Shown here piece by piece: positions 1 through 64,000 of a DNA stretch of 64,000 nucleotides. Origin of the DNA: a virus. The stretch is from the IMG/VR virus record IMGVR_UViG_3300045988_182490. One strand, 5' to 3'. The position numbers and the translations under genes are program-made. How positions within the stretch are numbered: position 1 is the first letter of the stretch; the number at the start of each line of letters is the position of its first letter. Below the pieces are notes generated by a model that ran no database searches, was not told the DNA's origin, and saw only the letters and a program-made list of their open reading frames with translations.

Positions 1-53
1 TCTTGAAAAATGCCGAAAATATGCGGTTTGCAGGCATTTTTCTGTGCATGTTT

Positions 54-395
54 TTATTCCTGTTTCAGGGCTTTGGGCTGGTCGATATCGATACCGGACA
101 TGAGCCAGTCAAACTCTCTCCAGGTCAGATTTCTGACCTCAGAGTGTTTCCTCGGCCACTGGTATCCGCCATGCACTGTCAGCTTTTTATAGATCAGTAC
201 AAAACCATCTGCATCGCGGTACAAGGCCTTGATCCGGTCCCGGCGTCTGCCACAGAACAGAAACAGAGAACTGGATGCAGGATCCAGCTTCAGCTGTTCT
301 TCCACGACTGCACAAAGTCCGTCAATAGATTTGCGCATATCGGTGTAACCGCAGACAATGTAGATCCGTTCCAACCCTGAAATATCGCCTAACAT
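54..395 (-). CDS. IS66 family accessory protein TnpB (Orf2)
   Basis: 113 aa; YIVCGYTDMRKSIDGL ... LFLFCGRRRDRIKALY ... GFVLIYKKL motifs typical of IS66 Orf2. Confidence 0.8.
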   Translation of the reverse strand: MLGDISGLERIYIVCGYTDMRKSIDGLCAVVEEQLKLDPASSSLFLFCGRRRDRIKALYRDADGFVLIYKKLTVHGGYQWPRKHSEVRNLTWREFDWLMSGIDIDQPKALKQE

Positions 396-793
396 AAAGA
401 ACCTTTCAGAATCTGAAGCGTTCTGGAAAGCAGCTGGGGATCCGTTTCATTGGTAACGCGTATCGTTGCAGATCCTAGAATGATCTCTAATGTATGAGGA
501 TTGTCAAGGTACGGAGTATGCTGTACCGGGAAGCGTTCCGGTACTATGTCAATGGGAACCACGTCCTGTTTGGGGCGGGGATTCTCAGAATGACCATAGG
601 CAGGTGCCGGTATCTGGGCAGCTTCTTTTCGAAGCTGCTTTACCCAGTAGTAAAAGGTGCTGACAGCAATGCCGTGCTCGCGGCACCAGTCAATGTCTGT
701 CATGCCACTGGTCCGGCATTCATTGATAAGTTTCAACTGTTCTTCCTTTGGAACTCGAGATTTTCTGGTGTTTGCCATGATGTTGTCCTCCAT
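389..793 (-). CDS. IS66 family Orf1 (HTH transposase accessory protein)
   Basis: 134 aa; N-terminal HTH (STFYYWVKQLRKEA), 4-nt overlap with orf2 as in IS66 operons. Confidence 0.7.
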   Translation of the reverse strand: MEDNIMANTRKSRVPKEEQLKLINECRTSGMTDIDWCREHGIAVSTFYYWVKQLRKEAAQIPAPAYGHSENPRPKQDVVPIDIVPERFPVQHTPYLDNPHTLEIILGSATIRVTNETDPQLLSRTLQILKGSLC

Positions 794-1175
794 AATTGTA
801 GTTGTTGTAGTAAAATAGTCTAACTACGATTATGAAGTTAGAAGCGGTTGTTGGCTAGCCGCGGGATTATTTGGCGCTTACATTAAATGTGAAAGTCGAT
901 AAGCAAGGTTATCCTTGGGGTTATGAGTGTTTAAAATATGGAGATTCAGTATTTCAGGAGGAATTTAAGGATACTAAAGAATTTCCCGATTTTAGCACCA
1001 GATGAAACAGACATTAAAAGTAGAAATGTTGCAGAGAGCAAGTAAAAATTAAAAAAGATCAGATACGAGAAATTAAAGAGGAACCATAATTGGTTCCTTT
1101 TTGTATGCAGAAATATCCTTATATATTCATTATCTGTCATATTAATAAAAACAGAAAACATAGGAGGATTAAAAT

Positions 1176-1895
1176 ATGTCTACATTACTTATCTGGAGTG
1201 ACGAAATCCAGAAATTTACAGATCTGTTGAAGGAAAACAAAAAGCTCCCGTCTACATACGATCAGTTTATGGTCCTGGGAACAGAGTTACGCATCAGCGA
1301 TTATAATAAGCTCCGCCAGCTTCCTATTCCGGATGATAAGCTACGTCTTTCCACAGCCCTTTCTGAAAAGAGAGATACATTATTATTTGTTCTCGGAATG
1401 TTGAAGGCAAAAGAAGAAACCCGCGTATGTACGATTGCATCTGTTTCAAAAGAGTTATCTGATTTTGCAAAAGAACAAGATATGGAACTTTTATCCATGG
1501 CAGCTGCCGCAAAAGGATCAGATAAAAAGACTACAAAACCGAGAGTGCGAAATCTTCGAAAAAATGAATCGGTAGCAGAAGAGTCAAATAAAACATTGAA
1601 TCTTAATGATAATAATGGAACAGATTCTATCATTGAGCCAGTTAAAAATGAAAGTATTGATGAATCAGAAAAGACAGAAGAAACGGTCCCAGGGTTACTT
1701 GAAGATCTGGTAAAAGCAGCGGAAAAGAAGACTGGATATGACTATAGTAAGCGGATCGATGAAATCAGAAAAGCAGTTGCTGCAGCATCCGATGACAAGA
1801 TTGGACTTCCGTTCCAGATGCAGATGTTGTTTGGTGAAAAGGGACAAGCGTTGGCTGATGAGTTAACGGGATTTTTCCGGGAACTAAAGGGGTGA
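1176..1895 (+). CDS. hypothetical protein, member of LIWSD N-terminal paralog family
   Basis: 239 aa; RBS AGGAGG; N-terminus MSTLLIWSDEIQ shared with ORFs at 18819 and 19185. Confidence 0.5.
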   Translation: MSTLLIWSDEIQKFTDLLKENKKLPSTYDQFMVLGTELRISDYNKLRQLPIPDDKLRLSTALSEKRDTLLFVLGMLKAKEETRVCTIASVSKELSDFAKEQDMELLSMAAAAKGSDKKTTKPRVRNLRKNESVAEESNKTLNLNDNNGTDSIIEPVKNESIDESEKTEETVPGLLEDLVKAAEKKTGYDYSKRIDEIRKAVAAASDDKIGLPFQMQMLFGEKGQALADELTGFFRELKG

Positions 1896-2111
1896 TTAAA
1901 ATTGATAAATTTAATTGATATTTGTATGCTTTTTGTAGCTACTCTAGGAATATTTTCAATGATTCTTTTGATGATATCACCTTTTTTTAATGATGATGAA
2001 AAGAAAGGAAATATGAAATATATAGGAATTACAGAGTTAATAATAAGTGTTGTTGCGTATGAAGTATTATTTCTTATTTAACATAAAAGATTGTAAAAGA
2101 AAGGAAAAATA

Positions 2112-2771
2112 ATGGATCATAATTTTATTTCATGCTTGTTAATTACTTTTATTGTTCTATATCTAATAAAAGAATGTTTTACGATTCATATGGGACCAAT
2201 ATGTGCATACGATAACACTTTATATTTCGTTCTATTAATCGCCGTTCTTTTGATTGTAGCTATAGGTCGTTCTACCAACCTCATAGAATTTAATTTACCG
2301 GGTACTTTATTAGGAATTGTATGCTTTCTGATTTCGTTCATTATATCTTATTTTTCCTATAAAGCACAGGTTAAAAAATATGAAAAAGAATATCGTGATA
2401 AAAGAAAACTTGTTATTGAAAATATTGACGTTGATGCTCTCAAAGAAGTGATGAAAGAATGTAAAGAATCAGACGTTGATATTTCAAAAAAACAATGTAA
2501 TTGTGCTTGTAAATTTTCTGATAGGAATCCATCAAAAGAACAGTGTTTGGAAGACACATTGCCAACGCCAGATAAGTGTTGTCCTATTTTTGGATGTGAA
2601 AGCGCATATTGTTCCGTATTTAACACTACTGTAGATCATTACACAGATTGTGTATGGTGTGAGCAAAAAGGTTCACGAGAAAGCTGTAAATGTCTTTGTT
2701 TATTAACAAGGATAAATGAGAATAAAGAATTAAAGGATCTTGTTGACAATATTAATTCCAAATCATCGTAG
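2112..2771 (+). CDS. membrane protein with cysteine-rich C-terminal domain
   Basis: 219 aa; 3 predicted TM helices then about 20 Cys in last 100 aa. Confidence 0.45.
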   Translation: MDHNFISCLLITFIVLYLIKECFTIHMGPICAYDNTLYFVLLIAVLLIVAIGRSTNLIEFNLPGTLLGIVCFLISFIISYFSYKAQVKKYEKEYRDKRKLVIENIDVDALKEVMKECKESDVDISKKQCNCACKFSDRNPSKEQCLEDTLPTPDKCCPIFGCESAYCSVFNTTVDHYTDCVWCEQKGSRESCKCLCLLTRINENKELKDLVDNINSKSS

Positions 2772-2949
2772 AAGAAAACATAGCATAGGAGAACAGGCGA
2801 TTTTCTTTTCTATGTCACCGAGTAACAATTTCATTATAAGATATAGATAGTGTATTACTAAGATGGTTTTCATATATGAGACGGCTAATCATATGAGAAC
2901 CTTCTGCGAAGAGCATGGATTAATCTAAAACAAATTTTAATAAAACCTA

Positions 2950-2978
2950 TTGACAAATATAAGCAGAAGTGATATTCT
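2950..2978 (+). promoter_or_regulatory. sigma70-type promoter (TTGACA-17-TGaTATTCT, extended -10)
   Basis: consensus -35 TTGACA, 17-bp spacer, TG-extended -10 upstream of ORF 3136 and the tRNA array. Confidence 0.5.
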
Positions 2979-3135
2979 AATTACAGATGAACGGAGTGCC
3001 TGCCGTAAGTCTTAGATTGTTCTAAGATTTATTGTAAGCGCTCCGTATTTTGTTTTTCAAAAAAATCTGACATAATAATTATGAAGGATAGAAACTACTT
3101 CATACAATGAATTTTTAGAAAGGATAGAAAAGACC

Positions 3136-3381
3136 ATGACTACGATGATCATGAAACATGAACCTCAGTTTTTACAGACATCAGCACTGGAAACAGGGCT
3201 TGGTTCACTGTGCTCTAATTATCATTACGGATGGGATCGAATTGTCGATAATACACCGAAATATAGTCTTTTTGCGAGAAGTTTAGTAAACTTTACACAA
3301 TTGCATAAAACATTCAGTGGTTCTTTTCATAGCCTTTTTAAGCGGGCAGTAGGTATCGGAACAGGCACCCGAGAACTATAA
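3136..3381 (+). CDS. hypothetical protein
   Basis: 81 aa ORF with weak RBS; no motif. Confidence 0.3.
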   Translation: MTTMIMKHEPQFLQTSALETGLGSLCSNYHYGWDRIVDNTPKYSLFARSLVNFTQLHKTFSGSFHSLFKRAVGIGTGTREL

Positions 3382-3551
3382 TAAGAACCGCGCATAGATT
3401 GGAAATATGAAATCATGACCACTGGATTAGGAAATTATCTTAATTTAGTGGTCTTTTTTATGAATGAAAGAAAAATTTTTGTGCAGAAATTTCTATAAAA
3501 CTTATAATCTGTCATAATAAATATATAAGTATTTAACACAATCTTTGATAT

Positions 3552-3624
3552 GGGGCTGTAGCTCAGTTGGGAGAGCGCTTGTCTTGCGAACAAGATGTCG
3601 TGGGTTCAAATCCCACCAGCTCCA
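3552..3624 (+). tRNA. tRNA-Ala (UGC)
   Basis: GGGGCTGTAGCTCAG start, anticodon loop CTTGCGA, GGTTCAAATCC T-arm, 7-bp acceptor. Confidence 0.8.
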
Positions 3625-3630
3625 CTATAT

Positions 3631-3705
3631 GGCCGATTCGACTAGATGGTTTAGGTCACGAGGCTTTCAACCTCGTAGCAGCGGGTTCAAGTCCCCTATC
3701 GGTCA
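3631..3705 (+). tRNA. tRNA-Glu (UUC)
   Basis: anticodon stem CGAGG/CCTCG, loop CTTTCAA; acceptor GGCCGAT/ATCGGTC. Confidence 0.7.
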
Positions 3706-3776
3706 CTGCAGAATAATCTGCGATACAATTTAAAACAATGGGACTTATGGAACCAGGCACTCCGGGAGTCCCAGAT

Positions 3777-3849
3777 GCAGGTGTAGTATAACTGGTCAGT
3801 ACGGTGGCTTGCCAAGTCATAGACGCGGGTTCAAATCCCGTCGCTTGCT
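3777..3849 (+). tRNA. tRNA-Gly (GCC)
   Basis: loop TTGCCAA, GGTTCAAATCC T-arm, acceptor GCAGGTG/CGCTTGC; flanked by 13-bp direct repeat GAACCAGGCACTC. Confidence 0.7.
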
Positions 3850-3951
3850 TTAATTCTGAACCAGGCACTCAGAATTTAAAAAATCTATTACAGGAGAAAA
3901 TAATATGAACAAACGATTTAGCAAGGATAAAACCGAAAGTAATTTTATCCA

Positions 3952-4023
3952 GCCTCGTAAGCTAACTTGGTAGAAGCGCCAGTCTGAAAAACTGGAGGAT
4001 CGGATCGTAACCGAAACGAGGCA
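3952..4023 (+). tRNA. tRNA-Phe (GAA)-like, atypical T-arm (possible pseudo-tRNA)
   Basis: acceptor GCCTCGT/ACGAGGC, D-arm AGCTAACTTGGTAGAAGC, loop CTGAAAA; T-loop ATCGTAA non-canonical. Confidence 0.35.
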
Positions 4024-4027
4024 TTAT

Positions 4028-4102
4028 GGCTGCATCGCCTAGCTGGTTATGGCACCTCCCTGTCACGGAGGAATAACACGGGTTCAAGTCCCGTTGCAGT
4101 CG
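4028..4102 (+). tRNA. tRNA-Asp (GUC)
   Basis: loop CTGTCAC, GGGTTCAAGTCCC T-arm, acceptor GGCTGCA/TGCAGTC. Confidence 0.75.
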
Positions 4103-4109
4103 CTATTGT

Positions 4110-4185
4110 GCATGTGTGGTCCAGTGGTTTTGGACACCTGCCTTCCAAGCAGGACATCACGCGGGTTCGAATCCCGTCACATGCT
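4110..4185 (+). tRNA. tRNA-Gly (UCC)
   Basis: loop CTTCCAA, GCGGGTTCGAATCCCGT T-arm, acceptor GCATGTG/CACATGC. Confidence 0.75.
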
Positions 4186-4254
4186 CTATATCAAAAGTAA
4201 AGGAGATGAAAAAATATGCCAGACTATTATTATATGGGAACTGAATATTATTAA

Positions 4255-4342
4255 CGGCAGGTATGCAAAGGGCTGAAGCAAAGTGTCTGTAAAACACTGA
4301 CCCACGCGGTAAACATTGTGAGTCCGAATCTCACCCTGCCGA
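4255..4342 (+). tRNA. tRNA-Tyr (GUA), long variable arm
   Basis: loop CTGTAAA, variable arm about 14 nt, T-loop TCCGAAT. Confidence 0.6.
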
Positions 4343-4347
4343 CTTCT

Positions 4348-4430
4348 GGGCAGGTATCCCGTAATTGGCAGCGGTGCAGTCTGTAAAACTGTTGGCTTCG
4401 GCTTCTGGCGGTTCAAGTCCGTCTCTGCCC
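4348..4430 (+). tRNA. tRNA-Tyr (GUA)-like second copy, long variable arm
   Basis: acceptor GGGCAGG/TCTGCCC, loop CTGTAAA, GGTTCAAGTCC. Confidence 0.55.
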
Positions 4431-4442
4431 ATTAAAAAATAT

Positions 4443-4521
4443 GTCCTGATACGCAAATTGGCAAAGCGGCCACGCTAAGGACGTGGTGAATTGTTTGTGG
4501 GTTCGACTCCCACTCAGGATA
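4443..4521 (+). tRNA. tRNA, isotype unresolved (anticodon loop CTAAGGA)
   Basis: GGGTTCGACTCCCAC T-arm, acceptor GTCCTGA/TCAGGAT; anticodon ambiguous. Confidence 0.4.
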
Positions 4522-4528
4522 TTAAGAT

Positions 4529-4602
4529 GTCCATGTGGTGCAACTGGCAGACACGCTGGTTTCAGAGACCAGATGTTGGAAGTTCGAATCTTCTCATGGG
4601 CA
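4529..4602 (+). tRNA. tRNA with Leu anticodon (CAG) but short variable arm
   Basis: Leu-like D-arm GTGCAACTGGCAGAC, stem CTGGT/ACCAG, loop TTCAGAG, 5-nt variable region. Confidence 0.5.
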
Positions 4603-4608
4603 CTTTAT

Positions 4609-4681
4609 CGGGATGTGGCGCAATTGGTAGCGCGCGTGATTTGGGATCATGAGGCTGCAGGTTCGAGACCTGTCATTCCGA
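4609..4681 (+). tRNA. tRNA-Pro (UGG)
   Basis: loop TTTGGGA, GCAGGTTCGAGACCTGT T-arm. Confidence 0.7.
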
Positions 4682-4687
4682 CTGTAT

Positions 4688-4761
4688 GCATCAGTGCCGC
4701 AACTGGCAGACGGGACCGGCTCAAACCCGGTTTTCTATGGGTTCGAATCCCTTCTGGTGCA
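4688..4761 (+). tRNA. tRNA with Leu anticodon (CAA) but short variable arm
   Basis: paralog of 4529 tRNA; stem ACCGG/CCGGT perfect, loop CTCAAAC. Confidence 0.5.
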
Positions 4762-4776
4762 TTTGTTTTAAAATTT

Positions 4777-4848
4777 TGGTTTGTAGCTCAATGGTAGAGC
4801 AACCGGCTGTTAACCGGTAGGTTGTGGGTTCAAGTCCCACCATTCCAG
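4777..4848 (+). tRNA. tRNA-Asn (GUU)
   Basis: TAGCTCAATGGTAGAGC D-arm, loop CTGTTAA, GTGGGTTCAAGTCCCAC; acceptor has 2 mismatches. Confidence 0.55.
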
Positions 4849-4852
4849 CTAT

Positions 4853-4936
4853 GGAGGCTGTGGCCGAGTTGGTTAGGCAGCAGATTGTGGCTCTGCGGAA
4901 GTAATTCCTACGTGGGTTCGAGCCCCACTGGTCTCC
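4853..4936 (+). tRNA. type-II tRNA (Ser-like D-arm TGGCCGAGTTGGTTAGGC), anticodon reads GUG; identity uncertain
   Basis: long variable arm with GGAA/TTCC hairpin, GTGGGTTCGAGCCCCAC T-arm. Confidence 0.45.
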
Positions 4937-4950
4937 CTGAAATCAAATAT

Positions 4951-5022
4951 GCCGCTGTAGCACAATGGCAATGCACCTGCTTTGTAATCAGGGGATTAAG
5001 GGTTCGAGTCCCTTCTGCGGCT
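4951..5022 (+). tRNA. tRNA-Thr (UGU)
   Basis: loop TTTGTAA, AAGGGTTCGAGTCCCTT. Confidence 0.6.
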
Positions 5023-5024
5023 TA

Positions 5025-5095
5025 TAGGCGGTTAGGCTAGAGGTAAACCGTGCGGTTCTGAACCGTTAGACACCCGTTCGATTCGGTTACTGTCT
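5025..5095 (+). tRNA. tRNA-like, possibly Gln (CUG); acceptor stem not resolved
   Basis: loop TTCTGAA between CGG/CCG, T-loop TTCGATT; could not pair a clean acceptor. Confidence 0.3.
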
Positions 5096-5100
5096 GCTAT

Positions 5101-5172
5101 GTCCCCATAGCTTAATGGATAGAGTTTTCGGCTACGAACCGAAAGATTGGCGTTCGAGTCGCCATGAGGACA
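5101..5172 (+). tRNA. tRNA-Arg (ACG)
   Basis: stem TTCGG/CCGAA, loop CTACGAA, TGGCGTTCGAGTCGCCA. Confidence 0.7.
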
Positions 5173-5178
5173 TTAAAC

Positions 5179-5252
5179 GCCTGTGTAGCTCCAATTGGCA
5201 GAGCGTCTATCTCGTAAGTAGAGGGTTGCAAGTTCAAATCTTGTCACAGGCT
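5179..5252 (+). tRNA. tRNA-Thr (CGU)
   Basis: perfect acceptor GCCTGTG/CACAGGC, loop CTCGTAA, GCAAGTTCAAATCTTGT. Confidence 0.7.
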
Positions 5253-5265
5253 TTATAAAAATATT

Positions 5266-5335
5266 GTGGTGTATTTCAATGGTAGAAAGACCGTCTGATG
5301 AGCGGTTAATATCAGTTCAATTCTGTTCACCACAA
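5266..5335 (+). tRNA. tRNA-Ile (GAU)
   Basis: acceptor TGTGGTG/CACCACA, loop CTGATGA, T-loop TTCAATT. Confidence 0.55.
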
Positions 5336-5339
5336 CTAT

Positions 5340-5412
5340 GCTGATATAGCTCAACTGGGAGAGCACATGCCTTACAAGCATGGGGTTACAGGTTCGAGTC
5401 CTGTTATCAGCA
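5340..5412 (+). tRNA. tRNA-Val (UAC)
   Basis: TAGCTCAACTGGGAGAGC D-arm, loop CTTACAA, ACAGGTTCGAGTCCTGT. Confidence 0.8.
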
Positions 5413-5415
5413 TTT

Positions 5416-5490
5416 GCGGGTGAGTGGAACGGATTTACCATGCAGGGTTCATAACCCTTGCGATACCAGGCTTCGACTCCTGGACCCGCT
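5416..5490 (+). tRNA. tRNA-Met (CAU)
   Basis: loop TTCATAA, T-loop TTCGACT. Confidence 0.55.
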
Positions 5491-5492
5491 AC

Positions 5493-5564
5493 TCCAGGGT
5501 AGTATAGCGGCGAGTACGGCCGGTTCATGCCCGGTAGACCCGAGTTCGATTCTCGGCCTTGGAA
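5493..5564 (+). tRNA. tRNA-Met/Ile2 (CAU), second CAU tRNA
   Basis: stem GCCGG/CCGGT, loop TTCATGC, CCGAGTTCGATTCTCGG. Confidence 0.6.
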
Positions 5565-5645
5565 TCAAAAAATATTGATAAATGAGGAGAAAACAATCAT
5601 GAAACGAAAACAGTTATATAAGCGATTATCAAAGTTATAATGTAT

Positions 5646-5729
5646 GCATCCGTCGCCTAATTGGTATGGCACCAGACTTTTAATCTGGCGGAATTACTTT
5701 CCATGCGAGTTCGAGTCTCGTCGGGTGCA
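5646..5729 (+). tRNA. type-II (long-arm) tRNA whose anticodon reads UUU; identity uncertain (Leu-like body)
   Basis: stem CCAGA/TCTGG, loop CTTTTAA, 17-nt variable arm with GGAA/TTCC hairpin, GCGAGTTCGAGTCTCGT. Confidence 0.45.
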
Positions 5730-5751
5730 CTGACACTGTATGTGTATCCGC

Positions 5752-5824
5752 GGGTATGTAACTCAAGTGGCAGAGTAGCGGCCTCTTAAGCCGAAGGTTG
5801 CAGGATCATGGCCTGTCATGCCCA
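5752..5824 (+). tRNA. tRNA-Lys (CUU)-like with degenerate T-loop
   Basis: acceptor GGGTATG/CATGCCC, TAACTCAAGTGGCAGAGTA D-arm, loop CTCTTAA; T-loop ATCATGG. Confidence 0.45.
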
Positions 5825-5828
5825 TTAT

Positions 5829-5902
5829 GCGCCAGTAGCCCAATCGGCAGAGGCACAGGGTTTAAGCCCCTGTCAGTATCGGTTCGAATCCGATTTGGCG
5901 TA
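5829..5902 (+). tRNA. tRNA with anticodon UAA (Leu-type) and short variable arm
   Basis: perfect anticodon stem CAGGG/CCCTG, loop TTTAAGC, ATCGGTTCGAATCCGAT. Confidence 0.5.
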
Positions 5903-6221
5903 CTTTTTCAATATATTCAACAACAATTTATGAAAATTGTAAGAAAGGATAACCAATATGCGTAACACAAACATATGTAAAAGACAATCCAATAGTTCAT
6001 GGTCAGAGAGTAGACATAATAAGAAGATGTACTGCTTTATTTGTTGATGCAATTTTTTTGCATAACAATATTTGGCATTAGTTATTTTAGTAACAGCATC
6101 TTCTGATAAAAACATTATCGAAGGATGCTGTTTTTTGTATATAAAATTTCTGCATGAAAATTTATTAAAATCATTCATATTAATAATAAAAATAAAAAGT
6201 GCATTTTTTATAATTTTATAT

Positions 6222-6295
6222 GGGCATATAGTTTAATGGTTTAGAATACGAGATTCCAAATCTCGAAGATGTGGGTTCGAATCCTACTGTGCCTG
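6222..6295 (+). tRNA. tRNA-Trp (CCA)
   Basis: stem CGAGA/TCTCG, loop TTCCAAA, GTGGGTTCGAATCCTAC. Confidence 0.7.
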
Positions 6296-6325
6296 TTATA
6301 AGTCAATATTTAATAGACAGAAGGG

Positions 6326-6844
6326 ATGGTCGTAATGACAAATAATAATTGGATATCTCCAACATACGGACATTTAATTTTGGAAGAAATCCCTCAATAT
6401 ATCCGTGAATATTACAATAAAATGAAACAATATGATACAAATATACGAATTACGATTGGTACAGACTCTCAAAATTTCAACTATACAAAAGAAGTAAATG
6501 TCATTGCTGTTATCTGCGAGGGACATGGAGGCATATTCTTCTATAAAATCAATAATAGAGACCGTATTCTGGATGTAAGGACAAAATTGCAGATGGAAAC
6601 CGGAGACTCTTTGGAAATAGCAGATAAGCTGATTCATTTGTTAGAAGCAGAAGAGTACGAAGAAGTCTTTCTAAATACTACTTTTTCTATCCATATTGAC
6701 GCAGGATATTCTGAAAAAGGGAAAACCAAAGATTTGATACCTGAACTTGTCGGATGGGTAAAAGGAAGTATTTCAAATTGCGAAGTATATGTAAAACCAG
6801 ACAGCTACGTAGCATCTGGAATCGCTGATAAAATATCAAAATAA
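6326..6844 (+). CDS. YkuK/DUF458 family RNase H-like protein
   Basis: 172 aa; ITIGTDSQ motif and overall pattern of DUF458; embedded inside tRNA array. Confidence 0.5.
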   Translation: MVVMTNNNWISPTYGHLILEEIPQYIREYYNKMKQYDTNIRITIGTDSQNFNYTKEVNVIAVICEGHGGIFFYKINNRDRILDVRTKLQMETGDSLEIADKLIHLLEAEEYEEVFLNTTFSIHIDAGYSEKGKTKDLIPELVGWVKGSISNCEVYVKPDSYVASGIADKISK

Positions 6845-6867
6845 CAGGGGGTTCAAAAGCCCCAAAT

Positions 6868-6958
6868 GGAGCGGTGCCTCAATTGGTACAGGACCCGGTT
6901 GGAAGCCGGGCATGTCGTGTCAATCCACGCTTTGAGGGTTCAAGTCCCTCCCGTTCCG
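6868..6958 (+). tRNA. tRNA-Ser (GGA)
   Basis: stem CCCGG/CCGGG, loop TTGGAAG, long variable arm, GAGGGTTCAAGTCCCTC. Confidence 0.65.
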
Positions 6959-6963
6959 CTTTT

Positions 6964-7055
6964 GCTGTGATGGCTCAACTGGTACAGCACTGGTCTTGAA
7001 AACCGGCATGTCGGGTGAGATTCCCGCTTTCAGGGTTCGAATCCCTGTCACAGCG
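6964..7055 (+). tRNA. tRNA-Ser (UGA)
   Basis: perfect acceptor GCTGTGA/TCACAGC, loop CTTGAAA, long variable arm, CAGGGTTCGAATCCCTG. Confidence 0.75.
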
Positions 7056-7059
7056 CTAT

Positions 7060-7133
7060 GCCTCCGTAGTCTAATGGTTAGTGACGTCAGCTTCTCACGC
7101 TGAAGATGCGGGGTTCAAGTCCCCTCGGAGGTT
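7060..7133 (+). tRNA. tRNA-Glu (CUC)
   Basis: stem TCAGC/GCTGA, loop TTCTCAC, GGGGTTCAAGTCCCC. Confidence 0.6.
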
Positions 7134-7138
7134 CTTAT

Positions 7139-7212
7139 ACGGGCGTAGTCTAATTGGACAAAACAACGGTCTTCTAAATCGTACCTTGCGGGTTCGAGTC
7201 CCGTCGTCCGTA
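7139..7212 (+). tRNA. tRNA-Arg (UCU)
   Basis: loop CTTCTAA, GCGGGTTCGAGTCCCGT, acceptor ACGGGCG/CGTCCGT. Confidence 0.7.
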
Positions 7213-7219
7213 GTATTAT

Positions 7220-7295
7220 GGCATCGTGGTCGAGTGGTCTAAGGCGCCTGTCTGCAAAACAGGTTTTACCGTGGGTTCGAATCCCACCGATGTCT
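7220..7295 (+). tRNA. tRNA-Cys (GCA)
   Basis: stem CCTGT/ACAGG, loop CTGCAAA, GTGGGTTCGAATCCCAC. Confidence 0.65.
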
Positions 7296-7443
7296 TTGCA
7301 TTTAAGCTGTGCGAAGCAGATTAGTCACCTGTTTCTATTCAGTGTATATGCAAAAAGCCCGTGCTAAACGGTATTTCAGTCGAAATTGACTAACGGCTGC
7401 GGTATTCGTGATAAACCTGCCAATCTGCGGGGCACGGGAGTCT

Positions 7444-7534
7444 GCCAGTGTGGCTCAATTGGTACAGCACCTGCTTCGAACACAGGCAAGCCGGCATTTA
7501 TGTCGACGTACAGGTTCAAGTCCTGTCACTGGCG
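7444..7534 (+). tRNA. tRNA-Ser (CGA)
   Basis: perfect acceptor GCCAGTG/CACTGGC, loop TTCGAAC, long variable arm, ACAGGTTCAAGTCCTGT. Confidence 0.65.
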
Positions 7535-7540
7535 TTTTTA

Positions 7541-7609
7541 GTCCATTAGCATAGCGGTTAATGCACTGGGCCTTGACCCGGGGACTGCGGTTCGAATCCG
7601 CAATGGGCC
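7541..7609 (+). tRNA. tRNA, possibly Gln (UUG); short
   Basis: TGCGGTTCGAATCCGCA T-arm, acceptor GTCCATT/AATGGGC, anticodon region CCTTGAC. Confidence 0.4.
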
Positions 7610-7621
7610 GTTTATATTTTT

Positions 7622-7713
7622 TGCCGTGGTGGCTCAAATGGTAAAGCAGCGGATTGCTAATCCGCCATCTCGGAGTAAAATCCGGTTTCAGGGTTCGAGT
7701 CCCTGTCACGGCG
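7622..7713 (+). tRNA. tRNA-Ser (GCU)
   Basis: stem GCGGA/TCCGC, loop TTGCTAA, long variable arm, CAGGGTTCGAGTCCCTG. Confidence 0.7.
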
Positions 7714-7718
7714 TTTAT

Positions 7719-7747
7719 AGAGAAGTCCAATAGGACTTCTTTTTTGT
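7719..7747 (+). terminator. intrinsic terminator closing the tRNA array
   Basis: AGAAGTCC-AATA-GGACTTCT hairpin followed by TTTTTTGT. Confidence 0.6.
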
Positions 7748-7800
7748 ATATCTAAAATCTGACATATTAAATGTATCAATAAAGAAAAAAGGAGATTAAT

Positions 7801-7983
7801 ATGGAAGAAAAAATTAGAAAATATCTTGATCAGATATATGAAGAATGTGAAACTCTTCCTGAAAAATTTGGAGATGCAATTGTCAAAGAATTAAAGGCCA
7901 GATTTGATGAGGATGGTTATGAAATCACAAAGAAAACAGTACTGGAAGAAATGCTTTGGTGTTATATGTGCAAAATACAGTAA
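7801..7983 (+). CDS. hypothetical small protein
   Basis: 60 aa; AAGGAG RBS. Confidence 0.45.
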   Translation: MEEKIRKYLDQIYEECETLPEKFGDAIVKELKARFDEDGYEITKKTVLEEMLWCYMCKIQ

Positions 7984-7995
7984 AAGGAGAAAAAC

Positions 7996-10059
7996 ATGAC
8001 ATTAAAAGAAAAATTGGATCTTTGGGTAAAAATAACGGGTGTAAATCCAAGTGAAAAGAATAAAAAATATACGATCTATATGGATGGCCGTTTATCTGAT
8101 TATGACATTCAAAAGATGAATGAGCGGATTATGAATTCGTTAAAATACGATGAAACCGGATTATTTGCAGATACTTATCTAAAAATCTATCTTAAGAAAT
8201 TCATGAACGGAAAGAATGTTTCCTTCATGGAATTAATGGAAAATCCTGATCTCCAAGAGTATTTAAAGGATGTCAGAACATTATATGATTCCGTAAATAA
8301 TAGTAATGCAGAAGAAACAGTGCTGAATAATATGAAAGCAGCCATGGACTTTTATGATCTTCCGTCAGATAAATTAACATCGGAAGATGTTATGAGTGTT
8401 GTGTCGTCTGCTAAAAACTGCATGAACGGAAAATTGAAGTTGGATCAAATAACAAAGGGCTCATTTGCTGATGATGAGTTTAAAGGATCTCTTGATATCT
8501 ATATGTACAAGAGTATTGGCGATGTTATCCGTTTTGCTGCAAAAGGAGACATCTCAGGTATTTCGATGTGCTACATTTGTGATGATAAGAATCTTGAACA
8601 GAGTTTTTTTGCTTTTATAATCAGAAATGGAGAAAATCTGTATATATTGTCTGACCGTCCTATTTATAAACATCCACTACAGGCTAAAATGTCCAGGTGT
8701 CCGGGGAGAGATATGAGTGAAAGAATAGAAGGTAATTATTTCCCTTATAATTCTATCTCCGGTATCGATGTTAGTGATTTATGGGGCAGCGGAAGATATG
8801 GTGTATCCAAAAATGATGACAATATGGCTCCTGCTGTAAATAACGACTGCGTAAGAACAAAAATCGGAACGTTTGCTTCTTTAAATCAGGATGAAGCATT
8901 CTGGGCTATCTATATGTTTTCTTTGATTAAAGATCGGTTTTATAAGGAACATATTGAATTAGAGGATCTTTCTTTCTGTGAAGCAAATATTATTTATGAC
9001 AGGCTGGAAGAAAATGAAAAGAATGAGATTGCATTAAGAACAACTATTCCATATATTGTAGTGAAACCTGTTGAAAATCCAAAGAATATTGAAATGGAAT
9101 ACGGTAGAAAATCGGAACACCTGTATGATTATCTCATTGATAGATATGTTAATAAAGTAGACACAAATGTTTTTAATCTTATCAAACAAAGAGATAAGAC
9201 GTTACCTATGCTTACCGATAATAAATCAACTTGCTTCCGTCAGTATGAAACACTTGATTTAAGTTCGATGCGGACAGAAAAAGAACTCATTTATGATCAG
9301 CAATGGTTAGCAAGATATAACATGGCCGTATCCATAGGCGGTATGTTGAATTCTGATTTCGATAAAAATAAAAACCGAGTTATATCTGAAATGCTATCTA
9401 TGATTAGAAATTCGGCTGGGTATATTGTTAATCTCATTTTAACCAAAAAGTTTGATGGAAAAATCGATTCTTTTGAATATGCAGCCAAAAATATATCATA
9501 CAGAGATATTACTTTAGGTAAGGAATACGATGACGATTATAAGAGCAAATATCGTTGTTTCTTTACAGGGAAAAATCCAGCCGTCATCATTTCCTTTAAC
9601 GTTAAAACAGCCGAGGAACTTGCAACTCTGTGTGGAGTCGATATTAAAAGCATCCCGATAGAGCTGCAACATTATCACAAGAATAAACGTTGTTGCGGAA
9701 ATAGCATTCTTGATAACCTCGATCCATTGGATTGGGCTTTATCTGATCCATATGATGATCTTTCATTCTATTTTCATATAATTTTAAGTGGTAATGAAAT
9801 GTTAAGGCGCCAGGCAATAGCGGGTGTACAGCAGAATGCTTTTTGGAAGGAACAGATACCGTTATGTTATTTTGAAAAATATAGTTTTGATAAAGATCGT
9901 AGCTATATGAATAAAAAGGAGGCTAATTTAGAAAAAGAAAAATATTATAATACATGTCTTGGAATATTCAGAGGCTATGACGAAAACTATAAAGATAAAC
10001 TGCTAAAGAAATGCGAAAAATGTAAATATCACAGAGTCTCTAAAAATATGGAAGCATAA
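7996..10059 (+). CDS. large hypothetical protein
   Basis: 687 aa; AAGGAG RBS; no motif recognised. Confidence 0.6.
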   Translation: MTLKEKLDLWVKITGVNPSEKNKKYTIYMDGRLSDYDIQKMNERIMNSLKYDETGLFADTYLKIYLKKFMNGKNVSFMELMENPDLQEYLKDVRTLYDSVNNSNAEETVLNNMKAAMDFYDLPSDKLTSEDVMSVVSSAKNCMNGKLKLDQITKGSFADDEFKGSLDIYMYKSIGDVIRFAAKGDISGISMCYICDDKNLEQSFFAFIIRNGENLYILSDRPIYKHPLQAKMSRCPGRDMSERIEGNYFPYNSISGIDVSDLWGSGRYGVSKNDDNMAPAVNNDCVRTKIGTFASLNQDEAFWAIYMFSLIKDRFYKEHIELEDLSFCEANIIYDRLEENEKNEIALRTTIPYIVVKPVENPKNIEMEYGRKSEHLYDYLIDRYVNKVDTNVFNLIKQRDKTLPMLTDNKSTCFRQYETLDLSSMRTEKELIYDQQWLARYNMAVSIGGMLNSDFDKNKNRVISEMLSMIRNSAGYIVNLILTKKFDGKIDSFEYAAKNISYRDITLGKEYDDDYKSKYRCFFTGKNPAVIISFNVKTAEELATLCGVDIKSIPIELQHYHKNKRCCGNSILDNLDPLDWALSDPYDDLSFYFHIILSGNEMLRRQAIAGVQQNAFWKEQIPLCYFEKYSFDKDRSYMNKKEANLEKEKYYNTCLGIFRGYDENYKDKLLKKCEKCKYHRVSKNMEA

Positions 10060-10063
10060 AAAG

Positions 10064-10095
10064 AAAAGTCCCGTGAGAGGGACTTTTCTTTTTTC
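10064..10095 (+). terminator. intrinsic terminator
   Basis: AAAAGTCCCGTGAGAGGGACTTTT hairpin plus T-run, immediately followed by promoter box. Confidence 0.6.
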
Positions 10096-10098
10096 TTT

Positions 10099-10111
10099 TC
10101 TGTCATATTAA
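10099..10111 (+). promoter_or_regulatory. conserved promoter-like box TCTGTCATATTAA (representative instance)
   Basis: one of about 28 copies placed directly after a terminator and 25-40 nt before an RBS. Confidence 0.5.
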
Positions 10112-10140
10112 GATAAATTAATGATAGAAGGAGGAAACAT

Positions 10141-11547
10141 ATGGCTCTTTTAGATTTTCTTATGCGAAAAAGTAAAGAATCCATCTCTTTAGATGAAGCT
10201 GCGCAGATTCTAAAGACAGATCCGGAATTACTCCGGAAATTTGATGAAAAATATCAGGAATGTATCCTGTCTGAAACGGATTCTGATAATCTTTTTACTA
10301 TAAATGCTAAACAAGTAGCAGAAGAAAAAGAGGGAATCGAAGCAAGAAACTGCAATCAGAATATTATTGATAAAATCGTAGAGGAACTTATTTCTCAAAC
10401 ATCAGTGTGGAAATACGATGGTCGAAGTGTAAGCGGATCATTGAATACTGCGCTCCTTCCGGAAACAGCTCCTATAGTAACAAAAAATGATATTATGACT
10501 GTACCTGAGAGTATACGTCCTCAATTCACTGGATTTCTGATGCAGCGTGATATCAAAGAAAGTAGTTATAAAACGCTCTTATTTATGTTTGAACATTATG
10601 AAAAAGCAAAAGTATCTGGAAATATCAATCAAATGAGAGAATCTTATGGAATGTTCCGGCAGGGATTGGATATCTTGGATGTGGATGACGTTATGTATGA
10701 TATGATTGGACGTAATCGGAATTCAATGGGATATTGGCTGCCGAAAATTGTTGGACCAGTTACGGAACAGGGCTTCTTTAAGATCCCATCCACTACAATC
10801 ATTAAGATTCCACTCACAATGCTACAATTAACAAGGCAGGATTATATGTCTTTTAACAGAACAACATTGGATATTGTTGATCGATATTGCCAGAAAGTAT
10901 TTGGATTGAACGAAAATAAAGAATATTTCATTAAGACTGGAACCTATTCTTCAAAGTATGATTTTCGGAACGCTCATGTCCATGGTGTAAAAGAAGTCTG
11001 GGAATTAGGAGAGTATCTGCTTTTTATTCATTGGCAGGCTTTGCAGATGGCATCACCATTGACAAAACCACATCCCATTTATGGAGTTTCAACAACAAAT
11101 GAATGGGTGGTCCGTGATTTTATTCCAGATAAAGAAAATAATCCAACCATCTATAAAGGCATGCCGTTGCATACGGAGTACCGTGTGTTTGTGGATTTTG
11201 ACACTAAGCAAATTCTTGGAATTCATCCTTATTGGGATTCCGTAGTTATGAAAAAAAGATTTGCTGAAGACCACAGTTTACATGATCGACACGACTATGT
11301 AATCTATTCTATGCATGAGCAGGAATTATATAGACGATATGAGATAAATAAACAGACAGTTTTGGATAATATAAGTTCTTGGTTAGCAGAAGTGGAACTC
11401 ACGGGTCAATGGTCCATTGATATTATGCAAAATGGTGATGATTTCTGGTTAATCGACATGGCGGTTGCATCTGAATCAGCTTTTTATAAAGAAACAGTTG
11501 CACCAGAACTGTGGAAAAAATCGGAAGAAAATTGGCTTCCGGAATAA
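10141..11547 (+). CDS. hypothetical protein, possible C-terminal ATP-grasp-like fold
   Basis: 468 aa; C-terminal WSIDIMQNGDDFWLIDMA resembles ATP-grasp strand-loop motif (weak). Confidence 0.5.
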   Translation: MALLDFLMRKSKESISLDEAAQILKTDPELLRKFDEKYQECILSETDSDNLFTINAKQVAEEKEGIEARNCNQNIIDKIVEELISQTSVWKYDGRSVSGSLNTALLPETAPIVTKNDIMTVPESIRPQFTGFLMQRDIKESSYKTLLFMFEHYEKAKVSGNINQMRESYGMFRQGLDILDVDDVMYDMIGRNRNSMGYWLPKIVGPVTEQGFFKIPSTTIIKIPLTMLQLTRQDYMSFNRTTLDIVDRYCQKVFGLNENKEYFIKTGTYSSKYDFRNAHVHGVKEVWELGEYLLFIHWQALQMASPLTKPHPIYGVSTTNEWVVRDFIPDKENNPTIYKGMPLHTEYRVFVDFDTKQILGIHPYWDSVVMKKRFAEDHSLHDRHDYVIYSMHEQELYRRYEINKQTVLDNISSWLAEVELTGQWSIDIMQNGDDFWLIDMAVASESAFYKETVAPELWKKSEENWLPE

Positions 11548-11573
11548 AATAAAAGAATGAGAGGTATTAAAAT

Positions 11574-12410
11574 ATGAGTTATTATTATAAGGATTCGGGA
11601 TACGGAGGATGTGATTTTTTAATTACAACAGCCAAAGGACAGAAAGAAGGTGGATTGCCGAAAGGAATTATTATTCCTGGAGGATTACAATTCAGTGATA
11701 AGAATTTTAATATGTGGGTACAGGAGCAGAAAGATTTTTATATTTATCCGGTCAAACATTCCGACACAGATCAGCGAGAAATAACCCACATTGCAAAAAC
11801 AGGTTTTGTAAATCGTTTTGGATATTTTATTACAAAAGAAAATCTGTTCGCAAATGCAAATACCAATTATATTGATATAATTGATAGGTGTTGGTTTACA
11901 AGAAAGAATGCTAGAAGTTATGTGGAAGCTTTAAAATCTGTTTTTCCGGAACAAAAATGGAATAATTCATGTGTCGCTGCAAATGAAAATATAATAGACT
12001 ATGCAAACAGAATGGCCAGAAACCATTACAGAAGATGTACTTACGATCATGCAGTCAGGGTTGCAGATTATGTTAGGCAAAATGAATTAATTCCAAATGA
12101 TTTGCAGGAAAAATGCCAGGCAGTAGCTTATATGCATGATCTTTTAGAGGATACTGATTACGAAATTCCAAATGTAGTCAGACAAGAATACCCTGATATA
12201 GATGAGGCATTGGAATTATTAACAAAACCTTCTGGTATGTCGTATGACGAATATTGTAACCAAATCAATGTGTATGCCAGCACGAGTGTTGGAGGCCAGA
12301 TAGCGTATTGGGTTAAGCTTGCAGATATGAAAGATCACCTAAGTCAAAAAGAAACGCTGACCGAACACTTGAAAGAAAAATATCTTTCCGGACTGGCAAA
12401 ATTATTGTAA
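11574..12410 (+). CDS. protein with C-terminal Rel/SpoT-type HD hydrolase domain (small alarmone hydrolase-like)
   Basis: 278 aa; HAVRVADYV ... AYMHDLLEDTD ... KLADMKDHL matches RelA/SpoT HD motifs (HPLAVA ... LLHDVIEDT ... KLADRLHNM). Confidence 0.6.
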   Translation: MSYYYKDSGYGGCDFLITTAKGQKEGGLPKGIIIPGGLQFSDKNFNMWVQEQKDFYIYPVKHSDTDQREITHIAKTGFVNRFGYFITKENLFANANTNYIDIIDRCWFTRKNARSYVEALKSVFPEQKWNNSCVAANENIIDYANRMARNHYRRCTYDHAVRVADYVRQNELIPNDLQEKCQAVAYMHDLLEDTDYEIPNVVRQEYPDIDEALELLTKPSGMSYDEYCNQINVYASTSVGGQIAYWVKLADMKDHLSQKETLTEHLKEKYLSGLAKLL

Positions 12411-12518
12411 AAATTTAGGCAGCTATACTAAAAACAAAGGATCTCTTTTGAGGTCCTTTATTTTTTAAGCAGTTATTCTGTCATATTAATATCAAATTAG
12501 ACAATTGGAGGAAAAGAT

Positions 12519-12689
12519 ATGAAATATTTGGTTTACTTTAATGCAGATGAACAGCCCGGAAGAGCAATTGTAACATTACAAAATGTGGATGCTTTCACAG
12601 AAAAAGGTGTCTATTTTATTGAAGAACAGATTAAAAAGAAACAGCATTGTGAAAGTGTGATTCTGCTTAATATGATTCCACTGAGGGGG
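12519..12689 (+). CDS. hypothetical small protein
   Basis: 57 aa; GGAGG RBS, promoter box upstream. Confidence 0.4.
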
Positions 12690-12746
12690 TAAATGGTATG
12701 AGTATAATAGAAATTATTTGGATAATATTAATTATATTGGTATTCA

Positions 12747-13589
12747 TTGGCGTTTTTTTTTGCGTTATTTCTGGATAAGGACGCTTTATGTATGAGTATT
12801 TTGTGCTTTGCCACAGTAGGAGCAATCATTATGATACCTATCTCTATAATTGCAGATACGGAAGACAAAGCACAAAATGATTCGGTTACGGTTTGTGAAG
12901 AAGTGGTATCAGAATCAATAGAAAAAGAGCCTGCAGAAACAGTGGTCGATGAAACAGAGGATACTATTACTGAAGAAGATTCAGAGACAGAGGAAAGATT
13001 TGTGATTGTAGCAATTGTGTGTCTTTTTGTGATTTTCGTATTAGAACCGATTATCTTAATAGTAGAATCAGGTTTCTTTGAAGATGTGACATACGATATA
13101 AAAGAATCTGTTAGAAAGTTCAAAGAAAAGAAACAATTAAAAACAGAAACCAAAACAGAACAGAAAGAAAAAACCTCTTCGGATACTTCAAAAGAAGTTT
13201 TTACGAATACCGAAAAAATGTTAAAAAATATGGCATCTTCGGATTCCAAAGTAAAGTATATCCTTTGGGCGGTCAACTATTTAGATCAGAATGGAAAAGC
13301 GGATAATACCAGAAAACTTAAAAATTATTATATTCCGGAAATTCTGAAAGCTTATGAGCAATTTAAAAAGATAAAGGACTATGGCATGGACGAGATGACT
13401 ACAGAAGCGAAAAAGCATTATAAGAAGATTATCTCATTAGCTTATAGTGTCGCCAAAGCAGAAGTAAAGAAAGCAGCTTCAGAAATTCTGATGGATATGG
13501 ATTGCAACGCAGATGTATGTGAGGATATTTATAAGAAAGATGGATATTCCTCTATGCAGGAAGAATTTGAAAAAAACAATCAAAATTAA
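12747..13589 (+). CDS. membrane/acidic protein; N-terminus interrupted by T9 homopolymer frameshift (upstream piece 12698-12794)
   Basis: 280 aa from TTG; upstream 31-codon hydrophobic ORF would fuse in frame with +/-1 T at 12753-12761. Confidence 0.45.
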   Translation: MAFFFALFLDKDALCMSILCFATVGAIIMIPISIIADTEDKAQNDSVTVCEEVVSESIEKEPAETVVDETEDTITEEDSETEERFVIVAIVCLFVIFVLEPIILIVESGFFEDVTYDIKESVRKFKEKKQLKTETKTEQKEKTSSDTSKEVFTNTEKMLKNMASSDSKVKYILWAVNYLDQNGKADNTRKLKNYYIPEILKAYEQFKKIKDYGMDEMTTEAKKHYKKIISLAYSVAKAEVKKAASEILMDMDCNADVCEDIYKKDGYSSMQEEFEKNNQN

Positions 13590-13605
13590 AATAGGAGAAA
13601 ATAAA

Positions 13606-13758
13606 ATGGAATTATTTTATTCTTTAATTGGTTTAGGAGTTGTATTTTCTGAATTTTTACTCGGTGATTCTATTGATTGGTGGTTTTTAATTCTTACGTT
13701 TTGTTGCTCTATTTTGTATCACATAATATCCAATTGTATTTACACTAAAGGATTATAA
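13606..13758 (+). CDS. small membrane protein
   Basis: 50 aa, two hydrophobic segments, AGGAG RBS. Confidence 0.45.
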   Translation: MELFYSLIGLGVVFSEFLLGDSIDWWFLILTFCCSILYHIISNCIYTKGL

Positions 13759-13864
13759 CACTTTTAGGCAGATGCTATCTATCGTCTGGCGAATATGTAT
13801 ACGGATCCGGATAATCTGGAAGAATTAAGAAAAATGATCAATAATACTTAAGGAGGAAAATAAT

Positions 13865-14170
13865 ATGTTAATATCTGGTGTTGTAAGAAGATTTGATGAT
13901 CTGGGACGTATTGTGATTCCTAAAGAAATCAGAGCAAAGCTTTTTGGCACAAAAGGAAATATGCCATTGAGTGAAAATGAACCGATGGAAATTTTCTTAA
14001 ATGGCGAGGATATAATTCTTCGCCGATATAAAGGAGAGGAACTGTGCGAATGGAAGAAGAATCTGCTATATCCAGGAAAGATCAATAATCCGCATGTAGA
14101 TGAAAGCATGAACATTGCTACCACAAAATATTGTCCTTGCTGTGGAAAAGAGATTAAAATCGTAGATTAG
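13865..14170 (+). CDS. AbrB/MazE/SpoVT family DNA-binding protein with C-terminal zinc ribbon
   Basis: 101 aa; VVRRFDDLGRIVIPKEIR swapped-hairpin motif; CPCCGKE at C-terminus. Confidence 0.75.
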   Translation: MLISGVVRRFDDLGRIVIPKEIRAKLFGTKGNMPLSENEPMEIFLNGEDIILRRYKGEELCEWKKNLLYPGKINNPHVDESMNIATTKYCPCCGKEIKIVD

Positions 14171-14341
14171 CTAGACTTTCCATAATTAAAAAACAGTAGA
14201 GTATTGTACAAACCAATATCATTTTCAAAACACAATACAAAAAGGGACAGAACGATGACTTTTTAAAGCCTTCCGAAATGTTTTTTCGGGAGGTTTTTTT
14301 CTTTCATACTAATAGTATTAAAAGAAAATAGGAGGAATTGT

Positions 14342-14545
14342 ATGAGAAACATTAAAAATATCACATCAAATCAGTTACGAATTACTCCTGAGCAGAGAGA
14401 AGTTCTCGAATCAGGAGAAAGCATACTGTATACATGTGAAAACTACTTAGGAAATTTTAAAGAAAAAGAAGTTTTAAAATATGACGGGAAATACTATCGT
14501 GTACAAGCAAGCAATAAAATTTTAACGGAATATACGGAGGTATAA
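14342..14545 (+). CDS. hypothetical small protein
   Basis: 67 aa; AGGAGG RBS. Confidence 0.45.
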   Translation: MRNIKNITSNQLRITPEQREVLESGESILYTCENYLGNFKEKEVLKYDGKYYRVQASNKILTEYTEV

Positions 14546-14591
14546 AAAATGGAGCCTGCTATAGCATAAAATTAGCAGCAAAATTAAAGGA

Positions 14592-15407
14592 ATGGTACTG
14601 GAGACTGGAACTTTCAATCCACACCTGATGAAGGATCCTATGTTAGCATATCGGCCCTGGGGTTATCAGAAAGGACCGAATTATGGTTTCAGCAATACAA
14701 AGGCCATGGTCCTGAACAGAGACAACTATACCTGCCAGCATTGCAAAGGCAAGCATAAGGATTCTCATCTGGAGGTACATCATATCGTATATCGGAGTCA
14801 GGGAGGCGGCGATGATCCGGAGAATCTGATCACGCTTTGTCATACCTGCCACACCGGAGTTCATAAAGGTATCATAAAACTTCGGATTTCAGGTAAGAAG
14901 AAGGGATTCCTGAAGTATGCGACCCAGATGAACAGCATCCGCTGCCAGCTTCTTAAAAGCTATCCGGATGCCACAGAGACTTTCGGCTATATCACAAAAG
15001 AGAACCGGCAGCTTCTCGGAGTACCAAAAGAGCATTATTATGATGCCTGTACGATTGCATCCGGTGGAAATCCATTTGTTGTAAATACTCTGTTGTACCG
15101 GAAGAAATGTATTCCGGCCGGTGATTTTCAGCAGACAAAAGGTGTCCGTTCGGAGCAGAAAATAACTACCGGCAAGATCCTTGGCTTTCGGAAGTTTGAT
15201 AAAGTAAGCTATCTGGGATCTGCATATTTCATCAAAGGCCGTATGTCATCAGGATACGTAATACTTATGGACCTGGATGGTAACAAAACAGATTTTTCAC
15301 AGATGCCGAAGGGCTACAAAACGCCTAAGCTTTCGAATCTGACCAGACGGGAGGCAAGATCCACATGGATGACTATACCCGTGGCGGTCACTCAAAATAC
15401 AGCCTGA
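14592..15407 (+). CDS. IscB-derived HNH nuclease, N-terminally truncated (HNH + RuvC-III + C-terminal domain only)
   Basis: 271 aa; CQHCKGKHKD ... VHHIVYRSQGGGDDPENLITLCHTCH and KEHYYDACTIASGGNP, GFRKFDKVSYLGSAYFIKG align with the C-terminal 60% of the IscB ORFs at 45362/58613. Confidence 0.6.
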   Translation: MVLETGTFNPHLMKDPMLAYRPWGYQKGPNYGFSNTKAMVLNRDNYTCQHCKGKHKDSHLEVHHIVYRSQGGGDDPENLITLCHTCHTGVHKGIIKLRISGKKKGFLKYATQMNSIRCQLLKSYPDATETFGYITKENRQLLGVPKEHYYDACTIASGGNPFVVNTLLYRKKCIPAGDFQQTKGVRSEQKITTGKILGFRKFDKVSYLGSAYFIKGRMSSGYVILMDLDGNKTDFSQMPKGYKTPKLSNLTRREARSTWMTIPVAVTQNTA

Positions 15408-15599
15408 AAGTGCATATGATTATTGTAACCAAAGCTACTATTGAAACATATATAAGGAATCAGGGCTAAGCCCTGCACCTTACATCCACACACCATAATG
15501 GAGTGTGGTTTTACGGCGAAGATTATAAAAACCTTCCGGAATTTTCCGGAAGGCTTTTCTTTCATATTAACTATATCAAGGAAAACAGGAGGAAAATAA

Positions 15600-16301
15600 A
15601 TGACATTCAATAATTCAAACGAATTAAAAGAATATTTAAAATGCCAGGAAGATTTGTATTGTCCTGCATTAGAACTTTTTGTTACAGTTTCGGCAAATTG
15701 GATCGTTTGTTCAATGAAATGTTCTTTACCGGAGGCTAAAGAATCTGTATATTTATCGTTAAAAAATAGGACATACAGTTTGCCTCATACAGCTTTTGTA
15801 AATACAGATCTATTTGAAATCAATGATTTTTGCGGAAAATATTTTAATAAGGAATGGATGAGTTGGCCAGATTTTTCGGATAGCGTATTAATCAATGACA
15901 CAAAAAACCGGAAGGATTATGATTTTTCAGAGGAAATACAATATTATCTGGAAAACCTTCGATCAAATTGGTTTCCAGAATTACACGAAAATATGGATCC
16001 GGTACGGGGAGCTGCCGTTCTTGAAATTGGCTATGTAGACATCGAATTAAATATTCATTCTATAGCTCAGATCACAGACAAAGATTATATGAAAGAAAAT
16101 TTTTCTCCTGTTTGCAGTTATTTTTGCTGTATTAAACATGGAGATAGTGATGACGACTGGGAATCTGACGACTATATCGATGAATCCGTAAACGTAGACT
16201 GGAATACTGAGAACTGGAAGGAACAATTGGAAAACGATATGATTGTAAAACTTCATAAATACGCAGCAAAGAAAGGATATAGTTTTGATAAAGCAAATTA
16301 A
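15600..16301 (+). CDS. hypothetical protein
   Basis: 233 aa; AGGAGG RBS. Confidence 0.55.
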   Translation: MTFNNSNELKEYLKCQEDLYCPALELFVTVSANWIVCSMKCSLPEAKESVYLSLKNRTYSLPHTAFVNTDLFEINDFCGKYFNKEWMSWPDFSDSVLINDTKNRKDYDFSEEIQYYLENLRSNWFPELHENMDPVRGAAVLEIGYVDIELNIHSIAQITDKDYMKENFSPVCSYFCCIKHGDSDDDWESDDYIDESVNVDWNTENWKEQLENDMIVKLHKYAAKKGYSFDKAN

Positions 16302-16376
16302 AATATTAAGCAATCAAATTATCTACGAAGCATGCTATTTAATAAAAAAGAGAGCAAAAGCTCTCTTTTTTTATTG

Positions 16377-16697
16377 CTATTCATAATCATCAATATTTTG
16401 TCTAGATGAATTATTTTCTTCAGGTCCTTTTTCTTCCTTTTTTTCCTGATGAGTAATGATATCCTGCAAAAGAATTTTTAGATCACTATATAAGGCATCT
16501 TTTTCTTCTTGTCTTGCTTGGAAAAGAATGATGCTTCGATGGTCCGTTTTTTCAAAAAACAAAACTACATCATCATTTCCTTCAAAATCCTTTAATTGCT
16601 CATAAAGTTCACTTGCAGAATTCTTATATGTTGGAATGTCTAATACTTGATAAATTTCCAATAAAACATCTTTTAGTTCATCACCATTAATATACAT
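16377..16697 (-). CDS. hypothetical acidic protein (minus strand)
   Basis: 106 aa; divergent from HTH regulator gene at 16926. Confidence 0.45.
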   Translation of the reverse strand: MYINGDELKDVLLEIYQVLDIPTYKNSASELYEQLKDFEGNDDVVLFFEKTDHRSIILFQARQEEKDALYSDLKILLQDIITHQEKKEEKGPEENNSSRQNIDDYE

Positions 16698-16925
16698 AAC
16701 ATTTATTCCTCCTTGTATTTCTATTATACTTTAATTACAAATATATACAAGCGTTTTTTCATAGATGGTTTTGCATAAAAGATGCGAAAAAGCAATTGAA
16801 TATTTAAGTATAGGATTCCAAAATTTTATCTTATTATGTTCAATAAAAATAAATAAAATGCGGCGCAGTTGCATAAAGCAGAACAATACTATAGAATCAA
16901 TATGTATAAAATGTGAGGTGACAAT

Positions 16926-18104
16926 ATGAGCCTTAAGAGCTGGGCAGCCACAAATGAAAATCAAATAGAAGAGTGGTTGAATAATCGGGAATATACAAAA
17001 CTATTAAATGAATATTATAAGACATCGGATCAATCCATTACCAGATTAGCCGTGTCATTTCAGTGTTCCAGAAGAGCACTAAACAGGTATTTGTCCGGGC
17101 AAAGACAGGTCCCGTTTTCAATCATTAAAATCATGTTAAATACCCTTGGAATAAATACTGCCATTAATGATACAAATATAGATGATAATTCATACATGGT
17201 ATGGAGAGGTGAGCCCGATACACTCTTCAACCTTATGTTTGCATATAGAATATTGCATATGAAATGGAATAAATTCGAAGCGGCGTGCAACCTTAATATA
17301 CCTATCGAAAAAATTTCAGATTATGAATGTGGACTGCGAAAAATGCCGGTTTCCGATATCAAAAAAATTTTGGAAGTATATGGATTAAAAATAGAAGAAT
17401 TATTTCCAGAATTAGTGTCTTATGATGGAAGAAGAACATTTCTTCCTTTGCGTCCTGTTAGTGAATTTAGTATTGATGGAACCAAATATGACATCCTTTA
17501 TGATGAAAAGCCATTATATATGTCACCTCAAAAAGAAGAACTTTTGATTTGGCCTAGTTTTCCAATAATGAGATATAATTGTGACGGAACGCCATTGCTA
17601 AATTATATGCCGAATGAATTAACGATTGATGAATACATTAATACAAGTGATTTAATTTTTCTAAAAAAGGATTATGAAACATATTTCGAATACGATTTTT
17701 CCGGGAAAAAGCTCCCGCCATCATATCGTCATTTATTGGAAAAAAGCAAAAAATCATACTCAGTGAAAATCCATACAAAAGTAATTAGTGATATTATATT
17801 TACGGATGATTATAATGTAATATTGCAGGTCGGATCTAAAAATAATACATTTGATTTACATGATTATGTTTTTTCAGATAGTATTTGGTATTCCATGCTT
17901 CAAGATATAACTTATTTTTGGCAAGGTAAATTAAAATATATAGGACATCAAATATTCCAAAATCTAAGTATTGTATGGCCTGATGGACAATATGTTCGCA
18001 TTATCGAGCTATATTTGGATAAATATCCAAATCAGCATTTAACAAATAAAACAGGAATAGGTGGCAATGAATTTTATGATAACTGGACCGATTACGAAAT
18101 TTAA
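16926..18104 (+). CDS. tandem-HTH (XRE-like) domain protein with large C-terminal domain
   Basis: 392 aa; two HTH-like segments (residues about 35-75 and 105-150). Confidence 0.5.
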   Translation: MSLKSWAATNENQIEEWLNNREYTKLLNEYYKTSDQSITRLAVSFQCSRRALNRYLSGQRQVPFSIIKIMLNTLGINTAINDTNIDDNSYMVWRGEPDTLFNLMFAYRILHMKWNKFEAACNLNIPIEKISDYECGLRKMPVSDIKKILEVYGLKIEELFPELVSYDGRRTFLPLRPVSEFSIDGTKYDILYDEKPLYMSPQKEELLIWPSFPIMRYNCDGTPLLNYMPNELTIDEYINTSDLIFLKKDYETYFEYDFSGKKLPPSYRHLLEKSKKSYSVKIHTKVISDIIFTDDYNVILQVGSKNNTFDLHDYVFSDSIWYSMLQDITYFWQGKLKYIGHQIFQNLSIVWPDGQYVRIIELYLDKYPNQHLTNKTGIGGNEFYDNWTDYEI

Positions 18105-18116
18105 CCGAAAATACTT

Positions 18117-18141
18117 AAAGAGGCTTAGGCCTCTTTTTTTA
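18117..18141 (+). terminator. intrinsic terminator
   Basis: AAAGAGGCTTAGGCCTCTTT hairpin plus T-run. Confidence 0.6.
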
Positions 18142-18194
18142 TTTCTTTTTTCTGACATATTATTTTTATAAATAAAGAAAAAAGGAGAATAATT

Positions 18195-18773
18195 ATGGCA
18201 AATATTAACGGATTAAGTATCAAAAAGGTAAGAAGTTTTGTGGGCCCGGAAGGTCACGTATATCAGGGTGATTTATATCTTGGAAAGAAAAAGATTGCTT
18301 TCTGGAGCCAGGATGCAAATGGTGGTATCGAAGATCATCTTACCATGGAACCTGAATATAGCGAAGCAAAACTACGGAAGGCAATTATTGCTGCAAATTC
18401 TGATAAAGCTATAGTGTTGCACCCTAATGGTAGCAATAATTCATTCACCATCGATTACGACATTGAAGAACTTATGTATGATTTATTATTTCTTTTGGAT
18501 TCTGAAAAAGAATGGAAGAAAGGTATAAAGGGCGGTTATTCGGGGTTACTTCAGATTACCGACGGATATCATATAGCTGGATATCATCTGCCGGATGCAT
18601 GGAAGGAATTGGCGAAGACGACTGACGAAGCACTACATTTGATTGACCAGAATTCATTGAAGGAAGATTACGAAAAGATGCGCAAAGGTCGTGATATAAA
18701 AGCACAGATTTTCTGGAATGATTCTGATTTTTCTATTGGAAATCCAATTCTGTTGGAAAATATTTTGAAATAA
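18195..18773 (+). CDS. hypothetical protein
   Basis: 192 aa; AAGGAG RBS. Confidence 0.55.
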   Translation: MANINGLSIKKVRSFVGPEGHVYQGDLYLGKKKIAFWSQDANGGIEDHLTMEPEYSEAKLRKAIIAANSDKAIVLHPNGSNNSFTIDYDIEELMYDLLFLLDSEKEWKKGIKGGYSGLLQITDGYHIAGYHLPDAWKELAKTTDEALHLIDQNSLKEDYEKMRKGRDIKAQIFWNDSDFSIGNPILLENILK

Positions 18774-18818
18774 TAAAATTGAAAAAAGTACAGTTAGGCA
18801 ACTATGGAGGAAAATAGG

Positions 18819-19130
18819 ATGAAAGCTATATTAGTTTGGTCAGATAGAACAAATATGAAATACAGCTTATTTGATGATAAAGATGGAATATCCGGATATG
18901 AAAGAGCAGTAGAAGCGATGTATAAAGAATTTGATATCTATAATCAGAAGAACATTATTCCTAATCCTTATGTGTACAAAGGGAATGATTACTGTTACTT
19001 TGAAGCAAATGGGCAAGAACCTTATATTTGGAAGGTATTTAATGTTCCAGAAGAAAATACTATTATTTCATTTAGTTCGTGTCCAGATGCACAGGAATTT
19101 TTTGGACATTTATTTGCCGGGTGCCCTTAA
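18819..19130 (+). CDS. hypothetical protein, LIWSD paralog
   Basis: 103 aa; MKAILVWSDRTNMKYSLFDDKDGISGYERAVEAMYKEF parallels 19185 ORF. Confidence 0.5.
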   Translation: MKAILVWSDRTNMKYSLFDDKDGISGYERAVEAMYKEFDIYNQKNIIPNPYVYKGNDYCYFEANGQEPYIWKVFNVPEENTIISFSSCPDAQEFFGHLFAGCP

Positions 19131-19184
19131 TATCTAGATATTTTTAAATAGTTAAATTAATAATACAACGGAGGAAACTAAAAA

Positions 19185-19910
19185 ATGAAAGCAATGTTAA
19201 TTTGGTCCGATGGGACAGAAATCAATCAGTCTATTTATGAAGATAAAGACGGAGTAAGTGGAGTAGATAGAGCCGTAGCACAAATGCATAAAGAGTATGC
19301 AGAGCATGGCGATAACCCGGATGAAGAATATGGTTCCTATGAAGGAGATAGAGATTGCTGCTACTGTAATGATAGCGAAGATATGTGTCATTGGCAGGTA
19401 GTTGAACTGCCGGAAGATAAGAATTTTGTTTTACCGCTGTTATATCCTGATGCCATGGAGCTTCTCGGGACACTAATTGATAGCGTGGAATATTTCCTTG
19501 ATGATAAGGGCATTACTCCGGAAATGCTTCCGAATGCAGATAGAGAAAGCAATTCCGATGCCGCTCTTATTTATGGAACAGACTATGATGATCTTGCAAA
19601 CCGGTTTGCTGTCAATCTTGGAATCAGTATCGATCCAAATGATTACTATAATGACCCGGAAAAAGTGGCAAAAAAGATTGCAAATCATTTACCGAAAGAT
19701 ATACTGTATGCAGCATATAGACGGCAACAGATGCTTTATCGCGTGGATGATGTGTATAGCCATGCGGACGATCTCGGAATTGAAATTTCGGATGAAGAGG
19801 CTGAGCAGATTGCTGAAAAGTTTATTGAGAATTATGACTGTAATGTTGCGGAAAATGACCTGTTTCGGGAATTGATCAGAGATTTTAACAAAAACAGGAA
19901 AAGAAACTAA
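19185..19910 (+). CDS. hypothetical acidic protein, LIWSD paralog
   Basis: 241 aa; MKAMLIWSDGTEINQSIYEDKDGVSGVDRAVAQMHKEY. Confidence 0.55.
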   Translation: MKAMLIWSDGTEINQSIYEDKDGVSGVDRAVAQMHKEYAEHGDNPDEEYGSYEGDRDCCYCNDSEDMCHWQVVELPEDKNFVLPLLYPDAMELLGTLIDSVEYFLDDKGITPEMLPNADRESNSDAALIYGTDYDDLANRFAVNLGISIDPNDYYNDPEKVAKKIANHLPKDILYAAYRRQQMLYRVDDVYSHADDLGIEISDEEAEQIAEKFIENYDCNVAENDLFRELIRDFNKNRKRN

Positions 19911-19993
19911 ATAACAAATAGGAAAAAGGATCCTTATGGATCCTTTTTCTGACATATTATTTGCATCAAGGAAGAAAGGTGGAGAATCTATAG

Positions 19994-20176
19994 GTGAAAA
20001 AACATAAAATTGAGGCCAAAAACAAAATTGCAATTAAAGGGGATAGAGATGAACCCATTATAGTAGCAATTCAGGATATTAAACAAGCTCATCCAGAGTT
20101 ATACAGAGAGTTATCGAAAGTGATTGATATTGAGCTTTGGGACGGATATTCCCTTATGATTCAGGAAGAAGTTTAG
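19994..20176 (+). CDS. hypothetical small protein (GTG start)
   Basis: 60 aa. Confidence 0.35.
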   Translation: MKKHKIEAKNKIAIKGDRDEPIIVAIQDIKQAHPELYRELSKVIDIELWDGYSLMIQEEV

Positions 20177-20270
20177 AAAAAATTAAAAAATACCAAATTA
20201 TATGCCTACGGGCTGCCCGGTGTCATGCGACCAACCGGATATGCCCATTGGGGCATAGATTGGAAAATAT

Positions 20271-21848
20271 ATGAACGACAATTTTATAAATTTTTATCCT
20301 ACTCCGAAAGAGTTATTCAGAGATATTACTTCTAAACTTCATTGGTGGACGATCGATGGCATTCTGGAACCTTCTGCTGGCAAGGGAAATATGGTTGATT
20401 ACATACTGGAAGAGAGATTAGATCGAAATATTGATTGCATTGAAATTAATCCAGAATTACAAGCAACATTAAAAGGAAAGGGATATTCGGTTATCCATGA
20501 TGATTTTCTTACTTTCATTCCGAAGTACCATTATGATCTGATTCTCATGAATCCTCCGTTTGATATGGGAGCAGCACATCTTCTGAAAGCCATAGATATT
20601 CAAAAAAATGGTGGAAAAATCATTTGTATCCTGAATGCTGAAACTATTCGCAATCCGTATACGAATGAAAGAAAAGTGCTTGTACAAAAATTGGAGGATC
20701 TGAATGCAAAAATTGAATACCGAGAAGACGAATTTACATCTGCCGAACGAACAACAAATGTAGAAATCGCAGTTGTTTATATTGATATTCCTGAGAAAAA
20801 TGTAGCATCTGTTATTTTTGAGAATCTGAAACAAAAGTATTATACTGATCAGAAAGTAAAAGAAGTTACCGACATCGTAGATAACGATTATCTTTCCGCA
20901 GCCGTAACACGTTTTAATATTGAAGTGGATGCTGGCATTAAACTTATTCGTGAGTATAAAGCAATGAAACCGTACATTATGGAAACATTGAATAAAGATA
21001 ATGAATATGCTAAACCTACACTTTCCCTATATGTCGGAGATAAAGGCGATCTTTCGGAGATTTCTTATGTTCGTAAAGTACGAAGAAAATATTGGGAAGC
21101 CTTATTTAAAGATAAGCGCTTTATCGGTCCCATGACAGAATCCATGCGAACAGAATATAACTCTAAGGTTCGCAAATTAGAAAAGTATGACTTTAGTATT
21201 TCTAATATCAAGGAACTTCAAATTCAGATGTGCGGAAACTTGATCAAAGGAATCGAAGACACTATAATGTCTCTCTTTGATGAATTATCATATAAACACA
21301 GTTGGGCTGCTGAATTCGGGAATAATATTCATTATTATAACGGCTGGGCTACAAATAAAGCATGGTATGTTAATAACAAAGTAGTTCTCCCATCCTATGC
21401 ATGGAGCAAACTTTGGAATAAATTTGATTTTTCATATTCCGTTTCAGAAAAATTTGGAGATATAGAAAAAGCTTTTAATTATTTAGCCGGCTGCCCAGGT
21501 GCAGAAATTTCCATATATACAATTCTGCGTAACGCAGAACACTCTGGACAGACAAAAAATATTGAGTGTAAATATTTCACTTTAACATTTTATAAAAAAG
21601 GAACCGTGCATATTACATTCAAGGATCCGGATCTGGTAAAGAAGCTGAATATCTTTGCAGGAAAGAATAAAAATATGTTACCCCCTTCCTATGGAACGAA
21701 AGCGTATTCTGATATGACAACTGAAGAAAAAGCCGTTGTAGACGAGTTTGACGGTGGAGAAGAGGAGTATAATAAAATATATTCCAACCCAGAAAAGTAT
21801 TTAGTCCAGAATAAGTCAGACTTGCTTCGTTTAGAAGAAATAGCATAA
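20271..21848 (+). CDS. N6-adenine (or N4-cytosine) DNA methyltransferase, orphan
   Basis: 525 aa; motif I-like EPSAGKGNM and catalytic NPPF; no adjacent restriction enzyme. Confidence 0.7.
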   Translation: MNDNFINFYPTPKELFRDITSKLHWWTIDGILEPSAGKGNMVDYILEERLDRNIDCIEINPELQATLKGKGYSVIHDDFLTFIPKYHYDLILMNPPFDMGAAHLLKAIDIQKNGGKIICILNAETIRNPYTNERKVLVQKLEDLNAKIEYREDEFTSAERTTNVEIAVVYIDIPEKNVASVIFENLKQKYYTDQKVKEVTDIVDNDYLSAAVTRFNIEVDAGIKLIREYKAMKPYIMETLNKDNEYAKPTLSLYVGDKGDLSEISYVRKVRRKYWEALFKDKRFIGPMTESMRTEYNSKVRKLEKYDFSISNIKELQIQMCGNLIKGIEDTIMSLFDELSYKHSWAAEFGNNIHYYNGWATNKAWYVNNKVVLPSYAWSKLWNKFDFSYSVSEKFGDIEKAFNYLAGCPGAEISIYTILRNAEHSGQTKNIECKYFTLTFYKKGTVHITFKDPDLVKKLNIFAGKNKNMLPPSYGTKAYSDMTTEEKAVVDEFDGGEEEYNKIYSNPEKYLVQNKSDLLRLEEIA

Positions 21849-21939
21849 AATTAGAAGAAGCCCGTGAGGGCTTTTTCTATGCAGAAAAAATTGGCCTCTA
21901 AATAAATCTTTCATATTAATTATAAATTTGGAGGTTAGA

Positions 21940-22806
21940 ATGGCAATCGTTTACAGATATATTGATTTACGCGATAATATCATTAAATATGTTGGAATCG
22001 TATGGGCAAATAATCGAACTTTAGATGATAGGATCCGGGAGCATAGTGCAAATGATTCCTGGTGCAAAGGTGGATATTGGAAAGTAGAATATCTAAACCG
22101 GGATATTCAAAACCGTATGGATGCCGAACTTTTAGAAGCACATTATATAGGAAAATTTGATACGGGTAAATGGTATAATACCTATAAATCTTCCTGGGGA
22201 CGATCTACATTATTAGATGATTCAAATGATCAATGGATCGAATATGGAATTATCTGCAATACATTTTCAAATACCGTATCTTCGAAATATGATTCGTTAA
22301 AAATTCAATGGATTGGAACACCCAATGATACATATTCTGTGCAGCTATCTGTAATAGATATTAAAGAGCAGCGTGAAATTTGCCTATCTTTAAATCATTG
22401 GATGGATGCTAGGATAAAAGAAAATAAAAACATCGCTTTTGCAAGCATAAAAGTTTTTTATCTATGGTTTCTTGAAAATATTGCATGTATTAATAATCCA
22501 GAATTAATGATAAATCATATTATTTGCAGCAAATCTCCAGTAGTGATAAACGCGGATATCGAGTTATTTCCAACTGCTATAACAGGAGAGTATAATAAAA
22601 TAATTATAAACGGCATTCCTCTCGAAATTGAAGGAAATAGTATATTAATAAAGTATGAAAATGCTTCTAAAGGAACCACTTATAGAGATTTTGTATATTC
22701 TCCTTTTATAGAAAATAGTAATGATATAATTTGTTCACTACATAGCCTAGAATCATATTTAGATCCCAATAATTTTTATGATGAATTTATGTATTCAGAA
22801 GAATAA
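21940..22806 (+). CDS. GIY-YIG domain endonuclease (homing endonuclease-like)
   Basis: about 288 aa; N-terminal VYRYID...NIIKYVGIV...RIREH GIY-YIG signature. Confidence 0.55.
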   Translation: MAIVYRYIDLRDNIIKYVGIVWANNRTLDDRIREHSANDSWCKGGYWKVEYLNRDIQNRMDAELLEAHYIGKFDTGKWYNTYKSSWGRSTLLDDSNDQWIEYGIICNTFSNTVSSKYDSLKIQWIGTPNDTYSVQLSVIDIKEQREICLSLNHWMDARIKENKNIAFASIKVFYLWFLENIACINNPELMINHIICSKSPVVINADIELFPTAITGEYNKIIINGIPLEIEGNSILIKYENASKGTTYRDFVYSPFIENSNDIICSLHSLESYLDPNNFYDEFMYSEE

Positions 22807-22868
22807 ACAAAAATTATATATATTTTTCTGTCATTATAAATATATCAAGAAAATAGGAGGAAAATAAT

Positions 22869-23471
22869 ATGAGTTGGATTGGTGGAGGTATTGTTATTGA
22901 TGACATTTCTGAAAAGAGTCTTTCTTATGCAAAGGCCATGATCAGATCCCGTGTTCTCGATGAGGGAAATTGCGGTGAATTTCCCAATCTTTGGAATTCT
23001 ATTTTTCCGATTATAGATTTTGCCCCTGGAGTAATTTTTTCGAGTTATACTGCGGCAGAAAATTATTTGGAAAAGAACAGGAATAAATGGGGACGAAAAA
23101 CTAATGTAGCGGTAGCTTTCAGAAATACCATTGAAGCAAAAAATACAAAGAGAATGGAAGAATTGAAAAATAGACAGGCAACGGAACTTGTAAAAGTAAA
23201 TGAAATGACGAAGGCTTCTTATATCAAGAATTACAAGTCAGCTATTATCAGTTGTGCTAAATGTAATTCCAAAATTAATAAGGAGTATATTCCTGATTAC
23301 AGATGCCCGATTTGTAACGCAGATATGCGGTCTGAATCGACAATTAAACGAATCGATGCACACAGAAAAAATGTTGAAACGATTCAGAAAGAAATTGATG
23401 CTGAAGTGAAGAAACAGGAAAGAAAATTACCGGTAAAATATCTGGTGATGTACGAAGAATATGTTGGCTAG
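22869..23471 (+). CDS. hypothetical protein with C-terminal zinc ribbon
   Basis: 200 aa; CAKC...CPIC. Confidence 0.5.
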   Translation: MSWIGGGIVIDDISEKSLSYAKAMIRSRVLDEGNCGEFPNLWNSIFPIIDFAPGVIFSSYTAAENYLEKNRNKWGRKTNVAVAFRNTIEAKNTKRMEELKNRQATELVKVNEMTKASYIKNYKSAIISCAKCNSKINKEYIPDYRCPICNADMRSESTIKRIDAHRKNVETIQKEIDAEVKKQERKLPVKYLVMYEEYVG

Positions 23472-23671
23472 ATGGAAATGGTAAAATCAAGAAAATTTGA
23501 TAAAGTATAAAAACCTGGCTATTTAATAGTCAGGTTTTTTAAAATCTATTTTCTGTCATATTAGAGATATCAAAATAAAGATAAATGGAGGATATATAAT
23601 ATGATAATTTATAATAATGGAACGATTTCTGTTCCGGAAAAAATTATGCCACATTAGCAAATGCTGTAAGT

Positions 23672-24178
23672 ATGTCAGATATTTGCATGGATACATGTAA
23701 TTTAGAAGATATTCGTTATGAAAATGGAAGAGCTTATTTTGATTTGGATTGTGATCGCTGTATGGGTGATTTAGAAAATAAACTGAATAAGTTGATTGAT
23801 TTTTTGCATGAAATTGGAATAACAGATATTTTGATAGATATTAACATTTCCGGAGAATGTGAAGGAAAATATATTTACGAAGATAGAAAAATCGTTTATT
23901 TGTCTCCGGATGAAGTTGCTGTTAGAGAAATGGCTTCCACTGATGAATTAATTGCCGAACTCAAAAGAAGAGGTTGTGATGTTATTAAAACGGACGATCT
24001 TATCAAGAAGTTGAGAGAATCTCAGGTAAAAGCAGCTAAATGTATTGGTTTTATTGCCGGCATGGTATCTCAGATATGGGTCATTAATGATCTTCTCGGA
24101 AAATTAATCGAAGATTATGGTGGAGAACCATACAAGGTTGAAAACGGGAAGCTTGTTATAAAAAACAAAGAAAATTAA
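23672..24178 (+). CDS. hypothetical protein
   Basis: 168 aa; no RBS of its own, an 18-codon ORF with strong RBS lies just upstream (23601-23657). Confidence 0.4.
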   Translation: MSDICMDTCNLEDIRYENGRAYFDLDCDRCMGDLENKLNKLIDFLHEIGITDILIDINISGECEGKYIYEDRKIVYLSPDEVAVREMASTDELIAELKRRGCDVIKTDDLIKKLRESQVKAAKCIGFIAGMVSQIWVINDLLGKLIEDYGGEPYKVENGKLVIKNKEN

Positions 24179-24194
24179 AAGGTGGTAAAGCGAG

Positions 24195-24572
24195 ATGATT
24201 TTGAATGCGAAATGTATAGATTGCAAGGAACCCACGAAATTCGTGGCAGGCTTTTTTGATGGAGAGAATGGAAGCCACGGTTGCCTTTACGACTGCCATA
24301 ACAAAAAATGCGAAATAAAGCAAATAAAGGAAATATCTGCGTCAAAGGAAGTGCAAGAAAGATCGAGAGTACAGCTTGCCAACGGTGATAAGGGCATGTA
24401 TGCTGGATATATTGCGGCACTACGGAGAGATGCGAAAGTAACCATGTTTAGAATGGCGCAGATCGGTGGTTGCAGTTCGGCAGATTACAGTGCATATGAA
24501 AATGAGCGGAAAGAATTTGATCCGGAAGTGTATCGGAAATGCAAAGAGTACCTGAATGCAGTGAGGAATTAA
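24195..24572 (+). CDS. hypothetical Cys-rich protein
   Basis: 125 aa; AAAGGTGG RBS. Confidence 0.5.
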   Translation: MILNAKCIDCKEPTKFVAGFFDGENGSHGCLYDCHNKKCEIKQIKEISASKEVQERSRVQLANGDKGMYAGYIAALRRDAKVTMFRMAQIGGCSSADYSAYENERKEFDPEVYRKCKEYLNAVRN

Positions 24573-24616
24573 GTATGTAACTTAGGAGTTTCTTTGGGAG
24601 AATGGAGGCAGTGAAA

Positions 24617-24871
24617 ATGTCAGACATTACAGAAATTATCAATATTATAGAAAAATCATGGGGAGTGAATTCTATTGGTAGTCCTTTCGGTTCATGCACA
24701 GAAAAATTTGCGAATGAAAAGATGATAGAAATTGCCAATAAAAATAATTTTCCTGATGATGTACTTAAATTGATTAAAGCTAATCCGATTAAGTTTCATA
24801 AATATCAGAAATTTGACAATGGGCGTGGTATAGGTAGATACTATGCAAATTTGGTAAGACAAATAAATTAG
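24617..24871 (+). CDS. hypothetical small protein
   Basis: 84 aa; GGAGG RBS. Confidence 0.45.
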   Translation: MSDITEIINIIEKSWGVNSIGSPFGSCTEKFANEKMIEIANKNNFPDDVLKLIKANPIKFHKYQKFDNGRGIGRYYANLVRQIN

Positions 24872-24959
24872 GAGAATACATGAAAGTAAAAAATGAAGAA
24901 GTCAGATATTATCAGCCAAGATTTAAAAGGTGGTAACTTGGGATTTAGCGGAGGTATGC

Positions 24960-25181
24960 ATGGATATCAAGAGTAATAAAGAGGATTATAAAAAGGCATT
25001 AAAGAAAGCACATGAAGAATATCCTTTAATGAAAGGTAAATACAGAAATAAGCCAGATGAATGCGATCATAATTATTCTTTCTGCGTATTTTGCGATGGC
25101 GGGGATTGGGACATTATGCGCTGTCCAAAATGCGGATCAGAAAGAGTTATGAGATGCACTTTCGATGATGATTTTGATTAA
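24960..25181 (+). CDS. small zinc-ribbon protein
   Basis: 73 aa; CDHN...CVFCDG...CPKCGS. Confidence 0.45.
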   Translation: MDIKSNKEDYKKALKKAHEEYPLMKGKYRNKPDECDHNYSFCVFCDGGDWDIMRCPKCGSERVMRCTFDDDFD

Positions 25182-25204
25182 CATTTAGCGGAGGAGACAA
25201 TATT

Positions 25205-25564
25205 ATGTGGAAAAGAGGTAAAACTGTTACGGAATTGGAACGAGATAAAATTGCAGAAATTGCAGATAAATACGAAGTTCCAAAGCGAGACGTAACATCT
25301 ATGTTTCAAAGCGGACTGAATTTCAATAAAAAAAATGACAATTTTGTCATAGGTAAAAAAGGAACAGGAATGGTTCGACTTTTTATAAAACCGATTAATA
25401 AAATCCAGATTGGAGATATTGTAGAAATTAAAGCGCAAGTCGTTGATTATAATGACGGGGACAAAAAAATAAAGCTTAGAATCACTGGTTATGCACCGAA
25501 TAAGATAACTCCCGTAGATAGATATATCTGGGTAAAATATACTGATATTAATAATTTAAACTAA
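25205..25564 (+). CDS. hypothetical protein
   Basis: 119 aa; AGCGGAGG RBS context. Confidence 0.5.
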   Translation: MWKRGKTVTELERDKIAEIADKYEVPKRDVTSMFQSGLNFNKKNDNFVIGKKGTGMVRLFIKPINKIQIGDIVEIKAQVVDYNDGDKKIKLRITGYAPNKITPVDRYIWVKYTDINNLN

Positions 25565-25587
25565 CGATTTAAGGAGAAACAGAATAT

Positions 25588-25851
25588 ATGGTCAGAAGTG
25601 TAGATACATTCTTCATAAACGGAGAAAGCTTTATTAATTATTGCTCAGATAATGACTTTAATTATACAATTTATATTGGACAAAAATGTAAAGTTTTGAG
25701 AAATGGAAAGTGTTTTATAGGTACGCTGCACGAAGTAGACTCAAACAAAAATACATTCTCGATAAAACAAAATAATGGAGAAATAATAGAAATAAATTGT
25801 GCTGATGTAGAAAAAGTTTTCAGCGAAGAGGAAATTGGAACGATAAATTAG
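25588..25851 (+). CDS. hypothetical small protein
   Basis: 87 aa. Confidence 0.45.
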   Translation: MVRSVDTFFINGESFINYCSDNDFNYTIYIGQKCKVLRNGKCFIGTLHEVDSNKNTFSIKQNNGEIIEINCADVEKVFSEEEIGTIN

Positions 25852-25873
25852 GATTTAGCGGAGGAAATAAATT

Positions 25874-26785
25874 ATGGGAATGACGAGAAATCAACTTGCC
25901 TTAGTGCGATATGTGGCTGAAAACAATATACAAAAAGCAAAAGATGCAGCTCTTTGCTGTTGCGCTGAGGATACAACTCAGAAAAATCATTATGCAGTCA
26001 CAAAATATCAAAGTTTGTTACGATCTGGTGGAATGAATCTTATGGAGCTACCAGCAAATGTTTCCAGTTTTGCAACGATGGAAGATCTGACAAATACATA
26101 TTTGGAAAACAGATATTATTTAACGCAGGATGAAAGAAAGTTATTTGAGCTAATCAAGAACATGAACGATGTGAGTTTACAGCTTATGGAGAAACAGATC
26201 CCGTATTTGAATGCAACATTGCTCTATGGCGAGAGCGGAGTCGGGAAGACGGCTTTTTCCAGGTATGTAGCATATAAACTTGAAATGCCGTATTTATATG
26301 TGAATTTTTCAAGAATGCTTGATAGTTATCTTGGTGGAACTGCAAAAAATCTTACGAATCTGTTTAATTTCATCAATCAGCATCAATGCGTTGTAATGTT
26401 GGATGAAATCGACAGCTTGGCAGTAAAGAGGGAATATGGTGGAGGAGGAGCGAGCGCAGAGGTTTCCAGAAGTACAACATGCTTGTTACAGCTGTTAGAT
26501 GCAGTTACTAACGACCATGTAATCATTGCCGCAACAAACCTCATAGATGATGTTGATACTGCAGTGAAGCGTAGATTTACAGAAAAGCATGAATTGCATC
26601 GTCTTTCATCAGAAGATAATGAACGGTTTATCAGACAGTACCTTGATGATGCAGGCTTTTCTTATGATTTGGATTCTATTAGAAAGTATGCTACAGAAAA
26701 TCATTCACAGGCTGAAATTATGACACATGTAACAAGAAGTATTGCCAGTACGCTTATCAACAAGGGTGAACTGGTAATGTTGTAA
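25874..26785 (+). CDS. AAA+ family ATPase
   Basis: 303 aa; Walker A GESGVGKT, Walker B VVMLDEID, sensor/Arg-finger region AATNLIDDVDTAVKRRF. Confidence 0.8.
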   Translation: MGMTRNQLALVRYVAENNIQKAKDAALCCCAEDTTQKNHYAVTKYQSLLRSGGMNLMELPANVSSFATMEDLTNTYLENRYYLTQDERKLFELIKNMNDVSLQLMEKQIPYLNATLLYGESGVGKTAFSRYVAYKLEMPYLYVNFSRMLDSYLGGTAKNLTNLFNFINQHQCVVMLDEIDSLAVKREYGGGGASAEVSRSTTCLLQLLDAVTNDHVIIAATNLIDDVDTAVKRRFTEKHELHRLSSEDNERFIRQYLDDAGFSYDLDSIRKYATENHSQAEIMTHVTRSIASTLINKGELVML

Positions 26786-26811
26786 ATTAGGATTTAACGG
26801 AGGAAGTGAAG

Positions 26812-27249
26812 ATGGCTATATTAAATTATACCACTACGGTGGATAGCTTAAAGACGGTGTCAGAAATTGAATATATCTTGGTGAAGCACAATGCCAAAAG
26901 CATCATGAAAAATTATGATGGTGAGAGTATTATGGGGTTGTCCTTTTTAATCGATACTGGCGTCCAGCAGATTCCGGTAAGACTGCCGGTGAGAGTAGAT
27001 GAATGTCTGGAAGTGCTGAAGAAAGAAAAGAAAAACAGCCCTCGCAGCAACATTAAAGCAACCAGGGAACAGGCTGAGCGTGTGGCGTGGAGGATCCTGA
27101 AGGACTGGGTAGAAGCGCAGATGGCGCTGCTGGATATTCAGATGGTGCGATTTGAAGAAATATTTCTGCCGTACATAGAAACCGAAAATGGACAGACCAT
27201 TTATGAGAGACTGGAAGAAAAACAGTTCCTTCTTAAAGCGATAAACTGA
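26812..27249 (+). CDS. hypothetical protein
   Basis: 145 aa; GGAGG RBS. Confidence 0.5.
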   Translation: MAILNYTTTVDSLKTVSEIEYILVKHNAKSIMKNYDGESIMGLSFLIDTGVQQIPVRLPVRVDECLEVLKKEKKNSPRSNIKATREQAERVAWRILKDWVEAQMALLDIQMVRFEEIFLPYIETENGQTIYERLEEKQFLLKAIN

Positions 27250-27276
27250 AATATTAAGATTTATGGAGGCATTTGT

Positions 27277-27510
27277 ATGAGAAAAATACATGAATGTGCA
27301 GAAGATATAAAAAATATTTTAAATGATGCAGAACGAACCGAAGAGGTTGACGGAGATATGTTATGTAGTATTAATGAGTTGGTGGATGAAATTTTATCAA
27401 TATATTGTTTAGAAAAACAACAAAGAAAAATGGCTATAGCTGAAGAAAATGAGATTCTATCAGAAGAGGCTAAAAAAGCAGGATGGAAGTCTGGTGTTAT
27501 GAACATCTAA
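27277..27510 (+). CDS. hypothetical small protein
   Basis: 77 aa. Confidence 0.45.
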   Translation: MRKIHECAEDIKNILNDAERTEEVDGDMLCSINELVDEILSIYCLEKQQRKMAIAEENEILSEEAKKAGWKSGVMNI

Positions 27511-27559
27511 ACTGAAAGTTAAATTACAATATTTAAAAAATTCATGGAAACATGAATTT

Positions 27560-27603
27560 TTTTGTGCAGAAAAATCTAAAATCCATAAAATCTGTCATAT
27601 TAA
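27560..27603 (+). promoter_or_regulatory. bipartite promoter cassette TTGTGCAGAAA-N17-weak -10 followed by TCTGTCATATTAA box (representative)
   Basis: same architecture at 3476-3520, 32887-32929, 50296-50340, 1103-1145. Confidence 0.45.
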
Positions 27604-27634
27604 AGATAGCAAATAACATTCAGGAGGAAAAATA

Positions 27635-27862
27635 ATGAAAAAAGTATTAGTAAAACTATCAAGCGTAGAAATGGTAAAAGATTTCAATTCCAAATTATTC
27701 CCGTTGGAAGGAGAATTTGATCTTGGGACCGGCCATTATATTGTGGATGCAAGGAGTATTATGGGTATCTTCAGCCTGGATTTGTCTAAACCTTTAAACC
27801 TGACAATCCATTCTTCTGATCCCGATGCCGTTGTAGCTGCTTTAAAAGATTTTATCGTTTAA
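27635..27862 (+). CDS. HPr-like phosphocarrier-fold protein
   Basis: 75 aa; VDARSIMGIFSLDLSKPLNLTIHSSDPDAVVAAL parallels HPr NLKSIMGVMSLGVAKDAEITI...DEADAIQAI. Confidence 0.4.
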   Translation: MKKVLVKLSSVEMVKDFNSKLFPLEGEFDLGTGHYIVDARSIMGIFSLDLSKPLNLTIHSSDPDAVVAALKDFIV

Positions 27863-27871
27863 AAGTCGCCT

Positions 27872-28189
27872 ATGAAAACTTCTAATCATGCTAAAACACG
27901 GATTAAAGAACGTTGTGGACTGGGAAAAAATAGCGGTGATCGTTTAGCTGCTATTGCTTTAGAAAAAGGATTAAAAAGGAATGAAGCAAATGGGCAGCTA
28001 AAAAGATATATGGATAAGCTGTATTTCACTAATCCCGATGCAGGAAATATTCGAATATATGCGGAAAAAGTTTGGATATTTTCCGAAGACAAATTGGTTA
28101 CTGTTTTTGGAATTTCCAAAGGTCTTAAGGATCAAGCCAATACGCAAATCAAAAGAAAATCAAGAAAGGAGAATTATATGGGAAACTAA
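27872..28189 (+). CDS. hypothetical basic protein
   Basis: 105 aa. Confidence 0.4.
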   Translation: MKTSNHAKTRIKERCGLGKNSGDRLAAIALEKGLKRNEANGQLKRYMDKLYFTNPDAGNIRIYAEKVWIFSEDKLVTVFGISKGLKDQANTQIKRKSRKENYMGN

Positions 28190-28382
28190 GAATACGTAAT
28201 TTTATTTCTATAATAAGTCTTTCATTAACACTAATTATTATGGTAACACTGATGTTAAGCTCTGTTGCAATGATGGTTCCAACATCATCTATAGTGGTTA
28301 CCGACAACAAATAGCCCTATTAAAAATACACATATAAAAGGAGAAACTAAAGTGACGAGTTTATCGTAAAGTAGGAGGAAGC

Positions 28383-29138
28383 ATGAGAACAAAAAAACGC
28401 AGAGTATTGTCTTTTATTAGTCTGAGTTTTGCGTTGATCATCATGACAACATTGATGTTGGGATCTGTGGTAATGGCAGCTCCCACATCGGATATGTTGG
28501 TGATTGACAATGCGGATATGCTGACAAAAGAAGAAGAACAGACAATCGAAAGTGCATTATATCAGATTTATAAACAAACCGATATCGAATATGTCGTATA
28601 TTTAGCACCATCACTAGACGGCAAAACTGTCGAAGAAGCATCTTTGGAAGCCGGTAGAAAATTAGGCATCGGTGATAAAGAGGATAACACAGGATTACTT
28701 ATTTATGTAGCTCTGGCAGACAGAGAATTTCGAATGGAAGTAGGTTATGGACTGGAAGGCGTGATTCCGGATTCACAGGCAAAAAAGATTATCGATTGTA
28801 TGCCATCTTTCTTTAAAGAAGAAAAATATGCGGACGGTCTTTTAGCTGCGATTACTAAGACAGTATCCGTTTTAAATGATTCTGGGGAATATACCATTTC
28901 GCAGGATGACAACTATGTTGTAGAGACAGACACAGATGATGACGACCTACTGGTAGGAATGATTGTCGTCATTGTATTTATTGTTGTATTATGTGTGATT
29001 TCAGCATTCGTTGATGGTGGTTCTGGTTCCTTATTATCAGGTCATTATTATTCAAGCGGATATAGCAGTAGTTCCCATTCGAGCGGATCCTTTGGCGGTG
29101 GTAGCTTTGGAGGCGGTGGCGCTTCGGGAGGTTGGTAA
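28383..29138 (+). CDS. TPM-domain (YgcG/Psb32-like) membrane protein with Gly/Ser-rich tail
   Basis: 251 aa; signal/TM, TPM motifs VIDNADMLTKEEEQ...GLLIYVALADREFRMEVGYGLEG, C-terminal TM and GGGS tail. Confidence 0.8.
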   Translation: MRTKKRRVLSFISLSFALIIMTTLMLGSVVMAAPTSDMLVIDNADMLTKEEEQTIESALYQIYKQTDIEYVVYLAPSLDGKTVEEASLEAGRKLGIGDKEDNTGLLIYVALADREFRMEVGYGLEGVIPDSQAKKIIDCMPSFFKEEKYADGLLAAITKTVSVLNDSGEYTISQDDNYVVETDTDDDDLLVGMIVVIVFIVVLCVISAFVDGGSGSLLSGHYYSSGYSSSSHSSGSFGGGSFGGGGASGGW

Positions 29139-29139
29139 A

Positions 29140-29328
29140 ATGGCTTTAGTAGATGTATCACTTGTGGCGGTGATTGTGCTATCCATTACGATGACTCTTG
29201 TATATGGATTGCCACTTATTGAGCAAATAAAGAATAAAAAAGTTAATATAATACAAATGTTAGCTGTATGTTTATTTATTTGCGCAACAATATCAGGAAT
29301 AATTATTTTATATTTTATAAGGAGATAA
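29140..29328 (+). CDS. small two-TM membrane protein, flanked by 30-bp direct repeats
   Basis: 62 aa; start overlaps TPM stop (TAAAATG). Confidence 0.4.
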   Translation: MALVDVSLVAVIVLSITMTLVYGLPLIEQIKNKKVNIIQMLAVCLFICATISGIIILYFIRR

Positions 29329-29364
29329 TTTGGCGGTAGCGCTTCGGGAGGTTGGTAAAGAAAA

Positions 29365-29604
29365 GTGAATAAAGAAAATGTGTATGATTTAGCAAAAAGG
29401 CTGGCTGAACCATATTTTGACGAACAACAGATTCCAATGATTGGCGCCACGATAGTAGATGGATATCTGTATGCAAAAGGAGAAGACAGAGGATTTCCAC
29501 ATAGAAGTGATGCTATAAAAATTGATTTGAGTACTGAGAAAATTATTGAAAGTTATGGGGCTAGAGGATGTCCAGTAACTATCAACAAAATTGAAATTTC
29601 ATAA
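29365..29604 (+). CDS. hypothetical protein (GTG start)
   Basis: 79 aa. Confidence 0.4.
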   Translation: MNKENVYDLAKRLAEPYFDEQQIPMIGATIVDGYLYAKGEDRGFPHRSDAIKIDLSTEKIIESYGARGCPVTINKIEIS

Positions 29605-29618
29605 GAAGGAGATAACAT

Positions 29619-30176
29619 ATGAAAAATAAAGGATGGGTAGTATTAGTTGTAGTAATCTGCGCAATTGTGCTTTTGTTTGGAGGTTCTTATAACTCTTTAC
29701 AGCGTGCAGATGAAAATGTAAATGAAAAATGGGCACAGGTGGAAAATCAGTTACAGCGTAGATATGATCTGATTCCACAGTTGGTATCCGTAGTAAAGCA
29801 GTACTCCGATTATGAAGCATCTACATTGGAAAGTGTTGTTGCTTTGCGCGGGGATGGCACTTTGGGTGAAGAAGCTGCCGCAGATTCCGCTTATCAGTCC
29901 GCAATGAAAGAATTCAATATTGCGGTGGAAGCATATCCGGAATTAAAGGCAAGTGAAGAGTATAGTCAGTTGATGACTGATCTTGCAGGCACCGAAAATC
30001 GAATTGCCGTAGCAAGAAAAGACTATAATGACGCCGTAAGTTCCTTAAACAAAAAGATTCGTTCCTTCCCCATGAATATCATTGCAAATATGAGTGGTGT
30101 AGATAGCAGATATTATTTTGAAGCAAGTGACAATGCCTCAGAAGTACCCAATGTATCGGAGCTATTTAATCAGTAA
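29619..30176 (+). CDS. lemA: LemA family protein
   Basis: 185 aa; N-terminal TM then YNSLQRADENVNEKWAQVENQLQRRYDLIPQLV signature. Confidence 0.85.
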   Translation: MKNKGWVVLVVVICAIVLLFGGSYNSLQRADENVNEKWAQVENQLQRRYDLIPQLVSVVKQYSDYEASTLESVVALRGDGTLGEEAAADSAYQSAMKEFNIAVEAYPELKASEEYSQLMTDLAGTENRIAVARKDYNDAVSSLNKKIRSFPMNIIANMSGVDSRYYFEASDNASEVPNVSELFNQ

Positions 30177-30199
30177 GGCAACTAAAAAAGGAAGAATAT

Positions 30200-30403
30200 A
30201 TGAGATATTTATTATATATTTTACCACCTATAAGTTTTATTATGGGAATTTGGAGAATCGTATCTGCAATAAAACATTGTCATGATCCGGATTTTGCGAT
30301 TCAGTTGGTTCTTGGATTCTTTTTAATCCTTGCGAGTGTAGTATTCTTCTTCTGTAATATAGTAACATGGGAGTTTAATGTAATTCCTCCAGCAGGATAT
30401 TGA
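30200..30403 (+). CDS. small membrane protein
   Basis: 67 aa, two hydrophobic helices. Confidence 0.45.
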   Translation: MRYLLYILPPISFIMGIWRIVSAIKHCHDPDFAIQLVLGFFLILASVVFFFCNIVTWEFNVIPPAGY

Positions 30404-30477
30404 TAGGAGAAAGAAAATAGAAAATAAAAATATAGATTACGAATCAAAACAAAAAAACACAAAAGGAGAAAATTAAA

Positions 30478-31188
30478 ATGAAGAAAAATGCATTAATTAT
30501 TTTAACAACAGTTATTTTATGTATGACTGGATGTGGATACAAACCAATAAATACTGAAAGTACATTAGAAAATTATATTGATACAATCGCAAATGACATT
30601 CCCACGGAAAATTATATATCATTGGAAACTTCAGAAACTGAAGCTACTTTAGATTCGGTTTCTGAAACACCTCGGGAAATCGATTTTCCAGTTTACCGTG
30701 TAAACTCTGTATTTTCGCAGGAATATTTTTATGTCCCGTATAACGGAGATGCAACAACTTATGAAGTAAAGAGTGGCAAAAAAGACGAAATAGAAAATTA
30801 TAATACTAACGGAAATTTTCTTATATGTGAAGAAAATGGAACTGAAGTTTATTACGCAGATTCACGCGTTGAAAACGAAGACGTAACTGATGCAAATGAT
30901 CCCTTTATTTCATTGAATATATATAACATTGGCGATGAAAAAGACTGCGAAGAATATTCCACAAAATCCGGCGCACCGGTATACATATTCCACAAAAATC
31001 TCGAAGATAAATTCTATGTCTGCATTATGCAGAAAGTAAGAGATTTAGATGACAATGATCTTTTACGAATAGAGATACTTACACCTGATTTTGAAGCGGA
31101 TATACATGAACTAGCTGATAAATATGCGCTTGATATGACCAAAACACAGGATGAATTAAGAGAAATTTACGAAAGTAATACAAAATAA
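30478..31188 (+). CDS. lipoprotein
   Basis: 236 aa; signal peptide with lipobox LCMTGC. Confidence 0.6.
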   Translation: MKKNALIILTTVILCMTGCGYKPINTESTLENYIDTIANDIPTENYISLETSETEATLDSVSETPREIDFPVYRVNSVFSQEYFYVPYNGDATTYEVKSGKKDEIENYNTNGNFLICEENGTEVYYADSRVENEDVTDANDPFISLNIYNIGDEKDCEEYSTKSGAPVYIFHKNLEDKFYVCIMQKVRDLDDNDLLRIEILTPDFEADIHELADKYALDMTKTQDELREIYESNTK

Positions 31189-31210
31189 TATATTAAAGGA
31201 GAAAATTAAA

Positions 31211-32845
31211 ATGAATGGAATTAACATTGGAGTAATCGTAGCAGTTGTAGCTGTTGTGGCGGTGCTTGGCATTTTGATGTCCGGGTATGTAAAGGCATCC
31301 CCGGATAAGGCGTACATCATTTCCGGTCTCAAAAAGGAACCTAAAGTACTTATTGGTCGTGCCGGTATTAAGATTCCCTTTTTAGAGAAAAAGGATGAAT
31401 TGATGCTAAGACAGATCAGTATCGATATTAAGACAAACGGATATATTCCCACCAAGGATTTTATCGGTGTAGATATTGATGCAGTAGCAAAGGTCAGAGT
31501 TTTGACCGCAAAAGATATTACCGTAAATAAAGAGGGAAATATTCTGCCTGGTTGTGATCCAAATAAGAGAGTTACCCATGAAATGGTACAGGCAGCGATG
31601 AAGAACTTCTTAAATATGAAGGAACAGCAGATTCGTGAAGCACTGACCGATTCCTTACAGGGTAATATGCGTGAGATTATCGGTACCCAGTGTTTAAAGG
31701 AGTTGTGTAACGATCGTAAGACCTTTGGTGACGAGGTACAGGCAAAAGCACAGAAAGATATGAATGCTCTGGGTATCTGGATCGAGTCCTGTAACATCCA
31801 GAAGATCGAGGATGAGAACAACCTGATCACTGCTTTGGGACAGGATAACATGTCCCAGATCCAGAAGGACGCTTCCGTAGCAAAGGCACAGGCAGACAGA
31901 GATGTGGCCATCGCCAGAGCACAGGCACAGAAGGATGCCAATGATGCACAGGTCATCGCAGAGACCGAGATCGCACAGAAGCAGACTGAGCTGGCGATCA
32001 AGAAGGCAGAACTGAAGAAAGAGTCCGATATCAAGAAGGCAGAAGCTGACGCAGCATATAAGATCCAGGAAGAGGAACAGCGTAAGACCGTGGAGATCAC
32101 CACAGCGAATGCGAACCTGGCCCGTCAGGAGAAGGAACTGGAATTAAAGGAGAGAGAAGTATCCATCAAGGAGAAAGCTCTGGAAGCTGAGGTCAAGAAG
32201 ACCGCAGAAGCAAACAAATACGCAGCACAGCAGAAGGCAGATGCCGAGCAGTATGAGAGACAGAAGAGAGCGGAGGCCGAACTCTTCGAGATCCAGAGAC
32301 AGGCAGAGGCAGAAAAGGCAAAATCCGAGGCAGAAAGATTCGCCAAGGAGCAGGCGGCAGAGGCAGTCAAGGCAGCAGGCCTGGCAGAGGCAGCAGCTGT
32401 AGCAGCCAAAGGTAAGGCGGAAGCAGAAGCCATTCAGGCAAAAGCAGAGGCAGAGGCAGCCGGTATTCTGAAGAAAGCGGAAGCTATGAAACAGTACGGC
32501 GATGCTGCAAGACAGCAGATGGAGCTGGATACTTTGAAAGTATACTTCGAACAGCTGCCTAAGATTGCAGAGGCAGTGGCAAAGGGCTACACCAATGTTG
32601 ACTCCATTAAGATGTTTGGTGGAAATACCAGCCAGCTTGCAGGGGATATTATGACCACCATTACACAGGTATCTGATGGTATTAAAGAATCTACCGGTAT
32701 TGATCCGACTGAAGCACTGAAAGGTGCTTTAAAAAAGAAGGACTCTAATGTAAAAACATCTGATCTTAAGGATGATTATACAGAAGTAACCACCTTATCA
32801 AACGCATCAACGGAAACCGATACAGATATGCTTTCTGAAGAATAA
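31211..32845 (+). CDS. flotillin-like SPFH/band-7 protein (FloT/YuaG-like)
   Basis: 544 aa; N-terminal TM, SPFH start PDKAYIISGL, long Ala/Glu-rich coiled coil (AEAEKAKSEAER...), FloT-like C-terminus. Confidence 0.85.
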   Translation: MNGINIGVIVAVVAVVAVLGILMSGYVKASPDKAYIISGLKKEPKVLIGRAGIKIPFLEKKDELMLRQISIDIKTNGYIPTKDFIGVDIDAVAKVRVLTAKDITVNKEGNILPGCDPNKRVTHEMVQAAMKNFLNMKEQQIREALTDSLQGNMREIIGTQCLKELCNDRKTFGDEVQAKAQKDMNALGIWIESCNIQKIEDENNLITALGQDNMSQIQKDASVAKAQADRDVAIARAQAQKDANDAQVIAETEIAQKQTELAIKKAELKKESDIKKAEADAAYKIQEEEQRKTVEITTANANLARQEKELELKEREVSIKEKALEAEVKKTAEANKYAAQQKADAEQYERQKRAEAELFEIQRQAEAEKAKSEAERFAKEQAAEAVKAAGLAEAAAVAAKGKAEAEAIQAKAEAEAAGILKKAEAMKQYGDAARQQMELDTLKVYFEQLPKIAEAVAKGYTNVDSIKMFGGNTSQLAGDIMTTITQVSDGIKESTGIDPTEALKGALKKKDSNVKTSDLKDDYTEVTTLSNASTETDTDMLSEE

Positions 32846-32857
32846 TATGTAGCTATA

Positions 32858-32890
32858 ATCCCACGGTTTATTCATGCCGTGGGATTTTTG
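32858..32890 (+). terminator. intrinsic terminator
   Basis: ATCCCACGG-loop-CCGTGGGAT hairpin plus TTTTTG. Confidence 0.6.
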
Positions 32891-32992
32891 TGCAGAAAAA
32901 TACATTTAATCATAAATCTGTCATAATAAAGATAAAGAACATAAATGGTAATTAGATGGTACATTAAACTAAAATTTAAAGGAGAACATAAA

Positions 32993-33142
32993 ATGAAAAA
33001 AGATATTTTTTATTACGGGATGAATATTCACACTGGAAAACCTATTTACTATGACAGAAGGCAATCTGCTTATTCGAATAGTTTAATTACTGGAACTTCT
33101 GAAACTGGAAAAAGTACCTTTGCAATAAAAGAAATTGAATAA
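32993..33142 (+). pseudogene. N-terminal fragment of a P-loop NTPase (Walker A GTSETGKST), truncated exactly at the TnpB element insertion
   Basis: 49 codons, stop codon TAA abuts IS left end at 33143; no continuation downstream of the IS. Confidence 0.45.
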
Positions 33143-33240
33143 CTTCCGGCGCATTCCCCGTCTATAGCGTAACTTAGGCGGGGTAAGCCGGTTAATCTCT
33201 TGTTAACCAATAACACTATATAAGGAAAGGATTAAACTGT

Positions 33241-34569
33241 ATGAAGATCATTACTTCCTACAATGTACGTCTGAAAACAGAATACATTTCAGCCATGAAG
33301 CAGACCGTAATGCTTTATACAGATGCAGTCTGTTTCTATATGGATGTCATTCTGGAGGAGTGGAACACGTTTGCAGGCTTGAGCACCAATGAAGCCGTTC
33401 TGTGTGCCGAGAGGTTATCCCATGCCACCACAGCACATCCGGCTCCGAAGTATGACTTTGATGGACGATTTCCAAAGTTCCCATGTTACCTGCGCAGGGC
33501 TGCTATCAGTAGTGCATTTGGTAAATGCTGTGCTTACATCAGCAGTCTTGCTAACTGGGAAAAGCTGGATCCTGCAGTCAGAAAGAAAGCTCCCGGCAGG
33601 CCGCGTATTACCATGGAGATGCCGGCTTTCTACAAAGGAAACATGTTTGTGCGGACCGGTGACTATACCGCAAGACTGAAGTTATTTTACCGGAATGACT
33701 GGCAGTATGTGGACGTCGGCCTGCGTAAGTGTGATGTGGATTATTTATTACGACACTGTGGATCCCGGAAGGAATCCTCACCGGTGCTGCGGCATTGCCA
33801 CAAGGTATGGGAACTGTGCTTTTCTTATGAAGAGGACCGGATGCTCAATAAGACACCGGTTTCCGGCCAACGAATCCTTGCTGTGGATCTTGGCATCCAT
33901 AATCCCTGTACCTGCTGCGTTATGACTTCGGATGGTACTGTCCTGGGGCGGCATTTCCATAAAGCCCCGGTAGAAGAAGACTCTCTGAATCATAAACTCG
34001 GCAAGATCAGGAAGGCTCAGCGCCAAGGCAGTCAGCGCATACCTAAGAAATGGGCTTCCATCCATGGTTCGAATACCAGTATTTCCCGGAAGACTGCGGA
34101 TTTCATTATCAGCATGGCCGTACTCTATAACGTAGATGTCATCGTTATGGAGTATCTGGATACTTCAGGAAAGAAACACGGCTCCGGTAAGCAGCGTCTG
34201 CATATGTGGCGTAAGGCAGCCATCTGGAAGCAGACAGAGCTTCAGGCCCACAGACTCGGGATCCGTGTCAGCCGGGTATGTGCCTATAATACCTCAAGAC
34301 TGGCATTCGACGGATCCGGAAGTGTACTGCGCGGCCGGGAAGCAGATCTGGGTTCCTACAGTATCTGCCAGTTCCGGACCGGCAAGATATATAACTGTGA
34401 CCTGAATGCATCCTACAACATAGGAGCTAGATATTTCATAAGAGAACTCTTAAAACCTTTTTCTGAAAAGGAAAAGTTGCCCGTCCTGGCAAAAGTCCCG
34501 GACTGTGGTAAGAGAAGCACCTGCACCCTGGCTTCGCTCATTAGACTGAATGCGGTTCTGGCAGCGTAA
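33241..34569 (+). CDS. tnpB: TnpB (OrfB_IS605) RNA-guided nuclease
   Basis: 442 aa; RuvC-I LAVDLGIHN, RuvC-II VIVMEYLD, Zn-finger Cys cluster, RuvC-III CDLNASYNIG. Confidence 0.85.
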   Translation: MKIITSYNVRLKTEYISAMKQTVMLYTDAVCFYMDVILEEWNTFAGLSTNEAVLCAERLSHATTAHPAPKYDFDGRFPKFPCYLRRAAISSAFGKCCAYISSLANWEKLDPAVRKKAPGRPRITMEMPAFYKGNMFVRTGDYTARLKLFYRNDWQYVDVGLRKCDVDYLLRHCGSRKESSPVLRHCHKVWELCFSYEEDRMLNKTPVSGQRILAVDLGIHNPCTCCVMTSDGTVLGRHFHKAPVEEDSLNHKLGKIRKAQRQGSQRIPKKWASIHGSNTSISRKTADFIISMAVLYNVDVIVMEYLDTSGKKHGSGKQRLHMWRKAAIWKQTELQAHRLGIRVSRVCAYNTSRLAFDGSGSVLRGREADLGSYSICQFRTGKIYNCDLNASYNIGARYFIRELLKPFSEKEKLPVLAKVPDCGKRSTCTLASLIRLNAVLAA

Positions 34570-34710
34570 AGCTGTTATGTGCTGAGTCCAGACTGTATCC
34601 AAGTCAGGTATTCCAAGTCCCTAAAGGACAAAATAAAATCTATCCGTATGGGTATGTTTTATACTTTGGAAGCACCGCCTATAGCATGAAATGTTTAGGC
34701 GGGGAGTCTT
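34570..34710 (+). ncRNA. putative TnpB right-end guide RNA (reRNA/omega RNA) scaffold
   Basis: non-coding, GC-enriched 140 nt between tnpB stop and RE hairpin, the position of reRNA in IS200/605 elements. Confidence 0.45.
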
Positions 34711-35096
34711 CACAAGCTATGTAGCTTTCAATTAGGAAGAATAATACTTTATAATACCTCTTTCTTAATCAGTTTTAATCAAAGAGCAGCTGGCAGGGAT
34801 ATAATTCAAAAATTATTCAATATAAATGATCAAGTTATGAGCTGTATGCAAAAGGGGTTAGGAGTCGGAAAAGGGTTACAATACATTCATGATAAAAATG
34901 ATGAAATAATTGTATTTCGACAATAGTAGTTATGAAGTGGACCGGTTCTTAACATAAATGTTTATATTTTCGCATTTGCAGACTAAAACCATCTATGAGT
35001 AATCCAAAAATATCTGTCATATTAATTATGGAACAATGAATAAAGGGTTTCGATCTTAACTCTTTAACTATGAGGAAAACCTCTGGAAAGGAGTTT

Positions 35097-35687
35097 ATGA
35101 TCGAAACCTATCAGAATTACCAAAATTACACAAAACTTCTTGATTTATTAAAACAATATGATTTTACCACATACACCCACAGTATGAGAGTAGCTAAAAA
35201 TGCTGCCGTTCTCACCAAAACGACCGATCTCATAAATACGGATCCAGAAATATTTATAATGGGTTGTGCTTTACATGATATCGGAAAACTTAAAGTACCC
35301 TTGGATATCATTAATAAACCAGAGAAACTATCTAATGTAGAAAAACTCATTATAAATTCGCATACAAGTGATGGGATTAGTTTTGTGACAGAGTTCCCAT
35401 TGGATATACATATGTGTGTTCTTCTCCATCATGAACGGGAAGATGGAACGGGATATCCACTAGGTTTAATGGGTGACCAGATTCCAAATTTCTGTAAAGT
35501 TTTATCTGTTCTGGATGTATTGGATGCATTAACATCTCAACGATCATATAATCACCCAATAACAGACTTTAATGAACTAAATAAAGAGATGAGTGAATTA
35601 AATTTAAACGGATATTATGTAAAAAAAATCATGGATTTAGTTAAAAACGGAAGTATTGTAACGGAAAAGGAGCTTATTTATGATTAA
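35097..35687 (+). CDS. HD-GYP domain protein (c-di-GMP phosphodiesterase family), stand-alone
   Basis: 196 aa; HSMRVAKNA...LHDIGK...HHEREDGTGYPLGL signature. Confidence 0.85.
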   Translation: MIETYQNYQNYTKLLDLLKQYDFTTYTHSMRVAKNAAVLTKTTDLINTDPEIFIMGCALHDIGKLKVPLDIINKPEKLSNVEKLIINSHTSDGISFVTEFPLDIHMCVLLHHEREDGTGYPLGLMGDQIPNFCKVLSVLDVLDALTSQRSYNHPITDFNELNKEMSELNLNGYYVKKIMDLVKNGSIVTEKELIYD

Positions 35688-36342
35688 TAAAATCAGAAAC
35701 TCAAAAATTATTTATCTTATAATTACACTTGTTATTATTTTAATAATTGTTTTTACTATCATACATTTTTCAAATAATAAAGCACTATCAGATACAACAG
35801 ATATACTGGATGTATCCGGAAATGATATTTCCGGTAATGATATCTCAGGCAACGATTTTGCTGATAATATTTCTGAAACGGAACAACAAGAAGAAAAAAA
35901 TATTATGCCAAACGTCATTGGAATGAAAATAGATGATGCAACTTATGAGCTGGTAAACAATGGTATCACTTTTTACGATATTGAATGGATTGACGACGAA
36001 CAGCATCCAGGTCAGGTTCTTGAACAGAATATACCAGAAGGAGAAGAAGTAGATGTTTCTATTCCCATATTAATTAAAGTCAGCAGTGCAGAGTACTTCG
36101 AAGAGTCGGAGAAAGACATAAATAATAAAATATATATTCCAGGGGTAGTGGGAGAAAATATTGATGATGCAATTATTGATATCAGTGAAGCCGGATTGAA
36201 AATAGGAGGTATTCTTCCGTATGAAGGATATATTGAATATTCTGATTTTTTTGAAATTGGAAGTGTAGTAGCGCAGGACCCTTCATCCAATACCGAGGTA
36301 GATGCCGGGACAGAAGTAATACTTTATTATAAAGGAGAATAA
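35680..36342 (+). CDS. membrane-anchored protein with two PASTA-like domains and (SGNDI)x3 repeat
   Basis: 220 aa; N-terminal TM; MPNVIGMKIDDATYELVNNGI... and IPGVVGENIDDAIIDISEAGLKIGG... PASTA-like units. Confidence 0.55.
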   Translation: MINKIRNSKIIYLIITLVIILIIVFTIIHFSNNKALSDTTDILDVSGNDISGNDISGNDFADNISETEQQEEKNIMPNVIGMKIDDATYELVNNGITFYDIEWIDDEQHPGQVLEQNIPEGEEVDVSIPILIKVSSAEYFEESEKDINNKIYIPGVVGENIDDAIIDISEAGLKIGGILPYEGYIEYSDFFEIGSVVAQDPSSNTEVDAGTEVILYYKGE

Positions 36343-36347
36343 CGTCA

Positions 36348-36995
36348 ATGATGTATACCGCACTTAAAGGTACATGTTTCCTTTTATGTAACCTTTTAAC
36401 TACATCTGCCGTTAACTCTACTTTATTATGTTCGGCAGATCATTCTGAACAAAAAACAGTAAAATGTATTGAATATCATAATTCCATGCAGGAAGATATT
36501 ATAATCAACGTATTGGAAAATACACAGGAAAAAGAACTGCGGAGATTTCAAAAAGCATTAGATCAACTTCCAAAAGAAGCCAGAAGTTTATTTGCGGATG
36601 AAGATTTTCAGTTAAACTTTCTGCAGATATGTCAGGATTATGAGCTTGATCCTTATCTGATGCTATGTCTTATTAAAAAGGAATCTGCTTTTCTTCCTGA
36701 TGTATCAAACGGACATTGTTTAGGGTTATGTCAGATCAATGAATATTCACATAAATCAAGAATGGAAAGACTTGAATGTGATGATTTATATGATCCTTAT
36801 CAAAATATAATAGTTGCTGCTGATTATCTTGCTGAGCTTATATCCACAAAAAGAGATATGACCGAAGTGCTTATGTATTACAATATGCCTTCAGAGACGG
36901 CCCGGAAACGATATGAAGCCGGAAACTATAGCAACTATGCAATAAATATACAAAAAGAAGCCATACAACTAAGAGAAATAGCTGAAGCAGAATAG
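36348..36995 (+). CDS. lytic transglycosylase (SLT domain)
   Basis: 215 aa; CLIKKESAF...GLCQIN...DPYQNIIVAADYLAELI...YYNM SLT motifs. Confidence 0.75.
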   Translation: MMYTALKGTCFLLCNLLTTSAVNSTLLCSADHSEQKTVKCIEYHNSMQEDIIINVLENTQEKELRRFQKALDQLPKEARSLFADEDFQLNFLQICQDYELDPYLMLCLIKKESAFLPDVSNGHCLGLCQINEYSHKSRMERLECDDLYDPYQNIIVAADYLAELISTKRDMTEVLMYYNMPSETARKRYEAGNYSNYAINIQKEAIQLREIAEAE

Positions 36996-37004
36996 GAGCG
37001 TTTC

Positions 37005-37568
37005 ATGAATAATTTACCTAGTAGACCTGGAGAAGTGTTTTATATTATTAGAAGGACGCCATACAGCGAATCAATACTAAGTACTAAGGCTGTTATTTGT
37101 GAACAGTCATACATGCGCTGGGGGCGTCGAAAATCCCAGTATCGATTAGTTGATATTGATAACGGTGAGATTTTGGATTTTAAGGCTCAAACATTTTCTG
37201 AAATGTTGGATTTTGTGGAAGACGTTATTTCTGTTCCAGTTTCCTTTGAACGAAGATACACTGATTATAATTATGTCATTAATTTGCAAAAAGGATTAAA
37301 AGAAATTGCACAGGATTCCAATTTTGCTAACGATTTTCCTCAACGTTTTGTTGTTGGCGTATACTCAATTGGAAAATTTAAAGCTGAAATTAACGTGAGT
37401 CGAATCGGAATTACTTTGGAGTTTATTCATGATAAACCGATGCCAAATGGAATTCCGCCGGTTGGACTTCAGTATCTGAAAAACTTCCCTAAAACAGAAA
37501 AAGAAATGATTGAAGCGGTGGAAAAAGAGTTAAGACAGTTTATTAAAAAATATGATACGCTGTTGTAA
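37005..37568 (+). CDS. hypothetical protein
   Basis: 187 aa. Confidence 0.5.
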   Translation: MNNLPSRPGEVFYIIRRTPYSESILSTKAVICEQSYMRWGRRKSQYRLVDIDNGEILDFKAQTFSEMLDFVEDVISVPVSFERRYTDYNYVINLQKGLKEIAQDSNFANDFPQRFVVGVYSIGKFKAEINVSRIGITLEFIHDKPMPNGIPPVGLQYLKNFPKTEKEMIEAVEKELRQFIKKYDTLL

Positions 37569-37586
37569 GAATTTCTATGCAGAAAT

Positions 37587-37614
37587 TTGCATCTATAGAA
37601 CCATTTGTTATAAT
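37587..37614 (+). promoter_or_regulatory. sigma70 promoter (TTGCAT-16-TATAAT) driving sRNA copy A
   Basis: consensus -35/-10 with TG-extended -10 (TGTTATAAT). Confidence 0.6.
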
Positions 37615-37620
37615 AAGAAT

Positions 37621-37703
37621 ATCAAATGAGTTAATCATTTGTTTCTTCCATCTTTTATCTTTGATACAATCTCCGGATATTTTTATCCGGAGAATTTTTT
37701 TTT
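37621..37703 (+). ncRNA. small RNA, family copy A (5' hairpin, conserved core CTTTTATCTTTGAT, intrinsic terminator)
   Basis: promoter-to-terminator unit about 83 nt; terminator CTCCGGATATTTTTATCCGGAG + T9. Confidence 0.55.
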
Positions 37704-37769
37704 GCTATTTTCTGTCATATTATAAATAACATAAGAAAATAGGAGAATTTATTTTGGAGGATAAATAAT

Positions 37770-37970
37770 ATGAATTGGAATAATGCTTTTGCTATGAAGA
37801 AAAACATAAACGGTAAGATCGTTACTGTAGGACAGCAGGACTTTGATAATATGACTATTATGATTAAAGAGGAAAATGGAAATGTTATTAGCTGTCCTAT
37901 GGATTTTGATAATGACGGTGACTGTTACTTCATTTATGATTCTACTCAAGTGTACATAAGAGAAGTATGA
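37770..37970 (+). CDS. hypothetical small protein
   Basis: 66 aa; GGAGG RBS. Confidence 0.45.
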   Translation: MNWNNAFAMKKNINGKIVTVGQQDFDNMTIMIKEENGNVISCPMDFDNDGDCYFIYDSTQVYIREV

Positions 37971-37999
37971 TTAATTGCTGAATGGAGGAAAATAAAAGT

Positions 38000-38152
38000 A
38001 TGATTATAGAAGCTAAATTTACAGTAGCTGGTATGACGAGAGGCAAGAGATACGATGTCATTGACCTCATCAATGATAGATATTACAAAATTGTACTCGA
38101 CGGAGGCATTATAGGAATTCGGCATAGATGTAACTTCAATATTATTAAATAA
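38000..38152 (+). CDS. hypothetical small protein
   Basis: 50 aa; GGAGG RBS. Confidence 0.4.
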   Translation: MIIEAKFTVAGMTRGKRYDVIDLINDRYYKIVLDGGIIGIRHRCNFNIIK

Positions 38153-38173
38153 ATATAAGAAAGGAAAATAAAA

Positions 38174-38332
38174 ATGAGAACAAATAATGGTTGCATATGG
38201 GCATATAATACCGAAGTTGAGTGTAAACATAAAGAATGTACAGATTGCCCTTATTACAGGGCTGGGTACCAGAATAATAGATACGGATCTTTTAGTAACC
38301 CCTATGACGATAGTGGATGGGACGGAGAGTAA
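38174..38332 (+). CDS. hypothetical small Cys-rich protein
   Basis: 52 aa; AAGGAAA RBS. Confidence 0.4.
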   Translation: MRTNNGCIWAYNTEVECKHKECTDCPYYRAGYQNNRYGSFSNPYDDSGWDGE

Positions 38333-38411
38333 TCACTATCCACAATAAAAGGTGTGGTTTTACATCAAAAATTATAAATCAAAAAGAAAAGAGGAAATTA
38401 AAGTGAATAAT

Positions 38412-38573
38412 ATGTTTGAAGAAATGGGTAAAGCAAATATCAGAGCATTTTGTGATAAGCTGGAAGACAAGGTGTTAAATCATACACCTGATGTAATTGC
38501 CGAGTGTCCATTATTGGAAACAACAACCGTAATTAATATTATCAGAGAGTTGCGGAAAGAAATGGCTGAATAA
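38412..38573 (+). CDS. hypothetical small protein
   Basis: 53 aa. Confidence 0.4.
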   Translation: MFEEMGKANIRAFCDKLEDKVLNHTPDVIAECPLLETTTVINIIRELRKEMAE

Positions 38574-38653
38574 GAGGTAACGTAATAATCTATGAGATGA
38601 AGATATAGAGGCAGACAAAATTCGCATTTCTTTAGAAGATTGGAGGTAATATT

Positions 38654-38806
38654 ATGTCAAAAAGAGAACGAAGAGAATTTACAAAAGAACTAATTGAAAA
38701 ATGTATTGCTGCTATCAATGAACTGCCTAATTGTCCAAATGGACATTCAGATGTGTATGATAAGGCAACAATTGAAAGAGTTTTGAAAAATGTAATTGAT
38801 AATTAA
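38654..38806 (+). CDS. hypothetical small protein
   Basis: 50 aa; GGAGG RBS. Confidence 0.4.
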   Translation: MSKRERREFTKELIEKCIAAINELPNCPNGHSDVYDKATIERVLKNVIDN

Positions 38807-38884
38807 GAGGATTTTGAAAATTGGATTTACGAAATAAAAAATAGCCATTGAAACTAAGATTTCTTAGGAAAGTAGTGAAGAGAA

Positions 38885-39106
38885 ATGAGTAAAAACAATT
38901 ATGAAAAATATGCTGAAGCAAAACAGCAGGAATTATTGCATACAGAAAGGAGTCTACTACAGGCAATCAGTTGTCTAAGGTGTAGACAGAAGTTTACATC
39001 CTTGCAATGTATGGATAGTGCAATAGATTTTGTTGCAGACTTATATGATTTATCCATTGATGAAGTGAAGCGAGCAATGGATGGAGAAGAATACTGGTGT
39101 ATATAA
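38885..39106 (+). CDS. hypothetical small protein
   Basis: 73 aa. Confidence 0.4.
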   Translation: MSKNNYEKYAEAKQQELLHTERSLLQAISCLRCRQKFTSLQCMDSAIDFVADLYDLSIDEVKRAMDGEEYWCI

Positions 39107-39141
39107 AAATTGCATTTCTTTTAGATTAGAGGTAAGAGGAA

Positions 39142-39363
39142 ATGATTGTAAATGCTTATTTGAATGTAACGCAAGAGCAATGGGAGGGAATCAAAGAGAA
39201 GTACGTAGAACAGAATATGTATCATATTGTGAGCAATTCAAAGCGAAAGTGTAAACGCTGTGATGATTGCAAAATGTATAATCCTTGTTCTACTTATGAA
39301 GGATTTTGTTTAGAGACAAATGAATTGGTTGACGGAAATTTCACCTGCGAAAGTTGGTATTAA
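39142..39363 (+). CDS. hypothetical small Cys-rich protein
   Basis: 73 aa; CKRCDDC...C...C. Confidence 0.4.
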   Translation: MIVNAYLNVTQEQWEGIKEKYVEQNMYHIVSNSKRKCKRCDDCKMYNPCSTYEGFCLETNELVDGNFTCESWY

Positions 39364-39393
39364 AAATGGAGAAACCATAAGAGGGAAATAATA

Positions 39394-39543
39394 ATGTGGA
39401 CACCATGTGACGAACCTATTGAAGAGTATAATGAAGAAACCGGTAAAATGGAAACACGATACCATTGTCCTTATACAGATACTTACACTGGATACGAAGA
39501 TGAAATGTGTAGAAACTGCTGTGGGCTTGGTGTAGATGAATGA
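39394..39543 (+). CDS. hypothetical small Cys-rich protein
   Basis: 49 aa; GAGGG RBS. Confidence 0.35.
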   Translation: MWTPCDEPIEEYNEETGKMETRYHCPYTDTYTGYEDEMCRNCCGLGVDE

Positions 39544-39556
39544 GAGGAATAATATA

Positions 39557-40345
39557 ATGAATACAAGCAAAACAAGAAATTTATACTATGTAATGGATGA
39601 AAAAGAAGAAATGTTTGTAAAAGGAAACCTAAATAATCATGAAAACTCCTATACTGGAGAAATTGATCGAGCTTTTCGAACATATAGTAAAGAAGAAGCA
39701 ATTCATATATCCAATGAGTGTAATGACATTGGTATGAATACAAAGGTGGTTATGTTTACATGGAGATGCACTCTGGTAGCCAGAAATGTTAAAGGTATTG
39801 AAAATAATTCTGGTATCAAAGGTGATAGAAAACTTTCTGAGCTAAATGCAGGGGAAACATTCAAAGATGGAAATGGAATTGAATACATTGTATGCCAACA
39901 GTTTGAGAATGGGACTGCAGCAGTTGTAAGAAAGGGTCTTTTTGATCACAGACTATATTTTGGAGATACAAATGATTGGCGTGATAGTAATATTCGAGAA
40001 TATTTAAACAAAGAATATTTTAAGGAGCTTGCAGCACAATTCGGAGAAGATAATATCGTTGAATTCACTAGAGACCTGATATCTCTTGATGGATACGATG
40101 ATTATGGTAAATGTAGAGACAAGGTAAGTATTATGAGTCTTTTAGACTACATGAAGTACCATAAGGACATTGGCGATTGTGAAAATATTTACTATTTATT
40201 GACTCCCGCAACGATTCTTTCTGGCTGCAGTTATAAAACTGTTCTGTATATTGATGACAATGATTTACCTAACTATACATTATGCAGTTCCATTATGGCT
40301 GTACGCCCGTTTTTCGTCCTTAAATCTGATATCTACGTTTTCTAA
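39557..40345 (+). CDS. hypothetical protein
   Basis: 262 aa. Confidence 0.55.
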   Translation: MNTSKTRNLYYVMDEKEEMFVKGNLNNHENSYTGEIDRAFRTYSKEEAIHISNECNDIGMNTKVVMFTWRCTLVARNVKGIENNSGIKGDRKLSELNAGETFKDGNGIEYIVCQQFENGTAAVVRKGLFDHRLYFGDTNDWRDSNIREYLNKEYFKELAAQFGEDNIVEFTRDLISLDGYDDYGKCRDKVSIMSLLDYMKYHKDIGDCENIYYLLTPATILSGCSYKTVLYIDDNDLPNYTLCSSIMAVRPFFVLKSDIYVF

Positions 40346-40346
40346 T

Positions 40347-40371
40347 AAAAAGAAGCCTTTTGGCTTCTTTT
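40347..40371 (+). terminator. intrinsic terminator
   Basis: AAAAGAAGCCTTTTGGCTTCTTTTT. Confidence 0.6.
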
Positions 40372-40432
40372 TATTTTGTCTTGTTTCATCTGTCATATTA
40401 ATTACATCAAAAAGATAAATGGAGGAAATAAT

Positions 40433-41431
40433 ATGAAAGAAACAACGAACATTTTGGAATTATTTGGAGGTGTAGGAGCTCCACGTAGAGCGTTGGAATT
40501 ATGTGGGCTGAACATCAAATCCATCGATTATGTTGAGATTCTTCCTTATGCCGTATTAGCTTATAACAATATTTTTGATATTAGCTATAAACCGCAGAAT
40601 ATCATAAACTGGAATATGGATGTTGATATTCTAATTCATGGATCTCCTTGCCAGGACTTTACAAAAGAAGGTAAAAATGACATTAATACCGGTCGCTCTA
40701 TCCTTTATAACCGGACACTTGAAATTATCGAAAAGGGATTACATAAGAGACCTCCGGTAGTCATCTGGGAAAATGTCCCGAATCTGGCTTCTCAGGGTAA
40801 AAAGGTATCTCATAAACACCATTTGGACCATTATATCGAAACAATGGAAGCTATGGGATATAAAAGCACATATGCTATTCTTGATGCAAGTAAATACGGG
40901 ATTCCACAGGCAAGAGAACGGTTATATGTCGTGAGCTTATTATCTGGAAATGAATTTGAATTTCCGGATGAAATACCCCTTAAATTTCATCTACGGGATT
41001 TCCTTGATAAAACAGTGAATCCAGCTGATTACCAGCTCTCTGATGCAGAAAAACAGCTTTTCTTTACGAATAATGGAAAACTATATGTAAAGGAAGCTAC
41101 AAAAATTGGATATAAGCTCGTGGAAGATGGAGATTGCATCAATGTAGCTTTTCCTAATTCCAAAACAAGACGCGGTAGAGTAGGAAAAGGTGTTGCCAAA
41201 ACACTTACTACAGCCCCTAGACAAGCTGTATATACAAATGGTGTCCTTCGGATGTTGACTGCAAAGGAATATTGGCGGCTTATGGGTTTTAAGGATCGTG
41301 ATTATGCAGCAATGAAAAAAGTTGGTTTGACTGATGCTCAGATCTGTCATCTGGCCGGTAATTCAATTTGTGTTCCGGTACTTCAACATATTTTTACAAA
41401 ACTTATTGCCATGGGTGAAATCGAAAGATAA
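40433..41431 (+). CDS. DNA (cytosine-5)-methyltransferase, orphan
   Basis: 332 aa; motif I LFGGVGA, motif IV PCQDFT, motif VI ENVPNL, motif [13 protein letters not shown]. Confidence 0.9.
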
Positions 41432-41445
41432 AAAGGAGAAAAATA

Positions 41446-41667
41446 ATGGAAAACAAAAACAATTGGATCCCTGTTAGTTCTGGACTTTATCCAGAAGAAA
41501 ACGAGGCCGTGCAAGTCACTTATCTTGGATATAATGATCATGTGCCATATTGTGACCAATTTGCATATAGGTGTTCAGGAGAATGGCATTGGGTATATGA
41601 TAATACCATTCCCAATATAGAAATTACTGCATGGAAAAGTAATTGTGAACCATATAGTAAAAATTAA
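41446..41667 (+). CDS. hypothetical small protein
   Basis: 73 aa; AAAGGAG RBS. Confidence 0.45.
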   Translation: MENKNNWIPVSSGLYPEENEAVQVTYLGYNDHVPYCDQFAYRCSGEWHWVYDNTIPNIEITAWKSNCEPYSKN

Positions 41668-41750
41668 AAGAAGTCTCTTGGCTTCTTTTTCTTTTATATT
41701 CCTTTATCTGTCATATTAACTATATCAAACAGATAATAGGAGGAAATTAT

Positions 41751-42074
41751 ATGGAATTTTCGGATTTTTATGACATAGCTGAATATGGAAATAAACACTG
41801 GAAGGGTGCATATTCTCAAAAAGAGGTTAAGCAGAACGCTTATGATTATTATACGGATTTTCTTGCCTGTATGGACGAAGGAGAATTAACACCAGTTATC
41901 AAAGAATTAGCCAGACTTCTTGCCGATGATGGCAGCGATGAAGCAAAATACTGGTTGTTTATGATCGCAAGTTCTCTGAATCTTATTAATATAACCTTTG
42001 CTGATTGCCTGAAGACTGATGAATGGTTAAAAAATTTTTTATTATGTAAGGAGAACGGTTATGAAAATTACTAA
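41751..42074 (+). CDS. hypothetical protein
   Basis: 107 aa; AGGAGG RBS. Confidence 0.5.
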   Translation: MEFSDFYDIAEYGNKHWKGAYSQKEVKQNAYDYYTDFLACMDEGELTPVIKELARLLADDGSDEAKYWLFMIASSLNLINITFADCLKTDEWLKNFLLCKENGYENY

Positions 42075-42270
42075 TATCAAATGGGATACTGATGGTGATG
42101 AAGAAGTTTTTGCAACTCTTCCTCAAGAAATCGATGTTCCGGAATATTTTCTAGAAAAGAAAAATTTCGAAGTTGACGGAGAATATAGTAGAGATGAAAT
42201 GTTAGATCAATTGTCTGATTGGCTTTCTGATGAATATGGATTCTGCCATGGCGGATTCGATGTCGAATAG
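42061..42270 (+). CDS. hypothetical acidic small protein
   Basis: 69 aa; overlaps upstream gene. Confidence 0.4.
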   Translation: MKITNIKWDTDGDEEVFATLPQEIDVPEYFLEKKNFEVDGEYSRDEMLDQLSDWLSDEYGFCHGGFDVE

Positions 42271-42279
42271 GAGGCAGAT

Positions 42280-42483
42280 ATGCAGTATCAATTATATGCT
42301 AGATATGGCAAAAAAGATAATGTATGGCATTCTCTCGGATTATTCCAGAAAAGAAAAGAAGCTGAAAAGAATCAGAAGAAGCACAATCCCGATTGGCTAT
42401 ATAGAGTAGCTCCTTATTATGGAAAAATAATTTACGCAGATTTGCCACCGGCATATGAATTGTGGCCGAGAATGTGTGGATAA
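42280..42483 (+). CDS. hypothetical small protein
   Basis: 67 aa. Confidence 0.4.
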   Translation: MQYQLYARYGKKDNVWHSLGLFQKRKEAEKNQKKHNPDWLYRVAPYYGKIIYADLPPAYELWPRMCG

Positions 42484-42577
42484 GAAAGAAGCCTTTTGGT
42501 TTCTTTTCTTTTATTTTATGCAGAAATTTGCAATAACACTACTTTTAATTTATAATTGGTCTATCAGGAGGAAAATA

Positions 42578-42832
42578 ATGGAAACCTTAAATATAGAAAT
42601 TGTCAAAACAGAAGAACCACAGGTATGCGTGCTCCCTAATATCGCTGCCATGAAAGTTAAAGATTTTCTGGACGAAAAGAAAATTGAATACAGATGTGTA
42701 GGACAGGAAAAATTTGTAGACGGTTGGCCTGGAGGATGCACCTTCAATGGTAAAGTGTATACCCGTTTCGTTCAGGCAATAATCACCTGTATTGACAGTG
42801 AATGCTTACATGATCTTGCTGCAATGTTATAA
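42578..42832 (+). CDS. hypothetical small protein
   Basis: 84 aa; AGGAGG RBS; TTGCAA-17-TATAAT promoter upstream. Confidence 0.45.
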   Translation: METLNIEIVKTEEPQVCVLPNIAAMKVKDFLDEKKIEYRCVGQEKFVDGWPGGCTFNGKVYTRFVQAIITCIDSECLHDLAAML

Positions 42833-42923
42833 GTTAGAAAAAGAAGTCAAAAGGCTTCTTTTTCTTTTATCCTCCTTTATCTGTCATATTAACTATATCA
42901 ACAGATAACAGGAGGAAAATAAT

Positions 42924-43523
42924 ATGGGATGGACAGGATATCAGCCAACTCACTTTAAAAAAGGTGGAATAGTAGACCGTAAAGCAGAATGTGATGCTTA
43001 TTTTATGGAAGGCCTCAATAGAGGTAACTTCCAGGTATTGAAATCTTCAATAAAAGGCAGCGTGTATTATGCAGCCGTAAAGGATATGGTACGATATGCA
43101 GGTGAAGATGAAAAAGAACACAGTATCTATGTCCCGATAGATGACGGAAAAGTACGGGGATATGTTTTTCTTACGTCCGTCAAAGATGGAATGTTTTATT
43201 ACAAGGACATTTCTGAAGACATGGGCCCAGGCTACTATGATTGTCCGGAGTCTATTTTAAAGCTTCTTAGCGAGACGCATTCCGAGTATGCTCTGAATTG
43301 GAGAAAACATTGCTGGGAAGAAAATGAGAAAAAGAAAACACATAATCTTTCCAAGTTACCAATTGGAACAAAAATCATTTGGACGAGAAAAGATGGAGTT
43401 GAGGTAGAGTTATTGAAACATGCTCCAGCATATCAGTTCAAAAGACCATTTTGGTTCAATGCAGCGGATCGGACTTATATGTCTGCAAAATGGATCGTTG
43501 ACTGGGAAGTGAAGGAGGACTAA
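42924..43523 (+). CDS. hypothetical protein
   Basis: 199 aa; AGGAGG RBS. Confidence 0.55.
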   Translation: MGWTGYQPTHFKKGGIVDRKAECDAYFMEGLNRGNFQVLKSSIKGSVYYAAVKDMVRYAGEDEKEHSIYVPIDDGKVRGYVFLTSVKDGMFYYKDISEDMGPGYYDCPESILKLLSETHSEYALNWRKHCWEENEKKKTHNLSKLPIGTKIIWTRKDGVEVELLKHAPAYQFKRPFWFNAADRTYMSAKWIVDWEVKED

Positions 43524-43660
43524 CGATGAGTAAGGTAGAGCTGAATATCTGGCAGATTACGAAGGATATTCATTAACTGAAGGCTGCAAAATTGCAGAAA
43601 AAGAGTGGAATGAGATGTATAAGTAAATGGACATTCTAACGTGAAGTGAGGAGAAATGAT

Positions 43661-43894
43661 ATGGATAGACGAAATATTGCAATAACAAATAAAATGACAG
43701 AAATATTGAATAATGTAAAAGGGTTCGAAGCTGCAATGTCAAATCCAAAACAAGGGAAAATGCTGGTGCGTCATAATGGTGTTACTTTTTATGTTACAGT
43801 TGAACCAGTATTTAATGACAATGCCGAAGGAAATAGAGCTGAAAGTAAATCATTTGAAGATATCGTAGATTCACATAGTTGGATTTGGAACTAA
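43661..43894 (+). CDS. hypothetical small protein
   Basis: 77 aa. Confidence 0.4.
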   Translation: MDRRNIAITNKMTEILNNVKGFEAAMSNPKQGKMLVRHNGVTFYVTVEPVFNDNAEGNRAESKSFEDIVDSHSWIWN

Positions 43895-43959
43895 GTTATA
43901 TTAATACATTGGGCGGCAGATAACTGCCGTCCTTCAGTATATTACGAAAGGAGTAATAC

Positions 43960-44319
43960 ATGATACATCTCGAAAACGGGCATATTTATGAACTCACGAG
44001 TGATTTCGATATTTATTCATGTGATGACGGAAAGATAACAGTAAAAGCCGGTGCCGTTTTTGTAGCTGAGCGTGGAAATAATAGAATAATAAATGGCAGA
44101 GAATTGCCTTTTTACAATATATATATTTTACGGTCAAAAAGTTATCTTCCTTATTCATCCGCCTGTATATTTCAATCAATCAGTGGTATAACAATTAAAG
44201 AAATCACGATGGATATGTTGGATAAAGAAGCATTTGCAGGGTATCTACCATGGAATATCCGATTCGGAACAAATAGCAGTATCAGAGCAATGCAAAAAAT
44301 GATGGAGGAACGAAAATGA
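43960..44319 (+). CDS. hypothetical protein
   Basis: 119 aa. Confidence 0.45.
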   Translation: MIHLENGHIYELTSDFDIYSCDDGKITVKAGAVFVAERGNNRIINGRELPFYNIYILRSKSYLPYSSACIFQSISGITIKEITMDMLDKEAFAGYLPWNIRFGTNSSIRAMQKMMEERK

Positions 44320-45101
44320 TCTATATTACAGGAGATATTCATGGAGATCCCACAAGATTTTCCAAAGAAGCGTTTCCAGAACAATCAAAAATGACAAAAG
44401 AGGATTACGTTATTGTCTGTGGAGATTTTGGACTCGTATGGGATCAAATGGAATCAAGAACAGAAGAATATTGGCTTAACTGGCTTCAGAATAAGCCGTT
44501 CACTACATTATTCGTGGATGGTAATCATGAAAATCATGATAGATTGGATGCTATGCCAGTATCTGAATGGAATGGAGGAAATGTTCACTTTGTAAGACCT
44601 AATGTTATTCATTTAATGCGAGGCCAGGTATTTACTCTTTGTGAAAAAACATTCTTTACGTTTGGAGGAGCATCTTCCCATGATATCCAGGATGGTATTT
44701 TGGATCCTGATAATTATCAGTACGGAATTAAAGATCCTCTATTCAAAGAAGATAAAAAGAAGTTAGATGATAGAAGAGCCATGTACCGTATCAAGAGAGT
44801 ATCCTGGTGGGAACGTGAGCTTCCTAGCGAACAGGAGATGTCTGAAGGAATCGAAAATCTTAAGAAATACGGAAATAAAGTGGACTATATTATTTCCCAT
44901 AGTCCGTGCACCAGTGATATGTTCCTAATGGGCGGTAAAGGCATTTACCAGCCGGATATTATTTCGAACTATCTGGAAGAAGTAAGAGCCACAACGGAGT
45001 ATAAGAAATGGTATTTTGGACATATGCATATCAATAAGCAGGTGTCTATGCAGGATATTTGCTTGTATGAGCAAATTTTATTTGTCCCTACTTGTCAATA
45101 A
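44316..45101 (+). CDS. calcineurin-like metallophosphoesterase
   Basis: 261 aa; GDIHGD, GDFGLVWD, GNHENHD motifs; stop codon lies within first bases of IscB element copy 1. Confidence 0.8.
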   Translation: MIYITGDIHGDPTRFSKEAFPEQSKMTKEDYVIVCGDFGLVWDQMESRTEEYWLNWLQNKPFTTLFVDGNHENHDRLDAMPVSEWNGGNVHFVRPNVIHLMRGQVFTLCEKTFFTFGGASSHDIQDGILDPDNYQYGIKDPLFKEDKKKLDDRRAMYRIKRVSWWERELPSEQEMSEGIENLKKYGNKVDYIISHSPCTSDMFLMGGKGIYQPDIISNYLEEVRATTEYKKWYFGHMHINKQVSMQDICLYEQILFVPTCQ

Positions 45102-45361
45102 CCCATCACTAAAGTGACGGGCTTGTAAAAGCCCGATATTGACTAGCCTAAGTGTTTCGAACACTACGTTACGAGAGAATATATAGTCACCTGCGGATGT
45201 AATACCTAGTCTGCAGCTCTGAGGTCCGTGATTAAACAGTCCTGTTGGATAGGGACAGTGTTGCGGATATCCAAAACCTCTCATTAACATTGGCGAAGGT
45301 ATCATTACAGAGGAATGACCTCTGATTTATGTGATTTGGTTCACAGAAAGGAGTGCCTGTT
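45100..45361 (+). ncRNA. putative omega RNA (IscB guide scaffold), copy 1
   Basis: about 260-nt non-coding, GC-enriched, hairpin-rich region between IS left end and iscB start, canonical omega-RNA position. Confidence 0.6.
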
Positions 45362-46633
45362 ATGGTATATGTTCTTAACATTGACGGACAGCCGCTTATG
45401 CCCACTGACAGGCATGGAAAGGTCCGGCATCTTTTGAAAGACGGCCGGGCGGAAGTAGTAAAGCGCTGTCCGTTTACCATACGACTGTTGTATGACAGCA
45501 CGCACTATACACAGGATATCGTATTAGGTGTGGATGCCGGCAGCAAACATATCGGTTTGTCGGCCACCACAGAAACAAAAGAACTCTATGCTTCCGATGT
45601 GGAGCTAAGAAATGACATTGTGGATCTGATTTCCACACGCAGACAGAACCGCCGGTCACGGCGTAATCGTAAGATTCGTTATCGGAAGGCTCGTTTTCAG
45701 AACAGGGTATCCGGAAAGAAAAACTGGTTGGCTCCCAGTATCCGGCAGAAAGTCGATACACATATGACCGTGGTATCCAGAGTATGCATGATACTTCCGG
45801 TTACAAAGATCATCGTGGAGACAGCTTCTTTTGATATCCAGAAGATCAAGGATCCGGATATCAGTGGTACTGGTTATCAGCAGGGAGAGCAGCTCGATTT
45901 CTGGAACGTCCGGGAGTATGTATTATCCCGGGATGGTCATACCTGCCAGTGCTGCAAAGGCAAATCCAAGGATCCGGTGCTCAATGTACATCATATCGAG
46001 AGCCGAAAGACTGGTGGCGATGCTCCCAATAACCTGATCACCTTATGTGAGACATGCCATAAGAGTTATCACTCAGGTGCGGTGCAGCTGCCGAAAGCCA
46101 TCCATCGTGGCATGAGATTCAAGGATGCTGCATTCATGGGAGTCATGCGATGGAATTTCTATAACAAACTGAAGGAAATCTATGAGCTACAGGGCATTGA
46201 GATACGTATGACATTTGGGTATCTCACAAAGAATACCCGTATCCGTCATCATCTGCCAAAGGAGCATTACATAGATGCCAGGTGCATCAGCGGTCATCCG
46301 GAAGCAATACCCAGCAACGAAGTTTTCTATCAGAAGAAGGTTCGCTGCCATAACCGCCAGATACATAAGAACACTATCCTTAAAGGTGGTATCCGAAAAC
46401 GAAATCAGGCCGGCTATCTGGTAAAAGGCTTCCGGCTGTTCGATAAAGTAGCTTACAAAGGCAGAGAGTACTTCATTTTTGGACGCAGGCAAAGTGGATT
46501 CTTCGATTTGCGGAATCTGTCCGGATGCAAAGTAAACAAAGGCAGTCTCAGTTACCGGAAGATCGGATTTCTGGAACCGAGACAATACTATTTATGTGAA
46601 AGGAGAGTAATGGACACCCAGGGCTGTGCTTAA
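45362..46633 (+). CDS. iscB: IscB RNA-guided nuclease (PLMP-RuvC-BH-HNH-RuvC)
   Basis: 423 aa; PLMP (GQPLMP), RuvC-I GVDAGSKHIGLS, Arg-rich bridge helix, RuvC-II IIVETASFD, HNH CQCCKG...HHI...NLITLCETCH, RuvC-III EHYIDARC. Confidence 0.9.
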   Translation: MVYVLNIDGQPLMPTDRHGKVRHLLKDGRAEVVKRCPFTIRLLYDSTHYTQDIVLGVDAGSKHIGLSATTETKELYASDVELRNDIVDLISTRRQNRRSRRNRKIRYRKARFQNRVSGKKNWLAPSIRQKVDTHMTVVSRVCMILPVTKIIVETASFDIQKIKDPDISGTGYQQGEQLDFWNVREYVLSRDGHTCQCCKGKSKDPVLNVHHIESRKTGGDAPNNLITLCETCHKSYHSGAVQLPKAIHRGMRFKDAAFMGVMRWNFYNKLKEIYELQGIEIRMTFGYLTKNTRIRHHLPKEHYIDARCISGHPEAIPSNEVFYQKKVRCHNRQIHKNTILKGGIRKRNQAGYLVKGFRLFDKVAYKGREYFIFGRRQSGFFDLRNLSGCKVNKGSLSYRKIGFLEPRQYYLCERRVMDTQGCA

Positions 46634-46981
46634 CAGCACTCCTCCCACGACTAAAGTCACGGGTGCCCGTGCTAAGCGAATTTATGAAATATTACCTATA
46701 ATAACGAAGAGGGACAGATAGCTGTTCCTCTTTGTTATTATCTAAAAGGGATAGTATATTGGTACTTTCGATGTAAACGGGACAATAATCTGTGCCGGTT
46801 GCATAAAGGGATAATATACTATTCCTTTAAATTTATTAATTAAAGGAACATAATTCTATCACTTTCAATCATATAAGGGATATAATATTATCCTTTTAAC
46901 ATATAGCTTATAATTTTTAGAAATGATCTTTTTGTCTCTTTATCTGTCATATTAATGGTAGAAAAACAAACGGAGGTGCTT

Positions 46982-47770
46982 ATGTTAAAAGAATTACGCA
47001 GCAGATCCTTTACAAATGGAAAGGTATATGCATTAGAAACAGAGGATGGATATCCATTGGAAGTCACCGATACTTTTTTACCAAATTATACAAAGGACGC
47101 AATCAATAACAATGAAAACACACTGAAGACATATGAAGTTGGAGACCGGACCAATCGCTGGATGATTGGTGTTAGTTGTATGAGCGGCTGTCCTGTGCAT
47201 TGTAAGTTCTGCGCAACCGGAAAACTTAAAAGATGGCGTTGCTTAACAGCCGAAGAGATTGTAGCTCAGGTGGAATTTATTATCAAACAGAATCCGGAAT
47301 ATCGATTTGAAGATGCTTGGGAACATAAAATCAATTACACCAGAATGGGAGAGCCGTTCCTAAATATAGAAGAAGTAAAAAAAGCTATTCAGATGATTGA
47401 CGAAAAGTATCCAGGAACGCATCATTATATCTCTACAGTTGGATTACAGGGAAGCGATTTTAGCTGGATTAAAGACAATATTACGTTACAAGTTAGCTTA
47501 CATAGTCTTGATGAGGAAAGACGACACAATTTAATTCCTATCAGTAATCTGATGTCTATCGAAGAACTGGGCCAGATTCGGACAAATAGTAATTTAAAAA
47601 CAACTGTCAATATGACATTAGTTGACTATGAAGATTTTGACATCAATATCTTGACCAAATATTTTGATCCTAGATATTTTTTTATAAAATTAAGTCCTAT
47701 TAACGAGAACGAGATTTCTGAGAAAAATCATATGGGATCTGGTATTATCGAGAAAAGAAATTTGATGTAA
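46982..47770 (+). CDS. RlmN/Cfr-like radical SAM methyltransferase, N-terminal and core part (split gene)
   Basis: 263 aa; SCMSGCPVHCKFCATG (CxxxCxxC in RlmN-specific context), MGEPFLN, ISTVGL, VSLHSLDEERRHNLIPI align with RlmN residues about 60-320. Confidence 0.65.
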   Translation: MLKELRSRSFTNGKVYALETEDGYPLEVTDTFLPNYTKDAINNNENTLKTYEVGDRTNRWMIGVSCMSGCPVHCKFCATGKLKRWRCLTAEEIVAQVEFIIKQNPEYRFEDAWEHKINYTRMGEPFLNIEEVKKAIQMIDEKYPGTHHYISTVGLQGSDFSWIKDNITLQVSLHSLDEERRHNLIPISNLMSIEELGQIRTNSNLKTTVNMTLVDYEDFDINILTKYFDPRYFFIKLSPINENEISEKNHMGSGIIEKRNLM

Positions 47771-47791
47771 TACGCAAAGGAGGAAAAACTC

Positions 47792-47917
47792 ATGGAGAAA
47801 ATCGCAAATCAGTTAAGGGCAGCAGGTTATGATTACGCAGTTGCCATTGCGACTGAAGCAGAAATTACTGCAAAAGCTGCATGCGGCCAGTTAGCCATTA
47901 TTACTGAGGATAAGTAA
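47792..47917 (+). CDS. RlmN-like C-terminal fragment carrying conserved ACGQL cysteine motif (separate micro-ORF)
   Basis: 41 aa with own AAAGGAGG RBS; LRAAGYDYAVAIATEAEITAKAACGQLAI parallels RlmN ...[27 protein letters not shown]. Confidence 0.55.
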   Translation: MEKIANQLRAAGYDYAVAIATEAEITAKAACGQLAIITEDK

Positions 47918-47968
47918 TCGTTAACAGGAAATGCCCCACTCAGGGGCATTTTCTATGGAGGAAAAAAT

Positions 47969-48769
47969 ATGTTACATAATCATAGAGTGTTCCGGTATCG
48001 AATTATCACGAATTTTCATTGTAATCAGAACTGTTATTTTTGCTTTCAGCCGGAAAAGCGAGAAAAGATATTAGATATTGAAAAAATGGAAGATACTATG
48101 AAAAAGGTAGGTATGTTGGAAAGAGCTACCATTATGGGCGGAGAGAGTTTACTTTTACCGAATATCGTAGATTATTTCAAAGTAGTGCATAAATATGTAA
48201 ATACAATTTGCCTGGTAACAAACGGTACGAAGTTAACTGAAGATTTGACAAAAGCTTTAGTAGAAAATGGACTGGAAGAAATGGCAATCTCTATATCTTC
48301 TAAAGAACAATATAAGGCCAGAAGAGAACAGATACTGATTGCAAAAAAGTACGTGCCTAATTTACGCATCAATCTTCCAAAATCTTGGGAGTCTACTGGG
48401 GAAAAGTTATATGAACTTGTTGATATGATTTTAGCAGATGATATCGGCGTGGTTGTATGTGAAGATCTTATGGGCAGATACAATTTAAACTATAAAAACA
48501 GCTATGAAGATCTGCTTTATGGTATGGGCGCTAAATTATTACGCAGTGATGGACATAATTTCTTCACGTTTGAGTGGAAGGGAAAAGAATTTGGGTTGTT
48601 TGGGTATCACGGAGATAAAAACGCATCCGCAGATACGGAAGAAGCCGGATACGAAAAGACAGATATTATCATTGCACCGAATTGTCATTCTGATGAACGG
48701 TATTCCCATAAAGTCTATTCTGTGTGGGAAGATTACTGCCATGATATAGGAAACCACGACTTGGCATAG
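47969..48769 (+). CDS. radical SAM domain protein (MoaA/PqqE-like core, no SPASM extension)
   Basis: 266 aa; ITNFHCNQNCYFCF (CxxxCxxC), MGGESLLL, LVTNGTKL. Confidence 0.65.
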   Translation: MLHNHRVFRYRIITNFHCNQNCYFCFQPEKREKILDIEKMEDTMKKVGMLERATIMGGESLLLPNIVDYFKVVHKYVNTICLVTNGTKLTEDLTKALVENGLEEMAISISSKEQYKARREQILIAKKYVPNLRINLPKSWESTGEKLYELVDMILADDIGVVVCEDLMGRYNLNYKNSYEDLLYGMGAKLLRSDGHNFFTFEWKGKEFGLFGYHGDKNASADTEEAGYEKTDIIIAPNCHSDERYSHKVYSVWEDYCHDIGNHDLA

Positions 48770-48778
48770 GAGTGCAGT

Positions 48779-49213
48779 ATGCTTAAAATTGATTTTGGCA
48801 GCGGATATAATCCATATCCTGGATATAAAACATGTGATATTACTCAAGGTCCCTATTTAGATTATGTATACAATACAGAGACAAACGAAATTATTGGATT
48901 GCAAGAAGGATCCGTTGATGAATTTCGCCTTAAAAACGTACTACATCATGCTGATATACCGAAGGTGATTCAGTGTCTCCACAGATATTTAAAATCAGGC
49001 GGAATTCTGCAAATTATTGAACCAAGGACGGAGTATTACGAACAAAACCGGTGTCTGGATCTGTTTTGGTATCGTTACATTTATCCGAGATATGAAATAG
49101 CAATTCCTCCCAAAAGGAGAGTTGACTACTTAAAAATATGCGAGGCATATTTTAAAATCTCATCACATCAAAATGCAGATGTTTATGACGTTTATTTTTT
49201 TGTTAACCGATAA
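48779..49213 (+). CDS. small class I SAM-dependent methyltransferase-fold protein
   Basis: 144 aa; motif I KIDFGSGYNP, motif III LKSGGILQI. Confidence 0.5.
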   Translation: MLKIDFGSGYNPYPGYKTCDITQGPYLDYVYNTETNEIIGLQEGSVDEFRLKNVLHHADIPKVIQCLHRYLKSGGILQIIEPRTEYYEQNRCLDLFWYRYIYPRYEIAIPPKRRVDYLKICEAYFKISSHQNADVYDVYFFVNR

Positions 49214-49248
49214 TAATTAGCAGAACCTTATATAAGGAGTAAATATAT

Positions 49249-49974
49249 ATGCTATCTTTTTTACAAAAATTAATTAATAGTAAAAATAATACAGTAATAT
49301 CTTCAAAACAAGATGCTGTCACTGCAAATAGTGACGACTTAATTCAGGAAAAGCCAATACCTAACTGCAAAAATGCTTTCCATATATTAATCATTACAGA
49401 TACGCATTGTCATATGAGAAAAGAACAAATAGAAGACTTTCTCTCTGACATCGAAGATAAAATTGATATTGTCTTTATATTAGGTGATATGAGCGAAAGA
49501 GATATGTTCGTTGCAAAAGAAATAGCTAAAAAATATAAAGCTCTCATCTATGGAATTCTTGGTAATCATGATTATGATGGACAATTAGAAGAAATGGATA
49601 TTCCAAATTTTGAAGGAAAGATGATAGAATTTAATGGAGTTACGTTTACAGGAATGCACGGAAGCTTTAAATATAAGAACTCTGACGCACCTATGTTAAC
49701 TAACGAAGAGAGTATAGAATTAGCAAAAATACTACCAACTTGTGATATTTTTCTTACTCACGATAAAGCTAGAACAAATAATGAAGAAAATTCGCATAGT
49801 GGATTAGAAGGCATAACTCAGTATATTTTAGATAAAAAACCAGAATATCATATTCATGGACATCTTCATGAAAATATGAACGAAAATATTGGCGGAATTA
49901 GTTCTTTGGGATTTTGTAGATATGCATATATCGAAGTATCTAAAAATGGATTAAAAATCAAAAAGATTTTTTAA
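49249..49974 (+). CDS. calcineurin-like metallophosphoesterase
   Basis: 241 aa; ILIITDTHCH, ILGDMSE, ILGNHDYD, GMHGS motifs. Confidence 0.75.
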   Translation: MLSFLQKLINSKNNTVISSKQDAVTANSDDLIQEKPIPNCKNAFHILIITDTHCHMRKEQIEDFLSDIEDKIDIVFILGDMSERDMFVAKEIAKKYKALIYGILGNHDYDGQLEEMDIPNFEGKMIEFNGVTFTGMHGSFKYKNSDAPMLTNEESIELAKILPTCDIFLTHDKARTNNEENSHSGLEGITQYILDKKPEYHIHGHLHENMNENIGGISSLGFCRYAYIEVSKNGLKIKKIF

Positions 49975-50087
49975 AGATAGTTCACTGAAATAAAGTACGA
50001 CAAAAAGCTCCTGTTACAAAGAGGTAAAATCAGATAAAGAACAATAAATCATTAAAAACATGGACGTAAAAATTTCTGTGCAGAAAT

Positions 50088-50115
50088 TTGCAATAATTTT
50101 CAAAGCTGTTATAAT
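50088..50115 (+). promoter_or_regulatory. sigma70 promoter (TTGCAA-16-TATAAT) driving sRNA copy B
   Basis: consensus -35/-10, TGTTATAAT extended -10. Confidence 0.6.
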
Positions 50116-50121
50116 AGCATT

Positions 50122-50203
50122 ATCAGATGAAGAACACATCTGATTTCCCCTTTTATCTTTGATGAAGATCCCCGGAACTTTCCCCTCCGGGGATCATTTT
50201 TTA
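50122..50203 (+). ncRNA. small RNA, family copy B
   Basis: 5' hairpin TCAGATG-AAGAACA-CATCTGA, core CCCTTTTATCTTTGATGAAGATC, terminator ATCCCCGGAACTTTCCCCTCCGGGGAT + T6. Confidence 0.55.
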
Positions 50204-50361
50204 TACATATATTTTCTTCCATATTATTTGTATAAACAAAGGAATTCAAAATAAAAACCAATATACTCAAAATCAAGATATTTTACGGTGAATTTTGTGC
50301 AGAAATTTACAGTGTTTTTAAATTTAATCTATCATATTAATATCAGAAAGGTGGTATAATT

Positions 50362-50634
50362 ATGACATGTTATGACAGTAAAGAAGGATCATTCCCTATT
50401 AGTTATAAAGATTGCCAGTTACTGGCTGATGCCTGCGAAGAGCAAATAATTCAAATGGAGAAAAACCTGGAAGAGATTAGTCCGGAAAAATATTTGCGCT
50501 ACAAGGAATTGCATCAGTATTTTCTTGGTATTCGGAAACTTATGGAAGCTCGTAAAATCAAGGAAGAAAATGCCAAAAAAGAAGAGGAAAATTTTCGAAA
50601 GCAGCTTACTGAAAGCTTGCAGAATCAGCAGTAA
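50362..50634 (+). CDS. hypothetical coiled-coil protein
   Basis: 90 aa. Confidence 0.45.
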   Translation: MTCYDSKEGSFPISYKDCQLLADACEEQIIQMEKNLEEISPEKYLRYKELHQYFLGIRKLMEARKIKEENAKKEEENFRKQLTESLQNQQ

Positions 50635-50706
50635 TTGCTATATAATAGCAATAGTCAAAAATTTAAAGCTGGGAAAAATCCCAGCTTTTGTTATGAGGAG
50701 AAAATT

Positions 50707-51162
50707 ATGTTTGATGGATTAAAATTAATGGATGCTCACGGATCCAGATTAGATATGGAATTTGAATTCGATTGGTTTTTGAGAACAATAGAAGTGAATT
50801 GTCCCAATAGATGGAATGAAGTAAGGGATGCTTTATATCATCTATTTTGTGGCGCCATGCGAGTGATTACAGATTATCGGTGGATTCCAGAATGCAAGGA
50901 AACAATTCTTTCAGGAATCAACATAACCTGTGAATTAAAAGAAGACGAAAACGGAAAAAGAGAAAGTAAGTCACTCGGTAAATGGACATTTTATCTAAAC
51001 GTAAAATCCGGGACGACTTCAAAAGAAACTATAGAAAATCTGGAAAAAGATATGGAACGTTTCCTTCGTGCAAGATTTAATATTAAAGAGTCTCATGATC
51101 TGAATGTTGTACGAGAAGAGTATGAACGGAAGAAATTGCTGGAGAAGATTATTTTGCAGTAA
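50707..51162 (+). CDS. hypothetical protein (weak HEPN-like Rx6H near C-terminus)
   Basis: 151 aa; GAGGAG RBS. Confidence 0.45.
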   Translation: MFDGLKLMDAHGSRLDMEFEFDWFLRTIEVNCPNRWNEVRDALYHLFCGAMRVITDYRWIPECKETILSGINITCELKEDENGKRESKSLGKWTFYLNVKSGTTSKETIENLEKDMERFLRARFNIKESHDLNVVREEYERKKLLEKIILQ

Positions 51163-51201
51163 AAGACCTATAATAGCATAATATATATAGGAGGATTTTC
51201 T

Positions 51202-51549
51202 ATGAATTTTGTTATTCCGAGCGAAAGACATCAAAAGTCATTAGAATACGCTGTTAATAAAGCATCTGCTTCACCGATTTTTCCATATATAAGAAATATT
51301 GTTTTATTTGGTAGCTGTGCAAGAGGAGATTTTCATTGGTCCAGTGATGTAGATTTGCTATTTATTATGGATGATTCGTTTAATGATCACACCGAATTAA
51401 AGAGCGATTTGTTTACGTTACGGGGGAATATAAGTCCAATTGATTCTGAATGCCCGGAAGTCGATGCTAAATTCTATTCAGAGTCAAATTGGAAAAATCA
51501 AAACAGTTTCTTTTTGCAGAACGCTAGAAAGGATGGGATTGTGTTATGA
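51202..51549 (+). CDS. minimal nucleotidyltransferase (MNT/Pol-beta superfamily)
   Basis: 115 aa; LFGSCARGDFHWSSDVDLLF motif. Confidence 0.75.
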   Translation: MNFVIPSERHQKSLEYAVNKASASPIFPYIRNIVLFGSCARGDFHWSSDVDLLFIMDDSFNDHTELKSDLFTLRGNISPIDSECPEVDAKFYSESNWKNQNSFFLQNARKDGIVL

Positions 51550-51773
51550 TAAATACAAATAATGATATCAATTACTTCAGAAGGCTCTATAGATGATACA
51601 ATCGCGAATGCCAGGCAAAAGACTGCCGAAATTAACACTCAGCAATCATTGCCAATACAAAAGCATGATTCTAGCATACATTAAAAATATATACTTCACA
51701 TTTAATTTAAATGGAATTTTTTATCTTGCATATTATAACGGTTATCCGTTATAATATATATGAGGTGATTTTT

Positions 51774-52340
51774 ATGCTTAAAACATTATGTAATTTAAAA
51801 GAAATAAGCGTATATAGATGCTCTAAAGACACAAATATTCCGTATTCGACATTAAGTGACATTGCAAATCATAAAACGGACCCCAATAATATCAACGCAC
51901 TTATACTAAAACGATTGGCTGAATATTTTTCTTTATCTATGGATGATTTATATACAATTTTAAATCTAAAACAGCGGGTTCCTTTTTCTTCATTTAGAAG
52001 CGAAATGTGTCACAAGCTTCACAGAAATGGCGATATAGAAATGCTATCATTTATTAGGAAAAATAATTATATTCCCATATTATGGAATATAAGATGGTAT
52101 CCGGAAGCCCTATATACATTGGCCATGTTCGATGAAATAACAGAAAAAAATAACGCAAGCTTATGTATGGATTATGAACAATATAGGAAGACAAAAATGA
52201 AAGAGCTGATCGTCTCTCCTGATATTATTTTAATGGAGAAGCTAACAGGCAAAGACGATGAGCGTCAAAAACTGATTGCAAATGCCAATCCATATTTTTT
52301 ACAGTACAACATATTGGAAGGAGATATTTATGCCGAGTGA
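51774..52340 (+). CDS. XRE-type HTH protein, putative antitoxin of NTase pair
   Basis: 188 aa; N-terminal HTH ISVYRCSKDTNIPYSTLSDIANHK; stop overlaps start of downstream NTase gene. Confidence 0.45.
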   Translation: MLKTLCNLKEISVYRCSKDTNIPYSTLSDIANHKTDPNNINALILKRLAEYFSLSMDDLYTILNLKQRVPFSSFRSEMCHKLHRNGDIEMLSFIRKNNYIPILWNIRWYPEALYTLAMFDEITEKNNASLCMDYEQYRKTKMKELIVSPDIILMEKLTGKDDERQKLIANANPYFLQYNILEGDIYAE

Positions 52341-53148
52341 AAATGATATACAACTTGACCGTGAACTAATGCTTACGTGTTTAAAAGAAGTAGCAAAAGA
52401 ATATCACAAACAGTTTAAAGGAGGAAATATTGAAATTATTATAGTCGGCGGAGCATCATTGGCTATGAATTATAATTTTCGACCGGGAACGACAGATATA
52501 GACGCTTTTATTGTAGCTAGGGAAGATTTAAAAGACATCATCAATAAAATCGGTGACAAATACAATTTACCAAATGGTTGGCTAAATCAGGATTTTAAAT
52601 ATACAGATTCTTACAGCCCTAACATCCGTCAATATAGTAAATATTATGCTTCTTATTCTCATTGTATGGAAGTTCGGACGATAAAAGACGAATATCTTAT
52701 AGCTATGAAATTAGCTTCTTATCGTCCTTATAAGCATGATCGATCTGATATTATTGGCATTATTATTGAAAATGATCGACAGGGCAGATCAATCACTTTC
52801 GACAAGGTAGATAAAGCTGTCCGGGATTTGTATGGAAACTGGAACAAAATATCTGTTGAGGCAAAGCTTTCGCTTAAATCGCTCCTTGCTGCACATAGTC
52901 TTGAAACTGTTTACGATGAGATAACCAAACAGGAGCAGATAAGTAAAAATACTTTGATAAACTTTGAAGAAAAATATCCAGGGATTCTTTCTGAAGACAA
53001 TGTTTCCGATATAGTAAACTGTCAAACTCCTAAAGAAGATGTTTTATCCGTTGATGATTTAATAGCTAAAGCAACAGAAAAAGTTCAACAGTCAAATTCC
53101 AGAAATGTGCATACTCAATCCCTGAGTATCGACGATTTCATTTTATAA
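52330..53148 (+). CDS. AbiEii/MenT-like nucleotidyltransferase (DUF1814-like) putative toxin
   Basis: 272 aa; IIIVGGASLAMNYNFRPGTTDIDAF resembles AbiEii KGGTAL...RFSEDIDF core. Confidence 0.5.
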   Translation: MPSENDIQLDRELMLTCLKEVAKEYHKQFKGGNIEIIIVGGASLAMNYNFRPGTTDIDAFIVAREDLKDIINKIGDKYNLPNGWLNQDFKYTDSYSPNIRQYSKYYASYSHCMEVRTIKDEYLIAMKLASYRPYKHDRSDIIGIIIENDRQGRSITFDKVDKAVRDLYGNWNKISVEAKLSLKSLLAAHSLETVYDEITKQEQISKNTLINFEEKYPGILSEDNVSDIVNCQTPKEDVLSVDDLIAKATEKVQQSNSRNVHTQSLSIDDFIL

Positions 53149-53203
53149 CAAATTTTACACCGTCTATTTCTGTCATATTAACAGCAGAAAGGACGGTGTT
53201 TTT

Positions 53204-54073
53204 ATGTATATAGAAAAGTTAAGATCACTAATGGAAAAAGCTCCCGGTGAAGCAGCAGATATTGCAGAATACGCACAAATGTTAACAAAATACGTAAACA
53301 CAGTGGCAGATCAAGTACTGGCAACAGAAAGAAATCGAGCTTTTCTAATTTCTGAACGTATAGATCAGACTGAATACATTGCCAGAATCGAGCGAGCAAA
53401 TGATGAAAGAAACAAAGCACATGACAAAGCATGTGCTGCCTGCAAAAATATCAATGATATCGCAGCTAGGAACGGGAAGCAGAAGATATTCGATTTTGAG
53501 CCACAGATAGAAACTATAAACGGAAGAATGGTTTTCACACAGGATAATCATTATCATGTGGCAAAATTTTGCGCGGATCTTACAAATGAATTATTCGAAC
53601 AGGGCGCTTTACAAAAATCCGAGCATTTGATTGACGAAGTAGTGGAAAAAGCCAAAGAGAAACCATATCCGATCCTGCAGACTGCCGAAATGAGAGAAAA
53701 AATTACAGAATATGAGAACTTGAATAAGACAGAAGAATTACAAGGTTTTATGAATGATAGAAAATCCGGATCCATCAAATTAAGAGATGGAAGCATGCTT
53801 GAACTATCAAAGCCTAATTCTTATGGTGAATATGATGTAAAAACAGCAAATATTTCCGATCTTGGATCAGCTGATTTTTATTTTATAAAACGGGACAACA
53901 GTTTTATCGGAGAAGAAATTCCAAAAAATGTTATACAGGAAATAGCTGCCGATCATGGTGGTCCTATAGACATTAAAGAAACGGAACCTATGCGGTCACA
54001 ATTATTAGAGTCCATATTAAATGGAGATTATGATAGAACAGAAAATGAAGAAATTCCGGACATTTCTCATTAA
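53204..54073 (+). CDS. hypothetical protein
   Basis: 289 aa. Confidence 0.55.
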   Translation: MYIEKLRSLMEKAPGEAADIAEYAQMLTKYVNTVADQVLATERNRAFLISERIDQTEYIARIERANDERNKAHDKACAACKNINDIAARNGKQKIFDFEPQIETINGRMVFTQDNHYHVAKFCADLTNELFEQGALQKSEHLIDEVVEKAKEKPYPILQTAEMREKITEYENLNKTEELQGFMNDRKSGSIKLRDGSMLELSKPNSYGEYDVKTANISDLGSADFYFIKRDNSFIGEEIPKNVIQEIAADHGGPIDIKETEPMRSQLLESILNGDYDRTENEEIPDISH

Positions 54074-54170
54074 AAAAGAGGCGGATGTCACTTTGACACC
54101 ACCTTTTCTATTTTTTCATATTTGTTTTCTATCATATTAGTGTTAGAATAATAGAAAAACGGAGGAAGAA

Positions 54171-54518
54171 ATGCAGGGTATTAAATTGATAGAAGAAACA
54201 AAAACGGATAATCCCTGGGGCGGAAAACATATTATCCGTAAAATGCAGGGATATGGATATGATATCCGGATTGTTTTTGATACGGAAGGAGACTTTCCAT
54301 TACGACAAGTTTTTTTTGAACCAACAAAATGCAAAAATGAATTCCATTTTTTATTCAAACCGGTATATAATCCATCATTTCAGGAAAAAGGCATTGAGAG
54401 CATCTCAACTGTGAAACTTAACGTTGAAAAGCTGGATGAAATAACAGCGGAATTTGTTAATATTAAAGAAATGTTCCATGAGTTAAAAGAAAGAGAGGCA
54501 GAGCTATTTCATGAATGA
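54171..54518 (+). CDS. hypothetical protein
   Basis: 115 aa; ACGGAGG RBS. Confidence 0.5.
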   Translation: MQGIKLIEETKTDNPWGGKHIIRKMQGYGYDIRIVFDTEGDFPLRQVFFEPTKCKNEFHFLFKPVYNPSFQEKGIESISTVKLNVEKLDEITAEFVNIKEMFHELKEREAELFHE

Positions 54519-54849
54519 TAATATTTTCGAAAATATTATGCTATTAGTTATTGATGGAACTAATTCAACAGATCCAGATACATCCGAGCTTGCAATAGAT
54601 GTATTAAAATCGGCAATCCGTTACGCAAAATACCGGATGGATTTCGCAATCAATGATAATGCATGGAAAATGGAGAATGACAAATATCGGACCTCGGCAC
54701 ATAACCGTTTCATGGACTGTCTCAATATCTATTTACGGTATTTGAAGAATAGTGGAATGAAAGTTATTGATTTGTCTGAATATGATCGGAAAACGCTGGG
54801 AGATATCGCTTGTTATATAGCATATAAAACAGCAATTTTGCAAAGATAA
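54511..54849 (+). CDS. hypothetical protein
   Basis: 112 aa; overlaps upstream gene. Confidence 0.45.
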   Translation: MNDNIFENIMLLVIDGTNSTDPDTSELAIDVLKSAIRYAKYRMDFAINDNAWKMENDKYRTSAHNRFMDCLNIYLRYLKNSGMKVIDLSEYDRKTLGDIACYIAYKTAILQR

Positions 54850-54868
54850 GAAAAGACCAATGATTAAT

Positions 54869-55435
54869 TCATTGGCCTTTTTTATCGCATTTTAATTCGG
54901 GATGAGCATATAAATATTTTTTAACATGATACTGTATACATCCAACAGAGCAGTTATATTTTTGAGACATTTGCGCATAAGATATTTTATTATAAAGATA
55001 ATCTTCTGCAATAGTAATTGTTTTTTGACCCAATTTTTCAGGCAGAATAGAACAAATTTTCTTTTGTCTCATTTGATCTTTTTTATGAAATTTAATATAT
55101 CTTTCTACGGTTGATAATGAAAGCTGATATTTTTCAGCAAGAACTCGCATTGATACTTTATTTTCATTATTATATTCTTCTATTATTTTCTTTTTAATCA
55201 AATCTCGTTTTGTTTCTGCAAAAGTATTTTTATTTTTATACAAATTCACATAATGCTGCACAAGGCTAATGCTGCAATTATGAGATAATGATATTTCTTT
55301 CCATGTTTTGCCTTCTTTAAAATATTCTTCCCCTATCTGATTGGAAATTTCAGTAATATATTTTTTGCTCCTATGACTATCATTAATGAGTGGATTGACA
55401 ATAATAGTCTCTACTTTATTTTCTTGATTTTGCAT
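54869..55435 (-). CDS. DNA-binding protein with three HTH repeats (minus strand; repressor/transposase-HTH-like)
   Basis: 188 aa; three approx 50-aa repeats each with an HTH-like segment; one of only three minus-strand genes right of the IS66 fragment. Confidence 0.5.
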   Translation of the reverse strand: MQNQENKVETIIVNPLINDSHRSKKYITEISNQIGEEYFKEGKTWKEISLSHNCSISLVQHYVNLYKNKNTFAETKRDLIKKKIIEEYNNENKVSMRVLAEKYQLSLSTVERYIKFHKKDQMRQKKICSILPEKLGQKTITIAEDYLYNKISYAQMSQKYNCSVGCIQYHVKKYLYAHPELKCDKKGQ

Positions 55436-55581
55436 GTAATATTACCTCTGATCTAAATAATATTTATTCCATAATAACAAAAATAATTCACAATAACAAT
55501 ATTTTTGCATACATTTTCTTTCATATTAATTTTGTATATATGAAAAATGGAGAAAACCATTAAAAACAGAAAGGATTTTTT

Positions 55582-56526
55582 ATGAATATCGTATTACTTG
55601 TTATTGGTGTTGTAGCTGCAATTTTGGGAATTATAATTAGAATTTTGACGAAGGATACTGGTTATGTAAAGCTCGGCAAACATTATGCACATCCTATGAT
55701 TATCGGTGGCCTTATACTACTGGTATTTAGTCAGTCGTTTGCAATTATTCCAACTGGATATACCGGAGTACGAATTACATTCGGACAGATTGATAATCGA
55801 ACGGTTCAGAATGGATTTAACTGGAAGATTCCTTTTGTGCAGTCTATTAATCAGGTCAACAATAAACAGCAGGATATTTCCTATACCGGCCAGGTTTGGA
55901 GTGAGACTGCTGAGCGTACCGTTTTATACTATGAAGGAATAACTGTCACATACACAATTAACCCCGAAAAGAGCGCCTGGATCTATGCGAACGTATCAGA
56001 TTATAAGAAAAATCTGATTTCAGATAATCTTGTTGCATCCGCAATCAAGAGTAGCAGTAAGGAACTGAATTCTACAGATGCAACCAATCGTGGAATCATT
56101 GAACCTATTGCACAGGAAAAGATTCAGGAAGCTTTAGATCAAAAGTATGGTCCCGATGTGGTATTTATCAATAAGGTAGTTATCGCAAATACTGACTTTG
56201 AAGAAAGCTATAATCAGGCCATTGCAGATAAACAGACTGCGCAGCTTGCGTATGAAAAGCAGCAGATTGAAAATAAACGGCAGATTGAAGCGGCGGAAGC
56301 AGATGCTCAGGTTAAAACGACGCAGGCAAAAGCTGAAGCTGACGCAGCTGTAATTAAGGCGCAGGGCGAGGCGGATGCAAATAAACTTTTGAATGATTCC
56401 ATTACGGATAAGATTTTGAGACAGCAGTATTATGAAAAGTGGAACGGACAGCTACCTAATGTTATTACCGGTGATTCCAGTGACATTATTATGGATATTG
56501 GAAAAACAACATTGGGAGAAGAATAA
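55582..56526 (+). CDS. SPFH/band-7 (prohibitin/HflC-K-like) membrane protein
   Basis: 314 aa; two N-terminal TM, TGYTGVRITFGQI...NWKIPFVQSI SPFH core, Ala/Gln-rich coiled coil. Confidence 0.8.
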   Translation: MNIVLLVIGVVAAILGIIIRILTKDTGYVKLGKHYAHPMIIGGLILLVFSQSFAIIPTGYTGVRITFGQIDNRTVQNGFNWKIPFVQSINQVNNKQQDISYTGQVWSETAERTVLYYEGITVTYTINPEKSAWIYANVSDYKKNLISDNLVASAIKSSSKELNSTDATNRGIIEPIAQEKIQEALDQKYGPDVVFINKVVIANTDFEESYNQAIADKQTAQLAYEKQQIENKRQIEAAEADAQVKTTQAKAEADAAVIKAQGEADANKLLNDSITDKILRQQYYEKWNGQLPNVITGDSSDIIMDIGKTTLGEE

Positions 56527-56693
56527 TTTGAAAAAGAAACATTAAACTTTCTTCAGACTGTATAATAAACGCTTTTGGCCAGCTGGCCAGAAGCGTTTAT
56601 TATACACATACATATTCATGATAACAATATTTTTGCATGTATTTTCTTTCATATTAATTTTATAAAATAACTTTTCGATAGGAGAATGAGTAT

Positions 56694-57326
56694 ATGTATG
56701 GAAAAATGATGATTGAGGAATTGAAACGTTTCTTTAATACAGATGAGCTAAAGCCAAGTATTGTGGTGCTGGATGTCGGTGTTTTCTTCCCATATGCGAA
56801 TCAGGATATTTTGAAGTTTGATATGGGTTTGAACGAACTCCCTCTGGATGCAGGACGGTTTGATGATATGAAGTTCAACCATAGATATCCGAACCGTAAT
56901 TATGTGACTCTGTCCTGTATTAACGAGCGGAAAATCAGTCGTGTGGGCTATCCTATTATAGGCGAAGTTGCGGAAATGACTGGAGAGAAGTATCTGTGTA
57001 TGGATTATGGCATTGGGGATTCTAATAAAATTTCTATTGTGGTTCCTATCATGTTCAATTTAACAGAGGATGCTCCCTGTGCGACAATACAGGTAAGAAT
57101 GAATCTGCGGAATCCAAATGAGCCGACTTTCAGTATTCATGTACATATTCCGTTAGATAAGGAAGAATGGAAAGTCATGAACTATTGGTCTCATGACGAG
57201 GTGCCGGAAGATGATTATAATGAACTGCTTATACCAGATGTGGCATTAACTTCCGAGAAAGATTGCAGAATCGTATATGAGCCGATTGTAATAAATGGCT
57301 ACGGAGAAAACGATATGGTCGTTTAG
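56694..57326 (+). CDS. hypothetical protein
   Basis: 210 aa. Confidence 0.55.
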   Translation: MYGKMMIEELKRFFNTDELKPSIVVLDVGVFFPYANQDILKFDMGLNELPLDAGRFDDMKFNHRYPNRNYVTLSCINERKISRVGYPIIGEVAEMTGEKYLCMDYGIGDSNKISIVVPIMFNLTEDAPCATIQVRMNLRNPNEPTFSIHVHIPLDKEEWKVMNYWSHDEVPEDDYNELLIPDVALTSEKDCRIVYEPIVINGYGENDMVV

Positions 57327-57639
57327 ATGCAATCTGCATCAGCTGAAGAAGCATCAAACAGAGAGCTAATAAGGTTTCTTTTTTTATGAGAAAAGTGGTT
57401 AATACAGATCAAGATATTGCATATTTTTTAAATTGATTTTCAAACAATTACTTTTACAAAAGTCTATTGTTTATGCTGTGTTGCAAGCATTTACATCCAC
57501 TTAACGGATGTATTTTAAACATCAATATTTTTATTCTTATTTTTAAGGAATATAAAATATGAAATATTATTTTTTCAAATAATTGTTTCCATAATTTCTT
57601 TCATATTAATTGTATCAAAAGAAAATTGGAGGAAACGAA

Positions 57640-58236
57640 ATGGACAAATTTGAAATATTTAATAACACAAATTTAGGACAGCTCACCGCTATATTTGGAG
57701 ACAATGGCAATATTTGGTTCCTGACAAAAGATGTTGCTAAAATTTTGTGTATGAAGGCAGAGCATGCTCTTCGTTTAGTTGATCCTGAAGATAGAACTGA
57801 ATTTTTCATCAATATCGGAACCGGCAGACGTAAATATCAGTGTGTAAATGAATACGGTATTTATGAAATGATTTTCGCATCCAAGAAACAGGAAGCAAAA
57901 ACATTCCGTAAGTGGGTGACTCATGAAGTATTGCCGTCTATTCGTAAAAACGGTGGTTATATCATTGGACAGGAAGAATTGAAAGGAGAAGAGAAAGAAA
58001 AACTGGAAGAACAGATTCGTCAGTTGGCAAAGCAGGTAAACGCTTACAGAGAAGACGGAAATCTTTGGATGAATATGTATTTTAACATTCAGAAAGATTA
58101 TCTGGATGCTGTTGAAAAAATCTATGGAAAAAAGACCAATATTGCAAACGATAAAACAACAAAGACAGAATATGTTGTTTCCCCCGAAGGATGGATTCTT
58201 CCAAAATCCCTATATTTATTGAACGATAATGATTAA
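57640..58236 (+). CDS. Bro-N domain antirepressor-like protein
   Basis: 198 aa; Bro-N motifs FNNTNLGQLTAIFGDNGNIWFL ... FRKWVTHEVLPSIRKNGGY. Confidence 0.8.
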   Translation: MDKFEIFNNTNLGQLTAIFGDNGNIWFLTKDVAKILCMKAEHALRLVDPEDRTEFFINIGTGRRKYQCVNEYGIYEMIFASKKQEAKTFRKWVTHEVLPSIRKNGGYIIGQEELKGEEKEKLEEQIRQLAKQVNAYREDGNLWMNMYFNIQKDYLDAVEKIYGKKTNIANDKTTKTEYVVSPEGWILPKSLYLLNDND

Positions 58237-58354
58237 TTTAGGCAGCTTTGGCTGCCTTTTTTATATAAAACCGTGAAAAAGCAGACTGTATAATTGGTAT
58301 AGGATTCCATAAAAATAATGTCATATTAATTATATATAATATAAGTCAATAACC

Positions 58355-58612
58355 CATCACTAAAGTGACGGGTTTGTAAAAGCCCGATATTGACTAGCCT
58401 AAGTGTTTCGAACACTACGTTACGAGAGAATATATAGTCACCTGCGGATGTAATACCTAGTCTGCAGCTCTGAGGTCCGTGATTAAACAGTCCTGTTGGA
58501 TAGGGACAGTGTTGCGGATATCCAAAACCTCTCATTAACATTGGCGAAGGTATCATTACAGAGGAATGACCTCTGATTTATGTGATTTGGTTCACAGAAA
58601 GGAGTGCCTGTT
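58355..58612 (+). ncRNA. putative omega RNA, copy 2
   Basis: same sequence as copy 1 scaffold. Confidence 0.6.
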
Positions 58613-59884
58613 ATGGTATATGTTCTTAACATTGACGGACAGCCGCTTATGCCCACTGACAGGCATGGAAAGGTCCGGCATCTTTTGAAGGACGGCCGGG
58701 CGGAAGTAGTAAAGTGCTGTCCGTTTACCATACGACTGTTGTATGACAGCACGCACTATACGCAGGATATCGTATTAGGCGTGGATGCCGGCAGCAAACA
58801 TATCGGTTTGTCGGGCACCACGGAAACAAAAGAACTCTATGCTTCCGATGTAGAGCTCAGAAATGACATTGTGGATCTTATTTCCACACGCAGACAGAAC
58901 CGCAGGTTCCGTCGTAATCGTAAGACACGGTACCGGAAAGCCCGATTCCTGAACCGGTTATCCGATAAGAAGGACTGGTTGGCTCCCAGTATCCGGCAGA
59001 AAGTCGATACCCACATGACCGTGGTATCCAGAGTATGTAAGATACTTCCGGTCACAAAGATCATCGTGGAGACAGCATCCTTTGATATCCAGAAGATCAA
59101 GGATCCGGATATCAGTGGTACTGGTTATCAACATGGTGAGCAGCTCGATTTCTGGAACGTCCGGGAGTATGTATTATTCCGGGATGGACATACCTGCCAG
59201 TGCTGCAAAGGCAAATCCAAGGATCCGGTACTCAATGTACATCATATCGAGAGCCGTAAGACTGGCGGCGATGCTCCCAATAACCTGATCACCTTATGTG
59301 AGACCTGTCATAAGGGTTATCACTCAGGTGCGGTGCAGCTGCCGAAAGCCATCCATCGTGGCATGAGATTCAAGGATGCTGCATTCATGGGAGTCATGCG
59401 ATGGAATTTCTATAACAAACTGAAGGAAATCTATGAGCTACAGGGCATTGAGATACGTATGACATTTGGGTATCTCACAAAGAATACCCGTATCCGTCAT
59501 CATCTGCCAAAGGAGCATTACATAGATGCCAGGTGCATCAGCGGTCATCCGGAAGCAATACCCAGCAACGAAGTTTTCTATCAGAAGAAGGTTCGCTGCC
59601 ATAACCGCCAGATACATAAGAACACTATCCTTAAAGGTGGTATCCGAAAACGAAATCAGGCCGGCTATCTGGTAAAAGGCTTCCGGCTGTTCGATAAAGT
59701 AGCTTACAAAGGCAGAGAGTACTTCATTTTTGGACGCAGGCAAAGTGGATTCTTCGATTTGCGGAATCTGTCCGGATGCAAAGTAAACAAAGGCAGTCTC
59801 AGTTACCGGAAGATCGGATTTCTGGAACCTAGACAATACTATTTATGTGAAAGGAGAGTAATGGACACCCAGGGCTATGCTTAA
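58613..59884 (+). CDS. iscB: IscB RNA-guided nuclease, copy 2
   Basis: 423 aa, all IscB motifs intact. Confidence 0.9.
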   Translation: MVYVLNIDGQPLMPTDRHGKVRHLLKDGRAEVVKCCPFTIRLLYDSTHYTQDIVLGVDAGSKHIGLSGTTETKELYASDVELRNDIVDLISTRRQNRRFRRNRKTRYRKARFLNRLSDKKDWLAPSIRQKVDTHMTVVSRVCKILPVTKIIVETASFDIQKIKDPDISGTGYQHGEQLDFWNVREYVLFRDGHTCQCCKGKSKDPVLNVHHIESRKTGGDAPNNLITLCETCHKGYHSGAVQLPKAIHRGMRFKDAAFMGVMRWNFYNKLKEIYELQGIEIRMTFGYLTKNTRIRHHLPKEHYIDARCISGHPEAIPSNEVFYQKKVRCHNRQIHKNTILKGGIRKRNQAGYLVKGFRLFDKVAYKGREYFIFGRRQSGFFDLRNLSGCKVNKGSLSYRKIGFLEPRQYYLCERRVMDTQGYA

Positions 59885-60284
59885 CCGCACTCCTCCCACG
59901 ACTAAAGTCACGGGTGTCCGTGCTAAGCGAATTTATGAATATAGCCACGTATCAAACAACGCCAGAACTGGAAAGAAAAACTCAATTCATCAAACAATAA
60001 GTAACAAGTAAATAAGATTGATTATATTGTTTTCTGCAACCAAAACTTTTATACACTTTTTCTGACATAATATAGTTGAAGAGAAAACTGGAGAAACTTT
60101 TTTACGGATTTAAGATAAAAAATCCGTTTGACCTTATAGATTTTACTTTTATAACTCCGGAATGTGACCGGAGATAACATAAACCAACCTTTTTCTTAAG
60201 ATACAGTCCAACCGGATGGACAAAATGTACTGCTTCATCCGGTTACGGAAGCAGTTACAATAATTAATAAAGAGGGAAAATGCA

Positions 60285-60659
60285 ATGAATAGAAAAGACA
60301 AAAACGAAATGGCCAACAAAAACGTAAAAGACTTCCACGTTCCGAAGGCAGAGAACATGCTTAAAGAAACAGAACCGAATACACTTATTAAATGGGTGGA
60401 CTTAATTACTAAAGCTAAGGATAGCGGAAACACATATTGTTACTTATGTTCTGATGACGGTAGAGTAACAAGAAATGCCGTTATAAAAATCCTCGAAGCA
60501 GGATATGATCTTAAATACTCATTCTTTAAGGATGAAATGACCGGACAGTCTCTTTTTATAAAGGCATTCTGGCAAGAAGGTTGCAGTGGCAGACTTTATG
60601 ATGAACGGTCAAAAGAATATGTAGACGTTGACACAATGTTTTATAGAATCATGGCATAA
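60285..60659 (+). CDS. hypothetical protein
   Basis: 124 aa. Confidence 0.5.
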   Translation: MNRKDKNEMANKNVKDFHVPKAENMLKETEPNTLIKWVDLITKAKDSGNTYCYLCSDDGRVTRNAVIKILEAGYDLKYSFFKDEMTGQSLFIKAFWQEGCSGRLYDERSKEYVDVDTMFYRIMA

Positions 60660-60761
60660 TTGTTGAGTAATTCCTTCCAAACTATATAGTGCTCCCGCCG
60701 AGCGAAACATTTCTTACTGTTTCCGGCGGGGAAACAGTATGGCCAATATGGAGGGCAAAAT

Positions 60762-61112
60762 ATGAAAAACTTAAATGAAACCAATCTGTTAAAAGCACTG
60801 AATACCCAGCCGAGACTTGCTTTTGAATTAATCAAAGCATTGGGAAAAGCTTCGGAAGATCTGATGATTTATGAAAGAATCAACAGCAGACCTGATCGCG
60901 AACTGGCGCGTCAGAGTAAACTCGGAGAAGCTATCAAATTCTCCAATAAAGTCGTAGGAGTCGTGTCTCGTATGGAACGCGAGACAGGTTGGACCATTAT
61001 AAAAAAATATCTGCATAATGACAGCGAAAAACTGGAATTCATGCAGGATCTGGACGATTTCTTTAACGAGCTCTATGCAGAGCAGGAAGAAAAAACAGTT
61101 AACAATGTTTAA
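60762..61112 (+). CDS. hypothetical protein
   Basis: 116 aa. Confidence 0.5.
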   Translation: MKNLNETNLLKALNTQPRLAFELIKALGKASEDLMIYERINSRPDRELARQSKLGEAIKFSNKVVGVVSRMERETGWTIIKKYLHNDSEKLEFMQDLDDFFNELYAEQEEKTVNNV

Positions 61113-61152
61113 AATAATAGCCCCGAGGATGTTTATCCTTAGGGCTATTTTC

Positions 61153-61453
61153 TTATAATTCAGAAATAATCTTGCAAATCTTATCCTGTAATTCTCCAGC
61201 TTCCTTAGCATAAGCAATTCCGGAAAGAAATTCCTTATTCTGTGATGCCTCTTCAATTGTTTCCGGAGTTTTTCTCATGGAAGCTCTTGCAAGATTTGCA
61301 TATCCTTCTGTAGAAACTGCCCGGTACAGGTTAATCAGTTCTTTTAATTTCGGGTGGTTCTCATATTCCTCAAGAACCTTATTAAATTCTTCATTCTCCA
61401 TAAAAATCAGATCATCGTAATTTCTTTTCTTTCTGAATTCTTTGATTTCTGCC
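61153..61453 (-). CDS. hypothetical protein (minus strand)
   Basis: about 100 aa from internal Met with AAGAGG RBS. Confidence 0.4.
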
Positions 61454-61597
61454 ATTTTCTTTTTCCTCTTTATCTTTGCTGTATTCTGTTTTCTATAGAT
61501 AATATAACACGATTTGGAATGAACGGCAAATTTCTGCACAGAAATTTCAATTTATTTTTCAGTCATATTAACTATAACAATCGATAAAAGGAGAAAA

Positions 61598-61789
61598 TTC
61601 ACGAAACAGAAGATAGCAAATAAATTATATCATGTTACTACAAAGGAATCCGCCGATCATATCCTTAACGAAGGCTTGTTTCCACAAATAGGTGATAATT
61701 CAAGAAAAGCAGGAGAAGAGGATCCAGTTGTTTTCCTTTGTAATCGATTTCCGAGGAAGAAAAAGAAACAGTCCGAAAGAAAGCTCTGA
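61598..61789 (+). pseudogene. DarT-like (DUF4433 ssDNA ADP-ribosyltransferase) N-terminal remnant, no canonical start codon, truncated at about 60 codons
   Basis: frame encodes KLYHVTTKESADHILNEGLFP ... VVFLCNRFP resembling DarT N-terminus (LYHFTHIDNL..IL..GLL ... FYFCPRSP); RBS present but no ATG/GTG/TTG. Confidence 0.4.
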
Positions 61790-61873
61790 AGGATGTAACC
61801 CCGGCATTTTTGTCATTATATTATATGACTGAATTTGACGATTTTTCTTATTGTAACGGAAGGAGAAATGTTT

Positions 61874-62347
61874 ATGCAGCTAAAAGAAGAAAAAAGAGAT
61901 CTATTTTCAGTTAATAACGAAAAAGATATGTGGTATGTACAGTGTATCTCGGCAGATTTTGCCTGTGGTAAGGGAATTGCTCTGGAGTTCAATAAAAGAG
62001 GAGATGTTAAAAATCTCTTAATGAAAAATTATAAAAAGAATATGTGGAACGGCTATGGATATTGTCTTCCAACTTGTTCTTTACCGGAGACAAATGAAGA
62101 TAGAGAATATTTCAAAGTATTCAATCTGGTAACAAAGGCTAAATATTATATGAAACCATCTGAAAGAACCATACGAACTGCATTAATGTCATTACATGAC
62201 ATGGTTAAAGCATATGGAATTAAAAAAATGGCCATGCCACAGATTGGGTGTGGGTTGGACCGAATGGATTGGAATAATGTTAGAGAAATAATCCAACACA
62301 TTTTCCAGGATATTCAAGATCTTGAAATTTTAGTATGTAGAAAATAG
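61874..62347 (+). CDS. TARG1/DarG-type macrodomain protein (ADP-ribose glycohydrolase family)
   Basis: 157 aa; YVQCISADFACGKGIALEFNKR and MAMPQIGCGLDRMDWNNVREIIQHIF align closely with human TARG1 [21 protein letters not shown] and [26 protein letters not shown]. Confidence 0.75.
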   Translation: MQLKEEKRDLFSVNNEKDMWYVQCISADFACGKGIALEFNKRGDVKNLLMKNYKKNMWNGYGYCLPTCSLPETNEDREYFKVFNLVTKAKYYMKPSERTIRTALMSLHDMVKAYGIKKMAMPQIGCGLDRMDWNNVREIIQHIFQDIQDLEILVCRK

Positions 62348-62441
62348 AAGAGTTGCAGCATTGCTGCAACTTTTCTTTATATGCATCTTTTCTTACATAA
62401 TAAAGATATAAAGATAATCGGAGAAGAAAGCGAGGTATTTT

Positions 62442-62777
62442 ATGATGAATGCAAAAGAAATTGCAAATATTTGGAAAGAAGTTGTTAAGATTTACAATAA
62501 TACAAGAGAAAACAATCTGCCTGAAAAAACTATGGAAGAAATAATTCGTAAGTTTGGTTTAGAGAAAACAAAAGAAGTGTTTGCAACAGTAGCAGCTATC
62601 AAAAAACATGACGGTAGAATTTATGGAAAGAACAGAGAGTATATGAACAGTATTCCTGTTGATTCAGAGATTGTAGAATGGAGAAGCGGAAATCCCGTAG
62701 TATATGCAGGACTTGATGATATTCATACGACGCATATCAACCAGCTGATTACCGAATTAAGGAAACTGGATAACTAA
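62442..62777 (+). CDS. hypothetical protein
   Basis: 111 aa. Confidence 0.5.
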   Translation: MMNAKEIANIWKEVVKIYNNTRENNLPEKTMEEIIRKFGLEKTKEVFATVAAIKKHDGRIYGKNREYMNSIPVDSEIVEWRSGNPVVYAGLDDIHTTHINQLITELRKLDN

Positions 62778-62809
62778 ATACATCATTCATTTAGAAGGAA
62801 GGAAATAAT

Positions 62810-63100
62810 ATGTTAGGATATAAGATTTATTTTAATGGAGATAAATTTGTAGCAGATAATGCTGCAACAGAAGTTCAGACGATGCCATGCGATTCAACTG
62901 TTTCATGGATGGCTAATAAGGCATCTGCGGATGATGCCGTAGAAAAGCATAATGCAAATGATTTAAAGGATGTTAAAAAATGTAAGGAATGCGGCGAATA
63001 CTTCTGGCAGACAGACGAAGAAAGAACCTGGTTTGCTGATAGGAATATGAAAGCACCTTGCAGATGTTATTCTTGCAGAAAAAAGAAAAATAAACACTGA
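62810..63100 (+). CDS. hypothetical Cys-rich protein
   Basis: 96 aa; CKECGEY...CRCYSCRKK zinc-ribbon-like. Confidence 0.5.
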   Translation: MLGYKIYFNGDKFVADNAATEVQTMPCDSTVSWMANKASADDAVEKHNANDLKDVKKCKECGEYFWQTDEERTWFADRNMKAPCRCYSCRKKKNKH

Positions 63101-63135
63101 AATGGATATTTCATAAGGAAAATGGAGGAACAGAT

Positions 63136-63315
63136 ATGGAATTTACAGAAATGGATGAAATAAGGGTAAGAACCTATGGTGGTGCTATTGGCACTATTGA
63201 AAAAGTTGTATATGAAATGGTAGATGGAAAAGAAACAGATAATGTATATTGCTATGAAATGGAAATCAATGGTAAACATGGAGTCATAGTCTATCCAGAC
63301 GAGATTGACGAATAG
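63136..63315 (+). CDS. hypothetical small protein
   Basis: 59 aa; GGAGG RBS. Confidence 0.4.
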   Translation: MEFTEMDEIRVRTYGGAIGTIEKVVYEMVDGKETDNVYCYEMEINGKHGVIVYPDEIDE

Positions 63316-63371
63316 GGCTGATCATAGAACGGCAAATGCTCGTTTCCTATGGATTAGAAAGGAGAAATGGA

Positions 63372-63518
63372 ATGAGTATTATTGAAGAGAATGCAAAAAC
63401 AATTAAGGACTGGTTAAAACATTTAGATTTTGAACACGAACATCCAGGCTATGGCAAAGATGTTTATAAAAAGTTAGACGAAATTATTACAGAGGCACAG
63501 AAGATAAAAGAGGACTAA
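63372..63518 (+). CDS. hypothetical small protein
   Basis: 48 aa; AAAGGAG RBS. Confidence 0.4.
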   Translation: MSIIEENAKTIKDWLKHLDFEHEHPGYGKDVYKKLDEIITEAQKIKED

Positions 63519-63553
63519 ATGCGTGTTTCAACAGTTTAGAAAGAGGTAAAAGT

Positions 63554-63814
63554 ATGAGAAAATTACTGAAAAAAATATCCGATTTAAAAAATGCATATAG
63601 AGTTCTTGAAATAATGGACAAAGCAGGATGCGATATTGAACAAGTATCAAATATGAATGGATATTATAAACTCAAACCCAAATGGTATGTATCAGAAAGA
63701 GATGCAAAAGACCTACAAAAGATAGTTTTACATAAAAAAAATTATTATGGTAATCATCACATGTTTTGGAAAATTTGGTTTAAAAATATTCGTGACGGAT
63801 ATAGATATTTATAA
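63554..63814 (+). CDS. hypothetical protein
   Basis: 86 aa. Confidence 0.45.
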   Translation: MRKLLKKISDLKNAYRVLEIMDKAGCDIEQVSNMNGYYKLKPKWYVSERDAKDLQKIVLHKKNYYGNHHMFWKIWFKNIRDGYRYL

Positions 63815-63851
63815 TTAAATTCGCAGTTCTTTAAAAGATTGGAGGAAATAT

Positions 63852-63986
63852 ATGTTTGAATATAATGGATATCATTTTGAATCAGTAAGAAAACTAAAAG
63901 AATCAGAAAAGAAGGATATATGCACATTCTCTAAACATATCAGAAGCGATAGAGAACTTGGGATATGTGATTATGATGTTGATTGA
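63852..63986 (+). CDS. hypothetical small protein
   Basis: 44 aa; GGAGG RBS. Confidence 0.35.
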   Translation: MFEYNGYHFESVRKLKESEKKDICTFSKHIRSDRELGICDYDVD

Positions 63987-64000
63987 AAAAAACATGATTA

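Follow-up and report, generated by a model that had tools for sequence, protein, structure and literature searches.

Does an intact macrodomain gene behind a truncated reading frame record the decay of a DarTG toxin–antitoxin pair into an anti-DarTG gene, or do the two genes have separate histories? The locus (Table 1) lies in a 64,000-nt stretch of viral DNA (IMG/VR record IMGVR_UViG_3300045988_182490), which we call the window. A first-pass annotation had taken the upstream frame for the N-terminus of an inactivated DarT and the downstream gene for its retained antidote. The sequence features it described were borne out; the promoter box and the resemblance to DarT were not. Since an intact macrodomain stands beside a dead transferase that is not DarT, the locus most probably adds one more case to the orphan "eraser" genes already known in counter-defence, rather than recording a decayed DarTG.

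Table 1. Features of the locus, in coordinates of the window.
Feature	Position	Strand	Remark
Perfect 9-bp inverted repeat, AAATTTCTG-ca-CAGAAATTT	61528..61547	.	Divergent intergenic region; operator-like, putative function
Shine-Dalgarno AAAGGAG of the former small transferase gene	61587..61593	+	Ends 7 nt ahead of the mutated start; kept in L003 and L004
ACG at the site of the ancestral ATG start	61601..61603	+	ATG at the same site in L003 and L004
Pseudogene; 62 codons remain of a ~105-aa protein with ADP-ribosyltransferase fold	61601..61789	+	Translation, family HMM, tblastn
Shine-Dalgarno AAGGAG of the macrodomain gene	61860..61865	+	8 nt before ATG 61874
Macrodomain gene, intact, stand-alone, TARG1-like, 157 aa	61874..62347	+	Predicted ADP-ribosyl hydrolase
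9-bp GC-rich hairpin with a T-run behind it (+ strand); terminator-like	62351..62371	.	Directly 3′ of the macrodomain stop

The macrodomain frame opens at ATG 61874 and closes with a stop codon at 62345–62347. An alternative ATG at 61868 is just 2 nt from the AAGGAG, and homologues begin at the equivalent of 61874. The hairpin behind the gene was reported on the − strand; its + strand tail, read from the sequence, is TTTTCTTT. Pfam Macro (PF01661) matches the 157-aa protein with 25.4 bits against a cut-off of 22, and the AlphaFold model of the protein has a pLDDT of 88.2. Human TARG1 is the best sequence match in the PDB (E 2.4e-14), and M. tuberculosis DarG (5m3i) is found in the same search with E 2e-6. 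The ten matches returned at E≤10 are TARG1, DarG, a Thermosipho DarTG macrodomain and two chance-level hits to cobalamin methyltransferase, with neither MacroD nor YmdB among them. When the model was searched with Foldseek, only macrodomains were recovered, with TARG1 (2.9e-12) ahead of DarG (3e-9) and of other macrodomains such as TTHA0132. Sequence and structure, then, both place the protein with TARG1/DarG rather than among the MacroD/YmdB-type enzymes, as the first-pass annotation had proposed, and the motifs it quoted are present.

Within that class, identity is ~30% to TARG1 and 17–19% to DarG, which makes TARG1 the nearer of the two. DarG models from PADLOC (1.2e-15) and NCBIfam (1.6e-14) do recognize its macrodomain region, but the NCBIfam match is limited to positions 26–145 of 338 and scores 53.9 bits against a cut-off of 250; the C-terminal domain of DarG described by that model is not present in the 157-aa protein. 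In the alignment to 4J5R, LVTK and GCGLD stand opposite ITK and GCGLD, so that the equivalents of the catalytic Lys and Asp of TARG1, K84 and D125 (K80 being the Lys of DarG), are conserved. Among 20 aligned macrodomain homologues K88 is invariant and D129 nearly so. The protein is complete and retains the TARG1 catalytic Lys and Asp. It carries a 12-residue insertion (the PTCSLPETNEDREYF region) that its closest homologues do not have. At E≤1e-5 there are 796 homologues, mostly stand-alone proteins of 144–150 aa in Clostridia. Compared with the copy in relative locus L003, the gene has a pN/pS of 0.165, and it evolves under purifying selection.

The upstream frame, by contrast with its neighbour, is a dead remnant. 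It reads TKQKIANKLYHVTT...VVFLCNRFPRKKKKQSERKL*, has no ATG, GTG or TTG ahead of LYHVTT and, as first described, is start-less and short and follows an AAAGGAG ribosome-binding site. Near-identical relatives have an ATG at the site of the ACG, which, with the HMM match given below, marks the frame as no chance ORF; relatives P0001 and P0002 begin MKQKIANKLYHVTT, and P0003 begins MNQKIPNKLYHVTT. Homology to the parent family spans about 61625 to 61747, beyond which the tail RFPRKKKKQSERKL is unrelated sequence. The family HMM aligns to the remnant over positions 2–44 of 104 (E 2.7e-13, an E-value from a small local database), and tblastn finds Bacillus phage proteins with 58–63% identity over ~40 aa, while a PHROGs search of the fragment gave noise only. 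Homology stops at about residue 45, and the remnant is without the C-terminal half, which has the nearly invariant Glu. Neither a frameshifted C-terminal half of the transferase nor a second intact copy was found in any frame of the window. The transferase is truncated in all three close relatives, with alleles P0004 and P0005 shifting to another frame. The pN/pS of the remnant, 0.50 versus 0.165 for the macrodomain, is only suggestive because it rests on 14 substitutions. Recoding or read-through was considered as a rescue of the remnant and rejected: past the TGA, two more codons lead to a TAA, and no more than about 120 nt lie between the end of remnant homology and the macrodomain gene. 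We conclude that the upstream gene is in decay and did not originate as DarT; the idea of a dead gene followed by an intact hydrolase survives, and the identification of the dead gene as a DarT toxin does not.

The family from which the remnant derives has a domain of ~100–105 aa (84 aligned members), comprises at least 1509 clusters at 50% identity and is modelled in neither Pfam nor NCBIfam. A confident structure prediction by AlphaFold gives it an ADP-ribosyltransferase fold. Its structural neighbours include pertussis-like ArtA, Tpt1 and CC0527, all ranking above DarT, with Tpt1 as match number 2 at 29% identity. The sole sequence matches are to the NAD lobe of KptA/Tpt1 and are weak, not significant and ~22 residues long. 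W53 and E85 are nearly invariant in the family; the complete domain is not kept in the remnant. The same domain also occurs within polyvalent proteins, beside ART-PolyVal, GNAT and Acb1-type 2H domains, and in P0132 it is fused to an Acb1-type 2H phosphoesterase. At locus L012 an ORF with 2H-like HxT/S motifs, recognized by eye, lies ~0.4 kb upstream of the transferase. Because the remnant comes from a protein of ADP-ribosyltransferase fold, the motif intuition behind the DarT assignment was right at the level of the superfamily. It went no further: DUF4433 and DarT profiles matched neither the fragment (Pfam, NCBIfam and PADLOC, E≤10) nor its full-length relatives (Pfam at E≤10 and E≤0.01, NCBIfam). 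A lack of DUF4433 similarity in the upstream frame is an outcome that the first-pass annotation had itself named as refuting its reading.

The two genes lie on the same strand, with 84 nt from the remnant stop codon to the macrodomain ATG, and the pair recurs in L003. The pairing is seen in this one lineage only, in which the transferase is already dead. A 10-sequence subset of the 84-sequence alignment located 8 viral transferase loci, and near 10 phage loci with an intact transferase no TARG1-type macrodomain was found within 1–4 kb on each side. Conversely, the 80 macrodomain loci recovered from Clostridia genomes have no adjacent transferase, the one weak transferase match being 3 kb off, and the 3 macrodomain loci of cultured phages have none. 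The 80 genomic loci were found with an alignment as query; with the single macrodomain protein no locus was confirmed among viral or genome contigs. DUF4433 is absent from the 25 listed neighbour families of the 80 loci and from the 25 of 30 window ORF families listed. Same-strand neighbours in the 80 genomes include hisH-type GATase (10), Imm1 (7), FMN reductase (5) and Imm51 (3). The macrodomain family is not dedicated to counter-defence, since many chromosomal homologues adjoin housekeeping genes such as hisH.

At the thresholds used, a sigma-70 consensus scan upstream of the remnant found no + strand site, and the promoter box of the first-pass annotation was not recovered. The region is nevertheless conserved in relatives and contains the 9-bp inverted repeat; syntenic L005 has retained the repeat even though its macrodomain, further downstream, is only ~60% identical. 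The ribosome-binding site of L005 that corresponds to AAAGGAG leads straight into the macrodomain gene, and in syntenic P0014 loci the macrodomain likewise stands directly behind the same promoter region and ribosome-binding site. Rfam gave no match in or beside the locus, nor did a distant-mode search of phage DNA with window positions 60200–64000. Alongside Bro-N and SLT, the window holds an array of 33 tRNA genes; genes for a capsid, a terminase or conjugation did not turn up in it. The locus lies on a mobile element of gut Clostridia, which is taken to be integrative and is probably a large temperate phage, and the original placement of the macrodomain on a mobile element stands. Its gene occupies a cargo slot amid orphan methyltransferases and other accessory genes. 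In relative L004 the macrodomain is truncated and different genes follow, then Xis and an integrase; the slot is thus variable, and the macrodomain, having been lost there, is dispensable.

These observations bear differently on the ways in which the two genes may have come together. A decayed DarTG, in which darT was inactivated and a DarG-type antidote kept as an anti-DarTG factor, would account for the class of the macrodomain and for a transferase-then-macrodomain order on one strand that resembles darT-darG, and one phage protein of ~98 aa and similar fold does carry an automatic "DarT" label in BFVD. We nonetheless consider it very improbable. The proposed toxin–antitoxin origin is unsupported because neither the fragment nor its intact relatives resemble DUF4433, the parent protein has ~105 aa as against 208–221 residues in solved DarT chains, the DarG C-terminal domain is missing and the score falls far under the DarG equivalog cut-off, and linkage is not seen elsewhere: intact phage members of the transferase family stand alone, without a TARG1-type macrodomain, and stand-alone genes make up most of the macrodomain family, in genomes as in phages. 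The tight adjacency of remnant and macrodomain could instead reflect a former functional pair, a writer/eraser cassette of non-DarTG kind whose transferase decayed later. Such a cassette might have joined a non-DarT ADP-ribosyltransferase effector to a self-protecting eraser, and the shared strand and promoter region, the short gap and the recurrence in L003 would fit; or it might have been a KptA-like/2H/Macro pathway cleaning RNA ends and ADP-ribose-1''-phosphate, a version to which the Tpt1-like fold, the KptA/Tpt1 sequence matches, the 2H fusion, the 2H-like ORF and the tRNA array lend some colour, as does a description of phage RNA repair in which KptA acts jointly with 2H and Macro domains (PMC9503650). 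Against any cassette, the pairing is confined to one lineage with a dead transferase, and the 10 + 80 + 3 other loci show no co-occurrence. The parent family, moreover, is without the N-terminal RNA-binding lobe of KptA and keeps a nearly invariant Glu that KptA-type enzymes are not known to have, and TARG1-class macrodomains are not known as ADP-ribose-1''-phosphate phosphatases, which counts against the RNA-repair version. We regard the cassette as quite unlikely. The ~105-aa family could be a widespread phage effector that in this lineage was perhaps once paired with a TARG1-like macrodomain in a writer/eraser cassette of a new type, the eraser outliving the writer and being re-used as counter-defence; this more elaborate history we hold to be slightly less likely still.

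It is also conceivable, though on balance unlikely, that the macrodomain is host-type housekeeping or immunity cargo with no part in counter-defence, for example in the clean-up of O-acetyl-ADP-ribose or ADP-ribose metabolites, or in immunity to interbacterial ADP-ribosyltransferase toxins. The abundance of stand-alone homologues in Clostridia and their chromosomal neighbours, Imm1 and Imm51 among them, are what would be expected from such a role, and TARG1 itself was deposited as O-acetyl-ADP-ribose deacetylase 1. The gene nevertheless occupies a cargo slot of a mobile element, with orphan methyltransferases and other accessory genes around it, and it has homologues in lytic phages, which would gain nothing from such housekeeping functions. 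The toxin-immunity version overlaps the explanation that we favour because the chemistry is the same and the attacker alone differs. That favoured explanation, which we judge probable, is that an orphan TARG1-like eraser in the cargo slot protects the element and its host, the transferase remnant being separate, lost cargo.

On this orphan-eraser reading, the locus would be one transcription unit within the variable cargo slot of an integrative element in gut Clostridia. It would open with the conserved intergenic region, in which the palindrome may be an operator and is followed by a ribosome-binding site. The dead gene would come next, reduced to its first ~43 residues by deletion of the catalytic C-terminal half and with its start changed from ATG to ACG; then the macrodomain gene with its own ribosome-binding site, and last the putative terminator hairpin. 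By analogy with TARG1 and DarG, the macrodomain would hydrolyse ADP-ribose from macromolecules, possible substrates being ADP-ribose attached to thymidine in ssDNA or to Glu/Asp in protein. Such hydrolysis would shield element and host from ADP-ribosylating attack. DarT2-type defence may be the leading specific target, as for the phage macrodomain AdfM, and another possible one would be the ADP-ribosyltransferase toxins that other bacteria deliver. The simplest view of the remnant would be that the slot acquired it independently as a further cargo gene, since lost, and that it was not the former toxin partner of the macrodomain.

For a counter-defence role of such an orphan eraser, as first suggested for this locus, AdfM offers an experimental precedent: this phage DarG2-like macrodomain takes the ADP-ribose added by DarT2 off DNA and restores growth on DarTG2 hosts (PMC13309987). 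DarTG1 is countered by orphan NADAR antitoxins (PMC11825919), and phage orphan erasers against DarTG are thus already published as AdfM, AdfN and AdfB. Should the macrodomain erase ADP-ribosylation imposed as a defence, counter-defence by orphan erasers would reach beyond jumbo Pseudomonas and Erwinia phages and T4-like phages to mobile elements of gut Clostridia, here with a TARG1-like and not a DarG-like enzyme. The claim of a decaying DarTG caught becoming an anti-DarTG gene does not hold. Of greater use is a side result, the family from which the remnant stems: its many unannotated members, ~100 aa long with an ADP-ribosyltransferase fold and found in phages and within polyvalent proteins, are worth studying biochemically.

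Set against known systems, the remnant's parent family shares with DarT (DUF4433) the ADP-ribosyltransferase fold, DarT being one structural neighbour among several. It differs in being about half the size, unpaired with DarG and unmatched by the DarT profiles; a domain of ~100–105 aa does not correspond to a DarT of about 200–230 aa with DarT-specific DNA-binding elements. KptA/Tpt1 differs from it by its N-terminal RNA-binding lobe and, on the family's side, by the nearly invariant Glu. The macrodomain belongs to the same class as DarG of DarTG2 (T. aquaticus and M. tuberculosis; PDB 5M31, 5M3E, 5M3I), its second-best structural group, but has 157 aa as against ~330, lacks a C-terminal domain for binding DarT and has no darT beside it. 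Human TARG1/OARD1 (C6orf130; PDB 4J5R, 4J5S, 2L8R) is the best match in both sequence and structure and is likewise a single domain of similar size (~150 aa), with the Lys in a "TK" motif and the Asp in "GCGLD"; the window protein differs in being bacterial or phage-borne and in its 12-residue insertion. In tblastn searches the window macrodomain weakly matches Erwinia jumbo phage macrodomain proteins (32% identity, C-terminal half), with no match to PhiKZ-type AdfM at E≤1e-3. AdfM of chimalliviruses, which is DarG2-like and counters DarTG2 (Cell Rep 2026, PMC13309987), has as its relatives in concept AdfN (NADAR; Nat Commun 2025, PMC11825919) and AdfB of ICP1 (mBio 2024, PMC11481870). The window protein is closer to TARG1 and lacks a nucleus-targeting context, yet it embodies the same concept of a toxin-less eraser on a mobile element: a stand-alone macrodomain of the DarG2/TARG1 class, carried with no toxin beside it.

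Two consecutive frames on the + strand make up the region, a start-less remnant upstream and an intact macrodomain ORF downstream, essentially as the first-pass annotation had described them. An alternative macrodomain ATG at 61868 would leave a spacing of just 2 nt to the ribosome-binding site, and homologues begin at the 61874 position. The promoter box that had been placed upstream of the remnant was not recovered, as a consensus scan of the + strand found no sigma-70-like promoter there. The inverted repeat in this intergenic region is probably an operator; the syntenic relative L005 keeps it although the gene downstream has diverged by ~40%.

Coordinates of the remnant/macrodomain unit and of other features in the window
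Feature	Coordinates	Strand	Remarks
tRNA array, 33 genes	3552-7714	+	nearly all amino acids covered
DUF4942-type methyltransferase, orphan C-5 cytosine methyltransferase, two SPFH/flotillin-like proteins	20271-21848, 40376-41431, 31211-32845, 55582-56526		
TnpB-like ORF	33241-34569		weak Cas12f1-like TNB match
IscB-type element	45094-46633	+	HEARO/omega RNA (Rfam RF02033) directly 5' of 426-aa RRXRR + HNH ORF
IscB-type element	58345-59884	+	HEARO/omega RNA (Rfam RF02033) directly 5' of 426-aa RRXRR + HNH ORF
Divergent 100-aa gene	61153-61455	-	uncharacterised product
Perfect 9-bp inverted repeat, AAATTTCTG-ca-CAGAAATTT	61528-61547		between divergent 100-aa gene and remnant/macrodomain unit
Shine-Dalgarno AAAGGAG	61587-61593	+	7 nt 5' of remnant frame
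Remnant frame	61601-61789	+	translation TKQKIANKLYHVTTKESADHILNEGLFPQIGDNSRKAGEEDPVVFLCNRFPRKKKKQSERKL, then stop
Shine-Dalgarno AAGGAG	61860-61865	+	8-nt spacing to macrodomain ATG
Macrodomain ORF	ATG 61874, stop 62345-62347	+	intact, 157 aa
GC-rich 9-bp hairpin + T-run	62351-62371		directly 3' of macrodomain stop

The macrodomain belongs to the TARG1/DarG class, as had been proposed, with TARG1 and DarG its top matches by both sequence and fold. It scored 25.4 bits against Pfam Macro (gathering score 22) and matched phrog_335 at 5.7e-20. Among all PDB sequences, human TARG1/OARD1 ranked first (E 2.4e-14) and the DarG macrodomain 5M3I next (E 2e-6), and no enzyme of the alternative MacroD or YmdB type was matched even at E≤10. 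Matches to the DarG profiles of PADLOC (1.2e-15) and NCBIfam (1.6e-14) involved the macrodomain part only, the latter aligning over 26-145 of its 338 model positions and scoring 53.9 bits where the cut-off is 250; because the C-terminal domain is absent, the protein is not a DarG. The closest fold to an AlphaFold model (pLDDT 88.2) was TARG1 (E 2.9e-12, ~30% identity), followed by the macrodomains of T. aquaticus and M. tuberculosis DarG (3e-9, 17-19% identity) and then by other macrodomains. HMMER alignment placed LVTK and GCGLD of the window protein on ITK and GCGLD of TARG1, which contain the catalytic Lys84 and Asp125; all of 20 macrodomain homologues keep the catalytic Lys, and nearly all keep the Asp. 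Relative to the copy on L003, a contig with a near-identical remnant, 142 of 154 residues are identical and pN/pS is 0.165, and the gene is therefore under purifying selection.

The upstream frame is a pseudogene, and its inactivation, already noted in the first pass, shows in ACG in place of ATG and in a family match that ends after ~45 positions. No ATG, GTG or TTG occurs in frame ahead of the conserved LYHVTT. When 5.8 billion proteins were searched with the remnant fragment, 5 near-identical proteins were retrieved, four beginning with MKQKIANKLYHVTT and one (P0003) with MNQKIPNKLYHVTT, and in a DNA alignment positions 61601-61603 read ATG in L003 and in a second such contig, L004, vs ACG in the window. 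The ORF is again 62 codons long in L004, where its ATG is kept, and 82 codons long in L003, and the alleles P0004 and P0005 change frame after residues 36 and 30, respectively, which may reflect genuine decay or errors in assembly. Since every version matches its parent family over the first ~45 positions only, the truncation is older than the loss of the start codon in the window. In L003, EGL has also become TRL, with loss of a Gly that never varies within the family, and the remnant pN/pS of 0.50, calculated from only 14 substitutions, is at most suggestive.

In tblastn searches of cultured phages, the remnant matched the N-terminus of a 105-aa hypothetical protein from Bacillus Herelleviridae phages (Goe24_00100, KKP_4048) with 58-63% identity over ~40 residues. 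A profile built from the few retrievable members of this family matched 1509 clusters (50% identity) at E≤1e-3 among 1.84 billion representatives. Most members stand alone, with 100-125 aa, and some form a domain within very large polyvalent proteins that also contain ART-PolyVal, GNAT and Acb1-type 2H phosphoesterase. The family occurs in Herelleviridae and other phages (examples: alignment A4; loci L001, L002 and L010-L017; proteins P0132, P0137 and P0199), and neither Pfam nor NCBIfam holds a model for it. The sole recurring matches, all weak, align ~22 N-terminal residues with the motif LYHxT..IL.EGL.P to where the NAD lobe of RNA 2'-phosphotransferase KptA/Tpt1 begins (E 0.27 in PDB, 0.008-0.3 in NCBIfam); the polyvalent proteins gave sub-threshold matches to PARP, PTS_2-RNA and DUF3990. 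Nearly invariant residues are the His of YHxT and the Glu at position 85, and the window remnant is without the half that bears the Glu. Structural neighbours of the family, with percentages giving sequence identity, are Pertussis-like ArtA (10.0; 11%), Tpt1 (9.2; 29%), CC0527 (9.0; 12%), E. coli DarT1 (8.5; 23%), Thermosipho DarTG (8.2; 19%) and M. tuberculosis DarT (8.0; 19%), and automatic annotations of similar ~100-aa phage proteins in BFVD vary between RNA 2'-phosphotransferase, DarT, PARP and ADP-ribosyltransferase. Based on the fold and the sequence comparisons, the remnant is therefore what is left of a small enzyme with an ADP-ribosyltransferase fold. It had been taken for a DarT N-terminus, but no profile search of the remnant or its family matched DUF4433 or DarT; DarT is a structural cousin of the parent family, not a member. 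This unannotated family is the most interesting lead here.

Linkage was checked both ways, transferase loci for the macrodomain and macrodomain loci for the transferase. None of 10 intact small transferase loci (2 GenBank Bacillus phages with flanks of 1-2.5 kb per side, 8 IMG/VR contigs with about 4 kb per side) had a TARG1-type macrodomain, and their neighbours were diverse. At 80 macrodomain loci in Clostridia genomes (L018-L097), scanned over ±5 kb where the contig allowed, the transferase HMM gave a single weak match, 3 kb off, and at 3 cultured-phage macrodomain loci (Fusobacterium FNU3, Bacillus phage G, Lactobacillus LpeD) no transferase was found. A decayed toxin-antitoxin origin, as first suggested, is thus unsupported. 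Chromosomal homologues in Clostridia often adjoin hisH-type glutamine amidotransferase or Imm1/Imm51 immunity-protein genes: hisH-type GATase (10), Imm1 (7), FMN reductase (5) and Imm51 (3) lead the 104 same-strand immediate neighbours, and DUF4433 is absent among the 25 of 74 neighbour families listed. The Imm1/Imm51 adjacency hints at a role in immunity against ADP-ribosylating interbacterial toxins.

Syntenic relatives with the macrodomain P0014 (about 60% identical) keep the same 116-aa gene, divergent 100-aa gene and intergenic DNA with its perfect inverted repeat, and their macrodomain begins at the very position at which the window has the beginning of the remnant. The corresponding slot in L004 (2080-4582) contains the remnant, a macrodomain gene that breaks off after ACGKGI and unrelated small genes, then Tn916-type Xis, tyrosine integrase and host ybeY; these last three mark where the integrated element ends, and the slot undergoes recombination. 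Most simply, the locus would be a slot for variable cargo downstream of a conserved, regulated promoter, in which small transferase and macrodomain genes became neighbours in one lineage before the transferase decayed. It is conceivable that the two were once a functional pair, for example by the KptA-2H-Macro logic described in PMC9503650, but such pairing was found at no other locus examined.

The element is likely a large temperate phage, and no capsid, terminase, virion or conjugation genes were among those seen in the 64 kb window. The best hint to its type is the tRNA array, of a kind typical of large or jumbo phages; ARAGORN left one of its tRNAs unassigned (7539-7611, two-base anticodon). 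HEARO/omega RNAs of both IscB elements scored 140-142 bits against Rfam RF02033, and further accessory genes encode orphan DNA methyltransferases and SPFH, LemA/TPM, SLT, Bro-N, DUF3849 and LPD28 proteins. In the related element L006, the TARG1-like gene is followed about 4.4 kb further on by another macrodomain gene, which is of a distinct type (9389-9895; 168 aa, Pfam Macro), and such elements may thus harbour two or more ADP-ribose erasers.

Orphan antitoxin-type ADP-ribose erasers on phages have already been published. AdfM, a chimallivirus DarG2-like macrodomain, strips DarT2 ADP-ribose from DNA (PMC13309987), the NADAR-type AdfN counters DarTG1 (PMC11825919), and ICP1 encodes an antitoxin mimic (PMC11481870). 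The window macrodomain has homologues in lytic Fusobacterium, Lactobacillus and Bacillus phages and, more weakly, in Erwinia jumbo phages. Judged from its sequence, the protein may plausibly have a counter-defence role, a reading that these published erasers make no longer novel, and it is plausibly one more orphan eraser of that type. It is closer to TARG1 than to DarG, which sets the gene apart from the known phage orphan erasers.
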